This document shows, in pieces, positions 1 to 64,000 of a DNA stretch of 64,000 nt. The stretch lies in NCBI RefSeq assembly GCF_009931435.1, contig NZ_CP043414.1. One strand, 5' to 3'. Positions within the stretch are counted from its first letter, which is position 1. Each line of letters starts with the position of its first letter. The notes below the pieces were generated by a model. It saw only the letters and a program-made list of their open reading frames with translations. It ran no database searches and was not told where the DNA came from. This DNA comes from Escherichia coli. Its GTDB lineage: Bacteria; Pseudomonadota; Gammaproteobacteria; Enterobacterales; Enterobacteriaceae. The position numbers were made by a program, and so were the translations under genes.

Positions 1-282
1 CGATCGGTAAAACTCCGCCAGTTGCACGCCACGTCCGGCCAGTTGAAACAGCCCAACATCGAGATCAATGACCTGACGTACCGACCCCATATCGTGACGC
101 CGCTGCTGTTGTACTAACCAAACAGGTTCCCCCTGCCATTCGCCGATTTGTAGTGCGCGCTGACCCACAAGATCGAAATTTGCCGCTTCGCCATATGGCA
201 ATTCTCCCTTCGGCAACCATAATTTTTGTTCATGGCTGACGACCCACCAGCCGTGATCTAATTTTTCAATTATACGATCCAT
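1..282 (-). CDS. nudC: NADH pyrophosphatase NudC, N-terminal portion (gene continues beyond window start)
   Basis: Reverse-strand translation from the ATG at about 280-282 reads [42 protein letters not shown]..., matching the NudC N-terminus as I recall it; no stop before the window edge. Confidence 0.8.
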
Positions 283-376
283 AGCTCTTGCACTACCTTT
301 GCATCACTGGCATGTTTAACATGGTTTTTACATTTCTCACTGAGCAGTTTTTGAATACAAACTTGCGGAGTCAATC

Positions 377-853
377 ATGCTTAACCAGCTCGATAACCTG
401 ACGGAGCGCGTCAGAGGAAGTAACAAACTGGTTGATCGCTGGCTACATGTACGTAAGCATCTGCTCGTGGCTTACTACAATCTGGTTGGCATTAAGCCTG
501 GCAAAGAATCGTACATGAGGCTAAACGAAAAAGCCCTTGATGATTTTTGTCAGAGCCTGGTCGATTACTTGTCTGCCGGACATTTCAGTATTTATGAGCG
601 CATTCTTCATAAACTGGAAGGCAATGGGCAACTCGCACGCGCCGCGAAGATTTGGCCACAACTCGAAGCCAATACCCAACAGATTATGGATTACTACGAT
701 TCCAGCCTGGAAACCGCTATCGATCATGATAATTACCTTGAGTTTCAACAGGTTTTATCTGACATCGGCGAGGCCCTGGAAGCGCGCTTTGTGCTGGAAG
801 ATAAGCTGATTCTGCTGGTGCTTGACGCCGCCCGCGTCAAACATCCTGCTTGA
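377..853 (+). CDS. rsd: Regulator of sigma D (anti-sigma-70 factor Rsd)
   Basis: 158 aa ORF MLNQLDNLTERVRGSNKLVDRWLHVRKHLLVAYYNLVGIKPG...; matches Rsd; conserved position upstream of the thi operon. Confidence 0.93.
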   Translation: MLNQLDNLTERVRGSNKLVDRWLHVRKHLLVAYYNLVGIKPGKESYMRLNEKALDDFCQSLVDYLSAGHFSIYERILHKLEGNGQLARAAKIWPQLEANTQQIMDYYDSSLETAIDHDNYLEFQQVLSDIGEALEARFVLEDKLILLVLDAARVKHPA

Positions 854-911
854 GTTCTGCGCTGTTAACGCGTAATTTACATTCAACGCCCCGTTTGCGG
901 GGCTAATTTCT

Positions 912-1000
912 TGTCGGAGTGCCTTAACTGGCTGAGACCGTTTATTCGGGATCCGCGGAACCTGATCAGGCTAATACCTGCGAAGGGAACAAGAGTTAAT
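912..1000 (+). promoter_or_regulatory. TPP (THI-box) riboswitch aptamer in the thiC leader
   Basis: Conserved THI-element motifs CTGAGA ... CCTGATC ... GCTAATAC ... CGAAGGGAA lie 90-170 nt upstream of the thiC ATG. Confidence 0.8.
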
Positions 1001-1082
1001 CTGCTATCGCATCGCCTTTGCGGCGATCGTCTCTTGCTTCATCCGTCGTCTGACAAGCCACGTCCTTAACTTTTTGGAATGA

Positions 1083-3608
<2,526 letters not shown>

Positions 3609-3616
<8 letters not shown>

Positions 3617-4364
3617 CCGTGACTTTATGCGTTATAGCCGCCAAATCCTGCTCGACGATATCGCTCTTGACGGGCAGCAAAAACTGCTCGACAGCCAGGT
3701 GCTGATTATTGGTCTTGGCGGGCTGGGTACACCTGCTGCGCTATACCTGGCGGGGGCTGGTGTCGGGACGCTGGTACTGGCAGATGACGACGATGTGCAT
3801 TTAAGCAATCTGCAACGACAAATCCTCTTTACCACTGAAGATATCGATCGCCCGAAATCGCAGGTCAGCCAACAGCGACTGACACAGTTGAATCCCGACA
3901 TTCAACTGACAACATTACAACAACGGTTAACGGGTAAGGCGTTAAAAGATGCGGTAGCACGGGCCGATGTGGTGCTCGACTGTACCGACAACATGGCGAC
4001 TCGCCAGGAGATTAATGCCGCCTGCGTAGCACTTAACACACCGCTTATCACCGCCAGCGCGGTCGGATTTGGTGGTCAGTTGATGGTGCTGACACCGCCC
4101 TGGGAACAGGGGTGTTACCGCTGCCTGTGGCCGGATAACCAGGAGCCTAAACGCAACTGCCGCACGGCAGGCGTGGTTGGCCCGGTGGTCGGGGTCATGG
4201 GCACGTTACAGGCACTGGAAGCAATTAAGCTATTGAGTGGTATAGAGACCCCTGCGGGATATCTTCGACTGTTTGACGGTAAATTAAACCAATGGCGCAA
4301 CCTGGCGTTGCGCCGCGCCAGCGGTTGCCCGGTATGCGGAGGAAGCAATGCAGATCCTGTTTAA
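3609..4364 (+). CDS. thiF: Sulfur-carrier protein adenylyltransferase ThiF
   Basis: Internal ATG of track ORF 3516..4364 gives [27 protein letters not shown]... (251 aa) with the GLGGLG nucleotide-binding motif; start chosen by homology. Confidence 0.93.
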
Positions 4365-4548
4365 CGATCAACCGATGCAGTGCGTCGCCGGGCTAACTGT
4401 TCACGATCTGCTCGTGCAACTCAATCAACAACAAGCGGGCGCGGCGCTGGCGATTAACCAGCAAATCATCCCGCGAGAGCAGTGGGCGCAACATATCGTG
4501 CAGGATGGCGACCAGATCCTGCTTTTTCAGGTTATTGCAGGGGGTTGA
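4348..4548 (+). CDS. thiS: Sulfur carrier protein ThiS
   Basis: 66 aa [25 protein letters not shown]... ending in the characteristic C-terminal GG. Confidence 0.93.
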
Positions 4549-4549
4549 G

Positions 4550-5320
4550 ATGTTACGTATTGCGGACAAAACGTTTGATTCACATCTGTTTACCGGCACC
4601 GGGAAATTCGCCTCTTCACAATTGATGGTGGAGGCGATCCGCGCTTCCGGCAGCCAACTGGTGACGCTGGCGATGAAACGCGTCGACTTGCGCCAGCACA
4701 ACGATGCTATCCTCGAACCGCTTATCGCGGCGGGTGTGACCCTGCTGCCGAATACTTCCGGGGCGAAAACAGCGGAAGAAGCCATTTTCGCCGCCCATCT
4801 GGCACGTGAAGCATTAGGCACAAACTGGCTAAAATTAGAGATTCACCCTGACGCCCGCTGGCTGTTGCCCGATCCCATCGAAACCCTGAAAGCCGCCGAA
4901 ACACTGGTACAACAGGGATTTGTCGTGCTGCCTTACTGCGGTGCCGATCCGGTGTTGTGCAAACGTCTGGAAGAAGTCGGCTGTGCAGCGGTGATGCCGC
5001 TCGGCGCGCCGATTGGCTCGAATCAGGGACTGGAAACCCGCGCCATGCTGGAGATTATTATCCAGCAAGCCACGGTTCCGGTGGTCGTTGATGCTGGCAT
5101 TGGCGTTCCCAGCCATGCCGCGCAGGCGCTTGAAATGGGAGCCGATGCGGTGTTAGTGAATACGGCGATTGCCGTCGCGGACGATCCCGTCAACATGGCG
5201 AAGGCATTTCGTCTGGCGGTAGACGCCGGCCTGCTGGCACGTCAGTCCGGGCCGGGCAGTCGCAGTCATTTTGCTCATGCCACTAGCCCGCTGACCGGAT
5301 TTCTGGAGGCATCGGCATGA
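4550..5320 (+). CDS. thiG: Thiazole synthase ThiG
   Basis: [20 protein letters not shown]... (256 aa), using the internal ATG of track ORF 4505..5320 directly after the thiS stop. Confidence 0.94.
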
Positions 5321-6450
5321 AAACCTTCAGTGATCGCTGGCGACAACTGGACTGGGACGACATCCGCCTGCGAATCAACAGCAAAACGGCAGCTGACGTA
5401 GAGCGGGCGCTCAATGTTTCGCAACTCACTCGCGACGATATGATGGCATTGCTATCACCTGCCGCCGGTGAATACCTGGAACCACTGGCTCAACGGGCGC
5501 AGCGTCTGACCCGTCAGCGATTTGGCAACGTCGTCAGCTTCTACGTCCCGCTTTATCTTTCCAATCTTTGCGCTAACGACTGCACGTACTGCGGATTTTC
5601 CATGAGCAATCGCATCAAGCGTAAAACGCTGGATGAAGCGGATATCACCAGGGAAAGCGCCGCTATCCGGGAGATGGGCTTTGAACATCTATTGCTGGTC
5701 ACTGGTGAACATCAGGCGAAAGTGGGGATGGATTACTTTCGTCGTCATCTCCCTGTCCTGCGTGAACAGTTCTCTTCACTACAGATGGAAGTACAGCCAC
5801 TGGCGGAAGCGGAATACGCCGAGTTAAAGCAACTTGGTCTGGATGGGGTGATGGTTTATCAGGAGACATATCACGAGGCGACATACGCCCACCATCATCT
5901 GAAAGGGAAAAAACAGGACTTCTTCTGGCGGCTGGAAACGCCGGATCGGCTGGGCCGTGCGGGGATAGATAAGATAGGCCTCGGCGCGCTAATCGGCCTT
6001 TCCGACAGCTGGCGCGTTGACTGCTATATGGTTGCCGAACATTTGCTATGGCTGCAACAACATTACTGGCAAAGCCGTTACTCTGTCTCCTTCCCGCGCC
6101 TGCGCCCGTGTACTGGCGGGATTGAGCCAGCGTCGATTATGGATGAACGCCAGTTAGTGCAAACTATCTGCGCCTTCCGCCTACTTGCGCCGGAGATTGA
6201 ACTGTCACTCTCCACGCGGGAATCACCGTGGTTTCGCGATCGCGTTATTCCGCTGGCGATCAATAACGTCAGCGCCTTCTCGAAAACGCAACCTGGTGGC
6301 TATGCCGACAATCATCCGGAGCTGGAGCAATTCTCACCGCACGACGATCGCAGGCCGGAAGCCGTTGCTGCTGCATTAACTGCTCAGGGTTTGCAGCCGG
6401 TATGGAAAGACTGGGACAGCTATCTGGGACGTGCCTCGCAAAGGACATGA
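5317..6450 (+). CDS. thiH: 2-iminoacetate synthase ThiH (radical SAM)
   Basis: 377 aa ORF with the radical-SAM CxxxCxxC motif ([10 protein letters not shown]); ATGA overlap with thiG. Confidence 0.95.
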
Positions 6451-6642
6451 GACAGAATGTAAGAACGTAAATTTATTCCGAGCAGCTACGGAAGATGAAA
6501 AACGCAAGGTTGTTGAAAGCGTTGCGTTTTTTTATGTTAGTACCGTCAGCAGGAATGTTGTCCAGGGCGAAAAGCTTCTTCCTCGTTTCGCCCTGCCTTT
6601 CTTAATATTTCCCATGAAGAATTTGCCCTCTGAATAACACCC

Positions 6643-6672
6643 ATAAAAAAACCCGCCGAAGCGGGTTTTTAC
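6643..6672. terminator. Bidirectional rho-independent terminator between thiH and rpoC
   Basis: AAAAAAACCCGCCGAAGCGGGTTTTT: GC-rich hairpin flanked by an A-tract and a T-tract, sited between two convergent genes. Confidence 0.8.
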
Positions 6673-6691
6673 GTTATTTGCGGATTAACGA

Positions 6692-9600
6692 TTACTCGTT
6701 ATCAGAACCGCCCAGACCTGCGTTCAGCAGTTCTGCCAGGCTGGCAGATGCGTCTTCTGCAGTCACCTGCGGTGCAGCCGGAGCTTCACCCGCAGCACGG
6801 CGACGCATACGATCCTGGTGGTACGCGTAACCGGTACCTGCCGGGATCAGACGACCTACGATAACGTTCTCTTTCAGGCCGCGCAGTTCGTCGCGTTTGC
6901 CCGCAACGGCTGCTTCGGTCAGCACGCGAGTGGTCTCCTGGAACGATGCCGCGGAGATGAAGGACTCGGTTGCCAGAGACGCTTTGGTGATACCCAGCAG
7001 ATCGCGGGAGTAAGTTGCACCCACTTTGCCGTTCGCTTCCAGTTCGCGGTTTGCGATCTTGACGCGAGAGTATTCAACCTGTTCGCCTTCCAGGAAGTCG
7101 GAGCTGCCCGCGTTAACGATGGTAGCTTTACGCAGCATCTGACGAACGATAACTTCGATGTGTTTATCGTTAATCTTAACGCCCTGCAGACGGTATACGT
7201 CCTGTACTTCGTTAACGATGTAACGAGTCACAGCATGAACACCACGCAGACGCAGAATGTCATGCGGCGCTTCCGGACCGTCGGAAATTACGTCACCACG
7301 TTCTACACGTTCACCTTCGAACACGTTGAGCTGACGCCATTTCGGAATCATCTCTTCGTACGGCTCGCTACCGTCTACCGGGGTGATAACCAGACGACGT
7401 TTACCTTTGGTTTCTTTACCGAAGGAAACCACACCGCTGATTTCAGCCAGGATTGCCGGCTCTTTCGGACGACGTGCTTCGAACAGGTCCGCAACGCGTG
7501 GCAGACCACCGGTGATGTCCTTGGTACCGCCAGATTCTTGCGGAATACGCGCCAGGGTGTCACCAGAGCTGATCTGTACGCCATCTTCCAGCTGAACAAT
7601 CGCTTTACCCGGCAGGAAGTACTGCGCAGGCATGTCGGTACCCGGGATCAGAACGTCGTTACCCTGAGCATCAACGATTTTCAGTGCCGGACGCAGATCT
7701 TTACCACCTGCGGTACGTTCTGCGGAATCCAGAACCACCAGCGAAGACAGACCGGTCAATTCGTCGGTCTGACGAGTAATGGTCTGGCCGTCGATCATGT
7801 CAGTAAAGCGTACAAAACCGCTTACTTCGGTGATAACCGGCATGGTGTGCGGGTCCCAGTTTGCAACGGTCTCGCCGCCAGCAACCTGTTCGCCATCGCC
7901 TTTCGCCAGTACTGCACCGTAAGGCACTTTATAGCTTTCTTTGGTACGACCGAATTCGTCGATCAATTTCAGTTCGGTGTTACGGGAAGTGATAACCAGT
8001 TTGCCGCTGGAGTTCACAACCGACTTCACGTTGCTGAGCTTGATGCTACCTTTGTTTTTCACCTGGATGCTGGATTCAGCAGCCGCACGAGATGCCGCAC
8101 CACCGATGTGGAACGTACGCATGGTCAGCTGTGTACCCGGTTCACCGATGGACTGTGCCGCGATAACACCGATTGCTTCACCTTTGTTGATGATGTGGCC
8201 ACGTGCCAGGTCACGACCGTAGCAGTGCGCACATACACCAAAGTCGGTGTCACAAGATACAACAGAACGTACTTTAACCGCGTCGACAGAGTTCTCTTCC
8301 AGCAGGTCACACCACTGTTCGTGCAGCAGCGTGTTGCGCGGAACCAGGATATCAGCAGTACCCGGTTTAAGAACGTCTTCAGCAGTTACACGACCCAGTA
8401 CGCGATCGCGCAGCGGCTCTTTAACATCACCACCCTCGATAACCGGCGTCATCATGATACCTTCATGGGTACCACAATCGTCTTCGGTTACCACCAGGTC
8501 CTGCGCAACGTCAACCAGACGACGAGTCAGGTAACCGGAGTTCGCCGTCTTCAGTGCGGTATCCGCCAGACCTTTACGAGCACCGTGGGTTGAGATGAAG
8601 TACTGGAGTACGTTCAGACCTTCACGGAAGTTCGCGGTGATTGGCGTTTCGATGATGGAGCCATCCGGCTTCGCCATCAGACCACGCATACCCGCCAGCT
8701 GACGAATCTGTGCCGCAGAACCACGCGCACCGGAGTCGGCCATCATGTAGATGCTGTTGAAGGAAACCTGCTTCTCTTCCTGACCGTCACGGTTAATAAC
8801 GGTTTCAGTTTGCAGGTTATCCATCATCGCTTTGGATACACGATCGTTCGCCGCAGCCCAGATATCGATAACTTTGTTGTAGCGTTCGCCCGCAGTTACC
8901 AGACCAGACTGGAACTGCTCCTGAATCTCAGCAACTTCAGCTTCTGCCTCGGAGATGATTTCGTGTTTCTTCTCCGGGATGACCATGTCATCGATACCAA
9001 CAGATGCACCAGAACGCGCTGCATATGCAAAGCCGGTGTACATGATCTGGTCCGCAAAAATAACGGTCGGTTTCAGACCGAGAATGCGGTAGCAGGTGTT
9101 CAGCATTTTGGAGATTGCTTTCTTACCCAGCGCCTGGTTGACGATGGAGTAAGGCAGACCTTTCGGTACAATCATCCACAGAATGGCACGGCCAACGGTC
9201 GTATCTTTCAGGCTGGTTTTCGCTACTAATTCACCGTTAGCATCTTTTTCATACTCGGTGATACGCACTTTAACGCGCGCATGCAGAGAAGCCAGACCAG
9301 AGCGATACAGACGTTCTGCTTCTTTCGGGCCAGTCAGTACCATGCCTTCGCCTTTGGCGTTAACACAGTCACGGGTCATGTAGTACAGACCCAATACAAC
9401 GTCCTGAGACGGAACGATGATTGGTTCGCCGTTCGCCGGGGACAGGATGTTGTTGGTAGACATCATCAGCGCACGCGCTTCCAGCTGGGCTTCCAGTGTC
9501 AGCGGTACGTGAACAGCCATCTGGTCACCATCGAAGTCGGCGTTATATGCCGCACAAACCAGCGGGTGCAGCTGGATAGCTTTACCTTCGATCAGTACCG

Positions 9601-10915
9601 GTTCAAATGCCTGGATACCCAGACGGTGCAGAGTCGGTGCACGGTTCAGCAGTACCGGGTGTTCGCGGATAACTTCGTCCAGGATATCCCAAACGACAGC
9701 TTCTTCGCGCTCAACCATTTTCTTCGCAGCTTTAATGGTGGTAGCAAGACCACGCAGTTCCAGCTTGCCGTAGATGAACGGTTTGAACAGTTCCAGTGCC
9801 ATTTTCTTCGGCAGACCGCACTGATGCAGACGCAGGTATGGACCTACGGTGATTACAGAACGACCGGAGTAGTCAACACGCTTACCGAGCAGGTTCTGAC
9901 GGAAACGACCCTGTTTACCTTTGATCATGTCGGCCAAAGATTTCAGAGGACGCTTGTTAGAACCGGTGATCGCACGACCGCGACGACCGTTATCCAACAG
10001 GGCGTCTACCGCTTCCTGCAGCATACGTTTTTCATTACGTACGATGATGTCCGGCGCAGCCAGATCCAGCAGACGTTTCAGACGGTTGTTACGGTTAATG
10101 ACGCGACGATACAGATCGTTCAGGTCAGAAGTCGCGAAACGACCACCATCCAGCGGAACCAGCGGACGCAGATCTGGCGGCAGTACCGGCAGAACGGTCA
10201 GGATCATCCACTCTGGTTTGTTACCAGACTGAACGAACGCTTCCAGCAGTTTGATACGCTTGGTCAGCTTCTTACGCTTAGTTTCGGAGTTGGTTTCGTT
10301 CAGCTCTTCACGCAGCTGTTCGCACTCTTGCTCCAGATCCATGCTCTTCAGCAGAGCCTGGATTGCTTCCGCACCCATTTTCGCGTCGAATTCGTCACCG
10401 AACTCTTCCAGCGCGTCCAGATACTGCTCTTCAGTCAGGATCTGCTGACGCTCCAGGTTGGTCATACCGCCTTCGATAACCACATAGGATTCGAAGTACA
10501 GTACGCGTTCGATATCGCGCAGCGGCATATCGAGCAGCAGGCCGATACGGGACGGCAGCGATTTCAGGAACCAGATGTGCGCGGTCGGGGAAGCCAGTTC
10601 GATGTGGCCCATACGCTCACGGCGTACTTTAGTCTGGGTCACTTCAACGCCGCACTTCTCACAGATGACGCCACGGTGTTTCAGGCGCTTGTACTTACCG
10701 CACAGGCACTCGTAATCTTTTACCGGCCCAAAGATACGGGCGCAGAAAAGGCCGTCACGTTCTGGTTTGAACGTACGGTAGTTGATGGTTTCCGGCTTTT
10801 TAACTTCACCGAAAGACCATGAACGGATCATGTCTGGCGAAGCCAGAGCAATTTTGATCGCATCAAACTCTTCGGTTTTAGTCTGCGCTTTCAGAAACTT
10901 TAATAAATCTTTCAC
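6692..10915 (-). CDS. rpoC: RNA polymerase beta-prime subunit
   Basis: 1407 aa [36 protein letters not shown]... with NADFDGDQM catalytic motif. Confidence 0.99.
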
Positions 10916-10991
10916 GGATTTGCTCCCGTCGGAGTTAGCACAATCCGCTGCCGGGTTTTACCCCGACAGCAGTGACCTGTTTGAGCGAGAA

Positions 10992-13900
10992 TTACTCGTC
11001 TTCCAGTTCGATGTTGATACCCAGCGAACGAATCTCTTTCAACAATACGTTGAAGGATTCTGGCATGCCCGGCTCCATCTGATGGTTGCCGTCCACGATG
11101 TTTTTATACATCTTGGTACGACCGTTCACGTCATCAGACTTAACGGTGAGCATTTCCTGCAGGGTGTATGCTGCGCCGTATGCTTCCAGCGCCCACACTT
11201 CCATCTCCCCGAAACGCTGACCACCGAACTGTGCCTTACCACCCAGCGGCTGCTGAGTAACCAGGCTGTAAGAACCGGTGGAACGCGCGTGCATCTTGTC
11301 GTCGACCAGGTGGTTCAGTTTCAGCATGTACATGTAACCCACGGTTACCGGACGTTCGAACTGTTCACCAGTGCGACCGTCGTACAGGCGGATCTGACCA
11401 GAAGTCGGCAGGTCGCCAAGTTTCAGCAGTTCTTTAATTTCTGCTTCTTTCGCACCGTCGAAGACCGGCGTTGCGATTGGCATACCTTTGCGCAGGTTTT
11501 CAGCCAGACGCATAACTTCTTCATCGCTGAAGGTACTCAGGTCAACTTTCTGACGAACGTCAGCGCCCAGATCGTATGCACGCTGGATGAATTCGCGCAG
11601 TTTCGCGACTTCTTGCTGCTGTTTCAGCATGGCGTTGATCTTGTCGCCGATACCTTTCGCAGCCATACCCAGGTGGGTTTCGAGGATCTGACCGATGTTC
11701 ATACGAGACGGTACGCCCAGCGGGTTCAGTACGATGTCTACCGGCGTACCGTTTTCATCGTAAGGCATATCTTCGATCGGGTTGATCTTAGAAATTACAC
11801 CCTTGTTACCGTGACGACCTGCCATCTTGTCACCAGGCTGGATACGGCGTTTAACCGCCAGATATACCTTAACAATCTTCAGCACGCCCGGTGCCAGATC
11901 GTCGCCCTGGGTGATTTTGCGGCGTTTCGCTTCGAGTTTCTTCTCGAACTCGTGTTTCAGTTCGTCATATTGCTCAGCCAGCTGTTCCAGCTGATTTTGT
12001 TTCTCTTCGTCGGTCAGGCCCAGCTCCAGCCAGCGATCGCGCGGCAGTTTGTCGAGCTTCTCAGCTTCAACGCCACCGGCTACCAGCACAGCACGGATAC
12101 GGCTGAACAGACCCGCTTCGAGGATCTGCAGTTCTTCAGACAGGTCTTTCTTCGCCTGTTTGAGCTGCATTTCTTCGATTTCCAGCGCACGTTTGTCTTT
12201 TTCTACGCCATCGCGAGTAAAGACCTGAACGTCGATAACCGTACCGGATACACCGTTTGGTACACGCAGAGAAGAGTCTTTAACGTCAGACGCTTTCTCA
12301 CCGAAGATCGCACGCAGCAGTTTCTCTTCTGGAGTCAGCTGGGTTTCACCTTTCGGCGTTACCTTACCAACCAGAATGTCGCCACCGGTCACTTCCGCAC
12401 CAATGTAAACGATACCGGATTCATCCAGTTTGGAGAGCGCAGCTTCACCTACGTTCGGGATGTCAGCAGTGATCTCTTCTGGCCCCAGCTTGGTGTCACG
12501 GGACACACATGCCAGTTCCTGAATGTGGATGGTGGTGAAACGGTCTTCCTGAACAACACGCTCGGATACGAGGATGGAGTCTTCGAAGTTGTAACCATTC
12601 CACGGCATGAACGCTACGCGCATGTTCTGACCGAGCGCCAGTTCACCGAGGTCGGTGGACGGACCGTCTGCCAGCACGTCGCCGCGCTCTACCGGTTCAC
12701 CCAGAGACACACACGGCATCTGGTTGATACAGGTGTTCTGGTTAGAACGGGTGTATTTGGTCAGGTTGTAGATGTCGATACCCGCTTCGCCCGGATACAT
12801 CTCGTCTTCGTTAACTTTGATAACGATACGGGAAGCATCCACGTACTGAACGACACCACCACGTTTAGCAACCGCAGTTACACCGGAGTCAACGGCAACA
12901 GCACGTTCCATACCCGTACCAACCAGCGGCTTATCAGCACGCAGAGTCGGAACGGCCTGACGTTGCATGTTCGCACCCATCAATGCACGGTTGGCGTCAT
13001 CGTGTTCAAGGAACGGGATCAGGGACGCACCGACGGATACCACCTGCTGGGTGGATACGTCCATGTAGTCAACCTGGTCGCGGCTGAACAAGCTGGATTC
13101 GCCTTTGCTACGGCAAGTTACCAGGTCTTCTACGAAGTGGCCTTCTTCATCCAGGTTGGAGTTCGCCTGGGCGATAACGTAGTTGCCTTCTTCGATAGCA
13201 GACAGGTAGTGAATTTCGTCGGTTACAACACCGTCGATCACTTTACGGTACGGCGTCTCAAGGAAGCCATATTCGTTAGTCTGTGCGTACACGGACAGGG
13301 AGTTGATCAGACCGATGTTCGGGCCTTCAGGAGTTTCGATTGGACATACGCGACCGTAGTGAGTCGGGTGTACGTCTCGAACTTCGAAGCCTGCACGTTC
13401 ACGGGTCAGACCGCCTGGGCCGAGTGCGGAGATACGACGCTTGTGCGTAATCTCAGACAGCGGGTTGTTCTGGTCCATAAACTGAGACAGCTGGCTGGAA
13501 CCAAAGAACTCTTTCACTGCTGCGGAAATCGGTTTGGCGTTGATCATATCCTGAGGCATCAGGGTATCCAGATCGCCCAGAGACAAACGCTCTTTCACCG
13601 CACGCTCTACACGTACCAGGCCAACGCGGAACTGGTTTTCCGCCATTTCGCCAACGGAACGGATACGACGGTTACCGAGGTGGTCGATATCATCGACTTC
13701 GCCTTTACCGTTACGGATATCGATGAGCTTTTTCATAACATCAATGATGTCGTCTTTGCTCAGGATACCGGAACCTTCGATTTCGTCGCGTAGCAGAGAG
13801 CGGTTGAACTTCATACGACCAACCGCAGACAAGTCATAGCGGTCTTCAGAGAAGAACAGGTTCTCGAACAGGCTTTCAGCGGCTTCACGAGTCGGCGGCT

Positions 13901-15020
13901 CGCCAGGGCGCATCATGCGGTAGATTTCTACCAGTGCGCTCAGACGATCGTTAGTTGGGTCGACACGTAAGGTTTCAGAGATATACGGGCCGTGATCCAG
14001 ATCGTTGGTGAACAGCGTTTCGATACGCTTGTGACCAGACTGGCTCAGCTTAGCCAGCAGATCCAGGCTCAGCTCCATGTTCGCAGCACAGATCAGCTCG
14101 CCGGTAGACTCATCAATATAGTCTTTAGCAACCACTTTACCTGCGATGTACTCAACCGGGACTTCGATCAGTTTGACGTCGTCTTTTTCCAGCTGGCGAA
14201 TGTGGCGCGCAGTAATACGGCGGCCTTTTTCTACGTACACTTTACCGTTAGCTTCGATGTCGAAAGATGCGGTTTCACCACGCAGGCGTTCCGGCACCAG
14301 TTCCATCTGCAGCTTGTTATCACGGATTTCAAAGATAACTTTTTCAAAGAACAGGTCGAGGATCTGCTCTGTGGTGTAGTTCAGGGCACGCAGAATGATG
14401 GTCGCAGGCAGTTTACGGCGACGGTCGATACGTACGAACAGGTTGTCCTTCGGATCGAATTCGAAGTCCAGCCAGGAACCACGGTAAGGGATGATGCGCG
14501 CGTTATACAGCACTTTACCCGAAGAGTGGGTTTTACCTTTGTCGGAGTCAAAGAAGACGCCCGGACTACGGTGCAGCTGGGAAACGATAACACGCTCAGT
14601 ACCGTTGATAACAAAGGTACCGTTGTCCGTCATGAGCGGAATTTCGCCCATGTAGACTTCTTGTTCTTTAATGTCTTTTACGGTGCCTTCCGGCGCTTCG
14701 CGCTCATAGATCACCAGACGCAGTTTAACGCGCAGCGGTGCGGAATAGGTCACGCCACGGATTTGACATTCCTGGACGTCAAACACCGGTTCGCCAAGGC
14801 GGTAGCTGACGTATTGCAGCTCGGAATTACCGCTGTAGCTCTGAATCGGGAATACGGAACGGAAAGCAGCTTCCAGACCATACTGCCCTTCAGGATCTTG
14901 CTCGATAAATTTCTGAAACGAGTCAAGCTGGATAGAAAGGAGATAAGGTACATCCAGAACTTGTGGACGTTTACCAAAATCCTTACGAATACGTTTTTTC
15001 TCGGTATAGGAGTAAACCAT
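10992..15020 (-). CDS. rpoB: RNA polymerase beta subunit
   Basis: Track ORF 10992..15053; true start taken at [31 protein letters not shown]... (1342 aa); rifampicin-resistance cluster I reads as wild type ([30 protein letters not shown]). Confidence 0.98.
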
Positions 15021-15263
15021 AGGGTTCCTCAGCTCGCTGACAAGTCGACCCATCTGTCCATTGAGCGGACAGTTTGTGCAACACTATTTTGTTGACCGGA
15101 AAATGGAACACTTTCCGCAATGCCTGTTGCTATCACGCTTAAACCATTTCATTGCGATTTACACAGAACGGGCGTCCTGTCGCAGTATATTAAGTCGTCG
15201 ATAGAAACAAGCATTGAAAGGCACAGCAGTAGTCAAACAGTGTGAAACGCTACTGGCGCCTTA

Positions 15264-15300
15264 CAGCGCAAAAAGGCTGGTGACTAAAAAGTCACCAGCC
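15264..15300 (-). terminator. rplL-rpoB intergenic attenuator (partial terminator)
   Basis: Hairpin GGCTGGTGACT-loop-AGTCACCAGCC followed by a U-run on the transcribed strand, in the known attenuator position between rplL and rpoB. Confidence 0.7.
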
Positions 15301-15339
15301 ATCAGCCTGATTTCTCAGGCTGCAACCGGAAGGGTTGGC

Positions 15340-15705
<366 letters not shown>

Positions 15706-15771
15706 TTAAATTGTTCCTGAATATCAGAATAAGTTTATACGTAAGCGAATGCGTTAAAAAGATAACTGCGA

Positions 15772-16269
15772 TTAAGCAGCTTCTTTCGCATCGCGTACAG
15801 CAGCCAGAGTACGAACCAGTTTGCCAGCCGAAGCTTCTTTCATGGTTGCCATCAGGCGTGCAATTGCTTCTTCGTAGGTCGGCAGAGTTGCCAGGCGGTC
15901 GATCTGAGACGCCGGGATCAGCTCACCTTCAAAGGCAGCGGCTTTGACCTCAAATTTTGCATTCGCTTTCGCGAACTCTTTGAACAGACGAGCAGCTGCG
16001 CCCGGGTGTTCCATAGAGTATGCAATCAGGGTCGGACCAACAAACGCGTCTTTCAGGCACTCGAACGGAGTACCTTCAACAGCACGGCGCAGCAGGGTGT
16101 TACGAACAACACGCATGTATACGCCAGCTTCGCGACCTGCTTTACGCAGTTCAGTCATTTTATCTACAGTTACGCCACGGGAATCCGCAACTACTGCAGA
16201 CAGCGCGCCTTTGGCTACTTCGCTGACTTCAGCAACAATCGCTTGTTTGTCTTGAAGATTTAAAGCCAT
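15772..16269 (-). CDS. rplJ: 50S ribosomal protein L10
   Basis: 165 aa [43 protein letters not shown]... Confidence 0.98.
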
Positions 16270-16681
16270 TAGCTTTGCTCCTGGATGTTTGCCAGAGAAA
16301 ATCTCTGGAACTCACTTCACTCTTCCAAACGGAGAGAGCGTCTTAATTACGGTGAGCAGAAACAAGCCAGAATATAAAAGAATAATCTTAGCGTTCTGTC
16401 ACCGTCTACGCAGGGGATTAAGTTTCTTGCGAAACTCCTGCGGTCTTCGACGGAGGCCTGGATAGGCCAGGCTCCAACGAACAAATCTTTTCTATCCGTC
16501 GCTATTCAGCTTGTAGCGGCGTTGGCTTCCTTCGTTCGCACCAGTCACATAGTTAGCTATGCTCCTGGCGACTCACTCAGTTGCCGCCTTGCTACAACCC
16601 GAATATCTCGGATATACGTCTGCATTAAGCATTATACGTGGGGGTAAGATTGTAGACAAAATCACCGCCCACGTAAAGGCA
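16270..16681 (-). promoter_or_regulatory. rplJ promoter and long structured leader (L10-L12 autoregulatory target)
   Basis: About 410 nt untranslated interval between rplA and rplJ; position corresponds to the known L10 leader; exact elements not delimited here. Confidence 0.55.
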
Positions 16682-17881
<1,200 letters not shown>

Positions 17882-17896
17882 TTACGGGCAAGGCCC

Positions 17897-17940
17897 ATAA
17901 AAACAAAAGGCGCGAAATTGTATTCCAATCTCGCGCCTTG
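17897..17940 (-). terminator. nusG terminator, upstream of the rplK promoter
   Basis: Inverted repeat AAGGCGCGA ... TCGCGCCTT followed by a U-rich run on the minus strand, between nusG and rplK. Confidence 0.6.
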
Positions 17941-17976
17941 TGCAACGATTAAATCGCCGTTTTTTTGATCACTAGG

Positions 17977-18522
17977 TTAGGCTTTTTCAACCTGGCTGAA
18001 GTCCAGCTCTACCGGGGTCGCACGACCGAAGATAGAAACAGACACTTTCAGACGAGATTTCTCGTAATCAACTTCTTCAACAACACCGTTGAAGTCAGCG
18101 AACGGACCATCATTAACACGAACCATTTCACCCGGTTCAAACAGCGTTTTCGGACGCGGCTTATCGCCAACCTGCTGCAGGCGATTCATAATCGCATCCA
18201 CTTCTTTATCGCTGATTGGCGCAGGACGATCGGAAGTACCGCCGATGAAGCCCATCACACGCGGTACGCTGCGCACCAGGTGCCAGCTCGCGTCGTTCAT
18301 CACCATCTGAACGAGGACGTAGCCAGGGAAGAATTTGCGTTCGCTTTTGCGACGCTGTCCGCCACGGATTTCAACCACTTCTTCGGTTGGTACCATGACT
18401 TCACCAAACAAATCTTCCATGTTATGTAATTTGATATGCTCACGTAGCGACGTTGCTACGCGGCCTTCAAAACCGGAAAACGCCTGAACGACGTACCAGC
18501 GCTTTTTAGGAGCTTCAGACAT
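17977..18522 (-). CDS. nusG: Transcription termination/antitermination factor NusG
   Basis: 181 aa [42 protein letters not shown]... Confidence 0.98.
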
Positions 18523-18523
18523 C

Positions 18524-18907
18524 TCAGAACCTCAGGCCAGTGATAAAGGATACCAGGCGAACCAGAATACCATCCAGTCCCCACAGGATCAGTGACATTA
18601 CTGCGGTAACCGCAGCCACAATCAGCGTGGTGTGCAATGTTTCCTGGCGAGTCGGCCAAATGACCTTACGGACTTCGGTACGCGCTTCACGGGCAAAAGC
18701 AACGGTAGCTTTACCTTTTGTCGTTAACAGCGCGACACCACCCGCTGCAGCAATCAGAATTACTACGGCCAGCGCACGCAGCGGCAGCATAATGTCGCGA
18801 TAAAGGTAGTTGCCGACAATTGCTACCAGGAGCAATGCCACCACAACGACCCACTTCATCGCTTCCAGGCCGCGCCCGCTTCCTTGAGCTTCGGTATTCG
18901 CACTCAT
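18524..18907 (-). CDS. secE: Preprotein translocase subunit SecE
   Basis: 127 aa [49 protein letters not shown]... Confidence 0.97.
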
Positions 18908-19073
18908 AAACCAACCTGTCAGAAGTATTCTACAAACATTTTCACCCCGCGATCGCGAGGCAAACCAAATCGAAACGCGTATTAGCTTTTCGGATTATAC
19001 GCCCTCAACAGAGCCTGTCTCAGCAATGATTATGACAAAGAAAATCACTGATGAGCCAGGTTCTGGTACGAAA

Positions 19074-19106
19074 GCGTGCAAAAAGGGCATCAAATGATGC
19101 CCTTTT
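19074..19106 (-). terminator. tufB rho-independent terminator
   Basis: Hairpin GGGCATCATTTGATGCCC followed by TTTTTGC on the minus strand, just downstream of the tufB stop. Confidence 0.65.
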
Positions 19107-19136
19107 AGTGCGCATTGCGTCAAATGTTATCGGCAA

Positions 19137-20357
<1,221 letters not shown>

Positions 20358-20435
20358 TCACCACATCAACCAGGCAACATGCCCGACTTGTTGAATGCAA
20401 TAAACAGAAGGAAAAAACAGGGAGGAGAAAAGAAG

Positions 20436-20511
20436 TGGTGCTGATAGGCAGATTCGAACTGCCGACCTCACCCTTACCAAGGGTGCGCTCTACCAACTGA
20501 GCTATATCAGC
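20436..20511 (-). tRNA. thrT: tRNA-Thr
   Basis: Reverse complement reads GCTGATATAGCTCAGTTGGTAGAGCGCACCCTTGGTAAGGGTGAGGTCGGCAGTTCGAATCTGCCTATCAGCACCA (encoded CCA). Confidence 0.9.
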
Positions 20512-20517
20512 ACATCT

Positions 20518-20592
<75 letters not shown>

Positions 20593-20708
20593 ATCCTGGA
20601 ACTCGGCTACCTGATTTTCATTCTGCACTGAATATCGAGAGAAGCTCTCTTTATTCGAGCCGGTAAGCGAACTTATCGTCTCGGGCTACGCCATCGCGTG
20701 GCCGAAAT

Positions 20709-20793
<85 letters not shown>

Positions 20794-20801
20794 GGACTTG
20801 A

Positions 20802-20877
<76 letters not shown>

Positions 20878-21238
20878 ATCAAGTAGCGCGCATTCTATGG
20901 AGACATGCGAGTTCATGCAACTAAAAAATTGCATAATTTGTTTTATTGGTCACATTTTATGCGACACGATGAAGAAACAGTCGAACAGAGGGCAAATTAG
21001 CACACTTTTTCAACATCATTGTTCTCAACAATGCGCTCCTTCTAAAGCGCAATTCTTTTTATCAGATGGAATATCTGTCACATTGCTTTTCAACGATAGC
21101 TTCCTGGGAGAGATTTTTTCTTATTATTCCTCCCCATCTGGTGTTACCCTCCTGCCCATTAACCCATTCAACAGAACTGTGACGCGCCATGGCAAATATC
21201 GTTTTGCCGATAGAGCTATGACCGCCAGAAACATGCTT

Positions 21239-22189
21239 ATGAGTATAAAAGAGCAAACGTTAATGACGCCTTACCTACAGTTTGACCGCAACCAGTGGGC
21301 AGCTCTGCGTGATTCCGTACCTATGACGTTATCGGAAGATGAGATCGCCCGTCTCAAAGGTATTAATGAAGATCTCTCGTTAGAAGAAGTGGCCGAGATC
21401 TATTTACCTTTGTCACGTTTGCTGAACTTCTATATAAGCTCGAATCTGCGCCGTCAGGCAGTTCTGGAACAGTTTCTTGGTACCAACGGGCAACGCATTC
21501 CTTACATTATCAGTATCGCAGGTAGCGTCGCGGTGGGGAAAAGTACAACCGCCCGTGTATTGCAGGCACTATTAAGCCGTTGGCCGGAGCATCGTCGTGT
21601 TGAACTGATCACGACTGATGGCTTCCTTCACCCTAATCAGGTGCTGAAAGAACGTGGTCTGATGAAGAAGAAAGGCTTCCCGGAATCGTATGATATGCAT
21701 CGCCTGGTGAAGTTTGTTTCCGATCTCAAATCCGGCGTGCCAAACGTTACGGCACCAGTTTACTCGCATCTTATTTATGATGTGATCCCGGATGGAGATA
21801 AAACGGTTGTTCAGCCTGATATTTTAATTCTTGAAGGGTTAAATGTCTTACAGAGCGGGATGGATTATCCACACGATCCACATCATGTATTTGTTTCTGA
21901 TTTTGTCGATTTTTCGATATATGTTGATGCACCGGAAGACTTACTTCAGACGTGGTATATCAACCGTTTCCTGAAATTCCGTGAAGGGGCTTTTACAGAC
22001 CCGGATTCCTATTTTCATAACTACGCGAAATTAACTAAAGAAGAAGCGATTAACACTGCCATGACATTGTGGAAAGAGATCAACTGGCTGAACTTAAAGC
22101 AAAATATTCTACCTACTCGTGAGCGCGCCAGTTTAATCCTGACAAAGAGTGCTAATCACGCGGTAGAAGAGGTCAGACTACGCAAATAA
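21239..22189 (+). CDS. coaA: Pantothenate kinase CoaA
   Basis: Track ORF 20897..22189 is over-extended; homologous start [25 protein letters not shown]... (316 aa) with P-loop GSVAVGKST; an alternative start 6 nt upstream (MLMSIKEQ) is possible. Confidence 0.92.
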
Positions 22190-22191
22190 TT

Positions 22192-22216
22192 TTCAGGGGA
22201 GCTAATGCTCCCCTTT
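22192..22216. terminator. Bidirectional terminator between convergent coaA and birA
   Basis: Hairpin GGGGAGCTAATGCTCCCC flanked by T-runs on both strands. Confidence 0.6.
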
Positions 22217-22217
22217 C

Positions 22218-23183
22218 TTATTTTTCTGCACTACGCAGGGATATTTCACCGCCCATCCAGGGTTTTATTATTCCATCCTGCTCAAGCAATAAAGCGCCTT
22301 GTTTGTCTATTCCGCGTGAAATGCCAAATATTTCTTTATCACCAATGATAAGTTTCACTGGGCGATTAATAAAATTATCCAGTTTTTCCCAGCGCGAAAG
22401 ATAAGGTGCCAATCCTTCTTGCTCGAAGAGTTCCAGCGCCGCACGTAATTCACGTATTAGCATGGCCGCCAACGCATTACGATCGAGATTGATCCCAGCT
22501 TCCTGCAGCGTGATCCACCCCTGATTAACGACACTCTCTTCAACACGACGCATTGCCATGTTGATCCCGGCACCAACGACTATTTGCGCCGCATCGCCGG
22601 TTTTGCCAGTCAGCTCCACAAGAATACCTGCCAGCTTGCGATCCTGCAGATAGAGGTCATTCGGCCATTTAACACGAACTTTATCAGCGCCCAACTTGCG
22701 TAATACTTCCGCCATCACGATACCGATAACCAGACTTAAACCAATCGCCGCAGCCGGGCCTTGTTCCAGACGCCAGAACATCGACAAATATAAGTTTGCG
22801 CCAAAAGGTGAAAACCATTTCCGACCTCGGCGACCACGTCCTGCCTGCTGGTATTCAGCAACGCAGGCATCACCCGATTTAAGCTCTCCGATACGATCAA
22901 GAAGATACTGATTCGTGGAGTCAATAACTGGCAGCACGGCTACACTACCGCCATCCAGCTGACTCAATATCTTTTCGGCATTAAGTAACTGGATTGGCTC
23001 GGGCAAGCTGTATCCTTTACCCGGAACGGTAAAGACATCAACGCCCCAGTCACGCAGTGTTTGAATATGTTTATTAATGGCCGCCCGGCTCATTCCTAAC
23101 GTTTCACCCAGCTGCTCACCAGAGTGAAATTCGCCATTCGCTAACAGGGCGATCAATTTCAGCGGCACGGTGTTATCCTTCAT
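22218..23183 (-). CDS. birA: Biotin-[acetyl-CoA-carboxylase] ligase / biotin operon repressor BirA
   Basis: 321 aa [47 protein letters not shown]... Confidence 0.97.
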
Positions 23184-24208
23184 GAAATTGTCTCCACTGC
23201 GCTCACTTCACCTGATGCGCCAATAAAGCGGACTTCAGGCTCAAGCCAGACATTAAATTTTTCACCAACTTTCTGTCTTACATGATGCGCCAGCTGTACA
23301 ACATCTTCGCTTTTTGCGTTGTGCTCATTTATGAGAACCAGCGCCTGTTGACGGTGTACCGCAGCACCACCAATTTGCGTCCCTTTAAGCTGGCACTGAT
23401 CGATAAGCCAACCTGCTGCCAATTTTACTGAACCGTCTGTCTGGGGATAATGTGGTGCTGTTGGAAATTGTGCCAACAACGCGTTAGCCGCTTCGGCAGA
23501 TACAACAGGGTTTTTGAAGAAACTACCGGCATTGCCATTCACTTTTGGATCAGGGAGTTTGGTGGTGCGCATATGACACACCGCATCAAATACTTGCTGT
23601 GGCGTTACGGTTGTAGGATCCAGACGAGTTAAGTCACCATACGTTAGTACAGGTTGCCACTCTTTTGGCAGGCGCAGACCTACGGCTACAATGGCGAAGC
23701 GGTCCTGGTATTCATGTTTAAAAATACTGTCGCGATAGCCAAAACGGCACTCTTTGGCAGTTAAGCGCACTTGCTTGCCTGTCGCCAGTTCAACACAGTC
23801 AACATAAGCGCAAACTCGCTGTAATTCTACGCCATAAGCACCAATATTCTGGATAGGTGATGAGCCGACACAACCAGGAATTAACGCCAGATTTTCCAGA
23901 CCTGGCATACCTTCCTGCAAAGTGTATTTTACCAAGCGATGCCAGTTTTCTCCGGCTCCTACATGTAAATACCACGCATCAGGTTCATCATGAATTTCGA
24001 TACCTTTGATCCGGTTGATGATCACCGTGCCGCGATAGTCTTCCAGAAAAAGTACATTACTTCCTTCACCCAGAATAAGAACGGGTTGCCCTTCTGCGGT
24101 TGCATGCTGCCAGGCATTGAGTAATTGTTGTTCGTCTTCGGCACATACAATGTGCTGAGCATTATGATCAATGCCAAATGTGTTCCAGGGTTTTAAGGAG
24201 TGGTTCAT
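23180..24208 (-). CDS. murB: UDP-N-acetylenolpyruvoylglucosamine reductase MurB
   Basis: 342 aa [51 protein letters not shown]...; overlaps birA start. Confidence 0.97.
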
Positions 24209-24297
24209 AGCTGCTTTCCTGATGCAAAAACGAGGCTAGTTTACCGTATCTGTGGGGGGATGGCTTGTAGATATGACGACAGGAAGAGTTTGTAGAA

Positions 24298-24330
24298 ACG
24301 CAAAAAGGCCCAGTCTTCCGACTGGGCCTT
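24298..24330 (-). terminator. rrnB operon terminator (single hairpin, T2-like flanks)
   Basis: Immediately 3' of 5S: hairpin GGCCCAGTCGGAAGACTGGGCC followed by TTTTTGCGTTTCTACAAACTC on the transcribed strand. Confidence 0.75.
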
Positions 24331-24342
24331 CTGCTTAATTTG

Positions 24343-24462
24343 ATGCCTGGCAGTTCCCTACTCTCGCATGGGGAGACCCCACACTACCATCGGCGCTACG
24401 GCGTTTCACTTCTGAGTTCGGCATGGGGTCAGGTGGGACCACCGCGCTAAGGCCGCCAGGCA
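24343..24462 (-). rRNA. rrfB: 5S ribosomal RNA
   Basis: Reverse complement reads TGCCTGGCGGCC...GAACTCAGAAGTGAAACGCCGTAGCGCCGATGGTAGTGTGGGGTCTCCCCATGCGAGAGTAGGGAACTGCCAGGCAT (120 nt). Confidence 0.95.
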
Positions 24463-24556
24463 AATTCTGTTTCATCAGACCGCTTCTGCGTTCTGATTTA
24501 ATCTGTATCAGGCTGAAAATCTTCTCTCAATCCGCCAAAACATCTTCGGCGTTGTA

Positions 24557-27460
<2,904 letters not shown>

Positions 27461-27653
27461 TCACAACCCGAAGATGTTTCTTGCGATTCATCATCGTGTT
27501 GCGAAAATTTGAGAGACTCACGAACAACTTTCGTTGTTCAGTGTTTCAATTTTCAGCTTGATCCAGATTTTTAAAGAGCAAATATCTCAAACGTCACCCG
27601 AAGATGAGTTTTGAGATATTAAGGCAGGTGACTTTCACTCACAAACCAGCAAG

Positions 27654-27729
27654 TGGCGTCCCCTAGGGGATTCGAACCCCTGTTACCGCCGTGAAAGGGC
27701 GGTGTCCTGGGCCTCTAGACGAAGGGGAC
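27654..27729 (-). tRNA. gltT: tRNA-Glu in the 16S-23S spacer
   Basis: Reverse complement reads GTCCCCTTCGTCTAGAGGCCCAGGACACCGCCCTTTCACGGCGGTAACAGGGGTTCGAATCCCCTAGGGGACGCCA. Confidence 0.95.
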
Positions 27730-27900
27730 ACGAAAATTGCTTATCACGCGCTGCGTGATATTTTCGTGTAGGGTGAGCTTTCATTAATAGAAAGCGAACG
27801 GCCTTATTCTCTTCAGCCTCACTCCCAACGCGTAAACGCCTTGCTATTCACTTTTCATCAGACAATCTGTGTGAGCACTGCAAAGTACAGTTCTTTAAGG

Positions 27901-29442
<1,542 letters not shown>

Positions 29443-29559
29443 AAAAGTTTGATGCTCAAAGAATTAAACTTCGTAATGAATTACGTGTTCACTCTTGAGA
29501 CTTGGTATTCATTTTTCGTCTTGCGACGTTAAGAATCCGTATCTTCGAGTGCCCACACA

Positions 29560-29800
29560 GATTGTCTGATAAATTGTTAAAGAGCAGTGCCGCTTCGCTT
29601 TTTCTCAGCGGCGCGGGGTGTGCATAATACGCTTTCCCGCTACAGAGTCAAGCATTTTTTTGCTTTTCTCTGTCGAGATTCTCAGGAGAACCCCGCTGAC
29701 CCGGCGGCGTGTTTGCCGTTGTTCCGTGTCAGTGGTGGCGCATTATAGGGAGTTATTCCGGCCTGACAAGAGGAAATTTAAAATAATTTTCCGAATGCGC
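29560..29800 (-). promoter_or_regulatory. rrnB P1 and P2 promoters with UP element and boxA antiterminator
   Basis: On the transcribed strand: P1 CTTGTCAGGCCGGAATAACTCCCTATAATGCGCCACCACTG preceded by the AT-rich UP element; P2 TTGACT...TATTATGCACACC; boxA TGCTCTTTAACAATTTATCA at about 29567-29586. Confidence 0.8.
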
Positions 29801-29814
29801 AACATTCAACCAAA

Positions 29815-30672
29815 TCAGTCTGAAACTGCCAGTTTTTCGAGCGTTTTGAAGCCGTAACGCTGTAAAACGGGTAATAACTGTTCAGCTTCTGGCGTCATGT
29901 CCATGCAAAAGGCAATATTCGCATCGGCGGATTTTGCATCCGGGGCTTCATGTTCTAACAACCAGGCCGTTCGGCGAGCAATCGCAGCGCCTGAATCCAC
30001 CAGCCGTGTTCCCTCTGGCAGTACCTGTAACAGTTCTTCTTGTAGTAGAGGGAAATGGGTACACCCCAGTACAACGGTATCTGGCGGCTCTTTCATTCTT
30101 AACCACGGACGCAAGATACGTTTTAGCGCATCCAGAGAAACATCTTCGCCATGCAGCTTCGCTTCAGCCAACTCAACCATCTCTGCCGAGCCCAGCATTT
30201 CTATCTGGCATTCATTAGCGAAACGCGTGATCAGCTCATGAGTATAAGAACGTTTAACTGTTCCGCGGGTTGCCAGTAATCCGACAATGCCATTAGCTGT
30301 CAGACGTGCCGCTGGCTTAATTGCCGGAACGACACCGACAACCGGGAACGCAAACTTCTCGCGTAATGCAGGAAGTGAAACGGTACTGGCGGTGTTGCAA
30401 GCGACCACTGCCAGCGCAAGGGGATAGCGTTCTTGCACTGCGGTGACAATTGCCACCACTCGCTCAACAATAAACTCTTCGCTTTTTTCGCCATACGGGA
30501 AAGCGACGTTATCGAAAGCATAAATGTAATGGAGATCCGGTAAGAGATGCCGGATCTCGTCATAGACCGACAACCCACCAACGCCGGAGTCAAACACCAG
30601 CACGGTGGGACGTGGTTCAGAAGGTGTAGCTGCCAGACAAGGTGTATTCCCGTCCTGCAGTTTGGTAGCCAT
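29815..30672 (-). CDS. murI: Glutamate racemase MurI
   Basis: Track ORF 29815..30684; homologous start MATKLQDGNTPCLAATPSEPRPTVLVFDSGVGGLSVYDEI...; 5' end overlaps the btuB 3' end. Confidence 0.93.
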   Translation of the reverse strand: MATKLQDGNTPCLAATPSEPRPTVLVFDSGVGGLSVYDEIRHLLPDLHYIYAFDNVAFPYGEKSEEFIVERVVAIVTAVQERYPLALAVVACNTASTVSLPALREKFAFPVVGVVPAIKPAARLTANGIVGLLATRGTVKRSYTHELITRFANECQIEMLGSAEMVELAEAKLHGEDVSLDALKRILRPWLRMKEPPDTVVLGCTHFPLLQEELLQVLPEGTRLVDSGAAIARRTAWLLEHEAPDAKSADANIAFCMDMTPEAEQLLPVLQRYGFKTLEKLAVSD

Positions 30673-32455
30673 AGACTGTCTCATAATCTTTGTCGAACAG
30701 GTTGGCTATTTTACCACGAACTGTCAGGTGAGAGGTGACCGGATACGCAACCGCAAGATCCCACACACTCAGTCCCCCCATTTTCACCCTACGGGCATTG
30801 TCAAAGTCGTAATCGTATCGCTCACCGATGTACTGATACGTAACATCCCATCCAAGCTCATAAATCTCACCGCTCAACTCATATTTTACCTGCTGTTTTG
30901 CGCGACGATAGAGTTGCTGATCAGTTTCATCATCGCGGGGGTCAACATACTGCAACGTCAAACGATGATCGACTGGACCAGTTATGAGATTACCCGTCCA
31001 TTCAAGGCCCTTAATTGTCGCGGATTTGACGTTAAAATAGGTATTTTTGTTGTAGTCAATCAGATTCTGGATTTTGTAGTGATAGGTCGACAAGCGCCAG
31101 TCAACTGGACCGGTTAGGCCTTCTAATCCAGCCTCCCATTGCTTAGATTCTTCTGGCTTCAAATTAGGGTTAGAAGCAATACCGAATCGCTCTGCGCCAA
31201 ATTGTTGACCAAGCGAAGGAGCCAGGAAACCTGTTCCATAGGAAAGCGTTACTTTGTAATTATCAACAAACTGCCATCCTGCCGCCGTTTGCCAAGTACC
31301 ATGCCAGCCGAACTGACCATCGTGATCCTCACGACCAGAGGCTTCCAGCGTGACGTTGTCAATTTGCTGCTGCCCGGTCAGATAAAGCCCGGTGTTGTTG
31401 CGCTTATAGTTATCTGTGCCATAAGCACCGAAGGACATCAGTTTTTCCTGTTTCCAGTCCGCTCCTGCGCTGATAGCACCATGTCCAACAATGACATTGT
31501 TACCCCACTGGATATAACGTTGCTCCATATCATCAAGAGTATAACCTGACGCGTAACGTCTAGCCTGACTGCTGTAGTTGTAGTCCTTAATGCGCTGATA
31601 ATTTGCAACCAGCTGAGAAGAATAGATCCCCGAATTAAAACGCAACCCCGTATCCCACGACTGCGTATAATTTTGATGCTCGTCATTGCCGCCATCATAT
31701 CCCCAGTTCCCCTGGTCGTAATCAGCATTACTGGCATAACCATAACCACGGAAGTAACCATCAAACTGATCGTTAAATTTGTGCTCAATTCCGCCCCAGA
31801 ACAGCTTGTTGCGATAACCATCGCGATCGCTATCTCCGCTATAGCTTGAGTATGGCTGGATGTTGAAACCTTTGGTCGTTTGATAAGCCCCTGCAGCAGT
31901 CACGACCGTGTCACCAAAACGCTGACGGTAAGTACCATCGTATTGCTGGTAACCTTTCGAACCAATACCGATATTAATCTGCGAACGCTCTTCATTCGTC
32001 ATAGTAATGATGTTGACAACACCACCAATCGCGCCAGAGCCATAAACTGCCGAGCGCGGACCGCGGATATATTCGATACGCTGGACCAGCGAGACCGGGA
32101 TCTGGTCAATCTCTGAGTTATTCGAAATACCAGGGCGTGCTACTGGAATGCCATCGACTAACACCAGAACGTGTTTCGCTTCAGTTCCCCGGATAAAAAG
32201 AGAAGAACTCTGCCCCATACCACCATTCTGTGCGACATCAACGCCAGGCAAGCGGCGCATCACATCCAGAACAGTTCTGGATTGCCAGCGTTCGATATCC
32301 TCACGCGTGACAATATCCGTCGGAGCCAGAACCGTATTGACCGGTTGCTGAAAACGGTTAGCAGTAACGACGAGAGTATCCGGGCTGGTATCCTGTGCCC
32401 AAGCGGAAAATGCCGTGACGGAACACGCCGTCAGCAGCGAAGCTTTTTTAATCAT
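30617..32455 (-). CDS. btuB: TonB-dependent vitamin B12 / colicin E / phage BF23 outer-membrane receptor BtuB (divergent allele)
   Basis: Track ORF 30617..32500; start at MIKKASLLTACSVTAFSAWAQDTSPDTLVVTANRF (signal peptide plus TonB box DTLVVTA); C-terminus ...VYGYQTAGREYTLSGSYTF; central barrel region differs strongly from the K-12 sequence as I recall it. Confidence 0.92.
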   Translation of the reverse strand: MIKKASLLTACSVTAFSAWAQDTSPDTLVVTANRFQQPVNTVLAPTDIVTREDIERWQSRTVLDVMRRLPGVDVAQNGGMGQSSSLFIRGTEAKHVLVLVDGIPVARPGISNNSEIDQIPVSLVQRIEYIRGPRSAVYGSGAIGGVVNIITMTNEERSQINIGIGSKGYQQYDGTYRQRFGDTVVTAAGAYQTTKGFNIQPYSSYSGDSDRDGYRNKLFWGGIEHKFNDQFDGYFRGYGYASNADYDQGNWGYDGGNDEHQNYTQSWDTGLRFNSGIYSSQLVANYQRIKDYNYSSQARRYASGYTLDDMEQRYIQWGNNVIVGHGAISAGADWKQEKLMSFGAYGTDNYKRNNTGLYLTGQQQIDNVTLEASGREDHDGQFGWHGTWQTAAGWQFVDNYKVTLSYGTGFLAPSLGQQFGAERFGIASNPNLKPEESKQWEAGLEGLTGPVDWRLSTYHYKIQNLIDYNKNTYFNVKSATIKGLEWTGNLITGPVDHRLTLQYVDPRDDETDQQLYRRAKQQVKYELSGEIYELGWDVTYQYIGERYDYDFDNARRVKMGGLSVWDLAVAYPVTSHLTVRGKIANLFDKDYETVYGYQTAGREYTLSGSYTF

Positions 32456-32700
32456 TGTAAAGCATCCACAATAGAAGAAGGATGCCGCAGGCTTCATCAA
32501 TATTACGCGATGATGAGAACCAGATGCGACGTTAGCCGGCAGGTCTTCGGGCTTGGAGGGGTATATAAAATACTAAGAGATGATGACTTCCCACCGGATG
32601 GCAGTGTCCGCATAACGCAATCATCGCACCTTTCCTTACCGCTGCGCGTCAGCTCCAGATTTGCACTGGATTCCCTATTAACTCACAGGACCGGCGAGTG
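32456..32700 (-). promoter_or_regulatory. Cobalamin (B12) riboswitch in the btuB leader
   Basis: About 240 nt leader on the minus strand matches the btuB 5' UTR (GCCGGTCCTGTGAGTTAATAGGGAATCCAGTGCGAATCTGGAGCTGACGCGCAGCGGTAAGGAAAGGTGCGATGATTGCG...). Confidence 0.85.
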
Positions 32701-32823
32701 GATGCTACAGGTTGTAACAAGTTGCTGTCCAGACGTAGCTCACAAATAGGAATACATCAAGATCTGGACATCTGATGAGCAATCCCTACAATCGCCGCGT
32801 ACATTTCATTTTCAGGATACATC

Positions 32824-33924
32824 ATGACCCCCGAACACCTTCCAACAGAACAGTATGAAGCGCAGTTAGCCGAAAAAGTGGTACGTTTGCAAAGTATGAT
32901 GGCGCCGTTTTCTGACCTGGTTCCGGAAGTGTTTCGCTCGCCGGTCAGTCATTACCGGATGCGTGCGGAGTTCCGCATCTGGCACGATGGCGATGACCTG
33001 TACCACATCATTTTCGATCAACAAACCAAAAGCCGCATCCGTGTAGATAGCTTCCCCGCTGCCAGTGAACTCATCAACCAGTTGATGACGGCGATGATTA
33101 CGGGTGTGCGTAATAATCCCGTTCTGCGCCACAAGCTATTCCAGATTGATTACCTCACTACGTTGAGTAATCAGGCGGTGGTTTCCCTGCTGTACCATAA
33201 AAAGCTGGATGACGAATGGCGTCAGCAGGCGGAAGCTCTGCGCGATGCGTTGCGCGCACAAAATTTAAATGTGCATCTGATTGGTCGGGCAACGAAAACC
33301 AAAATCGCGCTGGACCAGGATTACATCGACGAACGTCTGCCGGTCGCAGGGAAAGAGATGATCTACCGTCAGGTAGAAAACAGCTTTACCCAGCCGAACG
33401 CGGCGATGAATATTCAGATGCTGGAATGGGCGCTGGACGTCACCAAAGGCTCAAAAGGCGATTTACTGGAGCTGTACTGCGGCAACGGTAACTTCTCATT
33501 AGCCCTGGCGCGCAATTTTGATCGGGTATTAGCCACCGAAATCGCCAAGCCTTCAGTCGCTGCCGCGCAATACAACATTGCCGCTAACCATATTGATAAC
33601 GTACAAATTATTCGTATGGCGGCAGAAGAATTTACTCAGGCGATGAAGGGTGTGCGCGAGTTTAACCGCTTGCAAGGGATCGATTTAAAGAGTTATCAAT
33701 GCGAAACCATTTTTGTCGACCCGCCGCGCAGCGGTCTGGACAGTGAAACCGAGAAAATGGTGCAGGCGTATCCACGTATTCTGTATATCTCCTGCAATCC
33801 GGAAACGTTATGCAAGAATCTGGAAACATTAAGCCAGACGCACAAGGTTGAACGTCTGGCTCTATTTGATCAGTTCCCCTACACGCACCATATGGAGTGC
33901 GGCGTATTACTGACCGCGAAGTAA
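32824..33924 (+). CDS. trmA: tRNA (uracil54-C5)-methyltransferase TrmA
   Basis: 366 aa [58 protein letters not shown]... Confidence 0.97.
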
Positions 33925-33928
33925 AACC

Positions 33929-33957
33929 TATGCCGGATGCGCCAGCATCCGGCATGA
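33929..33957. terminator. Bidirectional hairpin between convergent trmA and yijD
   Basis: ATGCCGGATGCGCCAGCATCCGGCAT perfect 10-bp stem; REP-like in sequence. Confidence 0.5.
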
Positions 33958-33963
33958 TACCGA

Positions 33964-34323
33964 TTACTCAGCAACTTCCTGCTTACGGTTACGCATCTTC
34001 GCGCCAATCCAGAACACCATAATGACGGACAGTACTGCCGGGAAGAAGTTAGAACCGATATCCGGATATTCCGCACGAACCACAGTGCTATACAGCAGAA
34101 CGCCGAGAATAAAACAGGCAGCTGCCAGACCCGGCAAGCCTACCGGCATAGTGCGATTAAGATAACGTTGATGCAGGCAGTAAACCGTCAGCACCAGGGA
34201 AATAATCGGGAATACAGAAAATGGCACAATGGAGCTAAACAGCGCTGCGAAAGTACCATTAATCGATAAGCCAGCCACCAGCGCCAGCAGCAGCGTACCT
34301 CTATCTTGATTTGCTTGTTTCAT
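33964..34323 (-). CDS. yijD: Inner membrane protein YijD
   Basis: 119 aa hydrophobic [53 protein letters not shown]... in the conserved position downstream of fabR. Confidence 0.9.
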
Positions 34324-34970
34324 TACTCGTCCTTCACATTTCCCGGAATAATTGCGGTTTTCTCTTGTTCACGGCGATACCAGTAATAAGCCCCTTTCGA
34401 AATCATTCGCAGTTGCAGTACCAGTCGCTCTTCTAATTGCCGACGTTGTTCGATGCCGACGTCCAACGCCTCGGCCCCCGCACTGAAGACAATCGTCACC
34501 ATGGCTTCGGCTTGCGCTTCAGTAAACGCACGCGGCATATGGTTTTCGAGTTCCAGATAGTCCGCAAGTTCCGCAATGAAGTGCTGAATTTCACGCGCAA
34601 CGGCGGCACGAAACGCAGCGGAGGTGCCGGAGCGTTCCCGCAATAATAACCGGAAGGCGTTAGGATTATTACCGATGAACTCCATAAATGTGGAGACCGA
34701 GGTGCGGATCACACTCCCGCCTTTGGCGATACGCTGACGCGCCTGGCGCATGAGTTGGCGTAGCATTAAACCGCTCTCATCAACCATGGTCAGACCCAGT
34801 TCGTCTACGTCGCGGAAATGCCGATAAAAAGAGGTGGGAGCAATGCCCGCTTCACGCGCCACTTCACGCAAACTCAGGCTGGCGAAGCTGCGTTCAGCAC
34901 TTAATTGGCTAAATGCGGCTTCCACCAACGAACGGCGGGTTTTTTCTTTTTGTTGCGCTCTTACGCCCAT
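34323..34970 (-). CDS. fabR: TetR-family repressor of unsaturated fatty acid synthesis FabR
   Basis: Track ORF 34323..35066; homologous start [52 protein letters not shown] (TetR HTH); a longer N-terminal form is possible. Confidence 0.9.
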
Positions 34971-35304
34971 CACGATGTCTGAATCCTTGCCAAAAGTACT
35001 GCTGGCACTATACCAGAGAATGAACATACTGGATTGCTCCAGTGTTGTGAATGAACCGTAACGCAATAAAACATATTTACTGCAATTCTTTGGCTGGTTC
35101 TTTTACGAACATCGGAAACCTGCCGCTTAAACGGTGAGTATTGGCGATAAAAATCCAATAAAACGTTCAAGGCAAAAGTAAGAAACAGACAAAGCAAAGG
35201 CCGCTCACGATATAGCCAGATAAATGACGGGGATCAATTGGCTTACCCGCGATAAAATGTTACCATTCTGTTGCTTTTATGTATAAGAACAGGTAAGCCC
35301 TACC

Positions 35305-36705
35305 ATGCCACATTCCTACGATTACGATGCCATAGTAATAGGTTCCGGCCCCGGCGGCGAAGGCGCTGCAATGGGCCTGGTTAAGCAAGGTGCGCGCGTC
35401 GCAGTTATCGAGCGTTATCAAAATGTTGGCGGCGGTTGCACCCACTGGGGCACCATCCCGTCGAAAGCTCTCCGTCACGCCGTCAGCCGCATTATAGAAT
35501 TTAATCAAAACCCACTTTACAGCGACCATTCCCGACTGCTCCGCTCTTCTTTTGCCGATATCCTTAACCATGCCGATAACGTGATTAATCAACAAACACG
35601 TATGCGTCAGGGATTTTACGAACGTAATCACTGTGAAATATTGCAGGGGAACGCTCGCTTTGTTGACGAGCATACGTTGGCGCTGGATTGCCCGGACGGC
35701 AGCGTCGAAACACTAACCGCTGAAAAATTTGTTATTGCCTGTGGTTCTCGCCCTTATCATCCAACAGATGTTGATTTCACCCATCCACGCATTTACGACA
35801 GCGACTCAATTCTTAGCATGCACCACGAACCGCGCCATGTACTTATCTATGGTGCTGGAGTGATCGGCTGTGAATATGCGTCGATCTTCCGCGGTATGGA
35901 TGTAAAAGTGGATCTGATCAACACCCGCGATCGTCTGCTGGCGTTTCTCGATCAGGAGATGTCAGATTCTCTCTCCTATCACTTCTGGAACAGTGGCGTA
36001 GTGATTCGTCACAACGAAGAGTACGAAAAGATCGAAGGCTGTGACGACGGTGTGATTATGCATCTGAAGTCGGGCAAAAAGCTGAAAGCCGACTGTCTTC
36101 TCTATGCCAACGGTCGTACCGGTAATACCGATTCGCTGGCGTTACAGAACATTGGGCTGGAAACTGACAGTCGTGGACAGCTGAAGGTCAACAGCATGTA
36201 TCAGACCGCACAGCCACACGTTTACGCGGTGGGCGACGTGATTGGTTATCCGAGCCTGGCGTCGGCGGCCTATGACCAGGGGCGCATTGCCGCGCAGGCG
36301 CTGGTGAAAGGCGAAGCCACCGCACATCTGATTGAAGATATCCCTACCGGTATTTACACCATCCCGGAAATCAGCTCTGTGGGCAAAACCGAACAGCAGC
36401 TGACCGCGATGAAAGTGCCATATGAAGTGGGCCGCGCCCAGTTCAAACATCTGGCACGCGCACAAATCGTCGGCATGAACGTGGGCACGCTGAAAATTTT
36501 GTTCCATCGGGAAACAAAAGAGATTCTGGGCATTCACTGCTTTGGCGAGCGCGCTGCCGAAATTATTCATATCGGTCAGGCGATTATGGAACAGAAAGGT
36601 GGCGGCAACACTATTGAGTACTTCGTCAACACCACCTTTAACTACCCGACGATGGCGGAAGCCTATCGGGTAGCCGCGTTAAACGGTTTAAACCGCCTGT
36701 TTTAA
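35305..36705 (+). CDS. sthA: Soluble pyridine nucleotide transhydrogenase SthA (UdhA)
   Basis: 466 aa [59 protein letters not shown]... Confidence 0.97.
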
Positions 36706-37605
36706 CACTTTATCGAAATGGCCATCCATTCTTGCGCGGATGGCCTCTGCCAGCTGCTCATAGCGGCTGCGCAGCGGTGAGCCCGGACGATAAACCAGGC
36801 CAATAGTGCGGCGTGGTTCCGGCTTAATACACGGCAAATAAACAACCCCATCGCGTTTGCGCTCCGGCGGCACAGCCAGTGCAGGCAGTAAAGTGATCCC
36901 GCTACCTGCCGCCACCATGTTGCGCAGAGTTTCCAGGCTGGTCGCGCGGAAGTGTGTATCTTCATCCGCCCCGGCTTCAAAGCAGAAACCCATTGCCTGA
37001 TCGCGCAAACAGTGACCATCTTCCAGCATCAGCAGTTTTTCCCCTGCCAGATCGGCCATCGGTACGCATTCGCGGTTCGCCCACGGGTGATCTTCATAGA
37101 TAGCCAGCAACATTGGCTCATCAAACAACGGCACTTCAATGAATGCTTCGCTCTCTTTCACCAGCGCGAGGATCACGCAATCGAGTTTGCCGCTGTCCAG
37201 TTGCGCCAGTAACTGGTGGGTCTGTGCTTCATGCAGATACATTTCCAGCTTTGGAAAGGTCTGGTGCAGCATCGGGATAATATGCGGTAACAGGTAAGGC
37301 CCAACCGTTGGAATCAAACCAATATGCAGCGGTCCGGACATCGTCTCACCCTGCTGGCTTGCCATCTCTTTAAGGACTTTCACCTCACGCAGCACGGTAC
37401 GCGCCTGATCCACCAGCAGCATTCCCGCCTGGGTGAACAACACTTTACGGCTGGTCCGCTCCAGCAACATCACGCCCAGCTCATCTTCCAGCTTACGAAT
37501 TTGCCCGCTAAGCGTCGGCTGGCTAACGTGGCAGGAGTCTGCCGCACGCCGAAAATGGCGGTGTTCAGCCAATGCCACCAGGTACTCAAGATCACGAATA
37601 TTCAT
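36688..37605 (-). CDS. oxyR: LysR-family hydrogen peroxide-responsive regulator OxyR
   Basis: Track ORF 36688..37635; homologous start [54 protein letters not shown] (305 aa); 3' end overlaps sthA convergently by 18 bp. Confidence 0.97.
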
Positions 37606-37609
37606 TATC

Positions 37610-37700
37610 CATCCTCCATCGCCACGATAGTTCATGGCGATAGGTAGAATAGCAATGAACGATTATCCCTATCAAGCATTCTGACTGATAATTGCTCACA
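37610..37700. promoter_or_regulatory. oxyR-oxyS divergent promoter region with OxyR binding site
   Basis: GATAGGTAGAATAGCAATGAACGATTATCCCTATCAAGCATT (ATAG-n7-CTAT type repeats) followed by a TGATAAT -10 box just upstream of the oxyS start. Confidence 0.7.
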
Positions 37701-37809
37701 GAAACGGAGCGGCACCTCTTTAACCCTTGAAGTCACTGCCCGTTTCGAGAGTTTCTCAACTCGAATAACTAAAGCCAACGTGAACTTTTGCGGATCTCCA
37801 GGATCCGCT
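37701..37809 (+). ncRNA. oxyS: OxyS small regulatory RNA
   Basis: GAAACGGAGCGGCACCTCTTTAACCCTTGAAGTCACTGCCCGTTTCGAGAGTTTCTCAACTCGAATAACTAAAGCCAACGTGAACTTTTGCGGATCTCCAGGATCCGC followed by a T-run; matches oxyS; divergent from oxyR. Confidence 0.9.
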
Positions 37810-37855
37810 TTTTTTTATTCTACAGGCCCACAGCAAGAGAGCCTGATAGTAACAG

Positions 37856-39139
37856 TTACTCAATCCGATCTTTGACAATAAAGAAGTAACACAGCGCCCC
37901 GGTGAATGTCACACAGGCCGCGATAACCAGCGCCAGATTAAACGAGTGCGTGGTATCCACTACCCAACCGGTTACGATCGGAGCAAAGGAAGCAAAAACA
38001 AAACTGCCAAAGTTTTGAATCCCGGCGATGGAAGCCACTTTTGTTTCTGACACCATCACCTGCACCAGTCCCCATGCAGATGTTCCCGCGAAATGCACGC
38101 AGAACAGCGCCATTGAGATAAACGCTACAGCCTGGGCTGGCGAGGAGGATTGCACGACCAGCAACGTGCCTAATGCCGACATCATCAAACCGCAGACAAT
38201 AGCCGTTTTACGCGTCTTCGCCAGGTCGTAGCCTTTTTTCGCCAGCCGATCGACAACAATACCGTTAACCCACATCCCGACCGCCGCCGCGAGGAAAGGA
38301 ATCGCCGCCACCCAACCGGTTTTCGCCAGACTGAAGCCTTGCTCGGCTTGTAAATAACCGGGTAACCACGCGATGTAGAGCCAACCGGTATAATTGACGC
38401 CAGAGAAACCTAAAATCATCCCCCAGGTTGTCCGATGCTTAAACAGCGCCAGCCACTCGCTAAATTGTAATTGTGGACGCGGTTTAACCGGCGCGGAGAG
38501 ATAGGTCCGTTCTTCGTCGGTCAGGACAAACTGCGCCCGGTTGCGATACCACGCGTACCAACAGATCCCAACCAGAATCCCCGCCACGCCGATGATGACG
38601 AACATTGCCCGCCAGCCCCATGCCAGCTGCATCAATACAAGAGCAGGAGGCGCAATAGCCTGACCGATAACGGTAGATGAGTTAAAAATCCCCAGCGCCG
38701 TGCCGCGTTCTTTTTGCGCATACCAGTCGGTGATCGACTTTACTCCCGCAGGCATAAATGGCGCTTCGCCAATACCCAGACCGATACGCATTAAAATAAA
38801 GTGGCTAAAAGAATTAACCATTCCTGTTAATGCCTGCATTAATGACCAGAATATTAAGCCTGCGCCTAAAACTATTCGTGGGCCAAAGCGGTCTAGCAAA
38901 ATACCGGAAGGGAGTTGTGAAAAACCATAAGACAGAGAAAATGCAGAAAGCAAAACGCCAAATTCTGTCGCCGATAATCCTAACTCGCCACGAATCGCTT
39001 CGCCTGCCACGCTCAATGACGAACGGTCGAGGAAATTAACGATCCCCGCCATAAATAATAAAACCAGCGTTACTGTCTGAATACGACGAATCCGTTGCGG
39101 TTTATTACCCGCAACACTGGTTGACACATCAACGTCCAT
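37856..39139 (-). CDS. MFS transporter, anion:cation symporter (ACS) family; sugar-acid (DgoT/ExuT/GudP-like) permease
   Basis: 427 aa, 12 predicted hydrophobic segments; N-terminal LLFMAGIVNFLDRSSLSVAG and GLGIGEAPFMPA motifs typical of ACS-family hexuronate/aldonate transporters. Confidence 0.8.
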   Translation of the reverse strand: MDVDVSTSVAGNKPQRIRRIQTVTLVLLFMAGIVNFLDRSSLSVAGEAIRGELGLSATEFGVLLSAFSLSYGFSQLPSGILLDRFGPRIVLGAGLIFWSLMQALTGMVNSFSHFILMRIGLGIGEAPFMPAGVKSITDWYAQKERGTALGIFNSSTVIGQAIAPPALVLMQLAWGWRAMFVIIGVAGILVGICWYAWYRNRAQFVLTDEERTYLSAPVKPRPQLQFSEWLALFKHRTTWGMILGFSGVNYTGWLYIAWLPGYLQAEQGFSLAKTGWVAAIPFLAAAVGMWVNGIVVDRLAKKGYDLAKTRKTAIVCGLMMSALGTLLVVQSSSPAQAVAFISMALFCVHFAGTSAWGLVQVMVSETKVASIAGIQNFGSFVFASFAPIVTGWVVDTTHSFNLALVIAACVTFTGALCYFFIVKDRIE

Positions 39140-39205
39140 TTTTAGCTCCTTGAGCGGAATTAATCGATTTGCTGACTATTCAGAAAATAATTAAGCGAAC
39201 CGTTA

Positions 39206-40417
39206 TTACCAGTTCCACAATGTGCCATCTTCCAGTCGTGCGACGGGGAGATACGCCGGGTCATACGGATATTTCGCCGCCAGTTTCTCATCGAAAGAAA
39301 TACCCAGCCCCGGTTCATCGCCTGGGTGCATATAACCTTCATCGAAGCGCCAGCTGTGCGGGAAGACTTCAAGCATTTGTTCGGAATAGCCCATGTACTC
39401 CTGAACACCAAAGTTTGGCACCCAGAGGTCAAAATGCAGCGCCGCCGCATGACAAACAGGCGATAAATCTGAAGGGCCATGCGAACCGGTACGTACCTGA
39501 TAAAGCGATGCAAAATCGGCAATCCGTCGCATCCCGGTAATGCCGCCTGCATGGGTAATCGTCGTGCGAATATAGTCAATCAGCTGCTCTTCGATTAACT
39601 GCTTGCAGTCCCAGATACTGTTAAACACTTCACCGACCGCAATCGGCGTCACAGTATGCTGGCGAATCAGACGAAAACATTCCTGGTTCTCGGCAGGCGT
39701 CGGATCTTCCATCCACAACAGGCGGTAATCCTCAATGCTCTTCCCAAAGCGCGCCGCTTCGATAGGAGTCAGGCGATGGTGCATGTCATGCAACAGATGT
39801 TCGTTAAAACCGAACTTATTACGCACCGCTTCAAATAACTTCGGTGTAAAATCGAGATACTTTTCTGAAGACCACAACTGCTCTTCCGGCCACAGGCCTT
39901 TGGTTGCCGGTTCATACGCCAGTCCTTTGCCCTTCGCCAGGCCATAAGTGGTTTGCATACCCGGTACACCGCACTGCACACGAATCGCCTTAAAGCCCAT
40001 CTGCTGGTGCTTTGCATAGTCTTCAAGGACTTCATCAATCGTGCGCCCGGTGGTGTGGCAATAAACCATCACGCCTTCACGAGAAGCCCCACCAAGCAGT
40101 TGATACAATGGCATATTTGCCGCTTTGGCTTTGATATCCCACAACGCCATATCAATGGCAGAAATGGCCGACATCGTGACGGGGCCACGTCGCCAGTAAG
40201 CACCTTTATAAAAGAATTGCCAGATATCTTCGATACGGCTGGCATCGCGGCCAATTAATTGTGGACAAAGATGATCTTTCAGATAAGAAGCGACCGACAA
40301 TTCGCGACCATTTAATGTGGCATCTCCCAATCCACAAATTCCGCTTGCAGTGGTTATTTTAAGCGTAACGAAATTACGTCCTGGGCAAGTAACAAAAACA
40401 TCTGCAGCAATAATTTT
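39206..40417 (-). CDS. Enolase-superfamily dehydratase, D-mannonate dehydratase (ManD/RspA-like) subgroup
   Basis: Track ORF 39206..40480; homologous start [59 protein letters not shown]...; very similar to E. coli RspA as I recall it. Confidence 0.85.
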
Positions 40418-40768
40418 CATTATTGCAATCTCCTGTGTTGTAAATAGACGCTTCAAACTTAATTTTACGCCTACTACCATACAAGAGAGAAAGGGCGATT
40501 ATTCAACCGTGATCACATTAAAAATAAAAATTTCCGCCGAGGAACAAAAATATCCTCAAATCTCACCTACACTATTAACTACCATCGTTAAAACAACGTG
40601 TTAAATAATCACATAACAAATTCCTTTAAGGAAAGGAGTTATAACAACAACAAAAGATAATCATATTTTACTTAATTCAATACGTATCGATAGGTTTATT
40701 TAAAAAGGATTTTTCGGAATGAGAGATGAAAAGAAGATACACAAGCAGGAAGAAATACGATTAATATT

Positions 40769-40904
40769 AGTTGCGGTAAGGGTAGCCGTTCCTCCCTTCC
40801 GCAACCCATTAACCGTTGAAGTCACAGACTATTTCAGGCATTTCTCAACTCAAAATAACGACAGCCAACGTGAACTTTATGGCTCTCCAGGATCTGCTTT
40901 GTTT
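40769..40904 (+). ncRNA. oxyS-like element: diverged second copy (paralog or relic) of the OxyS sRNA
   Basis: AACCGTTGAAGTCACAGACTATTTCAGGCATTTCTCAACTCAAAATAACGACAGCCAACGTGAACTTTATGGCTCTCCAGGATCTGCTTTGTTTT aligns at about 80 percent identity by eye to oxyS 37722-37817; a 5' stem-loop and a TAATAT -10-like box sit upstream; terminator stem is degenerate. Confidence 0.5.
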
Positions 40905-40908
40905 TCCA

Positions 40909-42387
40909 TCAAACAACGGAGCTCAGCGCACTGGCTACCTGTTTAAAGCGAGCAAACCGTCGCCTGAGCATGTGTGCTTTTTCTACATTCGGTTCAAGAC
41001 GAATCACGTTGAGCTGCGTAGCCTTCATGGCCTGTTTGAATCCAGAATAAGCCCCTCCTCCTACTGCCGCACACATTGCAGCCGCTCTACAACCTGACTG
41101 TTCAATATCGACAATTTCAAGAGGCATTTTGCTGGCATCACAAAACATCTGCATCCAGATTCTGGAATGCGTTGGCCCGCCAGAGAAACGAATCGTTTGC
41201 AATGACTTATCAATCTCAATAAGACGGTCCTGATGCAACAAATGAGAAAAGACAACGCCCTGATAAATAGCGTACACCAAATCTTCTCTTTTATGATGCC
41301 CACACAGCCCCAAAAATCCCCCGCTTAATGCCTCATGGTAATTCGAGCCAAACAACCACGGGAAAAAGAGAATATCATTCTGTTTCTCATACCCTCGTTC
41401 CACCCACTCATTAATCACCCGATAACTGTCAGGAAGACCCGGTAAAAATTGCTGCAAGAACCATGTTAAATTACTGGCTGATGTAGGGCTTCCCTCATGG
41501 GCGAAAAATGTACCTGGAATGCTAAATTTCCCCCATACATAGGGATAATCAGAAGGAATAATGCGATCAAAGATTCGCGTTGCAATTGACCAGGTGCCAG
41601 CAACCGCACTTAACGTTGTACTGTCATAGATGCCAGAAGTGAGCGCCGCACCAACGACATCAAAAACACCACCAAAAACAGGCGTTCCGGCGAGAAGCCC
41701 ACATTGGCTGGCTGCTTCAGATGTCACAAACCCAGCTAAATCAGCGGAGCCAATAATATCGGGAACCTTACCCGCAACTTCCTTAATCTCAAATAGGCGA
41801 AAAAGTTCAGCATCATAAGCACTGGTATATTGATTATAAAAATTACTGCCTGAAATATTGGTTTCTTCACAAGCCAGTTTGCCAGTAAGCCGTGAACGTA
41901 TGTAATCATGAACCATCAAAATGGTTCCGATGCGGCCATAATTGTCAGTCTCATGTTTTTTCAACCAATGCAATAGTGCTACAGGGTGCGATGGCCAGAG
42001 CTGTTGCAGACTACGGTGATAACTTTCGCGGTCAATTCCTTGTTCTTTCCAGCTTGCAACCAGTTGTTGTGCGCGAGAATCAGAGGAAACAATGCCGTGT
42101 CGTAAGGGCTTACCTTGCCGGTCGAGCAGGTACAAACCTTTACCATGAGCAGAAAAACTGATGCCATCAATCTGACTCGCAGTAATATTGTTATCTGACA
42201 TCGACAGTGAAATGACCTGGCACGTTACCTTCCATAACGCCTCCATGTCGCGTTCGCAAAAACCAGGACATGGGCTTAACAGAGGTAACGCCTGCGAAGA
42301 GACACCTATTTCACGTCCTTCTGCCGTATAAATTCCCGCTTTGGTTTCTGTACCACCTAAATCGACACCAATAAAATACCGCTCCAT
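40909..42387 (-). CDS. FGGY-family carbohydrate kinase (L-xylulose/3-keto-L-gulonate kinase LyxK-like)
   Basis: 492 aa MERYFIGVDLGGTETKAGIY... with FGGY N- and C-terminal signatures (HDY..., SGGPTHSRIWMQM); family assignment confident, substrate not. Confidence 0.85.
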   Translation of the reverse strand: MERYFIGVDLGGTETKAGIYTAEGREIGVSSQALPLLSPCPGFCERDMEALWKVTCQVISLSMSDNNITASQIDGISFSAHGKGLYLLDRQGKPLRHGIVSSDSRAQQLVASWKEQGIDRESYHRSLQQLWPSHPVALLHWLKKHETDNYGRIGTILMVHDYIRSRLTGKLACEETNISGSNFYNQYTSAYDAELFRLFEIKEVAGKVPDIIGSADLAGFVTSEAASQCGLLAGTPVFGGVFDVVGAALTSGIYDSTTLSAVAGTWSIATRIFDRIIPSDYPYVWGKFSIPGTFFAHEGSPTSASNLTWFLQQFLPGLPDSYRVINEWVERGYEKQNDILFFPWLFGSNYHEALSGGFLGLCGHHKREDLVYAIYQGVVFSHLLHQDRLIEIDKSLQTIRFSGGPTHSRIWMQMFCDASKMPLEIVDIEQSGCRAAAMCAAVGGGAYSGFKQAMKATQLNVIRLEPNVEKAHMLRRRFARFKQVASALSSVV

Positions 42388-42403
42388 GATCCCTCCTTAG
42401 TTT

Positions 42404-43267
42404 CTAAATATTATCCCAGCCGGCAAGGCGCATTTTCTCTTCAATCCATTGACGTGCATGAATAATTTCTAATAGAGGTTCCGTCGCTTTTTCTGTCCAC
42501 ATTTCTATCAGAAACGTTCCGCGATAATTAAGATTACGCAGGATCTTAAATAATTTAATAAAATCTACACACCCTTCACCAAAAGGAACGTCACGAAATT
42601 GCCCTGGAGAATCAGGCGTTACTGGGTACGTATCTTTAAGATGGATTGCGGCAATTCGATCAATCCCCTTTACCAGCTCACTTTCCAGTTCATTACCCCA
42701 TGCGGTCAGATTGCCAACATCCGGATAAACGGTAAACCAAGGGGAATTAATTTTTGTATCCAGGACTTTCCATTTACTAATAGAATTAATAAATGGCGTA
42801 TCCATGATCTCTACAGCACACATAACTTGTGCCGCTGCGGCCTGTTCAGCTGTCCAGGCCATCGCATCTTCAAACCAGGCGATAGTTTCTTCATTCTGCG
42901 GCTCATAATAAACGTCATAGCCTGCCAGTTGGATTGTTCGAATCCCCAAATCCTGCGCCAGGCGTAACGCCTTCAACATAATCGTACGTGCCTGCTGACG
43001 AGTATCTCTATCATGGCTACCAAATGGAAAACGCCGGTGAGCAGACAGGCACATTGTCGGAATACGGATCCCCGTTTGCTGAATGGCGCTAATAAGCTCC
43101 ATACGCTCGGTGAGCGACCAGTCCAGGCGGGCGAGTCGTTCATCATTCTCATCTACCGACATCTCAACAAAATCAAAACCGCAAGATTTAGCCAGGGCTA
43201 GTTTCTCTACCCAACTGGTATTCCTGGGTAGCGCTTTTTCATAAATACCTAACGGGTGGCGTCGCAT
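42404..43267 (-). CDS. Sugar-phosphate 3-epimerase of the xylose-isomerase-like TIM-barrel family (L-ribulose-5-phosphate 3-epimerase SgbU/UlaE-like)
   Basis: 287 aa MRRHPLGIYEKALPRNTSWVEKLALAKSCGFDFVEMSVDENDERLARLDWS...IRTIQLAGYDVYYE...HLKDT...FLIEMW; close resemblance to SgbU/UlaE as I recall them. Confidence 0.8.
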   Translation of the reverse strand: MRRHPLGIYEKALPRNTSWVEKLALAKSCGFDFVEMSVDENDERLARLDWSLTERMELISAIQQTGIRIPTMCLSAHRRFPFGSHDRDTRQQARTIMLKALRLAQDLGIRTIQLAGYDVYYEPQNEETIAWFEDAMAWTAEQAAAAQVMCAVEIMDTPFINSISKWKVLDTKINSPWFTVYPDVGNLTAWGNELESELVKGIDRIAAIHLKDTYPVTPDSPGQFRDVPFGEGCVDFIKLFKILRNLNYRGTFLIEMWTEKATEPLLEIIHARQWIEEKMRLAGWDNI

Positions 43268-44343
43268 TATTTTCCCTCACGAGTGATCAATTGTTGTTGA
43301 AAGATTTTCCGGCTCTTATTCATGTCACGCTGCAACTGCCATTTTTGTTTGATGAATTTAAATGCCAGTGCGGCGATCAATGTGATCCCCCATACCGCCA
43401 GATTGAAATGCAAACTAAGTCCCAACAGACTAAGGCCGGTAGCAATAACCTGAAGCACAAGTAAGGCACAAAAAACATGACTGACTTTACCCGCCCCACC
43501 GAATGGATCTGTGCCTCCCAATACAATTGCAAGAACCGTCAAGAGCAGATAGGAATCGCCATAGCCCATACGCGCCGAATTAAATCGCGCGAGCATAATA
43601 AGACCTGCTAATACACACAACATGCTGGATATAGCATATATAGCAATTAATACGCGGTCGGTGCGAATACCGCTAAACCATGTGGCGTTAATATTACTGC
43701 CACACATATAAATCGTTTTTCCCGTACGGGTTTTGCCGAGGAACAGAGCTAAAGCAACGGTGGTGACGATAAAAATTATCATCGGTACTGGGATCCCCAT
43801 GATAACTTCAGACCCAATACTGCGGACTACTGGTGGCATACCACTTAAAGCTGCCCCCTTAGTCAGGTAAATACCGATACCACTAATAATGGTCATGCTA
43901 CCCAATGTGACCAAAATAGGGTGAGCGCCTATATGAGAAATAATTGACCCAGTAATAGCTCCAATGATGATGGCAATAAGCATCGCCCCGACAATAGCCA
44001 GGAAGAGCCAAAACAACTGACTACCTGTAGATGCATCTGCGGGTACATATTGAATCAACAGCCAGGCCATAAACAGGCTGGTCAGATTCGCAGTACCGAT
44101 GATTGCCAGATTGAGCCCCCCGCTCAACATGGGTATAAACATCGCAAACGTGAGCAACCCAAGCTCTGGCAATTGAAATGCAATGCTCAGAAAAGTATTG
44201 CCGGTGAAAAAACGCCCCGGCATTACCAGACTAAATAACACCACCGCAATAAAACATATTGATAATAAGCCTGAACTGGTACCATCTAGTGGAAAAAATA
44301 TCCGCTTGTTCATTTCGATCCTCCCGTTAGACGAAACCAACAT
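43267..44343 (-). CDS. ABC transporter permease (CUT2, RbsC/LsrD-like)
   Basis: 358 aa polytopic membrane protein; stop/start overlaps neighbours within the ABC operon. Confidence 0.8.
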   Translation of the reverse strand: MLVSSNGRIEMNKRIFFPLDGTSSGLLSICFIAVVLFSLVMPGRFFTGNTFLSIAFQLPELGLLTFAMFIPMLSGGLNLAIIGTANLTSLFMAWLLIQYVPADASTGSQLFWLFLAIVGAMLIAIIIGAITGSIISHIGAHPILVTLGSMTIISGIGIYLTKGAALSGMPPVVRSIGSEVIMGIPVPMIIFIVTTVALALFLGKTRTGKTIYMCGSNINATWFSGIRTDRVLIAIYAISSMLCVLAGLIMLARFNSARMGYGDSYLLLTVLAIVLGGTDPFGGAGKVSHVFCALLVLQVIATGLSLLGLSLHFNLAVWGITLIAALAFKFIKQKWQLQRDMNKSRKIFQQQLITREGK

Positions 44344-45319
44344 CAGTTTCTTTACGTTTTTTGTAATGGGTCACACAAATCGCCGAGACAATAACCACTC
44401 CAATAACGATATTGACGAAATAACTCGAGATGCCAATCAAATTAAGGCCGTTTTTAAGAATACCGATAAGAAATACGCCCATAAGCGTACCAATGACCGT
44501 ACCACGTCCGCCTGATAAACTGGCACCGCCCAATACCGCTGCAGCCAGCACATCCAACTCTCCGCCAACCAATGCATTCGGCACAACTTCACTCATACGA
44601 TAAGCTTGCAGCATTCCACCAATTGCTGCAGCGGCACCAAGATAACCATAAGCAAACAGATAAATTAGCGACACCCGAATCCCAATACGTCTTGCTGATT
44701 CGGTATTCCCTCCCACGGCATAAAGCTGACGCCCAATATGGGTTTTGTTCATTATCATCCACGTCAGAAATGCCATTCCCAGCATAACCACTAACGGTAA
44801 TCCGATCTGGTAATCTTCTCCGCCAAATTCAAAACTCAGGAAAGAACGCTGCGTAATCCACCAATCCGGTAAATCGTAAATACTGTGGCCATTAGTCAAC
44901 CACATCAACATACCGAACAGTAGCGACTGCATACTAATCGTAATGATGATGGAAACGACATTAAGGTAATAAATAAGAATAGCGTTTATCAAACCAAAAA
45001 TGATGCCAAGAAAAACAGCAAACACCAGACAGAAAAATGGATTTGATAGCGTTTCATTAAGCAGTAACGACGCCACAACATATTGCACAACCGAAGCTAC
45101 TGCTGCAAAAGAGATATCAATTCCGCCAGTAACCAATACGACAAATAATCCGAGGGCGAAAATACCCGTTACGGCATAACTTTCCGAGAGATCGAGCAAG
45201 TTCTGTATTGATAAAAACTCATCGCTCATGATGGAAAAAAATACCAGCATGAGAACAATGACCCATCCTAACCAAGCTTCGACTGAACGAGGAAACCGCA
45301 GCCGCATAAAGCTAACCAT
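44327..45319 (-). CDS. ABC transporter permease (CUT2, RbsC/LsrC-like)
   Basis: 330 aa polytopic membrane protein with GGIDISFAAV and GGxSLxGGRGT motifs typical of ribose-type permeases. Confidence 0.8.
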   Translation of the reverse strand: MVSFMRLRFPRSVEAWLGWVIVLMLVFFSIMSDEFLSIQNLLDLSESYAVTGIFALGLFVVLVTGGIDISFAAVASVVQYVVASLLLNETLSNPFFCLVFAVFLGIIFGLINAILIYYLNVVSIIITISMQSLLFGMLMWLTNGHSIYDLPDWWITQRSFLSFEFGGEDYQIGLPLVVMLGMAFLTWMIMNKTHIGRQLYAVGGNTESARRIGIRVSLIYLFAYGYLGAAAAIGGMLQAYRMSEVVPNALVGGELDVLAAAVLGGASLSGGRGTVIGTLMGVFLIGILKNGLNLIGISSYFVNIVIGVVIVSAICVTHYKKRKETDVGFV

Positions 45320-46829
45320 TAATCACCTCCGCCAACTGCTGCTCGGTATAATTCGAAGGCAACAGCTCATTAATAATCTTTCCGCGCTTCATATGAAAAA
45401 TACGATCGCAGTTATAATAAGCTTCTGGTGCTTCATCAGTAATTAATATCACTGAAATACCCACACCTGAAAGCCGATGAATAAGCTGGTAAATACTATC
45501 TTTTGCGCCAATATCTACACCTACCGTTGGCGCATCCAGAATTAAAACCTTAGGTCGTGTTAAAATCCATTTAGCCAGGACAACCTTTTGTTGATTGCCG
45601 CCAGATAGCGTTGAAAGTGGATTATTTGGATCGGTGACTTTAATATCCAAATCCTGGATCCACTCCTTGACTAAGGTTTCTTTTCGATTTTCATCAATAA
45701 ACCCCGATGCCGTCTTTAAACGATCCAGAATCGAGAGCACCATATTATCGCTGATAGATTGGGGTAATACGGCCCCCAGTGTCAGGCGATCTTCTGAAAC
45801 ATATGCTATTCCCAGTTTTACCGCATGCGTGTTGTCTTTAATTGTAACGGGCTTACCTTCCAGATAAATATCACCACTATCTGGTCGAGTAATACCGAAA
45901 AGACTCAATGCTAATTCAGTTCTCCCCGCACCAAGTAAACCACACAATCCCAGAACCTCGCCCTGGTGTAGTTTTAGAGAAACATCTTCAAATTGCCCTT
46001 TTCTGCATAATTTGTTTAGTTCAAGGACTACTTTGCCTTCAACGCTATTTGGTAGCTTCTTCTGGTGGACTATAGTTTTTCCGGTCATTAACTCAGTAAT
46101 ATCGCCCGGAGAAAGTTGATTGGCAGCCCACGTTCCAATTATCTCTCCATCACGGATGACCGTAATCCGATCTGAAATTTCCTTAACTTCATCAAGGCGG
46201 TGGCTAACAAAAACTACGGTAATATTTTTATCGCGTAAGTAATTCACTGTGCGTAGTAATTGATTAACTTCTGTACGCGTCAATGATGCCGTTGGCTCGT
46301 CCATGATGACTAACCGGGCATCGGCAATCAGAGCCCGGCAAATCGCGACCTGTTGGCGTTGTGCAATCGGCAAATGTTGTACTAACGCATCAGGATCGAG
46401 ATTGAATTGCAGCTCCTGAATTATTTTCTGCGATACATCTCGAAGTTGTTTTTTTCTGTGCAGCCCTAAATATCCCTTCAGGTTGTATTCAAAAGCGATA
46501 TTTTCAGCAACAGAAAGATTTGGGAATAAAGAAAGATCCTGATATATCACCTGAATACCCAGTTCCCGAGCTTTATCAGGAGAAAGACGAGTCCAGGACT
46601 TACCATCTATAATAATTTCACTTCCCGAATCAGGGACATAAACACCACACAGCGTTTTGATCAGAGTACTTTTACCACACCCATTCGCACCAGCAAGACA
46701 ATGAACCTCACCTTTATTTAAGGTAAGATTGATATTCTTTAGAGCCCTATGGCCACCGAAACTTTTCGTTAGTGACCTTAGCGTCACTAATGGTTGCTCC
46801 GCATTCTTCTCTATAATATGAGGCATCAT
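45312..46829 (-). CDS. Sugar ABC transporter ATP-binding protein with duplicated ABC domains (RbsA/LsrA-like)
   Basis: 505 aa; first Walker A GANGCGKST, LSGGNQQK-type signature, second degenerate P-loop GLLGAGRTE as in CUT2 ATPases. Confidence 0.85.
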   Translation of the reverse strand: MMPHIIEKNAEQPLVTLRSLTKSFGGHRALKNINLTLNKGEVHCLAGANGCGKSTLIKTLCGVYVPDSGSEIIIDGKSWTRLSPDKARELGIQVIYQDLSLFPNLSVAENIAFEYNLKGYLGLHRKKQLRDVSQKIIQELQFNLDPDALVQHLPIAQRQQVAICRALIADARLVIMDEPTASLTRTEVNQLLRTVNYLRDKNITVVFVSHRLDEVKEISDRITVIRDGEIIGTWAANQLSPGDITELMTGKTIVHQKKLPNSVEGKVVLELNKLCRKGQFEDVSLKLHQGEVLGLCGLLGAGRTELALSLFGITRPDSGDIYLEGKPVTIKDNTHAVKLGIAYVSEDRLTLGAVLPQSISDNMVLSILDRLKTASGFIDENRKETLVKEWIQDLDIKVTDPNNPLSTLSGGNQQKVVLAKWILTRPKVLILDAPTVGVDIGAKDSIYQLIHRLSGVGISVILITDEAPEAYYNCDRIFHMKRGKIINELLPSNYTEQQLAEVING

Positions 46830-46892
46830 AATATTCCTGAATACGACTAAAGGAATTCCGGGTCAAATTTGACCCGGTGATTTACGGTAAAA

Positions 46893-47897
46893 TTACAAGC
46901 CTAGCTTCACTAAACGTCGTGTATTTTCAAGATCGAGCTTTTCTGGATTATCACTATAAATAGTGTTGTTATTAACCTTGATCTCGCCCATATCACCGAT
47001 TTTTACACCGTCTTTAATAGGTTCACCGTTCATCATTGCCGTCGCAACCTGGACAAAAACCTTACCCGCAATCATAGGGTTTGAAATATATCCCCCATCA
47101 ATGGCACCTTTTTCGAGTAGCTTAATTCCCTGACCTGGAGTGAAGGTTCCAAAAACGCAAATTGCATCATTTTTCTTCCGCTTATCAATAGCACGCCCCG
47201 CACCAATTGGTCCTTGTGAACCAAATGACATAATGCCTTTAAGATCTTTATATTTAGACATTAAATCGTTCGTCGTGCGCATTGAATCATCCACCGACTC
47301 AGCAACACCAAAACGATCTTCAACCAACGTCATATTTGGATAATGTTCTTTTTGATAGGCAATCGCGGCATTGGCCCAGTCATTTACCAAAGGCACAGTC
47401 AGACTGCCGACAAACATGGCGTATTTACCTTCTTCGCCCATACACTTCGCCATATCTTTCATATGATTGGCACCCATTGTCTGGGTATTTAACAACTCAA
47501 AATCCCAATCTGCATTTTTTTGATCTGGTGATTCGTGGGTAATAACTTTAATACCGGCTTCTTGTGCACGCTTAAGTACAGGTTCAAGAACCTTTGCATC
47601 GTTAGGAACAACACCAATAACATCCACTTTTCGTGCAATTAAATCTTCAATCGCCCGAACCTGTTCAGCTGGATCTGCCGTTGTAGGGCCGACCTGCCAT
47701 GCATCAACCCCCAATAGTTTTCCTTCATTTTTAATGCCTTGTTCCATCACATTAAACCAGGGAATTCCACCGACTTTTACTACTACCCCCATCGTAAAAG
47801 GTTTATTCGCTTTTTGTGATGTTACAGTCTGATCAGCCCATGCAGCAGTGGAAGATAATACGGTAGCAATAAGGCAGGGTAAGATTAATTTTTTCAT
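46893..47897 (-). CDS. Periplasmic sugar-binding protein (PBP type I, LsrB/RbsB-like) with signal peptide
   Basis: 334 aa MKKLILPCLIATVLSSTAAWA (signal peptide) followed by a two-lobe sugar-binding fold pattern. Confidence 0.8.
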   Translation of the reverse strand: MKKLILPCLIATVLSSTAAWADQTVTSQKANKPFTMGVVVKVGGIPWFNVMEQGIKNEGKLLGVDAWQVGPTTADPAEQVRAIEDLIARKVDVIGVVPNDAKVLEPVLKRAQEAGIKVITHESPDQKNADWDFELLNTQTMGANHMKDMAKCMGEEGKYAMFVGSLTVPLVNDWANAAIAYQKEHYPNMTLVEDRFGVAESVDDSMRTTNDLMSKYKDLKGIMSFGSQGPIGAGRAIDKRKKNDAICVFGTFTPGQGIKLLEKGAIDGGYISNPMIAGKVFVQVATAMMNGEPIKDGVKIGDMGEIKVNNNTIYSDNPEKLDLENTRRLVKLGL

Positions 47898-48019
47898 CGT
47901 AATTTCCTTAAGAAATAGTTCAGGTGTCAGGAAAACTCGATATAATATCGACCTGACTATTTATATAATTTATAATCCCTTAGGCATTGATTAATAATTT
48001 AGACAATAAATAACGCCTA

Positions 48020-48829
48020 TTATTTATCAACCTCCACAATGTTTAATTGTGGAAATTGTGTTCGATACCGAGTATCTGTACAAACATTAGTCACCAGAAT
48101 ATCGATTTCATCCAGCGTGCATATTTTACTAAATGCATACTGTTCAAACTTAGTGGAGTCGACCAGCAATATTTTTTGTCCTGACACCTGAAGCATCACC
48201 TGTTTAAGTCTGGCATTAATTTCACTGCCATCGCGGACACCATTCCCCAGATTCAACCCCTGGCATGAAAAGAAAAAACTGTTGATTTGAAAATTTCGGA
48301 TCGCACTCTCTGCAACCGGGCCATGAAAATCATCATGTCGCTCAGAATACTCACCACCGATACCAATAATTCGAACTCGATCACGGCAAGCTAACGCCTG
48401 AATTATCCGTAATGAATTTGTAACTACGGTAACATCTATATCGGGAATTTGACGAGCTAAAAACCAACAAGTACTACTGTTATCCATTAAAATACAATCA
48501 CCAGGGTGAATAAATTGCAATGCGGCCTTCGCAATTCTGGCTTTTATATCAGGATTTTCTTCAGTCCGTTTACGGAATGATTCCGCACGATCGATACTAT
48601 TATCTTGCCACGCATTATCGGCGAGCATAACCGGAGCGCTATCAGATGAATCCAGAGCGACCGCGCCACCAAAGCTACGGATTAACTTTTTGTTGCGCTC
48701 CAGTACCGTTAAATCCCGACGAATTGTCTCAGGAGACGCTTTAAATAATCGTGATAATTCAGTTACCCGCACAGCACCTTGTTTTTGTACATGTGCGCAT
48801 ATCATTTTATGGCGCTCTGCCTGCAACAT
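48020..48829 (-). CDS. DeoR/GlpR-family transcriptional regulator
   Basis: 269 aa; N-terminal HTH (VTELSRLFKASPETIRRDLTVLE) and C-terminal DeoR sugar-phosphate-binding domain; first gene of the minus-strand operon. Confidence 0.85.
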   Translation of the reverse strand: MLQAERHKMICAHVQKQGAVRVTELSRLFKASPETIRRDLTVLERNKKLIRSFGGAVALDSSDSAPVMLADNAWQDNSIDRAESFRKRTEENPDIKARIAKAALQFIHPGDCILMDNSSTCWFLARQIPDIDVTVVTNSLRIIQALACRDRVRIIGIGGEYSERHDDFHGPVAESAIRNFQINSFFFSCQGLNLGNGVRDGSEINARLKQVMLQVSGQKILLVDSTKFEQYAFSKICTLDEIDILVTNVCTDTRYRTQFPQLNIVEVDK

Positions 48830-49282
48830 AGTATCGGTCCGTTATTATCAAATTAGCATGCTTATATAATTAACTGTTCCCTCATAAAATAAAGTGATAG
48901 GAATCAAGATTCATTTTATAATTATAATCGCAAACAGGAATGGTGATCTTTATCACAAATTAAATTGAGAACACTCTACTATTTGACATTACTTTGAGAT
49001 ATCGGTCACTAAATAAGTCTTATTCTGCCATCTAACGAAAAATTTAAATACAAAAACAAAAATAATCGGGCATAGCAATCGCTTCCATTCATGACCGAAT
49101 ACGCCCGAATAAAACCGTTTATACCCACTTATCCTCTTTCGTTGCCTTCTTACATGCCTTGAATATTTTACATTTCTTATATTCAGCGTAATTTAGGAAA
49201 CATAATTTATGAGCAAAAAAAGCCCAAACTCAAAAGTTAAAGTTTATTTATATAATACATACAGATTATCGTGGAGTTAAAA

Positions 49283-49975
49283 ATGGATATGCTAAAGGAA
49301 AAAGTTCTTGCTGCGAATTTATCATTACCCCTTCATCAGTTAGTGACGTTTACCTGGGGAAATGTTAGTGGTGTTGATCGCGAAAAAGGTGTCATGGTTA
49401 TTAAACCTTCTGGGGTCGAATACAGCCAAATGGGCATTGCAGATATGGTGGTAGTGGATTTACAAAGTGGTGAAGTTATTGATGGACACAGGAAACCCTC
49501 TTCAGACACCGATACTCATCTGGCGCTATACCGTGCTTTCCCGGATATTGGTGGTATCGTTCATACCCATTCCCGACACGCCACAATATGGGCTCAGGCC
49601 GGAAAAGATCTCACGGCCTTTGGGACAACCCACGCTGATTATTTCTACGGCACTATCCCCTGTACACGCCCCATGAAGGATGACGAAATTAATGGACAAT
49701 ATGAATATGAAACGGGGCGAGTGATTATTGAAACGTTCAGACAACGAGAAATATCTCCCGCTGACATTCCGGCTGTTTTAGTAAACAGTCATGGCCCCTT
49801 TGCCTGGGGAACTGATCCCGCGAACGCCGTGCATAACGCCGTTGTACTTGAAGAAATTGCCTATATGAATCTCTTTACACAACAACTACAGCCCCATCTT
49901 ACGGCTATTCAACAGCCTCTACTGGATAAGCATTTTTTACGCAAGCATGGTGCCAATGCTTATTACGGGCAGTAA
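49283..49975 (+). CDS. L-ribulose-5-phosphate 4-epimerase (class II aldolase fold; AraD/SgbE/UlaF paralog)
   Basis: Track ORF 49271..49975; about three-quarters identical by eye to AraD ([31 protein letters not shown]...[14 protein letters not shown]...HGPFAWG...[18 protein letters not shown]); start chosen by alignment, alternative ATGs at 49271 and 49289. Confidence 0.85.
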
Positions 49976-50024
49976 CCCTCTTAGCATGGCCTGGCGTTTT
50001 GCCAAGCCATAAATCGCCTAAGAC

Positions 50025-51398
50025 TTACTCCAACCGCGCCTGCGCAAAAGCAATCGCCTGCGCCACCTGCTGCGGTGAGACGCCGCCTTTTGCCGCACGC
50101 TTGTCGAGGCACGATTGCAGCGACAGAATCGGATAGACATCTTCGCCAATCACCTGACTGAATTTCTGCAACTCACTGAGCGGCAGATCTTCCAGCGGTT
50201 TGCCCTGACGAATGGCTTCCACCACCGCTTCACCAACAATATGGTGCGCCTCGCGGAACGGCACACCTTTCGCCACCAGGTAATCCGCCAGTTCAGTGGC
50301 GTTCGCATACCCCTGCTGCGCCGCTTCCTGGCAACGTGGGCGTTTCACCTGAATGCCGTCCAGCACCAGCGCCGCCATATGCAGGCAGTCCAGCCAGGTA
50401 TCGAGCGCGTCGAATAAGCCCTCTTTGTCTTCCTGCATATCTTTGTTGTAAGCCAGCGGCAAACCTTTCAGCGTCATCATCATGCCAGTCAACGCGCCCT
50501 GAACACGACCGCATTTACCCCGAATCAGCTCCAGCGCATCCGGGTTTTTCTTCTGCGGCATTAATGATGAACCGGAAGTCACGCGATCAGAAAGCTCCAC
50601 AAAACCCGCTTCGCCGGTGTTAAAGAAAATCAGATCTTCGGCAAAACGCGACAAATGCACCATACCGATAGCGGCGGCAGAAAGCAGTTCCAGCACGTGG
50701 TCGCGGTCAGAAACGCTGTCGAGACTGTTACGGGTCGCCGAGGCAAAGCCCAGCCAGCCTGCTAACTGTTCACGGTCGATTTCATAAGCCGTTCCCGCCA
50801 GTGCGCCACAGCCTAACGGGCTGACATCCAGACGCTTAAGCGCATCCTGCAAACGACTTTCATCACGCGCCAGCATCTCAACATAGGCCAGGCACCAGTG
50901 CGCGAACGTCACCGGCTGGGCGCGTTGCAGGTGAGTGTAACCAGGCATTACCGCGTCCTGATTATTCTGCGCGGTCTCGACCAGAGCGGATTGTAACTGT
51001 CGGTTAGCCGTCAGTAACTCGCTAACGGTATCTTTGCACCACAGTTTCAGGTCAGTCGCTACCTGATCATTACGGCTACGCCCGGTGTGCAGTTTTTTGC
51101 CTAACTGGCCCACTTTGTCGATCAGTTTGCCTTCTACCCAGCTATGGATATCTTCAGCGTCGCTTTCAAGAATTTGTTGTGGTCTGGCGCGAACATCTTC
51201 CAGCAGCACATTGAGCGCCTCTTCCAGTTGCACCTGTTCTTCTGCGGTTAACACGCCTACCGTTACCAGCGCTTTGGACCAGGCCACAGAGCCAACAATA
51301 TCCTGCTCCGCCAGACGGTAATCAAAGCGCAGTGAGTCGTTGAATTGTTTAAACCGTTGATCTGCTGCCTGGGTAAAACGCCCGCCCCAAAGTGCCAT
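50025..51398 (-). CDS. argH: Argininosuccinate lyase
   Basis: 457 aa [45 protein letters not shown]... Confidence 0.97.
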
Positions 51399-51458
51399 AA
51401 CTCTGTTTCCTTATTTTGAAATTCAATGCCAGAAAGCTACGTCTCCGGCCAACAAAAC

Positions 51459-52235
51459 TTAAGCTAAAATCCGCGTACCCATCGGCATACCGTTAAACAG
51501 TGCCGGAAGCTGTTCCGCATGACGCCAGGAAGCGATATCTACCGGGCGGCCCAGCGTGCGCGCAGCATCCAGCGCCGCGTTCACTTTCACTATCATGCCG
51601 TCAGTAATAATGCCCTGCTCAATCAGTTGTTCTGCTTTCGCGGCGGTCATTTCGGCAATACGTTGCCCTTTGCCGTCGAGAATACCGCTGACATCAGAGA
51701 GCAAAATCAGATCTGCGCCCAGCGTTGCCGCCAGCGCCGTCGCCGCCTGGTCGGCATTGACGTTCATCAGTTGCCCTTCGTCTGTTACGCCAATGGAGCT
51801 GACCACCGGCAGATAACCGTTCTCCAGCAATGTGTTGATAAGCTTAGGCGAACCTGGCTGCGCCAGTCCAACATGGCCTAACTCTTCATCGAGCTGGGTC
51901 ACTTTTACGCTGTCGCCGTCACCAAGAAACAGGCCTACGCCAGCAATCTGATGTTTCTTCGCCCACGCCAGCAAGGTTTTATTTGCCGTTCCCGCCAGCG
52001 CCCCGGTGATAATGTCTATCTGATCCGCAGGCGTCACCCGCAGGCCATTTTTCTTTTTCACCGGCAGATTCAGCCCTTTCATTAGTTCATCCACCACGCA
52101 GCCGCCGCCGTGAACAATCACCAGCGGACGCTGATGTGACTCACGATAATTCACCAGTGCGCTAAACAGACGTTCCAGCGCCTCTTCGCTATCCAACAGT
52201 ACGCCGCCCAGTTTGATAATTAATGGATTCATCAT
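51459..52235 (-). CDS. argB: Acetylglutamate kinase
   Basis: Track ORF 51459..52313; homologous start [45 protein letters not shown] (258 aa). Confidence 0.95.
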
Positions 52236-52242
52236 TGCACCC

Positions 52243-53247
52243 TTAAATAAGAGACTGCGTTTCCGCATAGCCGAAACGAATATTGGCGCACTGTACCGCT
52301 TGTGCCGCCGCACCTTTCAGTAAGTTGTCTTCGGTCGCCACAATAATCAGATGCTCGCCCTGAACTGCAAACCCGATATCGCAAAACGGCAGCCCGACGA
52401 CATTTTTCAGCGCCGGAACGCCTTTGTCATACAACCGTACCAACGGTTTATGGGCATACGCCTGCTGCAACGCTTGCGCGACTTGCGCCTGGTTTACACC
52501 ATGCTTCAGGCGGCAGGTAATGGTTTCGAGAATGCCACGAGGGAAATTGCCCAGATGCGGGGTGAAAATCACGTCAGCACCGAGATGCGTGGCGATCTCC
52601 GGTTGATGGCGATGGGTAAAGACACCGTATGGTTGCAGGCTAACTTCGCAAAAGCTGTTTGAAATTGCCGCTTTACGTCCTGCACCGCTCACACCGCTGG
52701 TGGCGTTGATGACCGGCCACTGATTGAGGTCAAGGAGATCGGCGTCAATCAACGGTTTCAGCGCCAACTGCGCTGCCGTCGGATAACAGCCCGGCACCGC
52801 AATCAAGTTCGCTTCTTTTAATTTATTGCCGCACCACTCCGCCAGCCCATAAGCCGCCTGATCAAGCAGTTCCGGGTATTGATGGGTAAAGCCGTAATAT
52901 TTTTCATAGAAGGCGGCGTCATTAACGCGAAACGCGCCGGAAAGGTCGAACACCACACAGCCTGCTTCGAGAAATTGCGGCGCTAAATCGTGGCTAACTT
53001 CATGGGCGGTGGCGAGAAACACCACGTCCACCCCTGGGCTAAACTCGCTGATATCCGACATCGGCTGCAACGGCAGATCAACGACGCCTTTGAGCTGCGG
53101 ATGCAAATCGGAGATTAACTTTCCCGCATCATTGCTTTGCGCTGAGACAGTCAAAGCGGTTATGTTCATATGCGGATGGCGATTTACATAGGTCACTAGC
53201 TCTGCGCCAGCATAACCGCTGGCACCCACAATCAGCGTATTCAACAT
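52243..53247 (-). CDS. argC: N-acetyl-gamma-glutamyl-phosphate reductase
   Basis: 334 aa [54 protein letters not shown]... Confidence 0.97.
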
Positions 53248-53329
53248 CGGGGCTATTCACCTTCTTATGTCTGGTTGCCTGGTTAAACGTAAAACATTCA
53301 CCTTACGGCTGGTGGGTTTTATTACGCTC

Positions 53330-53380
53330 AACGTTAGTGTATTTTTATTCACAATTAATGCATGAATATTGATACTATCA
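53330..53380. promoter_or_regulatory. argE / argCBH divergent control region with ARG-box-like operators
   Basis: AT-rich imperfect palindromes TGTATTTTTATTCACA and TGCATGAATATTGATA between the divergent argC and argE starts. Confidence 0.5.
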
Positions 53381-53400
53381 TGACCAGAGGTGTGTCAACA

Positions 53401-54552
53401 ATGAAAAACAAATTACCGCCATTTATCGAGATTTACCGCGCTCTGATTGCCACACCTTCAATAAGCGCTACGGAAGAGGCTCTCGATCAAAGCAATGCAG
53501 ATTTAATCACTCTGCTGGCGGGCTGGTTTAAAAATTTGGGCTTCAATGTGGAAGTGCAGCCCGTGCCAGGAACTCGCAACAAATTTAATATGCTGGCAAG
53601 TTGCGGACAGGGTGCTGGCGGCCTGCTGCTGGCCGGTCATACTGATACCGTACCGTTTGATGATGGGCGCTGGACGCGCGATCCGTTTACGCTGACGGAA
53701 CATGACGGCAAGCTTTACGGCTTAGGCACTGCCGACATGAAAGGCTTCTTTGCGTTTATCCTCGATGCGCTGCGCGACGTCGACGTCACGAAACTGAAAA
53801 AGCCGCTCTACATTCTGGCGACTGCCGATGAAGAAACCAGTATGGCCGGAGCGCGTTATTTTGCCGAAACTACCGCCCTGCGCCCGGATTGCGCCATCAT
53901 TGGCGAGCCAACGTCGCTGCAACCGGTACGCGCGCATAAAGGCCACATCTCAAATGCCATTCGAATTATGGGTCAGTCGGGCCACTCCAGCGATCCGTCG
54001 CGCGGGGTTAACGCTATCGAACTGATGCACGACGCCATTGGCCATATTTTGCAATTGCGCGATAACCTGAAAGAACACTATCACTATGAAGCGTTTACCG
54101 TGCCATACCCCACGCTCAACCTCGGGCATATTCACGGCGGCGACGCCTCTAACCGAATTTGCGCTTGTTGTGAGTTGCATATGGATATTCGTCCGCTGCC
54201 TGGCATGACGCTCAATGAACTTAACGGCTTGCTCAACGACGCGCTGGCGCCGGTGAGCGAACGCTGGCCGGGTCGTCTGACGGTCGAAGAGTTGCACCCA
54301 CCGATCCCAGGCTATGAATGCCCGCCAAATCATCAACTGGTTGAAGTGGTTGAGAAATTGCTCGGAGCAAAGACCGAAGTGGTTAACTACTGTACCGAAG
54401 CGCCGTTTATTCAGACATTATGCCCGACACTGGTGCTAGGCCCTGGCTCAATTAATCAGGCCCATCAACCTGATGAATACCTGGAGACGCGTTTTATCAA
54501 GCCCACCCGTGAGCTTATCACCCAGGTAATTCACCATTTCTGCTGGCATTAA
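53401..54552 (+). CDS. argE: Acetylornithine deacetylase
   Basis: Track ORF 53362..54552; homologous start [48 protein letters not shown] (383 aa). Confidence 0.95.
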
Positions 54553-54556
54553 AACG

Positions 54557-54655
54557 CAGGCTGGATAAGGCGTTTACGCCGCATCCGGCACCGTTGTCAA
54601 ACGCCAGCGCCGCAATAATGTCGGATGCGATGCTTACGCATCTTATCCGACCTAC
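54557..54655. repeat. REP elements (BIME-like pair) between argE and ppc
   Basis: GCAGGCTGGATAAGGCGTTTACGCCGCATCCGGC and GTCGGATGCGATGCTTACGCATCTTATCCGACCTAC: typical REP palindromes in opposite orientations. Confidence 0.65.
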
Positions 54656-54903
54656 ACTTTTGGTGTTATGTGCGGCGAATTTTTAACATTCCCATAAGTT
54701 ACGCTTATTTAAAGCGTCGTGAATTTAATGGCGTAAATTCCTGCTATTTATTCGTTTGCTGAAGCGATTTCGCAGCATTTGACGTCATCGCTTTTACGTG
54801 GCTTTATAAAAGACGACGAAAAGCAAAGCCCGAGCATATTCGCGCCAATGCGACGTGAAGGATACAGGGCTATCAAACGATAAGATGGGGTGTCTGGGGT
54901 AAT

Positions 54904-57555
54904 ATGAACGAACAATATTCCGCATTGCGTAGTAATGTCAGTATGCTCGGCAAAGTGCTGGGGGAAACCATCAAGGATGCGTTGGGAGAACACATTCTTG
55001 AACGCGTTGAAACTATCCGTAAGTTGTCCAAATCTTCACGCGCTGGCAATGATGCTAACCGCCAGGAGTTGCTCACCACTTTACAAAATTTGTCGAACGA
55101 CGAGCTGCTGCCCGTTGCGCGTGCGTTTAGTCAGTTCCTGAATCTGGCTAACACCGCCGAGCAATACCATAGCATTTCGCCGAAAGGCGAAGCAGCCAAC
55201 AATCCGGAAGTGATCGCCCGCACCCTGCGTAAACTGAAAAACCAGCCGGAACTGAGCGAAGACACCATCAAAAAAGCAGTGGAATCGCTGTCGCTGGAAC
55301 TGGTCCTCACGGCTCACCCAACCGAAATTACCCGTCGTACGCTGATCCACAAAATGGTGGAAGTGAACGCCTGCTTAAAACAGCTCGACAACAAAGATAT
55401 CGCCGACTACGAACATAACCAACTGATGCGCCGCCTGCGCCAGTTGATCGCCCAGTCATGGCATACCGATGAAATCCGTAAGCTGCGCCCAAGCCCGGTA
55501 GATGAGGCCAAATGGGGCTTTGCCGTAGTAGAAAACAGCCTGTGGCAAGGCGTACCGAATTACCTGCGCGAACTGAACGAACAACTGGAAGAGAACCTCG
55601 GCTACAAACTACCCGTCGAATTTGTTCCGGTGCGTTTTACCTCGTGGATGGGCGGCGACCGCGACGGAAACCCGAACGTCACTGCCGATATCACCCGCCA
55701 CGTCCTGCTGCTCAGCCGCTGGAAAGCCACCGATCTGTTCCTGAAAGATATTCAAGTTCTGGTTTCTGAACTGTCGATGGTTGAAGCAACTCCGGAACTG
55801 CTGGCGCTGGTCGGCGAAGAAGGTGCCGCAGAACCGTATCGCTATCTGATGAAAAACCTGCGTTCCCGCTTGATGGCGACACAGGCATGGCTGGAAGCGC
55901 GCCTGAAAGGTGAAGAAGTACCAAAACCAGAGGGTCTGCTGACGCAGAACGAAGAACTGTGGGAGCCGCTCTACGCTTGCTACCAGTCCCTTCAGGCGTG
56001 TGGCATGGGTATTATTGCCAACGGCGATCTGCTCGACACCCTGCGCCGCGTGAAATGTTTCGGTGTACCGCTGGTCCGTATTGATATCCGTCAGGAGAGC
56101 ACCCGTCATACCGAAGCGCTGGGCGAACTGACCCGCTACCTCGGCATCGGCGACTACGAAAGCTGGTCAGAGGCCGACAAACAGGCGTTCCTGATCCGCG
56201 AACTGAACTCCAAACGCCCTCTTCTGCCGCGTAACTGGCAACCGAGCGCCGAAACGCGCGAAGTACTTGATACCTGTCAGGTAATTGCTGAAGCACCGCA
56301 AGGTTCCATTGCCGCCTACGTGATCTCGATGGCAAAAACGCCGTCCGACGTACTGGCTGTACACCTGCTGCTGAAAGAAGCGGGTATTGGATTTGCGATG
56401 CCGGTTGCACCGCTGTTTGAAACCCTTGATGACCTGAACAACGCCAACGATGTCATGACCCAGTTGCTCAATATCGACTGGTATCGCGGCCTGATTCAGG
56501 GCAAACAGATGGTGATGATTGGCTATTCCGACTCAGCAAAAGATGCGGGGGTGATGGCGGCTTCCTGGGCGCAATATCAGGCACAGGATGCATTAATCAA
56601 AACCTGCGAAAAAGCGGGTATTGAACTGACGCTGTTCCACGGCCGCGGCGGTTCCATTGGTCGCGGCGGCGCACCTGCCCATGCGGCGCTGCTGTCACAA
56701 CCGCCAGGAAGCCTGAAAGGCGGCCTGCGCGTGACCGAACAGGGCGAGATGATCCGCTTTAAATATGGTCTGCCAGAAATCACCGTTAGCAGCCTGTCGC
56801 TGTACACCGGGGCGATTCTGGAAGCCAACCTGCTGCCACCGCCGGAGCCGAAAGAGAGCTGGCGTCGCATTATGGATGAACTGTCAGTCATCTCCTGCGA
56901 TCTCTACCGTGGCTACGTACGTGAAAACAAAGATTTTGTGCCGTACTTCCGCTCCGCTACGCCGGAACAAGAGCTGGGCAAACTGCCGTTGGGTTCACGT
57001 CCGGCGAAACGTCGCCCGACCGGCGGCGTCGAGTCACTGCGCGCCATTCCGTGGATTTTTGCCTGGACACAAAACCGCCTGATGCTCCCCGCCTGGCTGG
57101 GTGCAGGTACGGCGCTGCAAAAAGTGGTCGAAGATGGCAAGCAGAGCGAACTGGAAGCCATGTGCCGCGACTGGCCATTCTTCTCGACGCGTCTCGGCAT
57201 GCTGGAGATGGTCTTCGCCAAAGCAGACCTGTGGCTGGCGGAATACTATGATCAACGTCTGGTAGACAAAGCATTATGGCCGTTAGGTAAAGAGTTACGT
57301 AATCTGCAAGAAGAAGACATCAAAGTGGTGCTGGCGATTGCCAACGATTCTCACCTGATGGCCGATCTGCCGTGGATTGCGGAGTCTATTCAGCTGCGAA
57401 ATATTTACACCGACCCACTGAACGTATTGCAGGCCGAGTTGCTACACCGCTCCCGCCAGGCAGAAAAAGAAGGCCAGGAACCGGATCCTCGCGTCGAGCA
57501 AGCGTTAATGGTTACTATTGCCGGGATTGCGGCAGGTATGCGTAATACCGGCTAA
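54904..57555 (+). CDS. ppc: Phosphoenolpyruvate carboxylase
   Basis: 883 aa [40 protein letters not shown]... ending ...[10 protein letters not shown]. Confidence 0.98.
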
Positions 57556-57569
57556 TCTTCCCCCCTCCT

Positions 57570-57605
57570 GCAAACCCTCGTGCTTTTGCGCGAGGGTTTT
57601 CTGAA
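57570..57605 (+). terminator. ppc rho-independent terminator
   Basis: AAACCCTCGTGCTTTTGCGCGAGGGTTTTCTG hairpin plus U-run 15 nt after the ppc stop. Confidence 0.65.
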
Positions 57606-57738
57606 ATACTTCTGTTCTAACACCCTCGTTTTCAATATATTTCTGTCTGCATTTTATTCAAATTCTGGATATCCCTTCAGATATCCTTAAGGAATTGTCG
57701 TTACATTCGGCGATATTTTTTCAAGACAGGTTCTTACT

Positions 57739-59472
57739 ATGCATTCCACAGAAGTCCAGGCTAAACCTCTTTTTAGCTGGAAAGCCCTGGGTTGGGCACT
57801 GCTCTACTTTTGGTTTTTCTCTACCTTGCTACAGGCCATTATTTATATCAGTGGCTATAGTGGCACCAACGGCATTCGCGACTCGCTGTTATTCAGTTCG
57901 CTGTGGTTGATCCCGGTATTCCTTTTTCCGAAGCGGATTAAAATTATTGCCGCAGTAATCGGCGTAGTGTTATGGGCGGCCTCTCTGGCGGCGCTGTGCT
58001 ACTACGTCATCTACGGTCAGGAGTTCTCGCAGAGCGTTCTGTTTGTGATGTTCGAAACCAACACCAACGAAGCCAGCGAGTATTTAAGCCAGTATTTCAG
58101 CCTGAAAATTGTGCTTATCGCGCTGGCCTATACGGCGGTGGCAGTTCTGCTGTGGACACGCCTGCGCCCGGTCTATATTCCAAAGCCGTGGCGTTATGTT
58201 GTCTCTTTTGCCCTGCTTTATGGCTTGATTCTGCATCCGATCGCCATGAATACGTTTATCAAAAACAAGCCGTTTGAGAAAACGTTGGATAACCTGGCAT
58301 CGCGTATGGAGCCTGCCGCACCGTGGCAATTCCTGACCGGCTATTATCAGTATCGTCAGCAACTAAACTCGCTAACAAAGCTACTGAATGAAAATAATGC
58401 CTTGCCGCCGCTGGCTAATTTCAAAGATGAATCGGGTAACGAACCGCGCACCTTAGTGCTGGTGATTGGCGAGTCGACCCAGCGTGGACGCATGAGTCTG
58501 TACGGTTATCCGCGTGAAACCACGCCGGAGCTGGATGCGCTGCATAAAACCGATCCGAATCTGACCGTGTTTAATAACGTGGTGACGTCTCGTCCGTACA
58601 CCATTGAAATCCTGCAGCAGGCGCTGACTTTTGCCAATGAAAAGAACCCAGATCTGTATCTGACGCAGCCGTCGCTGATGAACATGATGAAACAGGCGGG
58701 TTATAAAACCTTCTGGATCACCAACCAGCAGACGATGACCGCCCGCAATACCATGCTGACGGTATTTTCGCGCCAGACCGACAAGCAGTACTACATGAAC
58801 CAGCAACGTACGCAGAGTGCGCGTGAATACGACACCAACGTGCTGAAGCCGTTCCAGGAAGTGCTGAATGACCCTGCGCCGAAGAAACTGATCATCGTTC
58901 ATCTGCTGGGTACGCATATCAAATACAAATACCGCTACCCGGAAAATCAGGGCAAGTTTGATGGCAATACCGATCATGTTCCGCCGGGACTAAGCGCAGA
59001 AGAGCTGGAGTCATATAACGATTATGATAACGCTAACCTGTATAACGATCATGTGGTTGCCAGCCTGATTAAAGACTTTAAAGCAGCAGACCCGAACGGT
59101 TTCCTGGTTTACTTCTCTGACCACGGTGAAGAGGTTTACGACACGCCACCGCACAAAACTCAGGGGCGTAATGAAGACAATCCGACGCGCCACATGTACA
59201 CCATTCCGTTCTTGCTGTGGACGTCAGAAAAATGGCAGGCAACTCATCCGCGTGATTTCTCGCAGGATGTTGATCGTAAATACAGCCTGGCGGAACTGAT
59301 CCACACCTGGTCAGATTTGGCGGGCTTATCTTACGACGGTTACGATCCAACCCGTTCAGTGGTGAATCCGCAGTTCAAAGAAACTACCCGCTGGATTGGT
59401 AACCCGTACAAGAAAAACGCGCTGATCGATTACGACACTCTGCCGTATGGCGATCAGGTGGGTAATCAGTAA
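57739..59472 (+). CDS. eptC: Phosphoethanolamine transferase EptC (YijP/CptA)
   Basis: 577 aa; N-terminal multi-pass membrane domain followed by a sulfatase-like periplasmic domain. Confidence 0.93.
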   Translation: MHSTEVQAKPLFSWKALGWALLYFWFFSTLLQAIIYISGYSGTNGIRDSLLFSSLWLIPVFLFPKRIKIIAAVIGVVLWAASLAALCYYVIYGQEFSQSVLFVMFETNTNEASEYLSQYFSLKIVLIALAYTAVAVLLWTRLRPVYIPKPWRYVVSFALLYGLILHPIAMNTFIKNKPFEKTLDNLASRMEPAAPWQFLTGYYQYRQQLNSLTKLLNENNALPPLANFKDESGNEPRTLVLVIGESTQRGRMSLYGYPRETTPELDALHKTDPNLTVFNNVVTSRPYTIEILQQALTFANEKNPDLYLTQPSLMNMMKQAGYKTFWITNQQTMTARNTMLTVFSRQTDKQYYMNQQRTQSAREYDTNVLKPFQEVLNDPAPKKLIIVHLLGTHIKYKYRYPENQGKFDGNTDHVPPGLSAEELESYNDYDNANLYNDHVVASLIKDFKAADPNGFLVYFSDHGEEVYDTPPHKTQGRNEDNPTRHMYTIPFLLWTSEKWQATHPRDFSQDVDRKYSLAELIHTWSDLAGLSYDGYDPTRSVVNPQFKETTRWIGNPYKKNALIDYDTLPYGDQVGNQ

Positions 59473-59545
59473 ATGACCTTTGTATCGCGTCTGGCGCTAT
59501 TTGCCGGATGCGATACTGGCACAATGTTTACATCGCACTCCCATC

Positions 59546-59575
59546 AGGCCACACTTTTCAGGTGGCCTTTTTTCA
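59546..59575 (+). terminator. eptC rho-independent terminator
   Basis: AGGCCACACTTTTCAGGTGGCCTTTTTTC. Confidence 0.55.
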
Positions 59576-59620
59576 TAATGCCAGTTACTGTTTTCCCGTC
59601 TACATACCTAAGGGAATAAC

Positions 59621-60472
59621 ATGTATCACGACGTCAGCTATCTGCTCTCCCGCCTGATAAACGGCCCGCTGTCGCTGCGCCAGATTTACTTTGCCAGCAG
59701 CAACGGTCCGGCGCCCGATCTTGCGTATCAGGTCGATTTTCCACGGCTGGAAATAGTGCTGGAAGGTGAATTTGTTGATACCGGCGCTGGCGCAACGTTA
59801 GTTCCCGGCGATGTGCTGTACGTTCCCGCTGGTGGCTGGAATTTTCCACAATGGCAAGCCCCCGCCACTACCTTTAGCGTGCTGTTTGGCAAACAGCAAC
59901 TCGGCTTCAGCGTCGTGCAATGGGATGGCAAACAATATCAAAATCTGGCGAAGCAACACGTCGCCCGACGCGGCCCGCGCATTGGTTCTTTTCTGCTACA
60001 AACGCTCAATGAAATGCAAATGCAGTCGCAGGAGCAGCAAACGGCCAGACTTATCGTCGCTAGCCTGCTTAGCCACTGCCGCGATTTGCTTGGCAGCCAA
60101 ATCCAGACCGCCTCACGCAGCCAGGCACTATTCGAAGCTATTCGCGATTATATCGACGAACGCTATGCCTCCGCGCTTACCCGCGAATCTGTCGCACAGG
60201 CGTTCTATATTTCGCCAAATTACCTCTCGCACCTGTTTCAAAAAACGGGGGCTATTGGATTTAACGAATACCTGAATCACACGCGACTGGAACACGCTAA
60301 GACGTTATTGAAAGGCTATGACCTGAAGGTAAAAGAAGTGGCGCACGCCTGCGGCTTTGTTGACAGCAACTACTTCTGCCGTCTGTTTCGTAAAAACACC
60401 GAACGCTCGCCGTCGGAATATCGTCGGCAATACCATAGCCAACTGACAGAAAAATCGACTACTCCAGAATAA
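59621..60472 (+). CDS. yijO: AraC/XylS-family transcriptional regulator YijO
   Basis: 283 aa with a C-terminal AraC-type HTH (EVAHACGFVDSNYFCRLFRKNTERSPSEYRRQ). Confidence 0.9.
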   Translation: MYHDVSYLLSRLINGPLSLRQIYFASSNGPAPDLAYQVDFPRLEIVLEGEFVDTGAGATLVPGDVLYVPAGGWNFPQWQAPATTFSVLFGKQQLGFSVVQWDGKQYQNLAKQHVARRGPRIGSFLLQTLNEMQMQSQEQQTARLIVASLLSHCRDLLGSQIQTASRSQALFEAIRDYIDERYASALTRESVAQAFYISPNYLSHLFQKTGAIGFNEYLNHTRLEHAKTLLKGYDLKVKEVAHACGFVDSNYFCRLFRKNTERSPSEYRRQYHSQLTEKSTTPE

Positions 60473-60800
60473 GATGGGTTTGCTGCGGCGCAGAAAGCAC
60501 TTTACGCACCGCGCTCATCACCCGCTGCGGCTCACGCAGGAACGCGTAGATGCTGCATTGCACGTAGCGGCAATGTTCAAATCGCTCAGCACCGGCAAGT
60601 TCAATATCCGTAATCAACAGCGCAACATCCGCCCGGCGGATATCCTCGTCCGCTAAACGATTCTCCGTTCCCAAAGCACCCTGAGTTTCAATGCTGACGC
60701 CCCACTTCTCTAACTGGCACAACTTTTCCAGCCGTTCCGCCGCCATATAAGTATGCGCCACGCCACTGACGCAGGCGGTTACTGCCACCAGGTATGCCAT
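60459..60800 (-). CDS. frwD: PTS fructose-like EIIB component FrwD
   Basis: 113 aa MAYLVAVTACVSGVAHTYMAAERLEKLCQLEKWGV... (EIIB-Fru type with active-site Cys near the N-terminus). Confidence 0.9.
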   Translation of the reverse strand: MAYLVAVTACVSGVAHTYMAAERLEKLCQLEKWGVSIETQGALGTENRLADEDIRRADVALLITDIELAGAERFEHCRYVQCSIYAFLREPQRVMSAVRKVLSAPQQTHLILE

Positions 60801-60801
60801 T

Positions 60802-61680
60802 TTAACCTCCCACGGTAACCTGAAATCCGGCCCGTTCTGCCATTTCGCGCATCGTTGTCACATCGGCTGACGACGGCGCAGGCACCTCTTTCATCGACCA
60901 TGTTTTCCCCAGCAGGCGGTATTTCGGTTCGCCGTACTGGTGAAACGGTAACAGATGGATCTGCCTGATATTCAGCGGGATCAGTACGTCCAGCGCCTGC
61001 TGCATATTCTCCCGACTGAGCGTGAAACCTGGGATCAGTGGCAAGCGCGGTATCACATTAACACCTTCGCTCACCAGCAAACGTAGGTTCTCCAACACGC
61101 GCGGCAGGTTCATCTTCACCACATCCCGCGCCTGAGTTGCATCCATTATTTTTAAATCGAACAACACTTCATCGCACAATTTCGCCAGCGGTAACAGCTT
61201 GCTGGCTGGAGCGTCTCCGGCAGTTTCGATGGCGCATGACACGCCCCACAGACGAAGTCGCTGTAAAAAACGGGTAGCAAACTCCGCCTGCATTAACACT
61301 TCGCCGCCAGAAAGCGTGACGCCACCGCCGGACGCGCGAAAGAAAATGTCATCTTTCATCACTTCCCGCTCCAGCGCGTCAAGGCTGATATCGCGACCAA
61401 TCCGTTCAAATGCGCCGGAGGGGCATTCATCCGCATCACGCAAACATTTTGCGCAGTGCAGGCATTTCGCCTCTCTGCGCACCGTCTGGATTTTGCCGGA
61501 GATCGACTCCGGATTAGCACACCACGGGCAAAGATGCGGGCAGCCTTTAAAAAAGACCACCGTACGAATGCCCTCGCCGTCATTCAGTGAATAACGCTGA
61601 ATGTTGAAAATGCGCGCCACATCATCGCGGCGCGTTTCCACAACGTTACAGCTGATGCGCTGTCCGGCGGATGATGTCAT
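60802..61680 (-). CDS. pflC: Pyruvate formate-lyase 2 activating enzyme PflC (radical SAM)
   Basis: Track ORF 60802..61749; homologous start MTSSAGQRISCNVVETRRDDVARIFNIQRYSLNDGEGIRTVVFFKGCPHLCPWCANPE (292 aa). Confidence 0.93.
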   Translation of the reverse strand: MTSSAGQRISCNVVETRRDDVARIFNIQRYSLNDGEGIRTVVFFKGCPHLCPWCANPESISGKIQTVRREAKCLHCAKCLRDADECPSGAFERIGRDISLDALEREVMKDDIFFRASGGGVTLSGGEVLMQAEFATRFLQRLRLWGVSCAIETAGDAPASKLLPLAKLCDEVLFDLKIMDATQARDVVKMNLPRVLENLRLLVSEGVNVIPRLPLIPGFTLSRENMQQALDVLIPLNIRQIHLLPFHQYGEPKYRLLGKTWSMKEVPAPSSADVTTMREMAERAGFQVTVGG

Positions 61681-63943
61681 CCTGGATCTCCTTCGACAGT
61701 TCGACAAAGAAGGCGCTGTATCCGGCAACGCGCACCACCAGCCCGGCATAATCTTGTGGGCGCTGTTGAGCTTCCCGCAACGTGTCAGCGTTCACCACGT
61801 TAAACTGAATATGCTGCAACTTAAGCTGGGTAAATGCCCGTAAGAAGTCGGCCAGTTTGCGTAATCCCGCTTCACCTTCCAGGGTCGCCGGAGTGAATTT
61901 CACGTTCAGCAATGTACCGTTAGAAAGCAGCGTGTTATCGAGCTTGCTGACTGATTTCAGTACCGCCGTTGGTCCTTGTGCATCCTGGCCCAGCATGGGA
62001 GACAAACCACCGTCTGCCAGTTGTTCCCCGGCAAAACGGCCGTCTGGCGTCGCACCAACCACCGATCCCAACGGGACGTGAGCAGAAACGGTATACGATC
62101 CCGGCGTGAAGTAGCCACCGCGCGGGTTCTGGTATTTTTCCACTTCTTTGCAGTAATGACGCAGGAGTTCGGCGCTAATGTTATCCACCTCGTCGATATC
62201 GTTACCGTATTTCTCAAAGCGGTTAATTAAGCGAGCGCGGACTTTTTCGCCTTCTGGCGTTGCGAAGTTGGCTTTTAATACCGACAGCAATTCGTCAAAA
62301 CTTAAACGCTGTTGCTCAAAAACCATCCCTTTCAACGCATGGAGAGAATCGCTCAGGTTGGCGATACCGATCCCCTGTACGCCGGAGAAGTTATAACGCG
62401 CGCCGCCATCGGTAATATCGCGGCCTTTTTCCAGACAATCGCTGATAAACGACGAGAGCAGCGGTACAGGAGCCCAGTCACGGTGACCGATATCACAAAT
62501 ATTGCTGCCTTCAACCATCAGGGTGATGTAGTGGCTGATCTTGGCGCGGATCTGTTCCAGCAAACCTTCATAACTCAGCGTGGCATTACCTTCATTTTCA
62601 TGCAGGCAGATTTCCATCACTTTCAGCAGGTTAAACATCGCGATGTCATGCAGACCATAGGTTCTGCCAGGAATAGATAACTCCACGCAACCCACTACGG
62701 AATAATCGCGCGCATCTTCCAGCGAAACTCCACGATTGAGGAACGCTGGCACCACCACTTCATCGTTGAAGATTTGCGGAATACCCGTGCCGAGGCGAAT
62801 GGTTTCTGCGGTTTTCATCAGGAACGGCGTGTCGATCAAGGCGTTAGTGCGCACACCCAGGTTCGGTTGTGGTAATTGCACGCTTTGATAGGCATCGAGG
62901 CAAAGGAACGAAAGCACGTTCACCGCGCTACGTCCGTTTTCGGTTAACCCACCGAGCAGGGCGGTATAGCCGGTCGGGAAACCTGCAAAATAGCGCGCGC
63001 TGCTGGTGGAGCGTAACAGCACGATGTCGTTGCATTTCACCCATAAAGATTCGAGCAGTTCTTTCAGGAACGCCGGATCTTCGCCCTGGGTTAATGATGC
63101 CTGATAGAACGGCAACATATACTGGTCGAAGCGCCCTAAAGACAGCGAGCTGGCGTTGGATTCGTATTGCAGAATGATGTTCATGTACCAGAACAACTGG
63201 CACGCTTGCCAGAACGTCTGCGGCTTATGTTCGGCGTTATGGCGGGAGATCTCCGCGATAGTCAGCAGTTCTTCGCGACGCTGGGCATCAGTGCAGTTTG
63301 CCGCCATCGTTTCCGCCAGTTCGGCGTAACGCAAAATGTGTTTCTGCGAGGCTTCGAGCAATAACAGCGCAGCCTGATAAAAGTGATTCTCCGGCTGTTG
63401 CTGGCAATGTTGCTGCATCTGCGCCACCAGCTCACCCAGCCCGTGATTCAGCAGGCGCGGGTAATCAATAATGATGTGCCCCTGGCCTTTATCTGTCTGG
63501 TTGATACTGAAAATCTGCGTGCTGGTCGCGACTTTTACTTCATCCGTCATCTGCCCGTTGATGAAATCTTTCATCGAACGTTTTTCCCAGTATGGGAACA
63601 GTTCTTCGCGGTAGATACGTTTATCTTCTTCACTAATGGCGAAGCGGTCCTGCGGTCGCGTCGGAAATTGATCCAGCTCTTTCAGCAGCCAGTAAGGGGC
63701 CATTTCCGGCGACATAATCCCGGCGCGCGGTTTTACGGTACGGTTACCAGCAATCAGTTCTTCATCACGAATCGAAATTTCAACATGTTCAAGGATATAC
63801 GCTGTTGCTTTCGCCCGGCGCAATATCACTGGTTCGCCTTCGGTTTGCCGATGGCTGGCGGTATAAAGCAGCGCCCGCTCCAGCGAGATTTCACGGGTAT
63901 TAGCAAACAGTGCAGTTTTAAGGCGAGAGATACGATTCGTCAT
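61646..63943 (-). CDS. pflD: Glycyl-radical enzyme PflD (formate acetyltransferase 2 family)
   Basis: 765 aa; C-terminal glycyl-radical motif VVRVAGYSAFF; overlaps the pflC start. Confidence 0.95.
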   Translation of the reverse strand: MTNRISRLKTALFANTREISLERALLYTASHRQTEGEPVILRRAKATAYILEHVEISIRDEELIAGNRTVKPRAGIMSPEMAPYWLLKELDQFPTRPQDRFAISEEDKRIYREELFPYWEKRSMKDFINGQMTDEVKVATSTQIFSINQTDKGQGHIIIDYPRLLNHGLGELVAQMQQHCQQQPENHFYQAALLLLEASQKHILRYAELAETMAANCTDAQRREELLTIAEISRHNAEHKPQTFWQACQLFWYMNIILQYESNASSLSLGRFDQYMLPFYQASLTQGEDPAFLKELLESLWVKCNDIVLLRSTSSARYFAGFPTGYTALLGGLTENGRSAVNVLSFLCLDAYQSVQLPQPNLGVRTNALIDTPFLMKTAETIRLGTGIPQIFNDEVVVPAFLNRGVSLEDARDYSVVGCVELSIPGRTYGLHDIAMFNLLKVMEICLHENEGNATLSYEGLLEQIRAKISHYITLMVEGSNICDIGHRDWAPVPLLSSFISDCLEKGRDITDGGARYNFSGVQGIGIANLSDSLHALKGMVFEQQRLSFDELLSVLKANFATPEGEKVRARLINRFEKYGNDIDEVDNISAELLRHYCKEVEKYQNPRGGYFTPGSYTVSAHVPLGSVVGATPDGRFAGEQLADGGLSPMLGQDAQGPTAVLKSVSKLDNTLLSNGTLLNVKFTPATLEGEAGLRKLADFLRAFTQLKLQHIQFNVVNADTLREAQQRPQDYAGLVVRVAGYSAFFVELSKEIQDDIIRRTAHQL

Positions 63944-64000
63944 GAGGAACTCCTGTGGGGAAGCGAACCCGCCCTTGCGAGCGGGATAAGGACTTAAGCG

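Follow-up and report, generated by a model that had tools for sequence, protein, structure and literature searches.

The closest described counterpart of the locus considered here is the thiH-sroH-yjaZ-rpoC interval of Escherichia coli K-12 (the b3989 region), in which an RNA gene, sroH, and a protein gene, yjaZ (also called htrC), are found between the last gene of the thi operon and the 3' end of rpoC. The heat-shock role formerly assigned to htrC has been retracted (PMC11551758), and sroH deletion mutants of K-12 have been reported to show an envelope-stress phenotype (PMC5389530). Beyond this retracted assignment and this phenotype, our literature search returned no functional study of either gene. 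The distribution of sroH has also been addressed: a parsimony analysis over 27 genomes, published in 2012, scored sroH as lost in B2 and D, ATCC 8739, S. flexneri, and S. sonnei 046 (PMC3318445). A second counterpart is the rpoC-thiH islet of Salmonella enterica, where the same intergenic site carries lineage-specific cargo. The thiH-proximal part of the Salmonella islet is conserved with our sequence only to approximately position 6537, whereas the cargo itself is unrelated, includes neither sroH nor yjaZ, and brings the spacer to about 2.3 kb.

We analyzed a stretch of 64,000 nucleotides of E. coli DNA (the window), in which thiC, E, F, S, G, and H are encoded on the plus strand (1086-6450) and rpoC and rpoB on the minus strand, as seen from the list of open reading frames (ORFs) and the sequence. 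An Rfam search of the window placed a TPP riboswitch ahead of thiC. The exact ThiH protein of the window is recorded publicly as 2-iminoacetate synthase ThiH, and thiH occupies the homologous position in K-12 and in E. coli 2013C-4282. According to the ORF list, thiH ends at 6450 and the 3' boundary of rpoC is at 6692, leaving a spacer of 241 bp, in good agreement with the roughly 240 bp given in an earlier note on this DNA. The spacer contains three hairpins and no conserved ORF (Table 1).

Table 1. Coordinates of features at the thiH-rpoC site of the window and of sroH-yjaZ pairs in the compared loci.
Feature	Position	Strand	Basis or remark
thiH	5317-6450	+	377-aa ORF; last gene of thiCEFSGH; left border of the spacer
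68-codon ORF, not a gene	6431-6637	+	GTG start; no Pfam match
Whole spacer, short (unoccupied) allele of the sroH-yjaZ insertion site	6451-6691	.	Alignment to K-12
Left block, common with K-12 (95.7% identity)	6451-6612	.	Directly after thiH; two hairpins inside
Probable intrinsic terminator of the thi operon, AACGCAA...TTGCGTT then U-run	6501-6533	+	Minimum-free-energy and centroid folds
32-codon ORF after the terminator	6546-6644	-	On the rpoC strand
Second conserved hairpin, CAGGGCGAAA...TTTCGCCCTG	6563-6595	+	Fold
Short-allele-specific filler, CATGAAGAATTTGCCCTCTGAATAACA	6613-6639	.	K-12 has 947 bp instead
Right block, 100% identical to K-12, contains the rpoC terminator	6640-6691	.	Alignment, BLAST
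Predicted rpoBC operon terminator hairpin	6647-6670	-	Scan (flags the plus strand) and fold
rpoC	6692-10915	-	1,407-aa ORF; right border of the spacer; rpoC annotation in matching genomes
sroH-yjaZ pairs (locus coordinates)	K-12 L001 2299-3000; L125 6001-6702; L128 6001-6718; L144-L150; L154 2229-3013; L155 3492-4193		

When the spacer was aligned with the 1,161-bp spacer of K-12, only the two ends were found to be common: the first 162 bp (95.7% identity) and the 52 bp adjoining rpoC (100%). The interior measures 947 bp in K-12, whereas the window, with the same flanking genes, has 24-27 unrelated bases; the range reflects that the first 3 bases of this filler possibly still belong to the left block, as judged from comparison with strains W and K-12. 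The 947 bp specific to K-12 hold sroH (Rfam RF00372, 201 bits) and yjaZ (NCBIfam NF007263, 430 bits) in convergent orientation, the end of sroH lying two bases from the stop codon of yjaZ. The GC content of this segment is 0.415, compared with 0.55 in thiH and rpoC. The earlier note had considered only yjaZ, and the segment missing from the window includes sroH besides yjaZ.

No trace of either gene was detected in the window. A tblastn search of the 64 kb with K-12 YjaZ gave nothing better than E = 1.0, for a match inside rpoB, and no ORF of the yjaZ family (NF007263 / PF27200) is present between thiH and rpoC, the spacer being too short for one. For sroH, no match to RF00372 reached the gathering score anywhere in the window, and none was obtained even at E<=1 in the locus of 2013C-4282, a sequence that matches the window exactly over 5900-7000. 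We also built our own covariance model of sroH from nine homologues, with which true copies score 111-154 bits; its only match in the window, at 6533-6669, scored 15 bits and stops on the hairpin of the rpoC terminator. When the K-12 spacer was compared with the window by BLAST, the two flanks alone were recovered, with no remnant of the insert at the junction, and the filler has no significant similarity to the K-12 insert (best local score of 11, reached by 37 of 300 shuffled sequences). The earlier note had left open whether yjaZ is absent or disrupted in this strain. Judged from these searches, absence holds and disruption does not, and the same applies to sroH; the pair was most likely never present at the window site.

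The spacer would act as a buffer for convergent transcription between the thi and rpoBC operons. Transcripts of thi would end at the hairpin 6501-6528, which is followed by a run of seven U residues; this element is terminator-like by folding, is absent from the list produced by a simple scan, and is conserved into Salmonella, and we consider it the probable thi-operon terminator. The second hairpin (6563-6595), the inverted repeat of which is also found in K-12 (repeat I16), faces the same way. The rpoBC transcript, running in the opposite direction, would stop at 6647-6670, where the hairpin is preceded by an A-run and followed by a T-run, leaving a U7 tail on the rpoC strand and a U5 tail on the thiH strand. 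A G+C-rich stem-loop leading directly into a U-run was found at 6647-6670 on both strands and at 6501-6533 on the plus strand. The bidirectional terminator named in the earlier note corresponds to the hairpin at 6647-6670, which appears terminator-like on the plus strand by the scan and on the minus strand by folding. These predicted functions draw on the sequence and on established knowledge of intrinsic terminators. The stretch with this hairpin aligns at about 85% in one further enterobacterial contig (L135). Its stem is a common pattern: among 120 matched genome stretches almost all are unrelated, with one Enterobacter locus carrying rpoC. Matches to rsmX and the Trp leader at the rpoC terminator were far below the Rfam gathering scores and were regarded as chance matches around terminator-like hairpins; those to the rnk leader and hammerhead II in the K-12 insert were likewise far below and were treated as chance.

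Both alleles are widespread in E. coli. The flanks were found in 5,420 of 5,426 complete genomes, with matches either uninterrupted or split with yjaZ annotated between the two parts. The 947-bp insert is present in 3,741 of the 5,426 (69%) and nearly complete in 3,717, so that about 31% lack it. The presence or absence of sroH-yjaZ is therefore an ordinary strain difference, and the patchy distribution of sroH was already evident in the published analysis (PMC3318445). E. coli JJ1887 and 81EVA (241 bp) and W (240 bp) have the short allele too, with the filler seen in the window. JJ1887 is an ST131 strain of phylogroup B2. Outgroups were collected through ThiH protein clusters and exact-protein look-ups, the E. 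fergusonii and E. albertii ThiH falling within the same 90% cluster; their species labels are the names attached to the ThiH proteins and not whole-genome identifications. Contigs labelled E. fergusonii have a 241-bp spacer 100% identical to that of the window, and contigs labelled E. albertii, which are 92-93.5% identical to the others in thiH and 96-97% in rpoC, have a 241-bp spacer of the same architecture with a diverged filler (CGTGAAATTTCGACTCTCTGAATAACA). All these short spacers share the length of 240-241 bp, the three hairpins, and the filler, and they differ by a few point changes, with several positions of the filler changed in the E. albertii-labelled contigs. As to the occupied allele, the insert of O157:H7 (F8798, locus 1286-1729) has lost about 60-70 bp from within the 3' part of yjaZ, so that a 147-aa 'HtrC' product is left and the gene is decaying in this lineage. 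E. coli ET650 carries IS1 within the sroH-yjaZ segment (NZ_CP100936.1 4227018-4228741).

The same site is occupied by unrelated cargo, without yjaZ, in Salmonella, Klebsiella, and one further enterobacterial contig. In Salmonella, an SseK/NleB-family effector gene and small ORFs lie between thiH and rpoC (L136/L137 7135-9478), and the corresponding interval of the enterobacterial contig contains a cold-shock-domain gene together with PTS IIB/IIA genes (L135 5459-7679). In Klebsiella michiganensis (L138 5135-7800), the genes after thiH comprise a GGDEF gene, PTS genes, and one of the DcuA/DcuB family; the stretch retrieved stops short of rpoC. The DNA 3' of thiH is a hotspot for lineage-specific cargo.

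Relatives of YjaZ were found by tblastn on 559 plasmid records, and none in phage records. The closest YjaZ outside E. coli (78% identity) is encoded on an 88-kb plasmid-like E. fergusonii contig, together with a HigB-like toxin gene and genes of the RdgC and RecA-dependent-nuclease types, and a relative with 63% identity is located among transposases and resolvases on large resistance plasmids. sroH lies beside yjaZ on both the E. fergusonii contig and the resistance plasmids (144 and 112 bits, respectively). The pair is also present on a 7.6-kb ColE1-type Klebsiella plasmid (NZ_CP137439.1), and sroH adjoins the yjaZ-family gene in seven of nine loci of the viral collection IMG/VR, down to a protein identity of 47%. 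sroH is usually convergent with the yjaZ-family gene. The order differs on a Vibrio plasmid with a YjaZ relative of 36% identity, where sroH (66.7 bits) is upstream and co-directional with a terminator between the two. Since the linkage survives this change of orientation, a purely antisense relation between sroH and yjaZ is disfavoured. Klebsiella plasmids commonly carry a more distant yjaZ-like gene (29% identity), and on the Klebsiella IncR plasmid pKPS13 this gene is accompanied by a convergent weak match to the sroH model (L153 3047-3217; 15 bits, E 0.005), which might be a diverged RNA partner or chance. The plasmid collection also contains a 4.8-Mb E. coli record with the chromosomal yjaZ (NZ_OL790696.1), presumably a misfiled chromosome, which slightly inflates the plasmid counts of near-identical yjaZ.

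How should the short spacer be understood? The earlier note placed a yjaZ of roughly 180 codons between rpoC and thiH in K-12 but allowed that this placement might be mistaken, yjaZ lying elsewhere or overlapping thiH and the K-12 spacer being equally short. In the locus of an MG1655 derivative, thiH ends at position 2051, yjaZ (179 aa) occupies 2461-3000, and the end of rpoC is at 3213, placing yjaZ wholly inside a spacer of 1,161 bp, against 241 bp in the window, and free of any overlap with thiH. The placement was therefore correct, and an error on this point is practically out of the question. Could a small protein encoded in the spacer take the place of yjaZ instead? Both frames mentioned in the note exist: the plus-strand frame of 68 codons, which the note described as having no supporting features, and the frame on the rpoC strand past the terminator, said to stop after about 30 codons, which has 32. 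Neither matches any Pfam family, and both cross terminator hairpins. The GTG start of the 68-codon frame (6431-6433) is a substitution specific to the window, with GCG, GCC, or GGG in the other seven sequences compared, and it has no counterpart even in the otherwise identical spacer region of the E. fergusonii-labelled contigs. Moreover, both frames are interrupted in strain W, where 1 bp is deleted. Neither of the two is a gene, and a substitute for yjaZ in the spacer is very improbable.

The weightier question is which of the two forms is ancestral. The two alleles, their exact junctions and frequencies, and the same gene pair on plasmids are direct observations; the polarity, insertion rather than deletion, we infer from them. 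An ancestor of E. coli or of the whole genus might have had sroH-yjaZ at this site, with the window lineage deleting it secondarily. PMC3318445 indeed places sroH among losses rather than gains, and the insert is dispensable and eroding, as seen from the decay of yjaZ to a 147-aa product in O157:H7 and from the IS1 in one strain. Such a loss must be set against the single filler common to all short alleles and dissimilar to the insert, on account of which the short alleles are one allele by descent and not the products of repeated deletions. It must also be set against the occurrence of the short allele, in diverged form, in the E. albertii-labelled contigs; since the filler has diverged so far between contigs labelled as different species, the short allele appears to be old. 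In addition, the sroH-yjaZ pair was found at this site in no other genus examined. The low GC content of 0.415 and the homologues outside E. coli chromosomes, located on plasmids and IMG/VR contigs with sroH adjoining, argue for a foreign origin of the insert. Secondary loss is accordingly unlikely. It is very likely that the thiH-rpoC site of Escherichia was originally unoccupied, with the 241-bp spacer as its ancestral form, and that the insert was gained by a subset of E. coli. In that subset, which includes K-12, a low-GC segment of 947 bp would have taken the place of 24-27 bp immediately upstream of the rpoC terminator. With it would have come sroH, encoding a structured small RNA, and, in convergent orientation, yjaZ, both with upstream regions of their own; the window lineage would never have received this segment. 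Going beyond the earlier note, the short form is then likely ancestral and common to other Escherichia species, not a peculiarity of the window strain. At the junctions of the K-12 insert, our search found no target-site duplication, att sites, or recombinase footprint. One direct repeat (D8, AAATTCCGTAA / AAATTCCTTAA) was considered as a target-site duplication and rejected; it has 11 nt with a mismatch, its right copy is situated 34-44 bp within the insert, and it is probably due to chance.

The short allele has also moved between strains. 81EVA has the short allele together with ThiH and RpoC bearing the same accession numbers as those of K-12, from which it follows that either allele can move by recombination; the short allele has spread partly in this way, and the distribution of the alleles by itself therefore gives no polarity. 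The window and the E. fergusonii-labelled contig must be counted as one witness because they are about 98% identical over 9 kb. Identity between these two swings from 94% to 100% across 400-bp blocks, and the window thiH is 93% identical to that of K-12 and 99% to that of the E. fergusonii-labelled contig. Over the stretch of about 7.1 kb retrieved from the draft contig GCA_002965045.1, which reaches from part of thiC to part of rpoC, identity to the window is 100%. E. coli 2013C-4282, identical over 5900-7000, has only 97.4% identity over thiC-thiG, a region (1086-5300) for which the best identity found was 98.6%. From this mosaic pattern of identity, Escherichia lineages appear to have recombined in the neighbourhood of the thi operon. 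The divergence is apparent elsewhere in the window as well: argH-argB-argC (50000-53000) reaches only 90-95% identity with 5,397 of 5,425 complete E. coli genomes, and 97.4% in the best case. By these comparisons the DNA of the window appears divergent from standard E. coli; exact matches to its proteins are labelled E. coli or 'MULTISPECIES Escherichia'.

What the inserted pair might do can be approached from the conservation of its two members. The homologues of SroH align as a single structured unit, about 155 positions long and containing six helices; 96.9% of the cells are paired, and in 23 of 32 pairs both partners have changed. Covariation scores 0.49, compared with at most 0.13 with slid partners, the alignment having been fitted to the model and thus somewhat favouring the structure. 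The unpaired motifs GAUGCAGCAGAC, CCGGUAA, and UCUGAAU are invariant. One conserved arrangement (CUGAAUA, a stem, CGAAAC) resembles a hammerhead ribozyme. The hammerhead core motif is CUGANGA; its G is missing from SroH, and no hammerhead model matches this stretch, and the resemblance was dismissed. An imperfect inverted repeat (I1) considered for antisense pairing between sroH and the upstream region of yjaZ was likewise rejected because it confers similarity, not complementarity, on the two RNAs. As for YjaZ, searches of a local copy of Pfam, PADLOC, PHROGs, and PDB sequences returned no match, and a model of the YjaZ-family protein bears a weak resemblance to RelE/HigB toxins. The invariant residues of YjaZ include H52, C53, K138, R141, and H143.

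The conserved linkage of SroH and YjaZ on mobile elements suggests an RNA-protein module. Among known systems, type III toxin-antitoxin systems of the ToxIN type offer a likeness, since they too combine, on plasmids, a gene for a small protein with a closely linked gene for a non-coding RNA, and the Vibrio plasmid even shows the order of RNA, terminator, and protein gene, all co-directional. However, the antitoxin RNA of type III systems consists of tandem repeats processed by the toxin, whereas SroH is one structured unit, and a search of the K-12 sroH region found no internal repeats. It is conceivable, and we put it forward only tentatively, that the 947 bp constitute a self-contained mobile RNA-protein module, for which the window keeps the unoccupied landing site, and that the module could be a new type of RNA-antitoxin/toxin or plasmid-maintenance pair with a RelE-like fold in the protein. 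YjaZ as a toxin with SroH as its RNA partner is offered as a hypothesis, not as a finding.

For the window itself, the absence of sroH-yjaZ has little consequence, as its spacer is a normal intergenic one and the strain difference is common and previously noted. The comparison also carries a caution for annotation, namely that K-12 is not the default state at the thiH-rpoC site. The pairing of SroH and YjaZ provides a concrete handle on two K-12 genes that are listed without function. Finally, the short spacer also occurs in contigs bearing the names of other Escherichia species, and the published 'loss' of sroH might accordingly be better read as a gain.

Follow-up and report, generated by a model that had tools for sequence, protein, structure and literature searches.

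The rpoB locus and its surroundings

The gene for the RNA polymerase beta subunit, rpoB, occupies positions 10992..15020 of the 64-kb stretch of Escherichia coli DNA analysed here (the window). It lies on the minus strand, a point left unstated in an earlier note on this DNA, and its translation comprises 1342 aa. The mechanically called minus-strand open reading frame was longer (10992..15053), since it was extended to an upstream ATG at 15053. Judged by collinearity, the true start of rpoB is the MVYSY ATG at 15020 and not the ATG at 15053, because only then does the gene coincide exactly with the annotated rpoB of both K-12 MG1655 and E. coli 2017-02-2CC. The NCBIfam rpoB equivalog TIGR02013 matched with 1989.6 bits (cutoff 801.15) and spanned RpoB residues 8-1339. 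In a search of the PDB, residues 401-740 matched solved beta chains of E. coli RNA polymerase (E=1.9e-221).

Directly downstream, and co-transcribed with rpoB, lies rpoC on the same minus strand (6692..10915), encoding the beta' subunit of 1407 aa. Its protein is identical to that of strain 2017-02-2CC and differs from K-12 by I1162V and D1184E. Upstream of rpoB follow rplL, rplJ, rplA, rplK, nusG, secE and tufB, and the rplKAJL-rpoB-rpoC order is the one conserved at the K-12 and 2017-02-2CC loci. By gene order and translation, this is a chromosomal E. coli rpoB whose rplKAJL-rpoBC surroundings are the normal ones and whose product is a fully intact beta subunit. The intergenic region between rplL and rpoB (15274-15335, minus strand) matched the Rfam family P26 (RF00630) with 74.5 bits; this conserved structured element lies immediately ahead of rpoB.

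Several other parts of the window deserve description. Downstream of rpoC, yjaZ and the sRNA gene sroH, which in K-12 separate rpoC from thiH, are missing, and the gap there measures only 241 nt (6451-6691). We considered this absence as an oddity and rejected the idea: the K-12 yjaZ/sroH segment was found in 3741 of the 5426 complete genomes, and we regard it as a common presence/absence polymorphism. Part of btuB (30787-32150) could not be aligned to 2017-02-2CC by megablast and represents a divergent btuB allele; BtuB serves as a receptor for phages and colicins, and diversifying selection often acts on it. A segment of about 9.4 kb (40630-50024), situated between the manD/MFS genes and argH, has no counterpart in 2017-02-2CC. 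Its genes code for a DeoR regulator, a sugar ABC transporter (binding protein, ATPase and two permeases), an FGGY kinase, and both an L-ribulose-5-phosphate 3-epimerase and a 4-epimerase. Judged by this gene content, it is an accessory sugar-utilisation island of the pentose/hexuronate type, and it also occurs on hundreds of E. coli contigs. The adjoining segment with argH, argB, argC and argE (50025-54561) is 95.3% identical to 2017-02-2CC, versus 98-99.4% for its flanks. Such local divergence next to the sugar island points to a segment that is probably recombinant. Among the RNAs of the window are TPP and cobalamin riboswitches, OxyS and an rrn operon that has an annotated, collinear counterpart in 2017-02-2CC and that we take to be rrnB from its K-12 position. 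tRNA genes for Thr, Gly, Tyr and Thr are annotated at the corresponding positions in 2017-02-2CC.

Rifampicin-resistance clusters compared with K-12

The Rif site of RNA polymerase has been defined structurally and genetically and was then saturation-mutagenised at positions 510-537 and 563-572, comprising 38 positions (PMC10550828). RRDRs I-III of E. coli rpoB have been given as residues 507-533, 563-572 and 687 (PMC7073797). We compared the window RpoB without gaps to that of K-12 MG1655 (b3987, NP_418414.1), the rifampicin-sensitive reference for RRDR numbering. All four rifampicin-resistance clusters were identical in protein to K-12, and no indels were observed. This applies to the N-terminal cluster (residues 143-148 including V146; 14577..14594), to cluster I, the RRDR proper (residues 507-533; 13422..13502), to cluster II (residues 563-574; 13299..13334) and to cluster III (residues 684-690 including R687; 12951..12971), all on the minus strand. 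At the DNA level, cluster I differs from K-12 only by one synonymous difference at codon 527, while cluster II carries synonymous changes at codons 563, 566 and 574.

The earlier note had stated that the classical positions are free of substitutions, and the ungapped comparison bears this out. Unchanged relative to K-12 are the codons for Q513 (13482-84), D516 (13473-75), H526 (13443-45), S531 (13428-30), P564 (13329-31) and I572 (13305-07), together with that for R687 (12960-62). The residues R529, L533, T563, S574 and V146 are unchanged as well. Taken over all known resistance positions (146, 507-534, 563-574 and 687), we detected neither a substitution nor an in-frame indel in the window RpoB versus K-12; in-frame resistance indels are ruled out because the length of the gene equals that of K-12 (1342 aa). 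The two peptides quoted for clusters I and II are indeed present and correspond to residues 509-538 (13407..13496) and 561-575 (13296..13340), respectively. The interval for which a wild-type sequence had been claimed, 12940..13500, comprises RpoB residues 507-693 and so covers cluster III too, which went unmentioned. Within this interval the designation 'wild type' is accurate for all clusters but not, taken literally, for the interval as a whole, as it overlooked a substitution, T595I, that falls between clusters II and III.

The classical Rif-resistant E. coli alleles D516V, H526Y and S531L affect the same gene and region, and none of these substitutions occurs in the window RpoB. The three mutants have been solved, presumably as PDB entries 5UAJ/5UAL, 5UAQ and 5UAG/5UAH-type, in that order. 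When the PDB was searched with the window RpoB, the Rif-resistant mutant beta chains appeared as separate, slightly lower-scoring sequences.

E412D and T595I, and the origin of the allele

Comparison of the whole protein with K-12 revealed two differences only, both of them natural variants encoded on the minus strand: E412D, where codon GAC (Asp) replaces GAA (Glu) at 13785..13787, and T595I, where ATC (Ile) replaces ACC (Thr) at 13236..13238. The window RpoB thus shares with K-12 its length of 1342 aa, its operon context, 1340 of the 1342 residues and all rifampicin clusters, whereas it differs by E412D and T595I and, in DNA, by 59 nt (98.54% identity). For a full-length essential gene this similar to its K-12 counterpart, a chance resemblance need not be considered. 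Since 57 of these 59 nucleotide differences are synonymous, the pattern is one of long purifying selection rather than of recent drug selection.

Could T595I, alone or together with E412D, nevertheless act as a non-classical substitution, weakening the binding of rifampicin or otherwise conferring low-level resistance at the target? The residue is located only 23 positions downstream of cluster II, the substitution recurs on two different E. coli rpoB backgrounds (see below), and resistance-mutation callers flag it. In a PointFinder survey of Ethiopian diarrhoeagenic E. coli, T595I was the predominant rpoB difference, with the phenotype not given (PMC11559196); this survey was the sole E. coli mention of T595I that our literature searches found. 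However, none of the mapped resistance clusters includes 412 or 595, nor does the Rif site as delimited in PMC10550828 and PMC7073797, and 595 is not one of the 38 Rif-site positions (PMC10550828). Neither position was covered by two deep-mutagenesis studies of E. coli rpoB. Our literature searches found no resistance phenotype for T595I or E412D in connection with rpoB, and the papers retrieved for T595I with rpoB report none.

The natural distribution of both residues speaks against such an effect as well. Within the same 90% protein cluster, residue 412 is D in RpoB of Salmonella, Enterobacter, Pantoea and Erwinia. At position 595, E. coli and Enterobacter have T, Erwinia and Sodalis have R, and Salmonella and Pantoea have V, a residue similar to Ile; across Enterobacterales the position is occupied by V, R, T or I. 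We then searched the genomes of species representatives, using a degenerate DNA pattern for an 11-residue peptide containing Ile-595, and obtained at least 80 loci. Each of the 80 matches listed falls in an rpoB homologue, shortly after its cluster II sequence. Tested automatically, 78 of them showed the motif in unaltered form; the other two, from uncultured Bacilli, read ESPEGQNIGL. Ile at 595 is therefore a common native state, found in rpoB of at least 80 species representatives. These belong to the Gamma- and Alphaproteobacteria, the Actinobacteria and the Firmicutes and include Shewanella, Colwellia, Phaseolibacter, a Coxiella-like endosymbiont, Alphaproteobacteria, Mycolicibacterium, Nocardia, Streptomyces and Clostridia. 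No Escherichia representative was among the 80 Ile-595 loci listed, which include distant taxa. Given that Ile-595 is native to many bacteria and, as described below, to E. fergusonii, and that the allele carries 57 synonymous changes and occurs in many hosts, which places it before any plausible drug selection, we consider a resistance effect of T595I very unlikely.

How is the allele distributed in E. coli? Of 5420 complete E. coli genomes, only 18 possess an rpoB at least 99% identical to that of the window. The same 18 genomes, and no others among 5426 complete E. coli genomes, matched a 33-mer with codon 595 at its centre. These carriers were isolated from human, dog, goat, cattle and pig, and their DNA differs from that of the window by up to 0.8%. 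Such host spread and divergence argue for an allele that is old and widespread. When the 33-mer was placed on the K-12 background with the single C to T change, one further genome was found, FORC_042 (NZ_CP025318.1). Its rpoB differs from K-12 by 5 nt, with T595I as the sole amino-acid change, and has neither of the allele-specific SNPs that flank this codon, at nt 1773 and 1800. Because these SNPs are absent, T595I in FORC_042 apparently had, most simply, an independent origin. E. coli would then have acquired the substitution on at least two occasions, a recurrence that fits neutrality without proving it.

The window allele might also be regarded as lying far outside E. coli diversity, but this is only mildly true. 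In 4946 of the 5420 genomes, rpoB matches that of K-12 with an identity of at least 99%, and in 474 genomes the identity lies between 95% and 99%, the lowest sampled values being about 98.7%; the 98.5% of the window marks the edge of this range and is not beyond it.

The exact 1342-aa RpoB occurs on at least 1000 public contigs, where it is named RPOB_ESCF3 (E. fergusonii ATCC 35469) and 'MULTISPECIES [Escherichia]'. The E. fergusonii RpoB (UniProt RPOB_ESCF3; genome CP079891) is 100% identical to that of the window, including D412 and I595. At the DNA level, we compared the window to CP079891, a record labelled E. fergusonii, whose species label we use as given by the record. The window is closer to CP079891 than to K-12 in rpoB (99.48% versus 98.54% identity), rpoC (99.08% versus 98.56%), thiH (97.88% versus 93.21%), thiC (98.31% versus 96.10%) and thiF (97.09% versus 94.84%). 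Judged by these identities, the thi-rpoBC segment (within 1-16450, nudC' to rplJ) is fergusonii-like, which explains D412 and I595 in the window RpoB.

Does the window then represent E. fergusonii itself? We rejected this despite the identity of its RpoB with RPOB_ESCF3. In contrast to E. fergusonii, the window is otherwise E. coli by its protein labels and collinearity. The exact ThiC, ThiH, ArgH and EptC and the proteins of the sugar island are labelled E. coli by their sources, and over 16.4 kb only 2 nt separate the window from the contig PTRH01000029, which carries the exact ThiH labelled E. coli. Moreover, the window is collinear with E. coli 2017-02-2CC, to which it is 98-99.4% identical over most of its length, one insertion apart.

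Instead, the comparison points to a rare lineage of E. coli in which this segment resembles E. fergusonii, and introgression may account for the presence of thi-rpoBC in it. The more specific scenario, in which this segment entered the lineage by interspecies recombination and T595I in addition exerts a small effect on RNA polymerase or on rifamycin sensitivity, has in our view only an outside chance of being correct. On the basis of the alleles compared here, E412D and T595I belong to a rare allele of rpoB that resembles E. fergusonii, and they are lineage polymorphisms and not drug-selected changes.

Expected rifampicin susceptibility and its meaning

Rifampicin blocks RNA extension via a pocket in the beta subunit that is built from cluster residues (PMC10550828; Campbell et al. 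2001 as cited in PMC7073797). Residues 510-537 and 563-572 form most of this pocket, those around 146 and 687 also contribute, and the drug bound within it stops extension of the nascent RNA chain. Resistance is normally acquired via substitutions or small in-frame indels at the pocket residues. Because every pocket residue of the window RpoB is identical to the sensitive K-12 reference, the enzyme would be expected to bind the drug normally. The prediction of the earlier note that the strain is susceptible at the target level is supported: four clusters equal to K-12, equal protein length and only E412D and T595I elsewhere are what a susceptible target would look like. This prediction had been made subject to known resistance substitutions elsewhere in RpoB, and over the whole protein none was found.

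A susceptible target might coexist with resistance of another kind, conferred by an Arr ADP-ribosyltransferase, a rifamycin phosphotransferase or monooxygenase, or altered efflux or permeability, in which case the wild-type target would be uninformative on the phenotype. Only 64 kb of the genome are visible, which leaves room for such a mechanism, and arr genes of Enterobacterales are typically found on integrons or plasmids. Yet all genes of the window are either housekeeping genes or belong to the sugar-utilisation island, and based on collinearity with the annotated genome and on Pfam/NCBIfam, no gene for a rifamycin-modifying enzyme (arr/rph/rox type) was found within the 64-kb window. We regard non-target resistance as highly improbable here; it would in any case not contradict the earlier note, whose claim concerned the target level only. 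E. coli is only moderately susceptible to rifampicin by nature, owing to its outer membrane.

Taken together, rpoB of this strain is very probably wild type at the rifampicin target, with normal drug binding to be expected and with both variants as lineage polymorphisms.

A wild-type rifampicin target in rpoB is an ordinary and already known feature. E. coli carries a wild-type RRDR by default, Enterobacterales are not routinely treated with rifampicin, and the finding as such matters little. Mutation callers that use K-12 as reference will, however, report T595I and E412D here, and these calls should be read as natural polymorphisms and not as resistance mutations. Furthermore, rpoB and the adjoining thi genes of this lineage resemble those of E. 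fergusonii, so that species typing based on rpoB could be misled.

What the first reader, a model, noticed from the sequence alone, without database searches (positions are those of the whole stretch)
20593..20708. 116-nt structured spacer between glyT and tyrU
The other tRNAs in the cluster are separated by 6-8 nt, but glyT and tyrU are separated by 116 nt that contains short inverted repeats (for example GAGAGAAGCTCTCT). This is probably an RNase processing spacer, noted in case it holds a small transcript.
Basis: seen in the sequence. Interest (0 to 1): 0.15.

Follow-up and report, generated by a model that had tools for sequence, protein, structure and literature searches.

The report
Structured spacer inside tRNA-tufB operon
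The 116 bases between the tyrosine and glycine tRNA genes are the long-known internal spacer of the E. coli thrU-tyrU-glyT-thrT-tufB transcript, most likely cut out and discarded during tRNA maturation; it is ordinary, although relatives show its three hairpins and a 12-base block before glyT are kept by selection.

Summary
tyrU (window 20709-20793) and glyT (20518-20592) lie on the minus strand 116 nt apart. The other gaps are 8 and 6 nt, and the quoted inverted repeat is present.

The spacer is identical to E. coli K-12. It is identical in about 94% of 5,426 complete E. coli genomes, and nearly all the rest differ by one SNP. It is single-copy, unannotated, and matches no Rfam family. It has no sense-strand promoter, terminator or plausible ORF.

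Alone, the E. coli sequence folds no better than shuffles (z = -0.64). Comparison with 120 gammaproteobacterial loci shows more:
- The Tyr-Gly gap is the long gap of the cluster in most genomes.
- Enterobacteriaceae keep three hairpins through compensatory changes.
- GGTAGCCGAGTT, 9-20 nt upstream of glyT, is invariant.
- A covariance model built without Escherichia finds the E. coli spacer as its only hit in the window (E about 6e-6).

Best reading: a transcribed spacer where RNase E splits the precursor, RNase P and exonucleases finish the tRNA ends, and the excised piece decays. The cleavage itself is inferred, not shown. Three public data sets show no stable spacer-derived RNA, and one Hfq-CLASH read covers the glyT leader.

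Verdict: a known feature and a real but modest conserved structure. Interest is low.

The parts
20709..20793 (-). tyrU, tRNA-Tyr(GUA); its CCA end abuts the spacer
   Evidence: ARAGORN; Rfam tRNA 53.4 bits; K-12 annotation
20593..20708 (-). the 116-nt tyrU-glyT internal transcribed spacer (K-12 coordinates 4175557-4175672)
   Evidence: identical to K-12; single copy and unannotated in E. coli genomes; full-length hit of model R1, 33.7 bits, E 5.7e-6
20704..20708 (-). spacer nt 1-5, AUUUC: U-rich trailer right after CCA; predicted RNase E entry site (A A|UUU)
   Evidence: RN|WUU motif scan; the spacer starts NUUUC in most Enterobacteriaceae and is U-rich at its 5' end in most taxa sampled; mapped RNase E sites in other tRNA precursors have the same context (PMC2190699). 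Cleavage here is inferred
20684..20703 (-). hairpin H1, spacer nt 6-25 (GGCCACGC-GAUG-GCGUAGCC, one C.A mismatch)
   Evidence: pair probabilities 0.92-0.98 for the upper stem; 89.6% paired with 4/7 compensatory pairs on the hand-registered alignment; 94.5% and 6/6 on the model alignment; 14/22 identity to the tyrT-distal flank
20657..20682 (-). hairpin H2, spacer nt 27-52 (UUCG loop; two mismatches, weak in E. coli)
   Evidence: MAFFT alignment: 90.3% paired, 9/11 compensatory pairs, 0/500 shuffles, slid controls 26-44%; in E. coli -5.0 kcal/mol and pair probability about 0.13
   Evidence: -8.3 kcal/mol, pair probabilities 0.6-0.9; 95% paired and 9/9 compensatory pairs on the model alignment
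20612..20629 (-). spacer nt 80-97, A/U-rich stretch (AGUGCAGAAUGAAAAUCA), the most accessible part of the fold
   Evidence: unpaired probability 0.5-0.9 for nt 83-94; aligns with the ACAGAAAGAAC stretch, which is invariant in the seven Enterobacter-type spacers and nearly so across the 15 Enterobacteriaceae
20600..20611 (-). spacer nt 98-109, GGUAGCCGAGUU: invariant 12-mer 9-20 nt upstream of glyT; contains a GAG|UU RNase E-type motif
   Evidence: 12 contiguous invariant columns in 15 Enterobacteriaceae; present in nearly all sampled Enterobacterales (Tatumella and Rosenbergiella carry variants) and in Orbaceae and Plesiomonas; only exact copy in the window; RNase E consensus from PMC5222698
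20593..20599 (-). spacer nt 110-116, CCAGGAU: proximal 5' leader of glyT, removed by RNase P
   Evidence: sequence; role inferred from the general tRNA maturation pathway (PMC2190699, PMC11143913)
20518..20592 (-). glyT, tRNA-Gly(UCC)
20802..20877 (-). thrU, first tRNA of the operon, 8 nt upstream of tyrU
20436..20511 (-). thrT, 6 nt downstream of glyT, followed by the tufB leader and tufB

Best explanation
The region is the internal transcribed spacer of the single thrU-tyrU-glyT-thrT-tufB transcript. It is not a gene of its own. It is transcribed from the thrU promoter together with the four tRNAs and tufB. RNase E probably cuts in its A/U-rich single-stranded parts: right after the tyrU CCA (A|UUUC), in the accessible stretch nt 83-94, and/or at the invariant GAG|UU 9 nt before glyT. 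That splits the precursor into a thrU-tyrU half and a glyT-thrT(-tufB) half. RNase P then makes the 5' ends of the tRNAs and separates the tightly spaced pairs (8-nt and 6-nt gaps). 3' exonucleases trim tyrU, and the excised piece of about 100 nt is degraded. The three hairpins H1-H3 are kept by selection. They probably make the spacer a self-contained fold that leaves the cleavage sites exposed and does not interfere with folding of the flanking tRNAs. Shown: the position within one operon, the sequence motifs, the conserved hairpins and 12-mer, and the absence of a detectable stable product in the public data sets consulted. Inferred: which nuclease cuts and where, the role of the hairpins, and the reason for the 12-mer's invariance.
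For: One transcription unit: the gene order coaA / thrU-tyrU-glyT-thrT-tuf-secE is annotated in E. coli, and the spacer holds no sense-strand promoter-like or terminator-like site. The CCA-AUUUC start matches the context of all mapped RNase E sites in E. coli tRNA precursors (tyrT CCAU|AAUUC, lysY CCAG|UUUUA, cysT CCACU|UUCU), whereas short non-A/U spacers are cut by RNase P alone (PMC2190699). RN|WUU motifs fall at the CCA junction and within the spacer, and GAG|UU has the critical U+2. The first 22 nt resemble the tyrT-distal flank, where RNase E cleavage is mapped (14/22, 5/5000 shuffles). The Tyr-Gly gap is the long gap of the cluster in most of 120 gammaproteobacterial loci, and every Enterobacterales locus carrying the four-tRNA cluster follows this pattern. 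Selection on structure: H2 is 90.3% paired with 9/11 compensatory pairs, H1 89.6% with 4/7, and all three hairpins are 90-95% paired on 27 sequences. Model R1, built without Escherichia, hits the spacer with E 5.7e-6. No stable product was found. There is no Term-seq 3' end between 4175463 and 4175747, although ends about 10,000-fold weaker are listed. There is no spacer fragment in the small-RNA survey. There is no tyrU.glyT node in the RIL-seq-derived tables. Nothing is annotated there in RefSeq E. coli genomes.
Against: No experiment on this particular spacer was accessible, so RNase E cleavage here is by analogy. In the equilibrium fold of the isolated spacer, the two end motifs (nt 2-5 and GAGUU) are mostly paired with each other, and only nt 83-94 are clearly accessible. 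A 12-nt invariant block is more conservation than a 5-nt RNase E motif needs. Hairpins maintained by compensatory change suggest some role beyond being discarded. The Term-seq list is curated and also lacks the tyrU and thrT ends, so the absence of a spacer end is weak evidence. One Hfq-CLASH chimera contains spacer nt 86-116 joined to glyT.
Confidence: 0.65

Rival explanations
1. The excised spacer, or its 3' part carrying the conserved block, is a functional RNA in its own right. It could be an Hfq-associated decoy or sponge like the 3' external spacer of leuZ, released by RNase E during tRNA maturation.
For: Precedent: the leuZ 3'ETS is made by RNase E and sponges RyhB and RybB (PMC5222698; PMC5145812). 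The invariant 12-mer and the conserved purine-rich stretch ACAGAAAGAAC (three ARN-like triplets in relatives) are more conserved than a discarded spacer needs. One Hfq-CLASH hybrid contains spacer nt 86-116 plus glyT 1-23. Hairpins closed by a terminal helix would protect an excised fragment.
Against: No called 3' end in the spacer in Term-seq. No spacer fragment in the stationary and exponential small-RNA survey. No tyrU.glyT node in RIL-seq-derived tables. The interactome papers consulted name only leuZ 3'ETS among tRNA spacers. A 2021 review states that no stable ITS has been reported. The CLASH evidence is a single read in one experiment, and its predicted pairing lies in the glyT body. 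The conserved block remains attached to pre-glyT rather than to the hairpin part if GAG|UU is the cut site.
Confidence: 0.12
2. The spacer is a cis-acting transcriptional element. It would act as a pause or partial terminator that lowers read-through from thrU-tyrU into glyT-thrT-tufB and so sets the ratio of upstream tRNAs to downstream tRNAs and EF-Tu.
For: In Enterobacter, Kluyvera, Shimwellia and BIGb0383, H3 is an A-tract, a stem and a run of 6-8 U. Neptunicella and Psychromonas spacers also carry a hairpin followed by a T-run. The spacer sits at the one position that divides the operon in two.
Against: In E. coli, H3 is followed by GAUAUUCAG, not a U-run. The scan finds no sense-strand terminator; its only hit is the antisense reading of H3. 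The stems are GC-poor. Term-seq lists no 3' end in the spacer, and the glyT 3' end (2.9e7 reads) is about as abundant as the thrU end (4.3e7).
Confidence: 0.07
3. The spacer is mostly evolutionary debris: leftovers of duplicated tRNA or RtT-type sequence, inserted by recombination at tRNA-Tyr 3' ends, with no function beyond being tolerated.
For: RtT elements sit inside this same spacer in Mixta (96.9 bits) and Erwinia psidii (52.3 bits). Spacer length ranges from 19 to 346 nt across lineages. The H1 region resembles the tyrT-distal flank. The conserved block aligns in one register with the 5' acceptor/D-arm of tRNA-Ser: 14/14 in Glaciecola, 11/14 in E. coli. The hairpin part is the least conserved non-coding piece of the operon, with mean column identity 0.70 against 0.81 for the promoter and the tufB leader.
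Against: No RtT or tRNA covariance-model hit in the E. coli spacer even at E <= 10. Debris would not keep three hairpins through compensatory changes. Nor would it hold a 12-mer invariant across Enterobacterales and Orbaceae.
Confidence: 0.1
4. The spacer holds an independent gene, either a small RNA with its own promoter or a small protein.
For: The length would allow it.
Against: No sigma-70-like promoter and no sense terminator. The only ORFs of 20 aa or more overlap the tRNAs or run antisense, and frequent indels among relatives break any frame. No Rfam family matches. No annotation in any of the E. coli records listed or inspected, K-12 included.
Confidence: 0.02

Closest known systems
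RNase E-dependent spacers of E. coli polycistronic tRNA transcripts (for example argX-hisR-leuT-proM, glyW-cysT-leuZ, tyrT-tyrV)
   Same: It lies between co-transcribed tRNAs. It has A/U-rich sequence immediately 3' of CCA (CCA-AUUUC against tyrT CCAU|AAUUC and cysT CCACU|UUCU). No stable product is known.
   Different: At 116 nt it is near the top of the 2-209 nt range for E. coli tRNA-tRNA spacers. It carries three hairpins conserved by covariation and an invariant 12-mer. Cleavage of this spacer has not been shown in anything I could read.
tyrT-tyrV spacer and RtT repeats (Rfam RF00391) of the other tRNA-Tyr locus
   Same: Both are long sequences distal to a tRNA-Tyr gene. The first 22 nt after CCA are 14/22 identical to the tyrT-distal flank. 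In Mixta and Erwinia an RtT unit sits inside the tyrU-glyT spacer itself.
   Different: The E. coli tyrU-glyT spacer gives no RtT hit even at E <= 10, has no copy of the tRNA-Tyr 3' end, is not repeated, and shows no BLAST similarity beyond 8-mers.
3' external transcribed spacer of leuZ (sRNA sponge) and the metZWV internal spacers
   Same: It is a tRNA-operon spacer conserved among enterobacteria that could be released by RNase E.
   Different: No stable fragment and no sRNA chimeras were found for it in the data consulted. It is internal rather than 3'-terminal and lacks a terminator hairpin with a U-tail, the usual Hfq-binding module.

Membership tests
Internal transcribed spacer of a polycistronic tRNA operon | Lies between two co-oriented tRNA genes of one transcription unit, with no promoter or terminator of its own | tested here: met
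   tRNA positions; operon annotation; no sense-strand promoter-like or terminator-like site
Internal transcribed spacer of a polycistronic tRNA operon | A/U-rich single-stranded sequence immediately 3' of the upstream CCA, the context of all mapped RNase E sites in tRNA precursors | tested here: met
   CCA-AUUUCGG; RN|WUU match at the junction; comparison with PMC2190699 Table 1. In the equilibrium fold nt 2-5 are partly paired
Internal transcribed spacer of a polycistronic tRNA operon | RNase E-dependent (or RNase P-dependent) cleavage in vivo | not testable with these tools
   Needs northern blots or primer extension in rne-ts and rnpA49 strains. The held TIER-seq supplements contained no entry for these genes
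RtT RNA (Rfam RF00391) | Covariance-model score at or above the gathering threshold (45 bits) | tested here: not met
   No hit at E <= 1 on 3 kb or E <= 10 on the spacer alone. Positive controls: 4 copies at tyrT/tyrV with 133-138 bits; Mixta 96.9 and Erwinia psidii 52.3 bits inside their tyrU-glyT spacers
tRNA or tRNA pseudogene (Rfam RF00005) | Cloverleaf covariance-model match | tested here: not met
   ARAGORN finds nothing in the spacer; no RF00005 hit there. The only trace is an 11/14 ungapped resemblance of the conserved block to serV nt 2-15, p about 0.03
tRNA-spacer-derived sRNA sponge (leuZ 3'ETS type) | A discrete, stable excised fragment detectable in total RNA | tested here: inconclusive
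   No 3' end in curated Term-seq and no fragment in the small-RNA survey. Both lists are filtered and raw coverage was not available
tRNA-spacer-derived sRNA sponge (leuZ 3'ETS type) | Hfq association and specific chimeras with sRNAs | tested here: inconclusive
   No tyrU.glyT node in RIL-seq-derived tables. One single-read Hfq-CLASH chimera with the cutC 3'UTR covers spacer nt 86-116 plus glyT
tRNA-spacer-derived sRNA sponge (leuZ 3'ETS type) | Conserved complementarity to the seed of a known sRNA | not tested
Intrinsic (Rho-independent) terminator or attenuator | GC-rich stem followed by a U-run on the transcribed strand | tested here: not met
   The scan finds only the + strand (antisense) reading of H3. 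On the sense strand H3 is followed by GAUAUUCAG
Dispersed repeat (REP/BIME/MITE-like) | Multiple copies per genome | tested here: not met
   Median of 1 place per genome in both megablast and word-11 blastn

The most novel reading that the evidence does not exclude
The tyrU-glyT spacer is an uncatalogued, selectively maintained RNA element: three covarying hairpins plus the invariant GGUAGCCGAGUU block, which may be an ancient mimic or relic of a class II tRNA 5' arm. It would have a specific job beyond being a cutting site. Candidate jobs are ordering or timing the maturation of tRNA-Tyr and the glyT-thrT-tufB half, recruiting Hfq or a nuclease to the precursor, or acting as a short-lived decoy after excision. 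It may be more active in Enterobacter-type species, where the fold is far more stable than in E. coli.
Probability: 0.18. Interest if true: 0.5.

Novelty: already known. Interest (0 to 1): 0.2.

Why it matters
For the scan, it does not matter much. This is a textbook intergenic spacer of a model operon, identical to K-12, with no sign of a hidden gene. The modest added value is comparative. The spacer is not random filler. Its hairpins covary, and a 12-nt block before glyT is as conserved as the operon's promoter core, yet neither is in Rfam. If someone wanted to test whether bacterial tRNA internal spacers can carry function, as the leuZ 3' spacer does, this would be a well-defined, single-copy, genetically tractable candidate with clear mutational predictions.

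Tried and rejected
- **RtT relic:** rejected. No covariance-model hit even at E <= 10, and BLAST shows only 7-8-mers. RtT does occupy the same spacer in Mixta and Erwinia.
- **tRNA pseudogene:** rejected.
- **Internal promoter for glyT-thrT-tufB:** no consensus match. By eye the best candidate is TCGAAT-16-GATATT, 7 of 12.
- **Sense terminator:** rejected.
- **Small ORF:** rejected.
- **Dispersed repeat:** rejected.
- **Single-sequence folding significance:** not significant.
- **Outer closing helix (CUUUCUG/CAGAAAG):** seen in Enterobacter-type spacers but not formed in E. coli.
- **Literature that led nowhere:** searches for tyrU+glyT and tyrU+RNase E found nothing on the spacer. Lalaouna 2015, Fournier & Ozeki 1985 and the van Delft papers are not held. 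The TIER-seq supplements had no entry for these genes. RIL-seq 2016 supplements are not held. TRIC-seq mentions only leuZ 3'ETS.
- **Technical failures:** the first z-score script timed out after 25 species. The tRNA harvest from the loci contained no tRNA-Ser or tRNA-Leu, so serV was fetched separately.

Full report
**What is there.** ARAGORN and Rfam place four tRNA genes on the minus strand: thrU (20802-20877), tyrU (20709-20793), glyT (20518-20592) and thrT (20436-20511). They are followed by tufB, and coaA lies divergently upstream. The quoted inverted repeat is at 20637-20650 on the + strand. The locus is the E. coli thrU-tyrU-glyT-thrT-tufB operon. The spacer is base-for-base identical to K-12 MG1655 4175557-4175672.

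**Within E. coli.** The spacer is found once per genome in 5,420 of 5,426 complete genomes. Word-11 blastn of the hairpin part also finds one place per genome, so it is not a dispersed repeat. About 94% of genomes are identical over nt 1-97, and nearly all the rest differ from the window by a single SNP in the 116 nt. Three variants I read carry these changes:
- G73A, in an internal loop.
- A57G, which turns A-U into G.U.
- G49A, at a position that is already mismatched.

That is compatible with structural constraint, but three genomes are anecdotal. Nothing is annotated in the spacer in K-12 or in the other RefSeq records listed or inspected.

**What it is not.**
- No Rfam family matches, at E <= 1 on 3 kb or at E <= 10 on the spacer alone.
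- It is not RtT. The positive controls work: four RtT copies at tyrT/tyrV score 133-138 bits.
- It is not a tRNA or pseudo-tRNA.
- There is no sigma-70-like promoter and no terminator on the transcribed strand. The only terminator-like hit is the antisense reading of hairpin H3.
- The ORFs of 20 aa or more overlap the tRNAs or run antisense.

**Is it structured?** The E. coli sequence alone does not say so. Its MFE is -31.8 kcal/mol against -29.45 +/- 3.67 for shuffles, z = -0.64. Comparison with other genomes changes the picture.

I scanned the species-representative genome collection with the exact glyT sequence, so the sample is not biased by the spacer. This returned 120 loci. In most of them, and in every Enterobacterales locus that carries the four-tRNA cluster, the Tyr-Gly gap is the longest of the three gaps (in several Vibrio and some Pseudoalteromonas the thrU-tyrU gap is as long or longer):

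| Group | Tyr-Gly spacer length |
|---|---|
| Vibrionaceae, Aeromonas, most Alteromonadales, Pasteurellaceae | 19-56 nt |
| Plesiomonas | 33 nt |
| Enterobacteriaceae, Hafniaceae, Morganellaceae | 87-124 nt |
| Erwiniaceae | 90-346 nt |

Most relatives' spacers fold far better than shuffles, with z of -3 to -8. E. coli and E. albertii are at -0.8 (partial run).

The Enterobacteriaceae spacers share three hairpins:
- **H2**, on an unbiased MAFFT alignment: 90.3% of cells paired, 9 of 11 pairs with changes on both sides, 0 of 500 shuffles as good. Sliding the partner drops pairing to 26-44%.
- **H1**, registered by hand from the stem base: 89.6% paired, with 4 of 7 compensatory pairs.
- **Family model.** A covariance model built from seven Enterobacter-type spacers, none from Escherichia, finds the E. 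coli spacer full length as its only hit in the 64-kb window (33.7 bits, E 5.7e-6). H1 and H2 align in register.
- **All hits.** On the model-based alignment of 27 distinct sequences, H1, H2 and H3 are 94.5%, 89.6% and 95% paired, and every pair shows compensatory change. This alignment is fitted to the model and so leans towards it.

In E. coli itself H1 and H3 are well populated (pair probabilities 0.6-0.98). H2 has two mismatches, -5 kcal/mol and pair probability about 0.13. The outer closing helix of the Enterobacter type is not formed. That explains the unremarkable z-score.

**The conserved block.** The hairpin part is the fastest-evolving non-coding piece of the operon. Its mean column identity is 0.70, against 0.81 for both the promoter and the tufB leader. 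The 3' end is different. GGTAGCCGAGTT (window 20600-20611) forms 12 contiguous invariant columns in 15 Enterobacteriaceae. It recurs in Morganellaceae, Hafniaceae, most Erwiniaceae (Tatumella and Rosenbergiella carry variants), Orbaceae and Plesiomonas, where it makes up most of the 33-nt spacer. Looser versions occur in Vibrionaceae and Alteromonadales.

The block aligns in one register with nt 2-15 of tRNA-Ser serV. The match is 14/14 in Glaciecola (0 of 500 shuffles as good) and 11/14 in E. coli, Plesiomonas and Gilliamella (p about 0.03). I treat that as a lead on its origin, not a conclusion.

**Mechanism.** Mohanty and Kushner tabulate the mapped RNase E sites in E. coli tRNA precursors. 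All lie in A/U-rich sequence just 3' of CCA: tyrT CCAU|AAUUC, lysY CCAG|UUUUA, hisR CCAUU|AUUA and cysT CCACU|UUCU. A 4-nt non-A/U spacer (valV-valW) is cut by RNase P alone (PMC2190699). The in vivo RNase E consensus is RN|WUU, with U at +2 critical and C tolerated (PMC5222698).

Several features of the spacer fit this:
- tyrU reads CCA-A|UUUC, which fits the consensus.
- The invariant GAG|UU, 9 nt before glyT, has U+1 and U+2.
- The stretch at nt 83-94 is the most accessible part of the fold.
- The first 22 nt after tyrU are 14/22 identical to those after tyrT (5 of 5000 shuffles as good), where cleavage is mapped.

The economical model is as follows. RNase E separates the precursor at this one long spacer. 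RNase P then resolves the 8-nt and 6-nt junctions and makes the glyT 5' end. Exonucleases trim tyrU, and the excised spacer decays. The cuts themselves are inferred. In the equilibrium fold the two end motifs partly pair with each other.

**Is there a small transcript?** I found no support in the data I could reach.
- **Term-seq.** The curated list of Adams et al. goes from the thrU end (4175463, 4.3e7 reads) straight to the glyT end (4175747, 2.9e7) and then to a site inside tufB. Ends of about 10^3 reads are listed elsewhere. The caveat is that the tyrU and thrT ends are also missing from the list.
- **Small-RNA survey.** It lists tyrU and glyT fragments consecutively, with nothing between them.
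- **RIL-seq-derived tables.** They hold tyrU and glyT tRNA nodes but no tyrU.glyT node.
- **Hfq CLASH.** One chimera (one read, one experiment) joins the cutC 3'UTR to spacer nt 86-116 plus glyT 1-23. This shows only that leader-bearing pre-glyT can meet Hfq.
- **Reviews.** A 2021 review states that no stable bacterial ITS has been reported. The interactome papers I read name only the leuZ 3' spacer.

**Verdict.** The processing-spacer reading is the best explanation (confidence 0.65). The small-transcript idea is not supported. The feature has been part of a model operon's published sequence for decades, so I rate it already known and of low interest (0.2). The conserved three-hairpin architecture and the invariant 12-mer are real, are not catalogued in Rfam, and are unexplained in detail. 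That leaves about an 18% chance that the spacer does something more specific than being cut out.

Noticed in passing
L106 4037-4161 (Mixta sp.); L060 2516-2631 (Erwinia psidii); L051 (Erwinia endophytica) spacer: A true RtT element (Rfam RF00391; 96.9 and 52.3 bits), ending in a pseudo-copy of the tRNA-Tyr 3' end, sits inside the tyrU-glyT spacer of these Erwiniaceae. A degenerate copy is visible by eye in E. endophytica. In E. coli, RtT occurs only at tyrT/tyrV. This suggests recombination between tRNA-Tyr loci moves RtT units.
   Followed up: partly
window 20600-20611 (-); L013 (Glaciecola) spacer; L124 21-113 (serV): The invariant GGTAGCCGAGTT block and its flank align in one register with the 5' acceptor/D-arm of tRNA-Ser. 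The match is 14/14 in Glaciecola and 11/14 in E. coli, Plesiomonas and Gilliamella. It may be a relic or mimic of a class II tRNA 5' part; the reason for its conservation is unexplained.
   Followed up: partly
window 20687-20708 (-) versus L002 (tyrT-tyrV spacer start): The first 22 nt distal to tyrU and distal to tyrT are 14/22 identical (5 of 5000 shuffles as good), and both form a hairpin around a shared GCGAUG. The tyrV-distal flank shows no such similarity.
   Followed up: yes
L057, L084, L111, L020 (Enterobacter, Kluyvera, Shimwellia, BIGb0383); L069, L093 (Neptunicella, Psychromonas): In these species a spacer hairpin is followed by or built from a run of 5-8 U (A-tract, stem, U-tract), which looks terminator-like. 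E. coli lacks the U-run. Possible partial termination or pausing within the operon in other genera.
   Followed up: no
window 20637-20649 (+): The only terminator-like hit in the region is the antisense reading of hairpin H3 followed by TTTATTCG. No + strand gene runs into it, so it is probably incidental.
   Followed up: partly
L015, L030, L040, L043, L052, L068, L073, L075, L114, L119 (Aeromonas): Aeromonas genomes carry a second, identical glyT copy in a different context, paired with tRNA-Gly(CCC) at 10-105 nt, in addition to the Tyr-Gly arrangement.
   Followed up: no
window 20596-20625 (-): The forward primer of a published 403-bp 'tufB promoter' luciferase reporter (PMC5371648) lies at spacer nt 84-113. 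That construct therefore includes the conserved block, glyT and thrT as well as the thrT-tufB region.
   Followed up: no
window 20464-20572 (-): A sub-threshold Rfam hit to YrlA (Y RNA-like; 31.3 bits against a gathering score of 69) spans glyT-thrT. Weak Plastid-ycf2 hits lie antisense to the tRNAs. Both are tRNA look-alike artefacts.
   Followed up: yes
window 27654-27729 (-): A tRNA-Glu(UUC) about 7 kb away is probably the spacer tRNA of a ribosomal RNA operon (rrnB neighbourhood in K-12). I did not examine it.
   Followed up: no
L060 8509-8585: An Rfam P26 (Pseudomonas sRNA P26) hit of 50.3 bits lies downstream of the tufB-secE-nusG region in Erwinia psidii. I did not examine it.
   Followed up: no

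Follow-up and report, generated by a model that had tools for sequence, protein, structure and literature searches.

The locus raises the question of how an rRNA operon of Escherichia coli came to end in one terminator that looks like a mixture of the two found at the same place in K-12, and whether this end is a rearranged K-12 arrangement or a natural form in its own right. The window, meaning the whole 64,000-nucleotide stretch of DNA that was analysed, carries the operon on the minus strand. Rfam and ARAGORN scans placed 16S at 27901..29442 (-), tRNA-Glu at 27654..27729 (-) and 23S at 24556..27460 (-), so that the rest of the operon beyond 5S spans 24556..29442 (-). A StyR-44 Rfam match (124.9 bits, 27468-27576, -) was located in the 16S-23S spacer, immediately 5' of 23S. 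The genes murB (UDP-N-acetylenolpyruvoylglucosamine reductase; a 342-aa ORF at 23180..24208, -, with its ATG at 24208) and birA (22218..23183, -) follow the operon, and the former was identified by the matching positions annotated murB in K-12 and other genomes. Beyond murB-birA there were genes for tRNA-Thr, tRNA-Tyr, tRNA-Gly and tRNA-Thr, and upstream of the operon there were ORFs whose lengths fit btuB and murI. Because of this context, with the btuB- and murI-sized ORFs on one side and murB, birA and the tRNA genes on the other, the operon was identified as rrnB.

The last gene of rrnB is the 5S rRNA gene rrfB (24343..24462, -), whose limits follow from aligning it with the 120-nt rrfB of K-12; the Rfam scan of the window gave an RF00001 (5S) match of 93.2 bits at 24345..24460. 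The gene differed from K-12 rrfB in two adjacent bases, CT in place of AG. This variant lies near the 5' end (GGCGGCCTTAGCG here and GGCGGCAGTAGCG in K-12 rrfB), it was also present in the rrnA 5S gene of the E. coli genome NZ_CP148423.1, and the same spot reads CCGT, TTT or ACT in other genera.

Between 5S and murB there were 134 nt (24209..24342), close to the roughly 135 bp given in the earlier note on this DNA. The 18-bp unit AACTGCCAGGCATCAAAT, made of the 5S 3' end and the start of the trailer, was found by exact-match search in a single copy in the window (24338..24355, -). The 5S gene is followed by an A-rich 3' trailer of 14 nt, CAAATTAAGCAGAA (24329..24342, -), which stands 5' of a hairpin and, judging from PMC8144298 and general knowledge, is the region where RNase E 3' processing would be expected. 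The hairpin itself, GGCCCAGTC-GGAA-GACTGGGCC (24307..24328, -), has a G+C-rich stem of 9 bp and could be extended by two A-U pairs to 24305..24330. Directly 3' of the stem, the U-tract and tail TTTTTGCGTTT (24296..24306, -) are the same as the tail of K-12 rrnB T2. The sequence between the hairpin and murB reads TTTTTGCGTTTCTACAAACTC, and the locus-specific murB leader, from the terminator to the murB start (24209..24295, -), was 100% identical to K-12 in the alignment. The Rfam scan gave no match between 5S and murB, and Rfam contains no rrB family.

In K-12 MG1655, the gap between rrfB and murB is 300 nt and holds T1, then rrB, then a second stretch of 5S 3'-end sequence and finally T2; T1, the partial 5S repeat and T2 stand in the order given in the earlier note. 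The alignment showed the window to be 166 nt shorter than K-12 in this interval, and identical to it through murB, starting at the 3' side of the base of the hairpin (GGCCTTTTTGCG). The 18-bp AACTGCCAGGCATCAAAT occurs twice in K-12, 150 bp apart, and once in the window. A search with the rrB core (about 115 nt; blastn, word size 7) found nothing significant in the whole 64-kb window, and one hairpin only was present here instead of the T1-rrB-T2 dual terminator of K-12. Thus, the earlier reading of this rrnB end as a single terminator against the K-12 tandem was borne out, and the positions and the sequence given for it were exact; the observation that would have spoken against it, the same single-terminator rrnB end in K-12, did not appear in the alignment, where K-12 has the tandem.

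The description of the hairpin as a T1-like stem in T2-type flanks also proved accurate. Over the 14-nt trailer and at least 15 nt of tail, the window has the sequence of K-12 rrnB T2, and the trailer CAAATTAAGCAGAA is the sequence that precedes the T2 hairpin there; its first 12 nt are shared with the 5S trailers of K-12 rrnC and rrnH. The 22-nt stem-loop was identical at 21 of 22 positions to T1 of K-12 rrnA and rrnD, and at 20 of 22 to T1 of rrnB. The single change from the rrnA/rrnD form, a C at stem position 4, turns a U.G pair into C-G. The stem-loop matched the T1-like pattern C[C/T]C[A/G]GTC-G[A/G]AA-GAC[T/C]G[G/A]G, being CCCAGTC-GGAA-GACTGGG, and a pattern search for the T2-type stem CCATCC-N4-GGATGG found no match in the window. 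Among the operon ends of K-12, rrnA, rrnB and rrnD share a module composed of T1, spacer, 5S' repeat and T2. The K-12 rrnA end equals that of rrnB from 5S through GGCCTTTTTGC, bar one base in the T1 loop, and diverges immediately after it. At rrnG of K-12, 5S is followed by a single T2-type hairpin, and at rrnE by a single hairpin of another kind; rrnC and rrnH continue into tRNA genes.

The 51-nt terminator unit folded at -26.8 kcal/mol (z = -6.3), and none of 200 shuffled sequences was as stable. For comparison, K-12 T2, whose flanks are identical to these, came to -22.7 kcal/mol, the single rrnG terminator to -24.1 kcal/mol and T1 to -32.6 kcal/mol. The stem of 9 bp contains 7 G-C pairs and is closed by the GGAA loop. 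The U-rich UUUUUGCGUUU, which is the tail of K-12 T2, begins at the first base past the stem, and the hairpin is located on the transcribed (minus) strand, 14 nt downstream of the last gene of the operon. Among 12 homologues, 99.2% of the cells paired and two pairs changed on both sides, values that were equalled by 64 of 500 shuffles; the pairs formed the stepwise series C-G/U.G/U-A and A-U/G.U/G-C, which in this small sample gave modest support for covariation. A consensus terminator scan did not call the site. In a positive control, the same scanner found T1 and missed the experimentally validated T2 of K-12, as it missed the window site at 24296-24330. The negative call has little weight against a terminator because the scanner also misses K-12 T2, and its negatives are unreliable for terminators with the TTTTTGCG-type tail. 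Termination at the window site is a well-founded prediction. Its efficiency may be judged by analogy with K-12 T2, which has the same flanks and is given as terminating 100% of transcripts (Orosz, 1991, as cited in PMC8144298).

We considered it probable that the site is an intrinsic (Rho-independent) terminator of the rrnB end, in a natural single-hairpin form without rrB, and that it represents an old, probably ancestral-type empty allele. According to this explanation, RNA polymerase would pass 5S and the 14-nt A-rich trailer and would then transcribe the 9-bp G+C-rich hairpin with its GGAA loop together with UUUUUGCGUUU, and release would be expected 87 nt before murB. Such termination would keep the very strong rrn transcription out of murB-birA. 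K-12 has the same site in a filled condition, occupied by a tRNA-linked repeat that comprises the hairpin of T1 along with rrB, an sRNA gene, and closes with the second 18-bp copy of the 5S-end sequence; the site in the window is "empty". The two hairpin families, C[C/U]C[A/G]GUC-GNAA and CCAUCC-N4-GGAUGG, would both be old in Enterobacteriaceae and would have been shuffled among rrn ends by gene conversion. The window would look "hybrid" when it is compared with K-12 alone because these old families were shuffled among operon ends.

The frequency of each arrangement was surveyed in 5,426 complete RefSeq E. coli genomes, with counts based on BLAST coverage and identity summaries and not on per-genome inspection. 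The tandem was present at rrnB in 2,521 of the 5,426 genomes (46%), as judged by at least 80% coverage of a query that contained the rrB spacer, T2 and the murB-specific flank. A single T1-like hairpin like that of the window was found at rrnB in about 2,139 genomes, by at least 80% coverage of a 61-nt query that included the rrnB-specific tail. About 700 genomes had 5S followed by the T2 stem alone (about 4 of 30 evenly spaced rows), a figure obtained by subtraction and from these rows, since the joined BLAST pieces of tandem genomes give equal coverage. The rows of this kind matched the tandem query only from the 5S end onward, with 99-100% identity, and the arrangement was seen directly in strain F070. 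The rrnB alleles fall into three classes. About 46% are filled, about 14% are empty and have a T2-type hairpin, and about 39%, the class to which the window belongs, are empty and have a T1-like one. With a 321-nt query across the junction, evenly spaced rows gave 21 matches in a single piece (319-321 bp) and 18 in two pieces (487 bp); two genomes matched at 100%, and 524 records at 99% or more.

An estimated 200 or so genomes have the exact 61-nt sequence of the window (3 hits among 40 evenly spaced rows), and about 700 further genomes matched only the first 48 nt of this query, at 100%. T1-like single terminators at rrnB formed an allelic series in EDL933, an O145 strain, strain 550, JJ1887, S1-KEN-05-A and CFT073, and the T1-like single hairpin was also found in ST131 strains. 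The junction type of the window was likewise present in Nissle 1917. CFT073, Nissle and JJ1887 belong to phylogroup B2, EDL933 to E and K-12 to A. The rrB/rrA/rrF core was found in 3,975 of the 5,426 genomes, and 1,451 (about 27%) had no copy at any operon; in CFT073, the rrB core query gave just a 33-nt match. The allele of the window is thus a common natural variant and belongs to already-known biology, rather than being a new rearrangement.

One of the two genomes with 100% identity over the 321-nt junction was NZ_CP148423.1. Its rrnA and rrnD ends had single T2-type hairpins, and no rrB was found in the 115 kb examined. The 16S-23S spacers of its rrnA (33038-33113 in the fetched piece) and rrnD (1774-1849) carry tRNA-Glu; those of K-12 rrnA and rrnD carry tRNA-Ile/Ala. 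It is therefore not only the 3' ends that move between operons, but the spacer types as well. This genome was tried as a proxy for the genome of the window and rejected, as it was not among the closest in a comparison of 24 kb of non-rRNA sequence, and it was kept as an example. The 24 kb in question (34000-58000 of the window) includes a segment with a sugar ABC transporter and an FGGY kinase; it was covered over at least 80% in just 146 of the 5,426 genomes, with a best identity of 98.7%. The source lineage of the window seems to be unrepresented among the 5,426 complete E. coli genomes.

The murB loci of other species were then compared, with one genome per species and 80 loci listed, among which there was no Salmonella and no E. 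fergusonii. About 39 of the 44 informative Enterobacteriaceae loci, that is, those in which the contig reaches 5S or the insert, had a single hairpin upstream of murB, a proportion in which filled sites may be under-counted, as draft contigs break at rrn repeats. Among the others, four loci had an rrB-type insert (L014, L035, L039, and L076) and one had another dual arrangement (L029). The rrB-type module upstream of murB was found in Citrobacter portucalensis, Kluyvera and an Enterobacter. All non-coli Escherichia loci examined had the order 5S, one hairpin, murB. The single terminators of E. albertii (GGCCCGGTCGAAAGACCGGGCC) and E. whittamii (GGCTCAGTCGAAAGACTGAGCC) were both followed by the TTTTTGCG tail, and Escherichia sp. 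E1V33 and the strain E69, labelled "E. coli", had single terminators with CCATCC-type stems. In Citrobacter amalonaticus (L021), the single terminator AAAGGCCCAGTCGGAAGACTGGGCCTTTTTGCG had exactly the stem of the window, again with the TTTTTGCG tail. The single terminator of Kosakonia (L084) had the same stem-loop as the window, and that of Phytobacter (L016) the same core. Both hairpin families were thus represented among the single terminators of the outgroups.

Three of the loci had further features upstream of murB. In L076 (Enterobacteriaceae bacterium RIT691), an rrB-like insert (81% identity) was followed by a 5S-end repeat and the T1-like stem CCCAGTCGAAAGACTGGG. A T1-like stem at the position of the K-12 "T2" shows that the two hairpin families are interchangeable there. 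L029 (Enterobacter sp. JUb54) contained a T1-like and a T2-type hairpin about 60 nt apart, separated by unrelated sequence, and no rrB. In L013 (Escherichia sp. MOD1-EC7003, 1-421), there was an ATG with a frame that resembles a transposase N-terminus, which may reflect an IS insertion between rrnB and murB.

An old empty T1-like site is the simpler reading because this class is frequent and occurs also in sister species and in Citrobacter. We inferred that the empty site is rather likely to be ancestral at rrnB and that the K-12 tandem is probably a derived, filled state, which probably spread among rrnA, rrnB and rrnD of K-12 by gene conversion. As a counterpoint, the rrB module is itself old, being present in Citrobacter portucalensis, Kluyvera and Enterobacter, and repeated loss from a filled ancestor is possible.

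The insert that fills the site in K-12 has been described as a tRNA-linked repeat (TLR) that encodes the sRNAs RrA, RrB and RrF (Stenum et al., 2021, PMC8144298) and is bounded by the 18-bp repeat of the 5S 3' end (PMC8144298, Figure 1 legend). These sRNAs arise by read-through of T1 and bind Hfq and CsrA in vitro (PMC8144298). Termination was given as 87% at T1 and 100% at T2, with about 13% read-through of T1 (Orosz, 1991, as cited in PMC8144298), and the published account stresses the conservation of rrA/rrB/rrF (PMC8144298). It is tempting, if somewhat doubtful, to regard T1-rrB as a discrete insertion that duplicated an 18-bp target at the 5S end, so that operon ends are either filled or empty and RrA, RrB and RrF form an accessory rather than a core family. 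If this were true, the window would present an empty site with a hairpin allele of ancestral type, and the proposed role linked to CsrA and Hfq would be lineage-specific.

Apart from the old empty allele that we prefer, three other explanations could be proposed for the single hairpin. The first is a short-patch exchange, in which a conversion patch of about 15-20 nt, or template switching in the palindrome, put a T1-like stem-loop copied from another rrn operon end into an allele of the F070 type. The alleles of F070 and the window agree on either side, and the only differences lie between AAGGCC and GGCCTTTTT, as such an exchange would leave them. Strain 550 carries the exact T1 stem of rrnA/rrnD inside T2 flanks, and in other genera both families occur at the single position as well as at the second-terminator position, as with the T1-like stem at "T2" in L076. 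The 48-nt unit of the window was also found at the rrnE end of strain S42, where it adjoins yjaB. In detail, this end (NZ_CP010236.1:4141429-4142276) consists of the 48-nt unit, a REP-like sequence and then yjaB, with no yjaA, unlike K-12. However, homology arms of 5-7 nt would be very short for RecA-dependent conversion, the stem of the window is not identical to any K-12 T1, and NZ_CP148423.1 shares the allele, yet its rrnA and rrnD carry only T2-type hairpins. We thought this exchange unlikely as the origin of the window allele. As an exchange of the hairpin between empty alleles, it is still live as a sub-hypothesis compatible with the preferred reading, and the reverse direction would give the allele with the T2 stem.

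The second explanation, proposed in the earlier note, is that a K-12-like T1-rrB-T2 ancestor lost its tandem through unequal crossover or deletion between the repeated units of 5S end and terminator, which left one hybrid terminator. The T1 and T2 units are indeed paralogous and share the 18-bp repeat and the microhomologies AAGGC and GGCCTTT, and MAFFT placed a single gap of 166 nt that opens within the T1 stem and closes within the T2 stem. In addition, the F070 allele (5S and T2) is the exact product expected from a crossover at the 18-bp repeat. However, one crossover cannot yield a T2 flank, a T1-like stem and a T2 flank in succession. The crossover at the 18-bp repeat removes 168 nt and leaves the T2 stem of the F070 allele, not that of the window, and a deletion joining the descending stems at their shared GGCCTTT would leave the 5' flank of T1 in place, a flank with 4 mismatches to the window in 14 positions. 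The 5' flank of the O145 allele, one base from the T1 flank, would fit a stem-to-stem deletion between T1 and T2 for the O145 variant. The single outgroup terminators, the share of this allele class in E. coli (about 39%) and its presence in E. albertii, E. whittamii and C. amalonaticus also argue against such an origin, as do the 1,451 genomes in which no operon has an rrB-type spacer. The mosaic in the window is not produced by either event alone, and we regarded a deletion origin as quite improbable. The more general idea of recombination held in so far as rrn 3' ends exchange sequence, as seen in the 48-nt unit at rrnE of S42; the deletion proposed for the window allele did not hold.

The third, the loss of 166 nt by collapse of repeated rrn 3' ends during assembly, can hardly be entertained, for although rrn operons are classic collapse sites and many draft contigs break exactly here, complete genomes, most of them from long reads, have this junction with every base the same, the junction type is present also in CFT073, EDL933 and Nissle 1917, and the stem is unlike either of those in K-12, a difference that collapse would not produce.

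The allele, which we take to be an ordinary operon-end terminator, has small practical weight, and many reference genomes carry it, among them CFT073, EDL933 and Nissle 1917. The wider meaning concerns K-12, since its rrnB T1T2 arrangement, present in 46% of complete E. coli genomes, is not the norm of the species. Strains of E. coli differ in whether they have the rrA/rrB/rrF family; rrB is missing from rrnB in about 54% of the genomes, and all copies of the family are missing in about 27%. This absence bears on how essential or general the proposed role with CsrA and Hfq can be. In the literature we searched for accounts of how strains vary in the sequence that follows 5S, and nothing usable came up; Anton and colleagues are said to have published a paper on the region downstream of 5S in ECOR strains in J Bacteriol in 1999.

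Among known terminators, the window hairpin resembles K-12 rrnB T2 in its position relative to murB, the trailer CAAATTAAGCAGAA and the AAGGCC/GGCCTT base of the stem, and the TTTTTGCGTTTCTAC tail and the murB leader are identical. It differs in the upper stem and loop, which are CCAGTC-GGAA-GACTGG here and ATCC-TGAC-GGAT in T2, and its stem has 1 bp more and a stability higher by about 4 kcal/mol. Moreover, it follows a complete 5S gene, whereas K-12 T2 follows a 5S remnant of 13 nt (18 bp with the trailer). With T1 of K-12 rrnA, rrnB and rrnD, it shares a near-identical stem-loop and the place directly after a full 5S. However, the 5' flank of T1, CAAATAAAACGAAAGG, differs from the trailer of the window at 4 of 14 positions, and the T1 tail TTTCGTTTTATCTG is weaker and interrupted and runs into rrB; the tail in the window is of the T2 type, and no sRNA lies beyond it.

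The K-12 rrnG terminator and the rrnB allele of F070 have the same plan as the window, namely 5S, a short trailer, one hairpin and TTTTTGC, without a tRNA-linked repeat; their hairpins belong to the CCATCC-N4-GGATGG family, unlike that of the window. Compared with the K-12 site of the rrB tRNA-linked repeat (PMC8144298), the chromosomal site is the same and the window holds the 18-bp sequence that flanks the repeat. The repeat itself is absent from the window, where the 18-bp unit is single, and the strain should, as far as its sequence tells, be unable to make RrB from rrnB.

What the first reader, a model, noticed from the sequence alone, without database searches (positions are those of the whole stretch)
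30617..32455. Mosaic btuB allele: conserved ends, strongly diverged barrel region
The signal peptide, TonB box, plug region and the last 45 or so residues match K-12 BtuB as I recall it, but much of the central region (for example ...NIITMTNEERSQINIGIGSKGYQQYDGTYRQRFGDTVV..., ...NADYDQGNWGYDGGNDEHQNYTQSW...) is very different from the K-12 sequence in my memory. BtuB is the receptor for phage BF23 and for E-group and A colicins, so allelic replacement of surface-exposed loops is plausible diversifying selection and may change phage or colicin susceptibility. The murI start overlapping the btuB 3' end is retained, which constrains that end of the gene.
Basis: partly seen in the sequence, partly recalled or inferred. 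Interest (0 to 1): 0.55.

Follow-up and report, generated by a model that had tools for sequence, protein, structure and literature searches.

The report
Swapped vitamin B12 receptor allele (btuB)
This E. coli-like genome carries an intact vitamin B12 receptor gene whose whole middle is only about 52% identical to the laboratory-strain version and is DNA-identical to one found in Escherichia fergusonii, one case of a little-described swapping of deeply different btuB versions between gut bacteria that probably changes which phages and colicins can attack.

Summary
Window btuB (30617-32455, minus strand, 612 aa) is 58% identical to K-12 BtuB. The DNA is identical to K-12 for the first 105 nt and the last 149 nt. 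The 1.6-kb core between them is about 52% identical in protein, with saturated synonymous sites.

This is not local loop diversification. The whole core belongs to an ancient allele class. A tract of about 3.5 kb (trmA 5' end, riboswitch, btuB, murI) is 97-100% identical to E. fergusonii, while the rest of the window is a divergent E. coli-like backbone.

Escherichia holds at least five btuB classes with shared ends. Among 5,426 complete E. coli genomes, 91% carry the K-12 type, 5.2% a 627-aa type, 1.6% a sister 612-aa type, and none this subtype. E. fergusonii carries three of these classes.

Across 83 Enterobacterales loci, BtuB core identity barely tracks flank identity (Spearman 0.24).

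The gene passes the BtuB equivalog models and keeps the fold, Ton box and riboswitch. Altered phage and colicin specificity is inferred, not shown. The exact protein is already in public databases. I found no paper describing the polymorphism.

The parts
30617..32455 (-). btuB coding sequence, 612 aa, intact. Divergent '612-aa, fergusonii-subtype' allele.
   Evidence: ORF. NCBIfam BtuB equivalogs NF007926 (1054 bits, cut-off 836) and TIGR01779 (671 bits, cut-off 600). The exact protein is in public databases as P0121.
32351..32455 (-). 5' conserved arm: nt 1-105 of the CDS (signal peptide and Ton box), identical to K-12.
   Evidence: This stretch overlaps the published attenuator (+18..+48) and the OmrA pairing site (+71..+94) of btuB mRNA (PMC11162775). 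C. amalonaticus differs at 19 of these 105 nt.
30766..32350 (-). Divergent core (plug plus most of the barrel). About 52% aa identity to K-12 and about 100% nt identity to E. fergusonii CP057266.
30617..30765 (-). 3' conserved arm: last 149 nt (strands 21-22 and loop 11), identical to K-12. Includes the 56-nt overlap with murI.
   Evidence: Only 2 mismatches to C. amalonaticus in the last 108 nt.
32521..32710 (-). Cobalamin riboswitch in the btuB leader.
   Evidence: Rfam RF00174, 87 bits against a gathering score of 31.5. Its haplotype is shared with all 10 E. fergusonii loci and differs from K-12.
29815..30672 (-). murI (glutamate racemase). Its start overlaps the btuB 3' end. The sequence is E. 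fergusonii-like.
   Evidence: annotations of relatives. It is 97-100% identical to E. fergusonii but 87-97% to E. coli, including the window's nearest relatives. SNP blocks 30295-30358 and 29795-29905 are shared only with E. fergusonii.
29700..33230 (.). Approximate extent of the E. fergusonii-like recombination tract (murI, btuB, riboswitch, 5' end of trmA). One less similar patch lies at about 30380-30580.
   Evidence: SNP table; sliding identity.
32824..33924 (+). trmA, the divergently transcribed upstream neighbour. It holds the upstream edge of the shared tract.

Best explanation
The window carries a functional orthologue of the TonB-dependent cobalamin receptor BtuB at its normal trmA-btuB-murI position. 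It belongs to an allele class that is anciently diverged from the K-12 class.

The allele arrived by homologous recombination. A tract of about 3.5 kb (5' end of trmA, riboswitch, btuB, murI) matches E. fergusonii. It sits in a backbone that is a divergent E. coli-like lineage.

In Escherichia, at least five btuB core classes share identical ends: a 105-nt 5' arm and a 149-nt 3' arm. The 5' arm holds RNA regulatory elements. The 3' arm holds the murI start and the last barrel strands. These constrained arms and the conserved flanks give the homology that lets whole cores be exchanged like cassettes, within and between species.

Shown: the structure of the allele, its identity to the E. fergusonii copy, the allele classes and their frequencies, and the retention of BtuB-defining features.

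Inferred: the imported core keeps B12 uptake but presents a different outer surface, so it alters recognition by BtuB-binding phages and colicins. Also inferred: such enemies maintain the polymorphism.
For: What it is:
- It passes both BtuB equivalog models.
- The AlphaFold model (pLDDT 78.5, 22 strands plus plug) matches K-12 BtuB crystal structures at TM 0.82-0.91.
- The Ton box is identical. Y229, D230 and 4 of 5 cage aspartates are kept.
- The riboswitch is present.
- trmA-btuB-murI synteny holds across 80 Enterobacterales loci.

Replacement rather than local evolution:
- Identity steps are sharp.
- All structural compartments are diverged.
- pS is 0.82 against K-12, and dN/dS is 0.06 against the sister subtype.

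Donor:
- E. fergusonii protein P0127 differs by 1 aa.
- The DNA is 99-100% identical across btuB.
- All 10 E. fergusonii loci, whatever their btuB type, share the window's riboswitch and murI haplotypes. The window's closest E. coli relatives (2013C-4282, 24A16CRGN010) are K-12-like in murI and carry K-12-type btuB.

Backbone:
- About 95.4% identity to K-12, ST131 and O55:H7 over the arg-ppc region, and 90.7% to E. fergusonii there.

Polymorphism:
- Of 5,426 complete E. coli genomes, 4,953 carry the K-12 type, 284 the 627-aa type and about 88 the VCSW7 612-aa type.
- E. fergusonii has 614-, 627- and 612-aa types.
- ET245 (E. coli) against E. fergusonii 627-aa type gives dS 0.09. K-12 against E. 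fergusonii 614-aa type is saturated. Flanking genes give dS 0.18.
- Across the family, the correlation between flank identity and core identity is Spearman 0.24. Core identity ranges 48-100% among pairs whose flanking proteins are at least 97% identical.

Selective agents:
- BtuB is the most used protein receptor in a 193-phage screen.
- BtuB loop variation tracks T5-like phage sensitivity in Yersinia.
Against: - No phenotype was tested. B12 transport and changed phage or colicin specificity are inferences.
- One cage aspartate (D179) aligns to N, and several published B12-contact residues differ.
- A published phage infects hosts whose BtuBs are only about 68% identical, so allele class need not determine susceptibility.
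- dN/dS gives no sign of positive selection.
- The direction of transfer rests on flank haplotypes. The upstream flank haplotype is also shared by the window's E. coli relatives, so only the murI side discriminates.
- The whole neighbourhood is mosaic, so this tract could be one neutral import among many.
- The ultimate source of the 612-aa core is unknown. The nearest non-Escherichia relatives (Citrobacter amalonaticus group) are at dS about 2.
Confidence: 0.75

Rival explanations
1. In-situ diversifying selection: the gene diverged within E. coli because phages and colicins drove rapid change of surface-exposed loops.
For: Extracellular parts are the most diverged (45-50% identity; L2, L3 and L5 at 20-25%; indels confined to loops). 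BtuB is heavily used as a receptor.
Against: - The plug (69%), membrane strands (58%) and periplasmic turns (54%) are also strongly diverged.
- Synonymous sites are saturated.
- dN/dS is 0.06 between close subtypes, including the extracellular part.
- The same core occurs at about 100% nt identity in E. fergusonii and at 93% aa in Citrobacter.
- Identity breakpoints are abrupt.
Confidence: 0.03
2. Neutral introgression: the tract is one of many E. fergusonii or other imports in a highly recombining region. The btuB class difference has no adaptive significance for this lineage.
For: The neighbourhood is a patchwork. The tract extends well beyond btuB into murI and trmA. There is no positive-selection signal.
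Against: - Multiple deep classes persist at the same locus in many genera.
- Each class is nearly invariant within itself and shared across species. Drift alone does not easily give this pattern.
- Flanking housekeeping genes show nothing comparable.
Confidence: 0.15
3. Functional shift: the divergent core is a transporter with another substrate preference (for example other corrinoids) rather than an equivalent B12 receptor. The polymorphism would then reflect nutrient niche, not enemies.
For: Several B12-contact residues and one cage aspartate differ. Mobilised B12-transporter variation that alters competition is documented in gut Bacteroides (title and abstract of PMC8759732, listed).
Against: It passes the curated BtuB equivalog cut-offs and keeps the cobalamin riboswitch. 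It is the only btuB at the locus. The same class is the sole BtuB of Citrobacter, Klebsiella and other genera.
Confidence: 0.07

Closest known systems
E. coli K-12 BtuB (PDB 1NQE, 1NQH, 2GSK, 1UJW)
   Same: - Same locus, riboswitch and Ton box.
- Same fold (TM 0.82-0.91).
- Same NCBIfam equivalog.
- Identical first 35 and last 48 residues.
   Different: - The core is about 52% identical, with all compartments diverged.
- Loops L2, L3 and L5 are 20-25% identical.
- Indels lie in L2, L3, L7, L8 and L10.
- D179 aligns to N.
E. fergusonii BtuB, 612-aa type (P0127; CP057266.1)
   Same: One amino-acid difference (C11F in the signal peptide). The DNA is 99-100% identical across the gene and adjacent flanks.
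   Different: It sits in a genuine E. fergusonii backbone. yijD is 79-92% identical to the window, and a peptidase/MFS insert lies between sthA and fabR. It is a minority type in E. fergusonii (1 of 10 distinct loci).
E. coli 612-aa 'VCSW7' type and Citrobacter amalonaticus/farmeri/rodentium BtuB
   Same: Same length and same 90% protein cluster. Identity to the window is 94.8% (VCSW7) and 93% (Citrobacter) in protein.
   Different: dS is 0.41 to VCSW7 and about 2.0 to C. amalonaticus. Citrobacter has its own 5' end, with 19 mismatches in 105 nt.
Mosaic alleles made by interspecies homologous recombination (for example Neisseria penA; PMC10926701, listed)
   Same: A core gene partly replaced by a tract from a related species, with sharp breakpoints and a donor-identical sequence.
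   Different: Here the selective agent is presumed to be phages and colicins rather than antibiotics. The replaced unit is nearly the whole gene, and several old classes coexist.
Antigenic variants of the TonB-dependent transporter FrpB/FetA of Neisseria meningitidis (PDB 4AIP F3-3 and 4B7O F5-1, seen). From general knowledge: conserved-end, variable-centre genes such as fliC.
   Same: A nutrient receptor or surface protein with discrete allelic variants at one locus while function is kept.
   Different: In FrpB the variation is concentrated in one loop region (general knowledge, not tested here). In btuB the plug and membrane strands differ too.

Membership tests
BtuB (TonB-dependent cobalamin receptor) | Scores above the curated cut-off of the BtuB equivalog models | tested here: met
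   NF007926 scores 1054 bits against a cut-off of 836. TIGR01779 scores 670.6 against 599.7.
BtuB (TonB-dependent cobalamin receptor) | N-terminal plug inside a 22-stranded barrel, superposable on solved BtuB | tested here: met
   The AF2 model has 22 strands plus a plug. Best PDB matches are BtuB entries at TM 0.82-0.91.
BtuB (TonB-dependent cobalamin receptor) | Ton box (DTLVVTA) | tested here: met
   Identical to K-12 residues 6-12.
BtuB (TonB-dependent cobalamin receptor) | Cobalamin riboswitch in the leader and the conserved trmA-btuB-murI position | tested here: met
   RF00174 at 32521-32710. Synteny holds in 80 loci.
BtuB (TonB-dependent cobalamin receptor) | Calcium-binding aspartate cage and B12-contact residues | tested here: inconclusive
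   D193, D195, D230, D241, Y229, S65 and Q98 are kept. D179 aligns to N, and N72, S74, A231, Y232, Y233 and R243 differ. The cage residue numbers are recalled from memory. The contact list comes from PMC7360065.
BtuB (TonB-dependent cobalamin receptor) | TonB-dependent uptake of vitamin B12 | not testable with these tools
   Needs growth or uptake assays.
K-12-type receptor surface for colicins E/A and phage BF23 | Conservation of the extracellular loops that form the binding surface | tested here: not met
   Extracellular parts are 45-50% identical. L2 is 6/26, L3 is 5/23 and L5 is 5/20. Five loops carry indels.
K-12-type receptor surface for colicins E/A and phage BF23 | Actual binding or killing by these agents | not testable with these tools
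   Needs sensitivity assays. A cross-genus BtuB phage exists.
Recombinant (introgressed) allele | Abrupt identity breakpoints against the resident type | tested here: met
   Identity to K-12 is 100% up to nt 105 and from 149 nt before the end, and about 50-60% between.
Recombinant (introgressed) allele | A tract near-identical to another species while the surrounding genome is not | tested here: met
   Identity to E. fergusonii is 97-100% over about 29.7-33.2 kb, but 79-92% in yijD and 90.7% in argH-ppc.
Trans-species balanced polymorphism | The same allele classes segregate in more than one species | tested here: met
   The 612- and 627-aa types occur in both E. coli-like genomes and E. fergusonii, at dS about 0 and 0.09.
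Trans-species balanced polymorphism | Between-class divergence far exceeds species divergence at linked genes | tested here: met
   Core dS runs from 0.41 to saturated, against 0.18 for murI and trmA between K-12 and E. fergusonii.
Trans-species balanced polymorphism | Evidence that selection (for example negative frequency dependence) maintains the classes | not testable with these tools
   dN/dS is 0.06, which gives no positive-selection signal. Time series or experiments are needed.

The most novel reading that the evidence does not exclude
btuB is an ancient polymorphism that crosses species and genus boundaries throughout the Enterobacteriaceae. A handful of receptor 'serotypes', 50-80% identical to each other, are kept at one chromosomal slot by phage and colicin pressure. 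They are shuffled between species as cassettes. The RNA-regulatory 5' arm and the murI-overlapping 3' arm are frozen by other constraints and serve as built-in recombination arms. If this is right, btuB type would be a predictor of phage and colicin host range as basic as the O-antigen, contrary to the common statement that BtuB is 'highly conserved'.
Probability: 0.35. Interest if true: 0.65.

Novelty: new member of a known kind. Interest (0 to 1): 0.5.

Why it matters
BtuB is the receptor most often used by E. coli siphoviruses in a recent 193-phage screen. It is also the entry point for E-group colicins. Papers on phage cocktails describe it as highly conserved.

The data here show otherwise. 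About 9% of complete E. coli genomes carry a btuB core other than the K-12 type, including the model EPEC strain E2348/69. The 284 genomes with the 627-aa type and the ~88 with the 612-aa type (about 7%) have cores 52-58% identical to the K-12 receptor. The remaining ~100 genomes were not typed. These cores also move between Escherichia species.

If allele class governs adsorption, then receptor typing of btuB should enter phage-host prediction, phage-therapy design and colicin-based decolonisation. Results obtained with K-12 BtuB (structures, colicin complexes, RBP models) would not transfer to these strains.

The locus also gives a clean natural example of regulatory and overlap constraints fixing recombination arms around a variable cassette.

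Tried and rejected
1. Literature. Nine full-text searches looked for any description of btuB allele classes, mosaics, or balancing or diversifying selection in E. coli. None was found in the held library. The MRE600 genome paper mentions btuB only as the colicin E1 receptor. One DOI look-up for the calcium-site paper failed.
2. Exact-protein look-up of the E. fergusonii-specific peptidase, intended to sample other E. fergusonii btuB alleles, returned only the same sub-lineage. Look-up with YijD worked instead.
3. The genome-contig scan kept only the 80 loci most similar to the window protein. K-12-class representatives, including the E. coli, E. fergusonii and E. albertii species representatives, were cut off. 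Class A membership therefore rests on the protein search.
4. Considered and rejected: an assembly artefact or pseudogene. The ORF is intact, the exact protein is on at least 174 public contigs, and locus L010 is 99.8% identical over 10.6 kb.
5. Considered and rejected: a paralogue. There is a single copy at the orthologous site.
6. Considered and rejected: the window being E. fergusonii itself. It is 90.7% identical in argH-ppc and 79-92% in yijD.
Full report
**What is there**

The finding's coordinates hold an intact 612-codon ORF on the minus strand, window 30617-32455. Upstream lie a cobalamin riboswitch at 32521-32710 (Rfam RF00174, 87 bits) and the divergent trmA gene. Downstream lies murI (29815-30672), whose start overlaps the btuB 3' end by 56 nt, and then an rRNA operon. 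This is the canonical btuB locus.

**Checking the observation**

- Against K-12 BtuB the protein is 58.3% identical (353/606; PDB alignment).
- The first 35 and last 48 residues are identical to K-12.
- At DNA level, nt 1-105 and the last 149 nt have no difference from K-12. From nt 106 onward, mismatches occur every few bases.
- Sliding-window identity to K-12 falls from about 100% to 40-70% between window 32350 and 30766 and then returns to 100%.

I took strand positions from an AlphaFold model (pLDDT 78.5, 22 strands). The model superposes on BtuB crystal structures at TM 0.82-0.91. With that topology, identity to K-12 by compartment is as follows:

| Compartment | Identity to K-12 |
|---|---|
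| Plug | 69% |
| Membrane strands | 58% |
| Periplasmic turns | 54% |
| Extracellular strand extensions | 45% |
| Extracellular loops | 50% |

Loops L2, L3 and L5 are 20-25% identical. Indels lie in L2, L3, L7, L8 and L10.

**It is still BtuB**

- The protein exceeds the curated cut-offs of both NCBIfam BtuB equivalogs.
- It keeps the Ton box, Y229, D230 and four of the five cage aspartates. The cage residue numbers are from memory. The B12-contact list is from PMC7360065.
- It sits behind an intact riboswitch.
- trmA-btuB-murI synteny holds in 80 loci from Enterobacteriaceae through Yersinia, Serratia, Hafnia and Dickeya.

**Not loop diversification**

- Synonymous sites against K-12 are saturated (pS 0.82), with dN of 0.43 in the core.
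- Against the nearest E. coli subtype (strain VCSW7: 94.8% aa, 91.6% nt), dS is 0.41 and dN/dS is 0.06. The extracellular part gives 0.062.
- The core is therefore an old, purified lineage, not a recently accelerated one.

**Where it came from**

- The exact protein is already public (P0121, at least 174 contigs, labelled E. coli or 'MULTISPECIES Escherichia'). Locus L010 (OZ038830.1) is 99.8% identical to the window over 10.6 kb.
- An E. fergusonii protein (P0127) differs by one signal-peptide residue. E. fergusonii CP057266 is 99-100% identical in DNA across the whole gene.
- Ten distinct E. fergusonii loci were recovered through their YijD protein. Eight carry a 614-aa type, one a 627-aa type and one the window's 612-aa type.
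- All ten, whatever their btuB, match the window at about 100% over 33030-32500 and at 97-100% in murI.
- E. coli genomes are 87-97% identical to the window in murI. This includes the window's nearest complete relatives, 2013C-4282 and 24A16CRGN010, which carry K-12-type btuB.
- SNP blocks at 30295-30358 and 29795-29905 are shared only by the window and E. fergusonii.
- Outside this tract the window is not E. fergusonii: 79-92% in yijD and 90.7% in argH-ppc.
- The backbone is about 95.4% identical to K-12, ST131 and O55:H7 alike, and 97.8-98.6% identical to 24A16CRGN010. This marks it as a divergent E. coli-like lineage.
- The most economical reading is import of a tract of about 3.5 kb (roughly 29.7-33.2 kb) from an E. 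fergusonii strain that carried the 612-aa allele. Only the murI side discriminates direction, and the neighbourhood is generally mosaic.

**The wider pattern**

Among 5,426 complete E. coli genomes:

| btuB core type | Genomes | Share |
|---|---|---|
| K-12 type (at least 95% nt) | 4,953 | 91% |
| 627-aa 'ET245' type (all at least 99% identical; includes EPEC E2348/69) | 284 | 5.2% |
| VCSW7 612-aa type | about 88 | 1.6% |
| Something else or disrupted | about 100 | about 2% |
| The window's subtype | 0 | 0% |

- All Escherichia classes share the same 5' and 3' arms. Citrobacter amalonaticus, whose core is 93% identical to the window's, differs at 19 of the first 105 nt. The Escherichia alleles are therefore genuinely 'genus-type ends, class-type core'.
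- Divergence yardsticks: murI and trmA give dS of 0.18 between K-12 and E. fergusonii, and 1.1-1.6 between K-12 and C. amalonaticus.
- btuB core values: window against C. amalonaticus is about 2.0. K-12 against the E. fergusonii 614-aa type is saturated. E. coli 627-aa against E. fergusonii 627-aa is 0.09.
- Protein searches show two deep super-classes.
  - The K-12 class holds most E. coli, common Salmonella (87%), Enterobacter, Scandinavium and Cronobacter.
  - The other class holds E. fergusonii, the Citrobacter amalonaticus group, Lelliottia, Leclercia, Klebsiella pneumoniae (81%) and a 618-aa Salmonella type (79%).
- A neighbour-joining tree of cores scatters Escherichia, Salmonella, Citrobacter, Klebsiella, Enterobacter, Kosakonia, Kluyvera and Buttiauxella over distant clades.
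- Over 3,403 pairs from 83 loci, core identity correlates with flank-protein identity at only Spearman 0.24. Pairs with at least 97% identical flanks span 48-100% core identity.

**Why the ends are frozen**

Published work places three elements inside the early btuB coding sequence: a transcription attenuator (+18..+48), the OmrA sRNA pairing site (+71..+94) and the start of a Rho-dependent terminator region (+81..+210) (PMC11162775). The identical 105-nt arm covers the first two and the Ton box codons. The 3' arm carries the murI start and the terminal barrel strands. I infer that these constraints, together with the conserved flanks, supply the homology for cassette-like exchange.

**Function and consequences (inferred)**

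- B12 uptake is probably retained, given the membership results above.
- Recognition by agents that bind the K-12 surface is likely altered, because the loops are so different.
- Supporting context:
  - BtuB is the most used protein receptor among 193 typed coliphages.
  - BtuB loop variation tracks T5-like phage sensitivity in Yersinia.
- Counter-evidence: one phage uses BtuBs averaging about 68% identity across genera.
- Nothing here measures a phenotype.

**Novelty**

The protein is catalogued and correctly named in databases. Nine full-text searches found no description of btuB allele classes or their exchange. Several papers call BtuB highly conserved. The mechanism, homologous replacement of a surface-receptor allele, is a known kind. 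I therefore rate this a new member of a known kind. The family-wide cassette polymorphism is the more interesting possibility and remains open.

Noticed in passing
window 40000-60000 (arg-ppc core genes about 50025-60000): The backbone is about 95.3-95.6% identical to K-12, ST131, O55:H7 and other phylogroups alike. It is 98.6% identical to strain 24A16CRGN010. The window therefore comes from a divergent Escherichia lineage near the species edge, possibly a cryptic clade. This was not resolved.
   Followed up: partly
window about 40900-49980: An island of about 9 kb lies between manD and argH. It encodes an FGGY kinase, an L-ribulose-5-P 3-epimerase, a sugar ABC transporter, a DeoR regulator and an araD-like epimerase. 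Only 146 of 5,426 complete E. coli genomes cover at least 80% of this 20-kb stretch. Strain 2013C-4282 lacks the island.
   Followed up: no
window 33042-33100 (trmA): Five SNPs within 60 bp are private to the window and L010. They are absent from E. fergusonii, K-12 and the window's nearest relatives. This looks like a small separate recombination patch.
   Followed up: no
window 30380-30580 (murI 5' part): Inside the E. fergusonii-like tract, a patch of about 200 bp is only 89-95% identical to most E. fergusonii loci. It matches some other E. fergusonii and E. coli haplotypes better, giving a mosaic within the mosaic.
   Followed up: partly
L094-L103 (E. fergusonii loci): E. fergusonii is itself polymorphic for three btuB classes: 614 aa, 627 aa and 612 aa. 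Its majority 614-aa type is only 80-84% identical to K-12, with saturated dS, although flanking genes differ by dS of about 0.18.
   Followed up: partly
H152 (E. coli E2348/69, NZ_CP059840.2) and 283 other genomes: The model EPEC strain E2348/69 carries the 627-aa btuB type, which is 58% identical to K-12. All 284 copies are at least 99% identical to each other despite diverse hosts.
   Followed up: no
H106 (E. coli EC416, NZ_AP027404.1): A K-12-type btuB is split by an ISApl1 insertion. This is an example of receptor loss rather than replacement.
   Followed up: no
L012-L091 (Enterobacterales loci): Discordance between btuB core and flanks is common in other genera. Kluyvera, Buttiauxella, Klebsiella/Raoultella and Lelliottia/Enterobacter pairs have at least 95% identical flanks but 52-69% identical cores. 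K. spallanzanii against Kluyvera, and Salmonella diarizonae against C. portucalensis, have cores more similar than their flanks.
   Followed up: partly
(E. coli genome searches): A few btuB-like matches lie on plasmids: 3 places with the window allele as query and 2 with the K-12 core.
   Followed up: no
window 37701-37809 and 27468-27576: OxyS sRNA lies next to oxyR, and a StyR-44 element lies in the rRNA operon spacer. Both are ordinary and in their expected places.
   Followed up: no

What the first reader, a model, noticed from the sequence alone, without database searches (positions are those of the whole stretch)
36688..36705. sthA and oxyR coding regions overlap convergently at their 3' ends
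The sthA stop lies 18 bp inside the oxyR 3' end on the opposite strand, so neither gene has its own terminator hairpin. Convergent transcription could couple expression of the two redox-related genes.
Basis: seen in the sequence. Interest (0 to 1): 0.2.

Follow-up and report, generated by a model that had tools for sequence, protein, structure and literature searches.

The report
sthA–oxyR tail-to-tail gene overlap
The ends of the E. coli genes sthA and oxyR do overlap by 18 bases on opposite strands, but this is already annotated and published, and each gene still has its own conserved RNA hairpin hidden inside the other gene's coding sequence.

Summary
sthA (35305-36705, +) and oxyR (36688-37605, -) share 18 bp, counting both stop codons. 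The same overlap is annotated in E. coli K-12 and in RefSeq. It is present in 77 of 79 Enterobacteriaceae species loci and in five genera from three further Enterobacterales families. The literature already mentions it (JBC 2022) and lists the pair as a convergent "excludon" (NAR 2025).

No canonical hairpin-plus-U-run terminator exists at the junction. However, each gene has a conserved stem-loop just past its stop codon, inside the partner's coding sequence.
- **sthA:** the hairpin at 36720-36745 (+) shows compensatory base changes in at least four clades. Published Term-seq places the dominant sthA 3' end 5 nt after it, at window 36750.
- **oxyR:** two hairpins on the minus strand (36675-36640 and 36639-36591) show frozen synonymous sites and variation that keeps pairing only on that strand. 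A published Rho-dependent termination region starts 5-9 nt beyond them.

The most likely mechanism is Rho-dependent termination further downstream, followed by trimming back to these protective hairpins. That leaves the two mRNAs complementary over about 165 nt. Regulatory coupling between the genes is plausible but untested. The finding is ordinary and already known, so interest is low.

The parts
35305..36705 (+). sthA (udhA) coding sequence, 466 aa, soluble pyridine nucleotide transhydrogenase
   Evidence: ORF. RefSeq and K-12 annotation. 100% protein identity to E. coli SthA. The C-terminus is conserved to the last residue even in the distant PDB homologue 9n4y.
36688..37605 (-). oxyR coding sequence, 305 aa, LysR-type peroxide sensor. 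The mechanical ORF list starts earlier, at 37635.
   Evidence: PDB 1i69/1i6a cover residues 87-305. Distant OxyR structures align only to about residue 290, so residues 292-305 form a lineage-specific tail.
36688..36705 (.). 18-bp tail-to-tail overlap of the two coding sequences (TTAAACCGCCTGTTTTAA). Each stop codon lies opposite a Leu TTA codon of the partner.
   Evidence: Synonymous entropy is depressed, as expected for dual coding (z -3.5 in sthA, z -4.1 in oxyR).
36720..36745 (+). Stem-loop I4 (GGCCATCC, 10-nt loop, GGATGGCC), -15.1 kcal/mol, in the sthA 3' UTR and inside oxyR codons 287-296
   Evidence: 97-99% of cells paired across 66-75 species, with double-sided compensatory changes at 3 pairs. 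The A-U to G-C switch, which is OxyR I289V plus D294 GAT to GAC, occurs in at least 4 clades. The stem codons GCC288 (70/70), GGC295 (70/71) and ATC289 (62/63) are nearly frozen while the loop codons vary. Stem synonymous entropy z -4.3.
36750..36750 (+). Published dominant 3' end of sthA mRNA (K-12 4159345, minus strand), 5 nt after the I4 stem
   Evidence: Adams et al. 2021 eLife, Supplementary file 1, classed 'primary' for sthA and 'antisense' to oxyR, in two of the three growth-condition tabs. The printed flanking sequence matches the window.
36640..36675 (-). Stem-loop A (core CTACCCGA/TCGGGTAG, 36642-36673), -21.2 kcal/mol on the minus strand. It starts 13 nt after the oxyR stop and lies inside sthA codons 446-457.
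   Evidence: Paired in 96.8% of cells on the minus strand (10 pairs counted, window 36641-36674). Over all 11 pairs, 91.4% of cells pair on the minus strand and 69.1% on the plus strand. The rare Arg codon CGG455 is kept in 77/78 species. There are no double-sided compensatory changes.
36591..36639 (-). Stem-loop B (AAAGGUGGUG...CGCCACCUUU, with an inner stem), -15.6 kcal/mol on the minus strand, inside sthA codons 430-445
   Evidence: 99.5-99.6% paired on the minus strand against 89.9% on the plus strand. ACC443 and ACC444 are invariant in 78/78 species. All common variants are G-C or A-U to G.U changes on the minus strand only. Analogous hairpins using the same N-T-T-F codons fold in the six outgroup loci where the region antisense to sthA was folded (five genera with the 18-bp overlap plus Pectobacterium).
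36586..36586 (-). Published Rho termination region on the oxyR-sense strand (K-12 4159509 +, Rho score 5.1, p 3e-16), 5-9 nt past the base of stem-loop B
   Evidence: Adams et al. 2021, Supplementary file 2, DirectRNA-seq with and without bicyclomycin. The method is described.
37080..37080 (+). Published Rho termination region on the sthA-sense strand, antisense to oxyR (K-12 4159015 -, Rho score 5.8, p 6e-31)
   Evidence: The C/G ratio rises to 2.0 at 36975-37050, just upstream.

Best explanation
This is a real and ancient 18-bp tail-to-tail overlap of two ordinary genes. It exists because the lineage-specific C-terminal tail of OxyR (residues about 292-305) runs into the invariant C-terminus of SthA. 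Dual coding then locks it in place. Neither mRNA ends at a canonical intrinsic terminator. Instead, each has conserved stem-loops just beyond its stop codon, written into the partner's coding sequence through frozen synonymous sites and, in one case, through an amino-acid change. Shown here and in published data: the sthA stem-loop I4 (36720-36745) is maintained by compensatory evolution, and the steady-state sthA 3' end lies 5 nt after it. Inferred: RNA polymerase reads through the hairpins, Rho stops it in the untranslated antisense region downstream (near 37080 for sthA and from about 36586 for oxyR), and 3'-5' exonucleases trim back to the hairpins, which protect the mRNAs. The mature transcripts are then complementary over about 165 nt (36586-36750). 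That is an excludon-type layout. Any regulatory cross-talk between the genes is a possible consequence, not a demonstrated function.
For: Overlap and annotation. Conservation: 77/79 Enterobacteriaceae loci with 18 bp. Erwinia, Hafnia, Serratia, Edwardsiella and Chimaeribacter also have 18 bp. 5425/5426 E. coli genomes carry the junction. The SthA end is invariant even in a distant solved homologue, while the OxyR tail lies beyond the conserved domain. I4: 97.3-98.8% paired, 11 cells with double-sided changes against 1.7 expected (0 of 500 shuffles reach this), and slid controls give 32-50% paired. There are at least 4 independent A-U to G-C switches, and the G.U intermediates pair only on the plus strand. 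Amino-acid-matched synonymous constraint: I4 stem z -4.3, stems A+B z -5.3, loops z -3.5. The four codons between stem A and the overlap give z -0.3, and control regions give z +1.3 and +2.0. Minus-strand-specific pairing of A and B. Published Term-seq 3' end at window 36750 and bicyclomycin-sensitive regions at 36586 (-) and 37080 (+). Dar and Sorek 2018 describe this class: Rho-dependent transcripts end just after stable stem-loops that lack a U-run. ExcludonFinder lists oxyR-sthA and reports that 146 of 165 E. coli convergent excludons have overlapping predicted terminators, which its authors read as terminators embedded in the neighbouring gene's 3' UTR.
Against: No curated Term-seq 3' end for oxyR was found in the one accessible table, so the role of hairpins A and B rests on comparative evidence and on a Rho-region coordinate of limited resolution. 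A and B show no double-sided covariation, only one-sided wobble-compatible variation. Nearby loop codons are also constrained, so part of the signal could come from codon bias or from a larger structure. Hairpins A and I4 are not conserved in sequence outside Enterobacteriaceae, where other hairpins occupy similar positions. The origin of the bicyclomycin-sensitive transcripts (read-through versus internal antisense promoters) is not established. The exonuclease-trimming step is inferred from the general model and was not tested at this locus.
Confidence: 0.72

Rival explanations
1. The overlap leaves both genes without any 3' hairpin, so transcripts end by polymerase collision or run far into the partner gene, and this couples their expression.
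For: No hairpin-plus-T-run terminator is found at the junction. Transcripts overlap according to RNA-seq. Bicyclomycin-sensitive read-through occurs on both strands.
Against: Conserved, covarying stem-loop I4 has a mapped dominant sthA 3' end 5 nt after it. Conserved minus-strand stem-loops follow the oxyR stop.
Confidence: 0.08
2. The stem-loops are weak Rho-independent terminators, perhaps aided by NusA/NusG or by head-on polymerase traffic. On this view the 3' ends are true termination points rather than trimmed ends.
For: The 3' end lies 5 nt after a GC-rich 8-bp stem. The hairpin is conserved.
Against: The tails are UCUGCCAG after I4, UUAAAGGU after stem A's 8-bp core and CUGUUCCA after stem B's 10-bp stem. 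None has a U-run, and the I4 loop is 10 nt. The consensus scan does not call them. Bicyclomycin-sensitive regions lie downstream on both strands. Dar and Sorek describe exactly such U-less stem-loops as ends of Rho-dependent transcripts.
Confidence: 0.15
3. Hairpins A and B inside sthA are by-products of the protein sequence (Gly-Gly-Gly and Thr-Thr codons are naturally complementary) plus codon bias. They have no role in oxyR mRNA, and only I4 is functional.
For: A and B have no double-sided compensatory changes. Asn and Tyr codons in the loops are as invariant as those in the stems. No curated oxyR Term-seq 3' end was found.
Against: The amino-acid-matched test still gives z -5.3 for the stems while neighbouring controls are unconstrained. 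The rare codon CGG455 is kept in 77/78 species, and ACC443/444 in 78/78, while other Thr codons vary. All eight commonly variable stem sites keep pairing on the minus strand only. The Rho-region coordinate falls 5-9 nt after stem B.
Confidence: 0.25
4. The 3' end at 36750 is produced by RNase III cutting the sthA-oxyR sense-antisense duplex, not by a protective hairpin.
For: The two mRNAs must be complementary here. Excludon duplexes are known RNase III substrates (abstract).
Against: It does not explain why an intramolecular stem with plus-strand-specific compensatory and wobble changes is conserved exactly 5 nt upstream of the end.
Confidence: 0.07

Closest known systems
Annotated oxyR-sthA (udhA) overlap of E. 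coli K-12, as noted by Partipilo et al. 2022 (J Biol Chem, PMC9460512)
   Same: It is the same locus with the same 18 bp. The paper counts 12 nt by leaving out the two stop codons. It makes the same suggestion that the arrangement might imply transcriptional cross-regulation.
   Different: Nothing differs in the overlap itself. The window is another E. coli strain (about 99% identity) with a different island beyond oxyS.
Convergent excludons (ExcludonFinder map of E. coli, Sanmartin et al. 2025, PMC12288877)
   Same: oxyR-sthA is one of the 165 listed convergent pairs with overlapping transcripts. Most such pairs are reported to have overlapping predicted terminators, read by the authors as terminators embedded in the neighbour's transcription unit.
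   Different: Excludons are usually defined by overlapping UTRs. Here the coding sequences also overlap, and the 3' structures lie inside coding sequence. Mutually exclusive expression has not been shown for this pair.
Protective 3' stem-loops of Rho-dependent transcripts (Dar and Sorek 2018, PMC6061677)
   Same: There is a stable stem-loop without a U-run, a steady-state 3' end immediately downstream, and Rho dependence further downstream.
   Different: The stem-loops here are encoded within an essential part of another gene's reading frame. They therefore evolve under triple constraint, and one compensatory change is an OxyR amino-acid substitution. Exonuclease protection is not tested at this locus.
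Bidirectional intrinsic terminators between convergent genes (Ju et al. 2019, Nature Microbiology; recalled from my own knowledge and cited within)
   Same: A convergent gene pair has 3' ends that overlap.
   Different: That class uses one shared hairpin flanked by A- and U-tracts. Here there are separate hairpins for each strand, 45-130 nt apart, with no A or U tracts.

Membership tests
Convergent (tail-to-tail) overlapping gene pair | Two genuine protein-coding genes on opposite strands | tested here: met
   Both are annotated in RefSeq and K-12. Both match solved structures. Both are conserved at 91-100% identity across 80 species.
Convergent (tail-to-tail) overlapping gene pair | The stop codon of each gene lies inside the other's reading frame | tested here: met
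   The sthA stop is at 36703-36705 and the oxyR stop at 36688-36690, an 18-bp overlap.
Convergent (tail-to-tail) overlapping gene pair | The overlap is conserved in relatives, so it is not an annotation or strain artefact | tested here: met
   77/79 Enterobacteriaceae loci, five genera in three other families and 5425/5426 E. coli genomes. Dickeya is an exception with a 116-bp repeat-filled spacer.
Convergent excludon | Transcripts of the two neighbouring genes overlap in antisense | tested here: met
The sthA 3' end at 36750 lies 62 nt inside oxyR, and the pair is listed by ExcludonFinder from RNA-seq coverage.
Convergent excludon | Reciprocal (mutually exclusive) expression of the two genes | not testable with these tools
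   No expression data for this pair were accessible. The ExcludonFinder supplement is not held.
Convergent excludon | RNase III processing of the duplex | not testable with these tools
   A literature search found no locus-specific data.
Intrinsic (Rho-independent) terminator | GC-rich stem-loop at the transcript end | tested here: met
   I4 -15.1 kcal/mol, stem A -21.2 kcal/mol, stem B -15.6 kcal/mol.
Intrinsic (Rho-independent) terminator | A run of U residues immediately after the stem | tested here: not met
   The tails are UCUGCCAG (after I4), UUAAAGGU (after stem A's 8-bp core) and CUGUUCCA (after stem B's 10-bp stem). The terminator scan finds nothing at the junction.
Protective 3' stem-loop of a Rho-dependent transcript | Stable stem-loop not followed by a U-rich tract | tested here: met
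Protective 3' stem-loop of a Rho-dependent transcript | Steady-state RNA 3' end immediately downstream of the stem | tested here: inconclusive
   Met for sthA: Term-seq end at 36750, 5 nt after I4. For oxyR no curated Term-seq end was found. Only a Rho-region coordinate lies 5-9 nt after stem B.
Protective 3' stem-loop of a Rho-dependent transcript | Increased read-through downstream when Rho is inhibited | tested here: met
   Published bicyclomycin data give Rho scores of 5.8 at window 37080 (+) and 5.1 at 36586 (-). The transcripts' promoters of origin are not established.
Protective 3' stem-loop of a Rho-dependent transcript | The stem protects against PNPase or RNase II | not testable with these tools
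   This needs exonuclease mutants or stem-disrupting mutations.
Bidirectional intrinsic terminator | A single hairpin with A-tract upstream and U-tract downstream, serving both strands | tested here: not met
   There are separate strand-specific hairpins and no A or U tracts.
Described RNA family (Rfam) | A match to a curated covariance model at the junction | tested here: not met
   No match with E of 1 or less in 36450-36900. Only OxyS is found, at 37701-37809.

The most novel reading that the evidence does not exclude
The reciprocal layout, in which each mRNA's conserved 3' stem-loop is written into the other gene's coding sequence and the mature transcripts are complementary over about 165 nt, could be a selected regulatory device. 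On this reading, sthA transcription (set by carbon and redox state) tunes the level of the peroxide sensor OxyR through collision or duplex-dependent decay, and the reverse also applies. The conservation of the overlap across several Enterobacterales families would then reflect that function rather than mere dual-coding lock-in.
Probability: 0.12. Interest if true: 0.45.

Novelty: already known. Interest (0 to 1): 0.15.

Why it matters
It matters little. The overlap is a textbook-type compact gene junction that is already annotated, already remarked on in the literature, and already included in a genome-wide excludon list. The useful correction is that overlapping coding ends do not imply missing 3' structures. 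Here the hairpins are embedded in the partner's reading frame, and one is kept intact by an OxyR amino-acid change paired with a synonymous change. This is a clean small example of RNA-structure constraint acting on the antisense gene's protein sequence. It also warns people who recode or delete either gene that changing the last 60 or so codons of oxyR, or the last 40-50 codons of sthA, can alter the other gene's mRNA end.

Tried and rejected
- **Terminator scan.** The consensus promoter/terminator scan found no terminator at the junction.
- **Rfam.** At permissive E-value it found nothing at the junction.
- **Hidden ORFs as the cause of synonymous constraint.** Rejected. The antisense ORFs 36142-36570 (-), 36354-36533 (-), 36702-37019 (-) and 36542-36673 (+) are interrupted at variable places in most of 78 species.
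- **Plus-strand reading of hairpins A and B.** Rejected in favour of the minus strand. For stem B, 89.9% of cells pair on the plus strand against 99.6% on the minus strand. For stem A (11 pairs) the figures are 69.1% against 91.4%. Stem B also folds more weakly on the plus strand (-11.5 kcal/mol, z -1.2, against -15.6 kcal/mol, z -2.7).
- **Shuffle control for A and B.** Uninformative, because all variation is one-sided.
- **Supplementary tables.** They are not held or had no hit for Dar and Sorek 2018, Choe et al. 2022, TERMITe 2025, SMRT-Cappable-seq 2018 and ExcludonFinder 2025. No second dataset for the 3' ends could therefore be consulted.
- **Literature searches.** Searches for udhA/oxyR convergent transcription, a 3' UTR or RNase III at this locus gave nothing further.
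- **Taxon sampling.** The single genome-collection scan returned only Enterobacteriaceae, because the best 80 of more than 587 relatives are kept. Wider sampling relied on eight exact-protein look-ups, one of which failed. Yersinia, Morganellaceae, Vibrionales and Pasteurellales were not reached.
- **The apparent 43-bp overlap in Pectobacterium.** Rejected as an artefact of a frameshifted oxyR in that assembly. The conserved frame gives 9 bp.

Full report
**1. Observation**

The sequence shows sthA as an ORF at 35305-36705 on the plus strand (466 aa, ending GLNRLF-TAA). oxyR lies on the minus strand and ends at 36688 (ending LKQAV-TAA). The mechanical ORF list starts oxyR at 37635. The conserved and annotated start is 37605 (305 aa, MNIRDLEY...).

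The shared stretch 36688-36705, TTAAACCGCCTGTTTTAA, is 18 bp. The two frames run codon against codon, and each TAA stop lies opposite a TTA leucine codon of the partner.

RefSeq annotation of a 99%-identical E. coli genome and of K-12 MG1655 gives the same layout. In K-12, oxyR is 4158490-4159407 (+) and sthA is 4159390-4160790 (-). The window-to-K-12 conversion is x = 36688 + 4159407 - K12.

**2. Conservation**

One scan of a species-representative genome collection with SthA returned 80 loci, all Enterobacteriaceae with 91-100% SthA identity.
- In 79 loci the oxyR end is present. 77 of these have the 18-bp overlap.
- Two (Enterobacter soli, Pluralibacter gergoviae) lost the oxyR stop and have 27 bp.
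- SthA ends NRLF or NRLW in all. OxyR ends K-Q/E/K-A/T-V/I.

Exact-protein look-ups gave seven loci outside Enterobacteriaceae, from four other families.
- Erwinia, Hafnia, Serratia, Edwardsiella and Chimaeribacter also have 18 bp.
- Dickeya has the genes separated by 116 bp of short tandem repeats, including a duplication of the sthA terminal 15 nt.
- Pectobacterium has 9 bp in the conserved frame. The called 43 bp comes from a frameshifted oxyR in that assembly.

Within E. coli, the 201-bp junction is present ungapped at 97-100% identity in 5425 of 5426 complete genomes.

The SthA C-terminus is conserved to its last residue in a distant solved homologue, 9n4y. Distant OxyR structures align only to about residue 290 of the 305. 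The overlap is therefore best read as the lineage-specific OxyR tail running into an immovable SthA end.

**3. What lies around the overlap**

No canonical terminator is called at the junction, and Rfam finds nothing there. Folding and an inverted-repeat search did show three perfect 8-bp inverted repeats flanking the overlap.
- I4: 36720-27 with 36738-45.
- I3, the core of stem A: 36642-49 with 36666-73.
- I2, the core of stem B: 36595-602 with 36632-39.

Synonymous-site entropy across 78 species is lowest in each gene near its 3' end, apart from the first oxyR codons. This is true well beyond the 18 bp. In an amino-acid-matched resampling test:

| Region | z |
|---|---|
| sthA codons forming stems A and B | -5.3 |
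| their loops | -3.5 |
| four codons between stem A and the overlap | -0.3 |
| overlap, sthA frame | -3.5 |
| control, sthA codons 380-409 | +2.0 |
| oxyR codons forming I4 | -4.3 |
| overlap, oxyR frame | -4.1 |
| control, oxyR codons 240-269 | +1.3 |

Striking cases are Arg455 CGG (a rare codon, 77/78), Thr443 and Thr444 ACC (78/78), OxyR Ala288 GCC (70/70), Gly295 GGC (70/71) and Ile289 ATC (62/63). The I4 loop codons 291-292 vary even in amino acid. Non-conserved antisense ORFs rule out a hidden gene as the cause.

**4. Hairpin I4 belongs to the sthA transcript**

On the plus-strand alignment, I4 is 97.3% paired. Three pairs carry double-sided changes, in 11 cells against 1.7 expected, and 0 of 500 shuffles reach that number. 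Slid controls fall to 32-50% paired.

The pair 36724/36741 is A-U in 63 species, G-C in 9 and G.U in 2. The G-C state corresponds to OxyR Ile289Val together with Asp294 GAT to GAC. It occurs in at least four separate clades, with a minimum of 7 state changes on a neighbour-joining tree. The single-change intermediates seen (G.U) pair only on the plus strand.

Published Term-seq provides direct support. Adams et al. 2021, eLife, Supplementary file 1 lists a dominant 3' end at K-12 4159345 (-), classed as primary for sthA and antisense to oxyR. It appears in two of three condition tabs, with a score comparable to that of OxyS. This is window 36750, 5 nt after the I4 stem. sthA therefore does have its own conserved 3' stem-loop, located inside oxyR codons 287-296.

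**5. Hairpins A and B fit the oxyR transcript, with weaker evidence**

- Stem B is paired in 99.6% of cells on the minus strand and 89.9% on the plus strand.
- Stem A (11 pairs) is paired in 91.4% against 69.1%.
- The tool count on the minus-strand alignment gives 98.2% paired, against 25-67% for slid controls.
- RNAalifold recovers an extended stem B.
- Every commonly variable stem site is a change to or from G.U that keeps pairing on the minus strand only. Sites where a transition would break minus-strand pairing are nearly invariant.
- Minus-strand energies are -21.2 kcal/mol (z -4.1) for A and -15.6 (z -2.7) for B. B on the plus strand gives -11.5 (z -1.2).
- A hairpin built on the same N-T-T-F codons folds in the six outgroup loci where the region antisense to sthA was folded, sometimes with a shifted partner.

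Three points count against this reading. There are no double-sided compensatory changes. The loop codons are also constrained. The curated Term-seq list holds no oxyR 3' end.

The same paper's bicyclomycin experiment reports a Rho termination region on the oxyR-sense strand at 4159509. Coverage there drops 5.8-fold in untreated cells and the drop is abolished by bicyclomycin (Rho score 5.1, p 3e-16). This is window 36586, 5-9 nt beyond stem B. A second region lies on the sthA-sense strand at 4159015 (window 37080, score 5.8). The authors note that such coordinates lie closer to processed 3' ends than to termination sites.

**6. Mechanism**

None of the stems is followed by a U-run. This matches the class described by Dar and Sorek 2018. 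In that class, Rho-dependent transcripts have precise steady-state ends just after stable, U-less stem-loops that protect against 3'-5' exonucleases, and rut sites lie just downstream.

The proposed sequence of events is as follows. Polymerase reads through the hairpins into the untranslated antisense of the partner gene. Rho terminates it there; the plus strand is C-rich and G-poor at 36975-37050. Exonucleases then trim back to I4 for sthA and to stem B or A for oxyR.

Shown: the overlap, its conservation, the I4 covariation, the sthA 3' end, and bicyclomycin sensitivity downstream. Inferred: the origin of the read-through transcripts, the trimming step, and the assignment of A and B to oxyR mRNA.

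The mature RNAs would be complementary over about 165 nt (36586-36750).

**7. Comparison with what is known**

The overlap is annotated in K-12. Partipilo et al. 2022 discuss it as a 12-nt overlap, excluding the stop codons, with the same speculation about cross-regulation. They note that it is absent from Azotobacter and Pseudomonas.

ExcludonFinder (2025) lists oxyR-sthA among 165 convergent excludons of E. coli. It reports that 146 of these have overlapping predicted terminators, which its authors read as terminators embedded in the neighbouring gene's 3' UTR.

The locus therefore fits three known kinds:
- a convergent overlapping gene pair (all defining features met);
- a convergent excludon (transcript overlap met; reciprocal expression and RNase III processing untested);
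- Rho-dependent ends with protective stem-loops (met for sthA; incomplete for oxyR).

It is not a canonical intrinsic terminator or a bidirectional terminator, because there are no U or A tracts and the hairpins are separate for each strand.

**8. Verdict**

The coupling idea is plausible but untested, and it is somewhat disfavoured as a stress response because oxyR transcription is autorepressed rather than peroxide-induced (my own knowledge).

The only new detail is comparative. The 3' stem-loops are embedded in the partner's reading frame, and one of them is maintained by an OxyR amino-acid change paired with a synonymous change. Interest is low.

Noticed in passing
window 37856-39139 (-) and beyond: An MFS transporter gene and a manD-like gene lie beyond oxyS in this strain and in the best-matching E. 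coli genomes. K-12 has argH directly after oxyS, so this is a strain-variable island next to the oxyR-oxyS locus.
   Followed up: partly
window 37701-37809 (+): OxyS small RNA (Rfam RF00035, 133 bits), divergent from oxyR. Its own canonical terminator at 37790-37808 is followed by a T-run.
   Followed up: yes
L083, L084, L085, L086, L088, L089 (about 4940-5830 in each): In Erwinia, Dickeya, Hafnia, Serratia, Edwardsiella and Chimaeribacter, the gene divergent from oxyR is a 243-244 aa AhpC-TSA plus glutaredoxin fusion. Rfam finds no OxyS in these loci. The oxyS position of Enterobacteriaceae is thus occupied by a peroxiredoxin-glutaredoxin gene elsewhere.
   Followed up: partly
L084 (Dickeya dianthicola) 3894-4024: sthA and oxyR are separated by a 116-bp spacer made of short tandem repeats. 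These include a 15-nt unit (2.1 copies) that duplicates the sthA terminal segment, and 18-nt units (3.3-3.6 copies). This looks like a natural un-overlapping of the pair by duplication.
   Followed up: partly
L087 (Pectobacterium zantedeschiae) 3865-4809: oxyR is frameshifted after about residue 250 in this assembly, which gives a spurious 314-aa call and an apparent 43-bp overlap. The conserved frame ends ...YMENLSK-TAA with a 9-bp overlap. Either this is a pseudogene or a sequencing error.
   Followed up: partly
L011 (Enterobacter soli) and L075 (Pluralibacter gergoviae), about 4375-4401: The oxyR stop codon is lost (TTA to CTG on the sthA strand, which is synonymous for SthA Leu462). OxyR gains three residues and the overlap grows to 27 bp.
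   Followed up: yes
L028, L032, L035 (Pseudocitrobacter), junction region: SthA ends in Trp instead of Phe (NRLW). The OxyR tail carries a one-residue insertion (…HFDEKALPKAV), and the I4 stem is partly disrupted in these species.
   Followed up: no
window 36749-36777 (+): A second predicted stem-loop (GCCAGCUGCUC AUA GCGGCUGCGC) begins at about the mapped sthA 3' end. It is conserved in sequence in many species and in Chimaeribacter. Its role was not examined.
   Followed up: no
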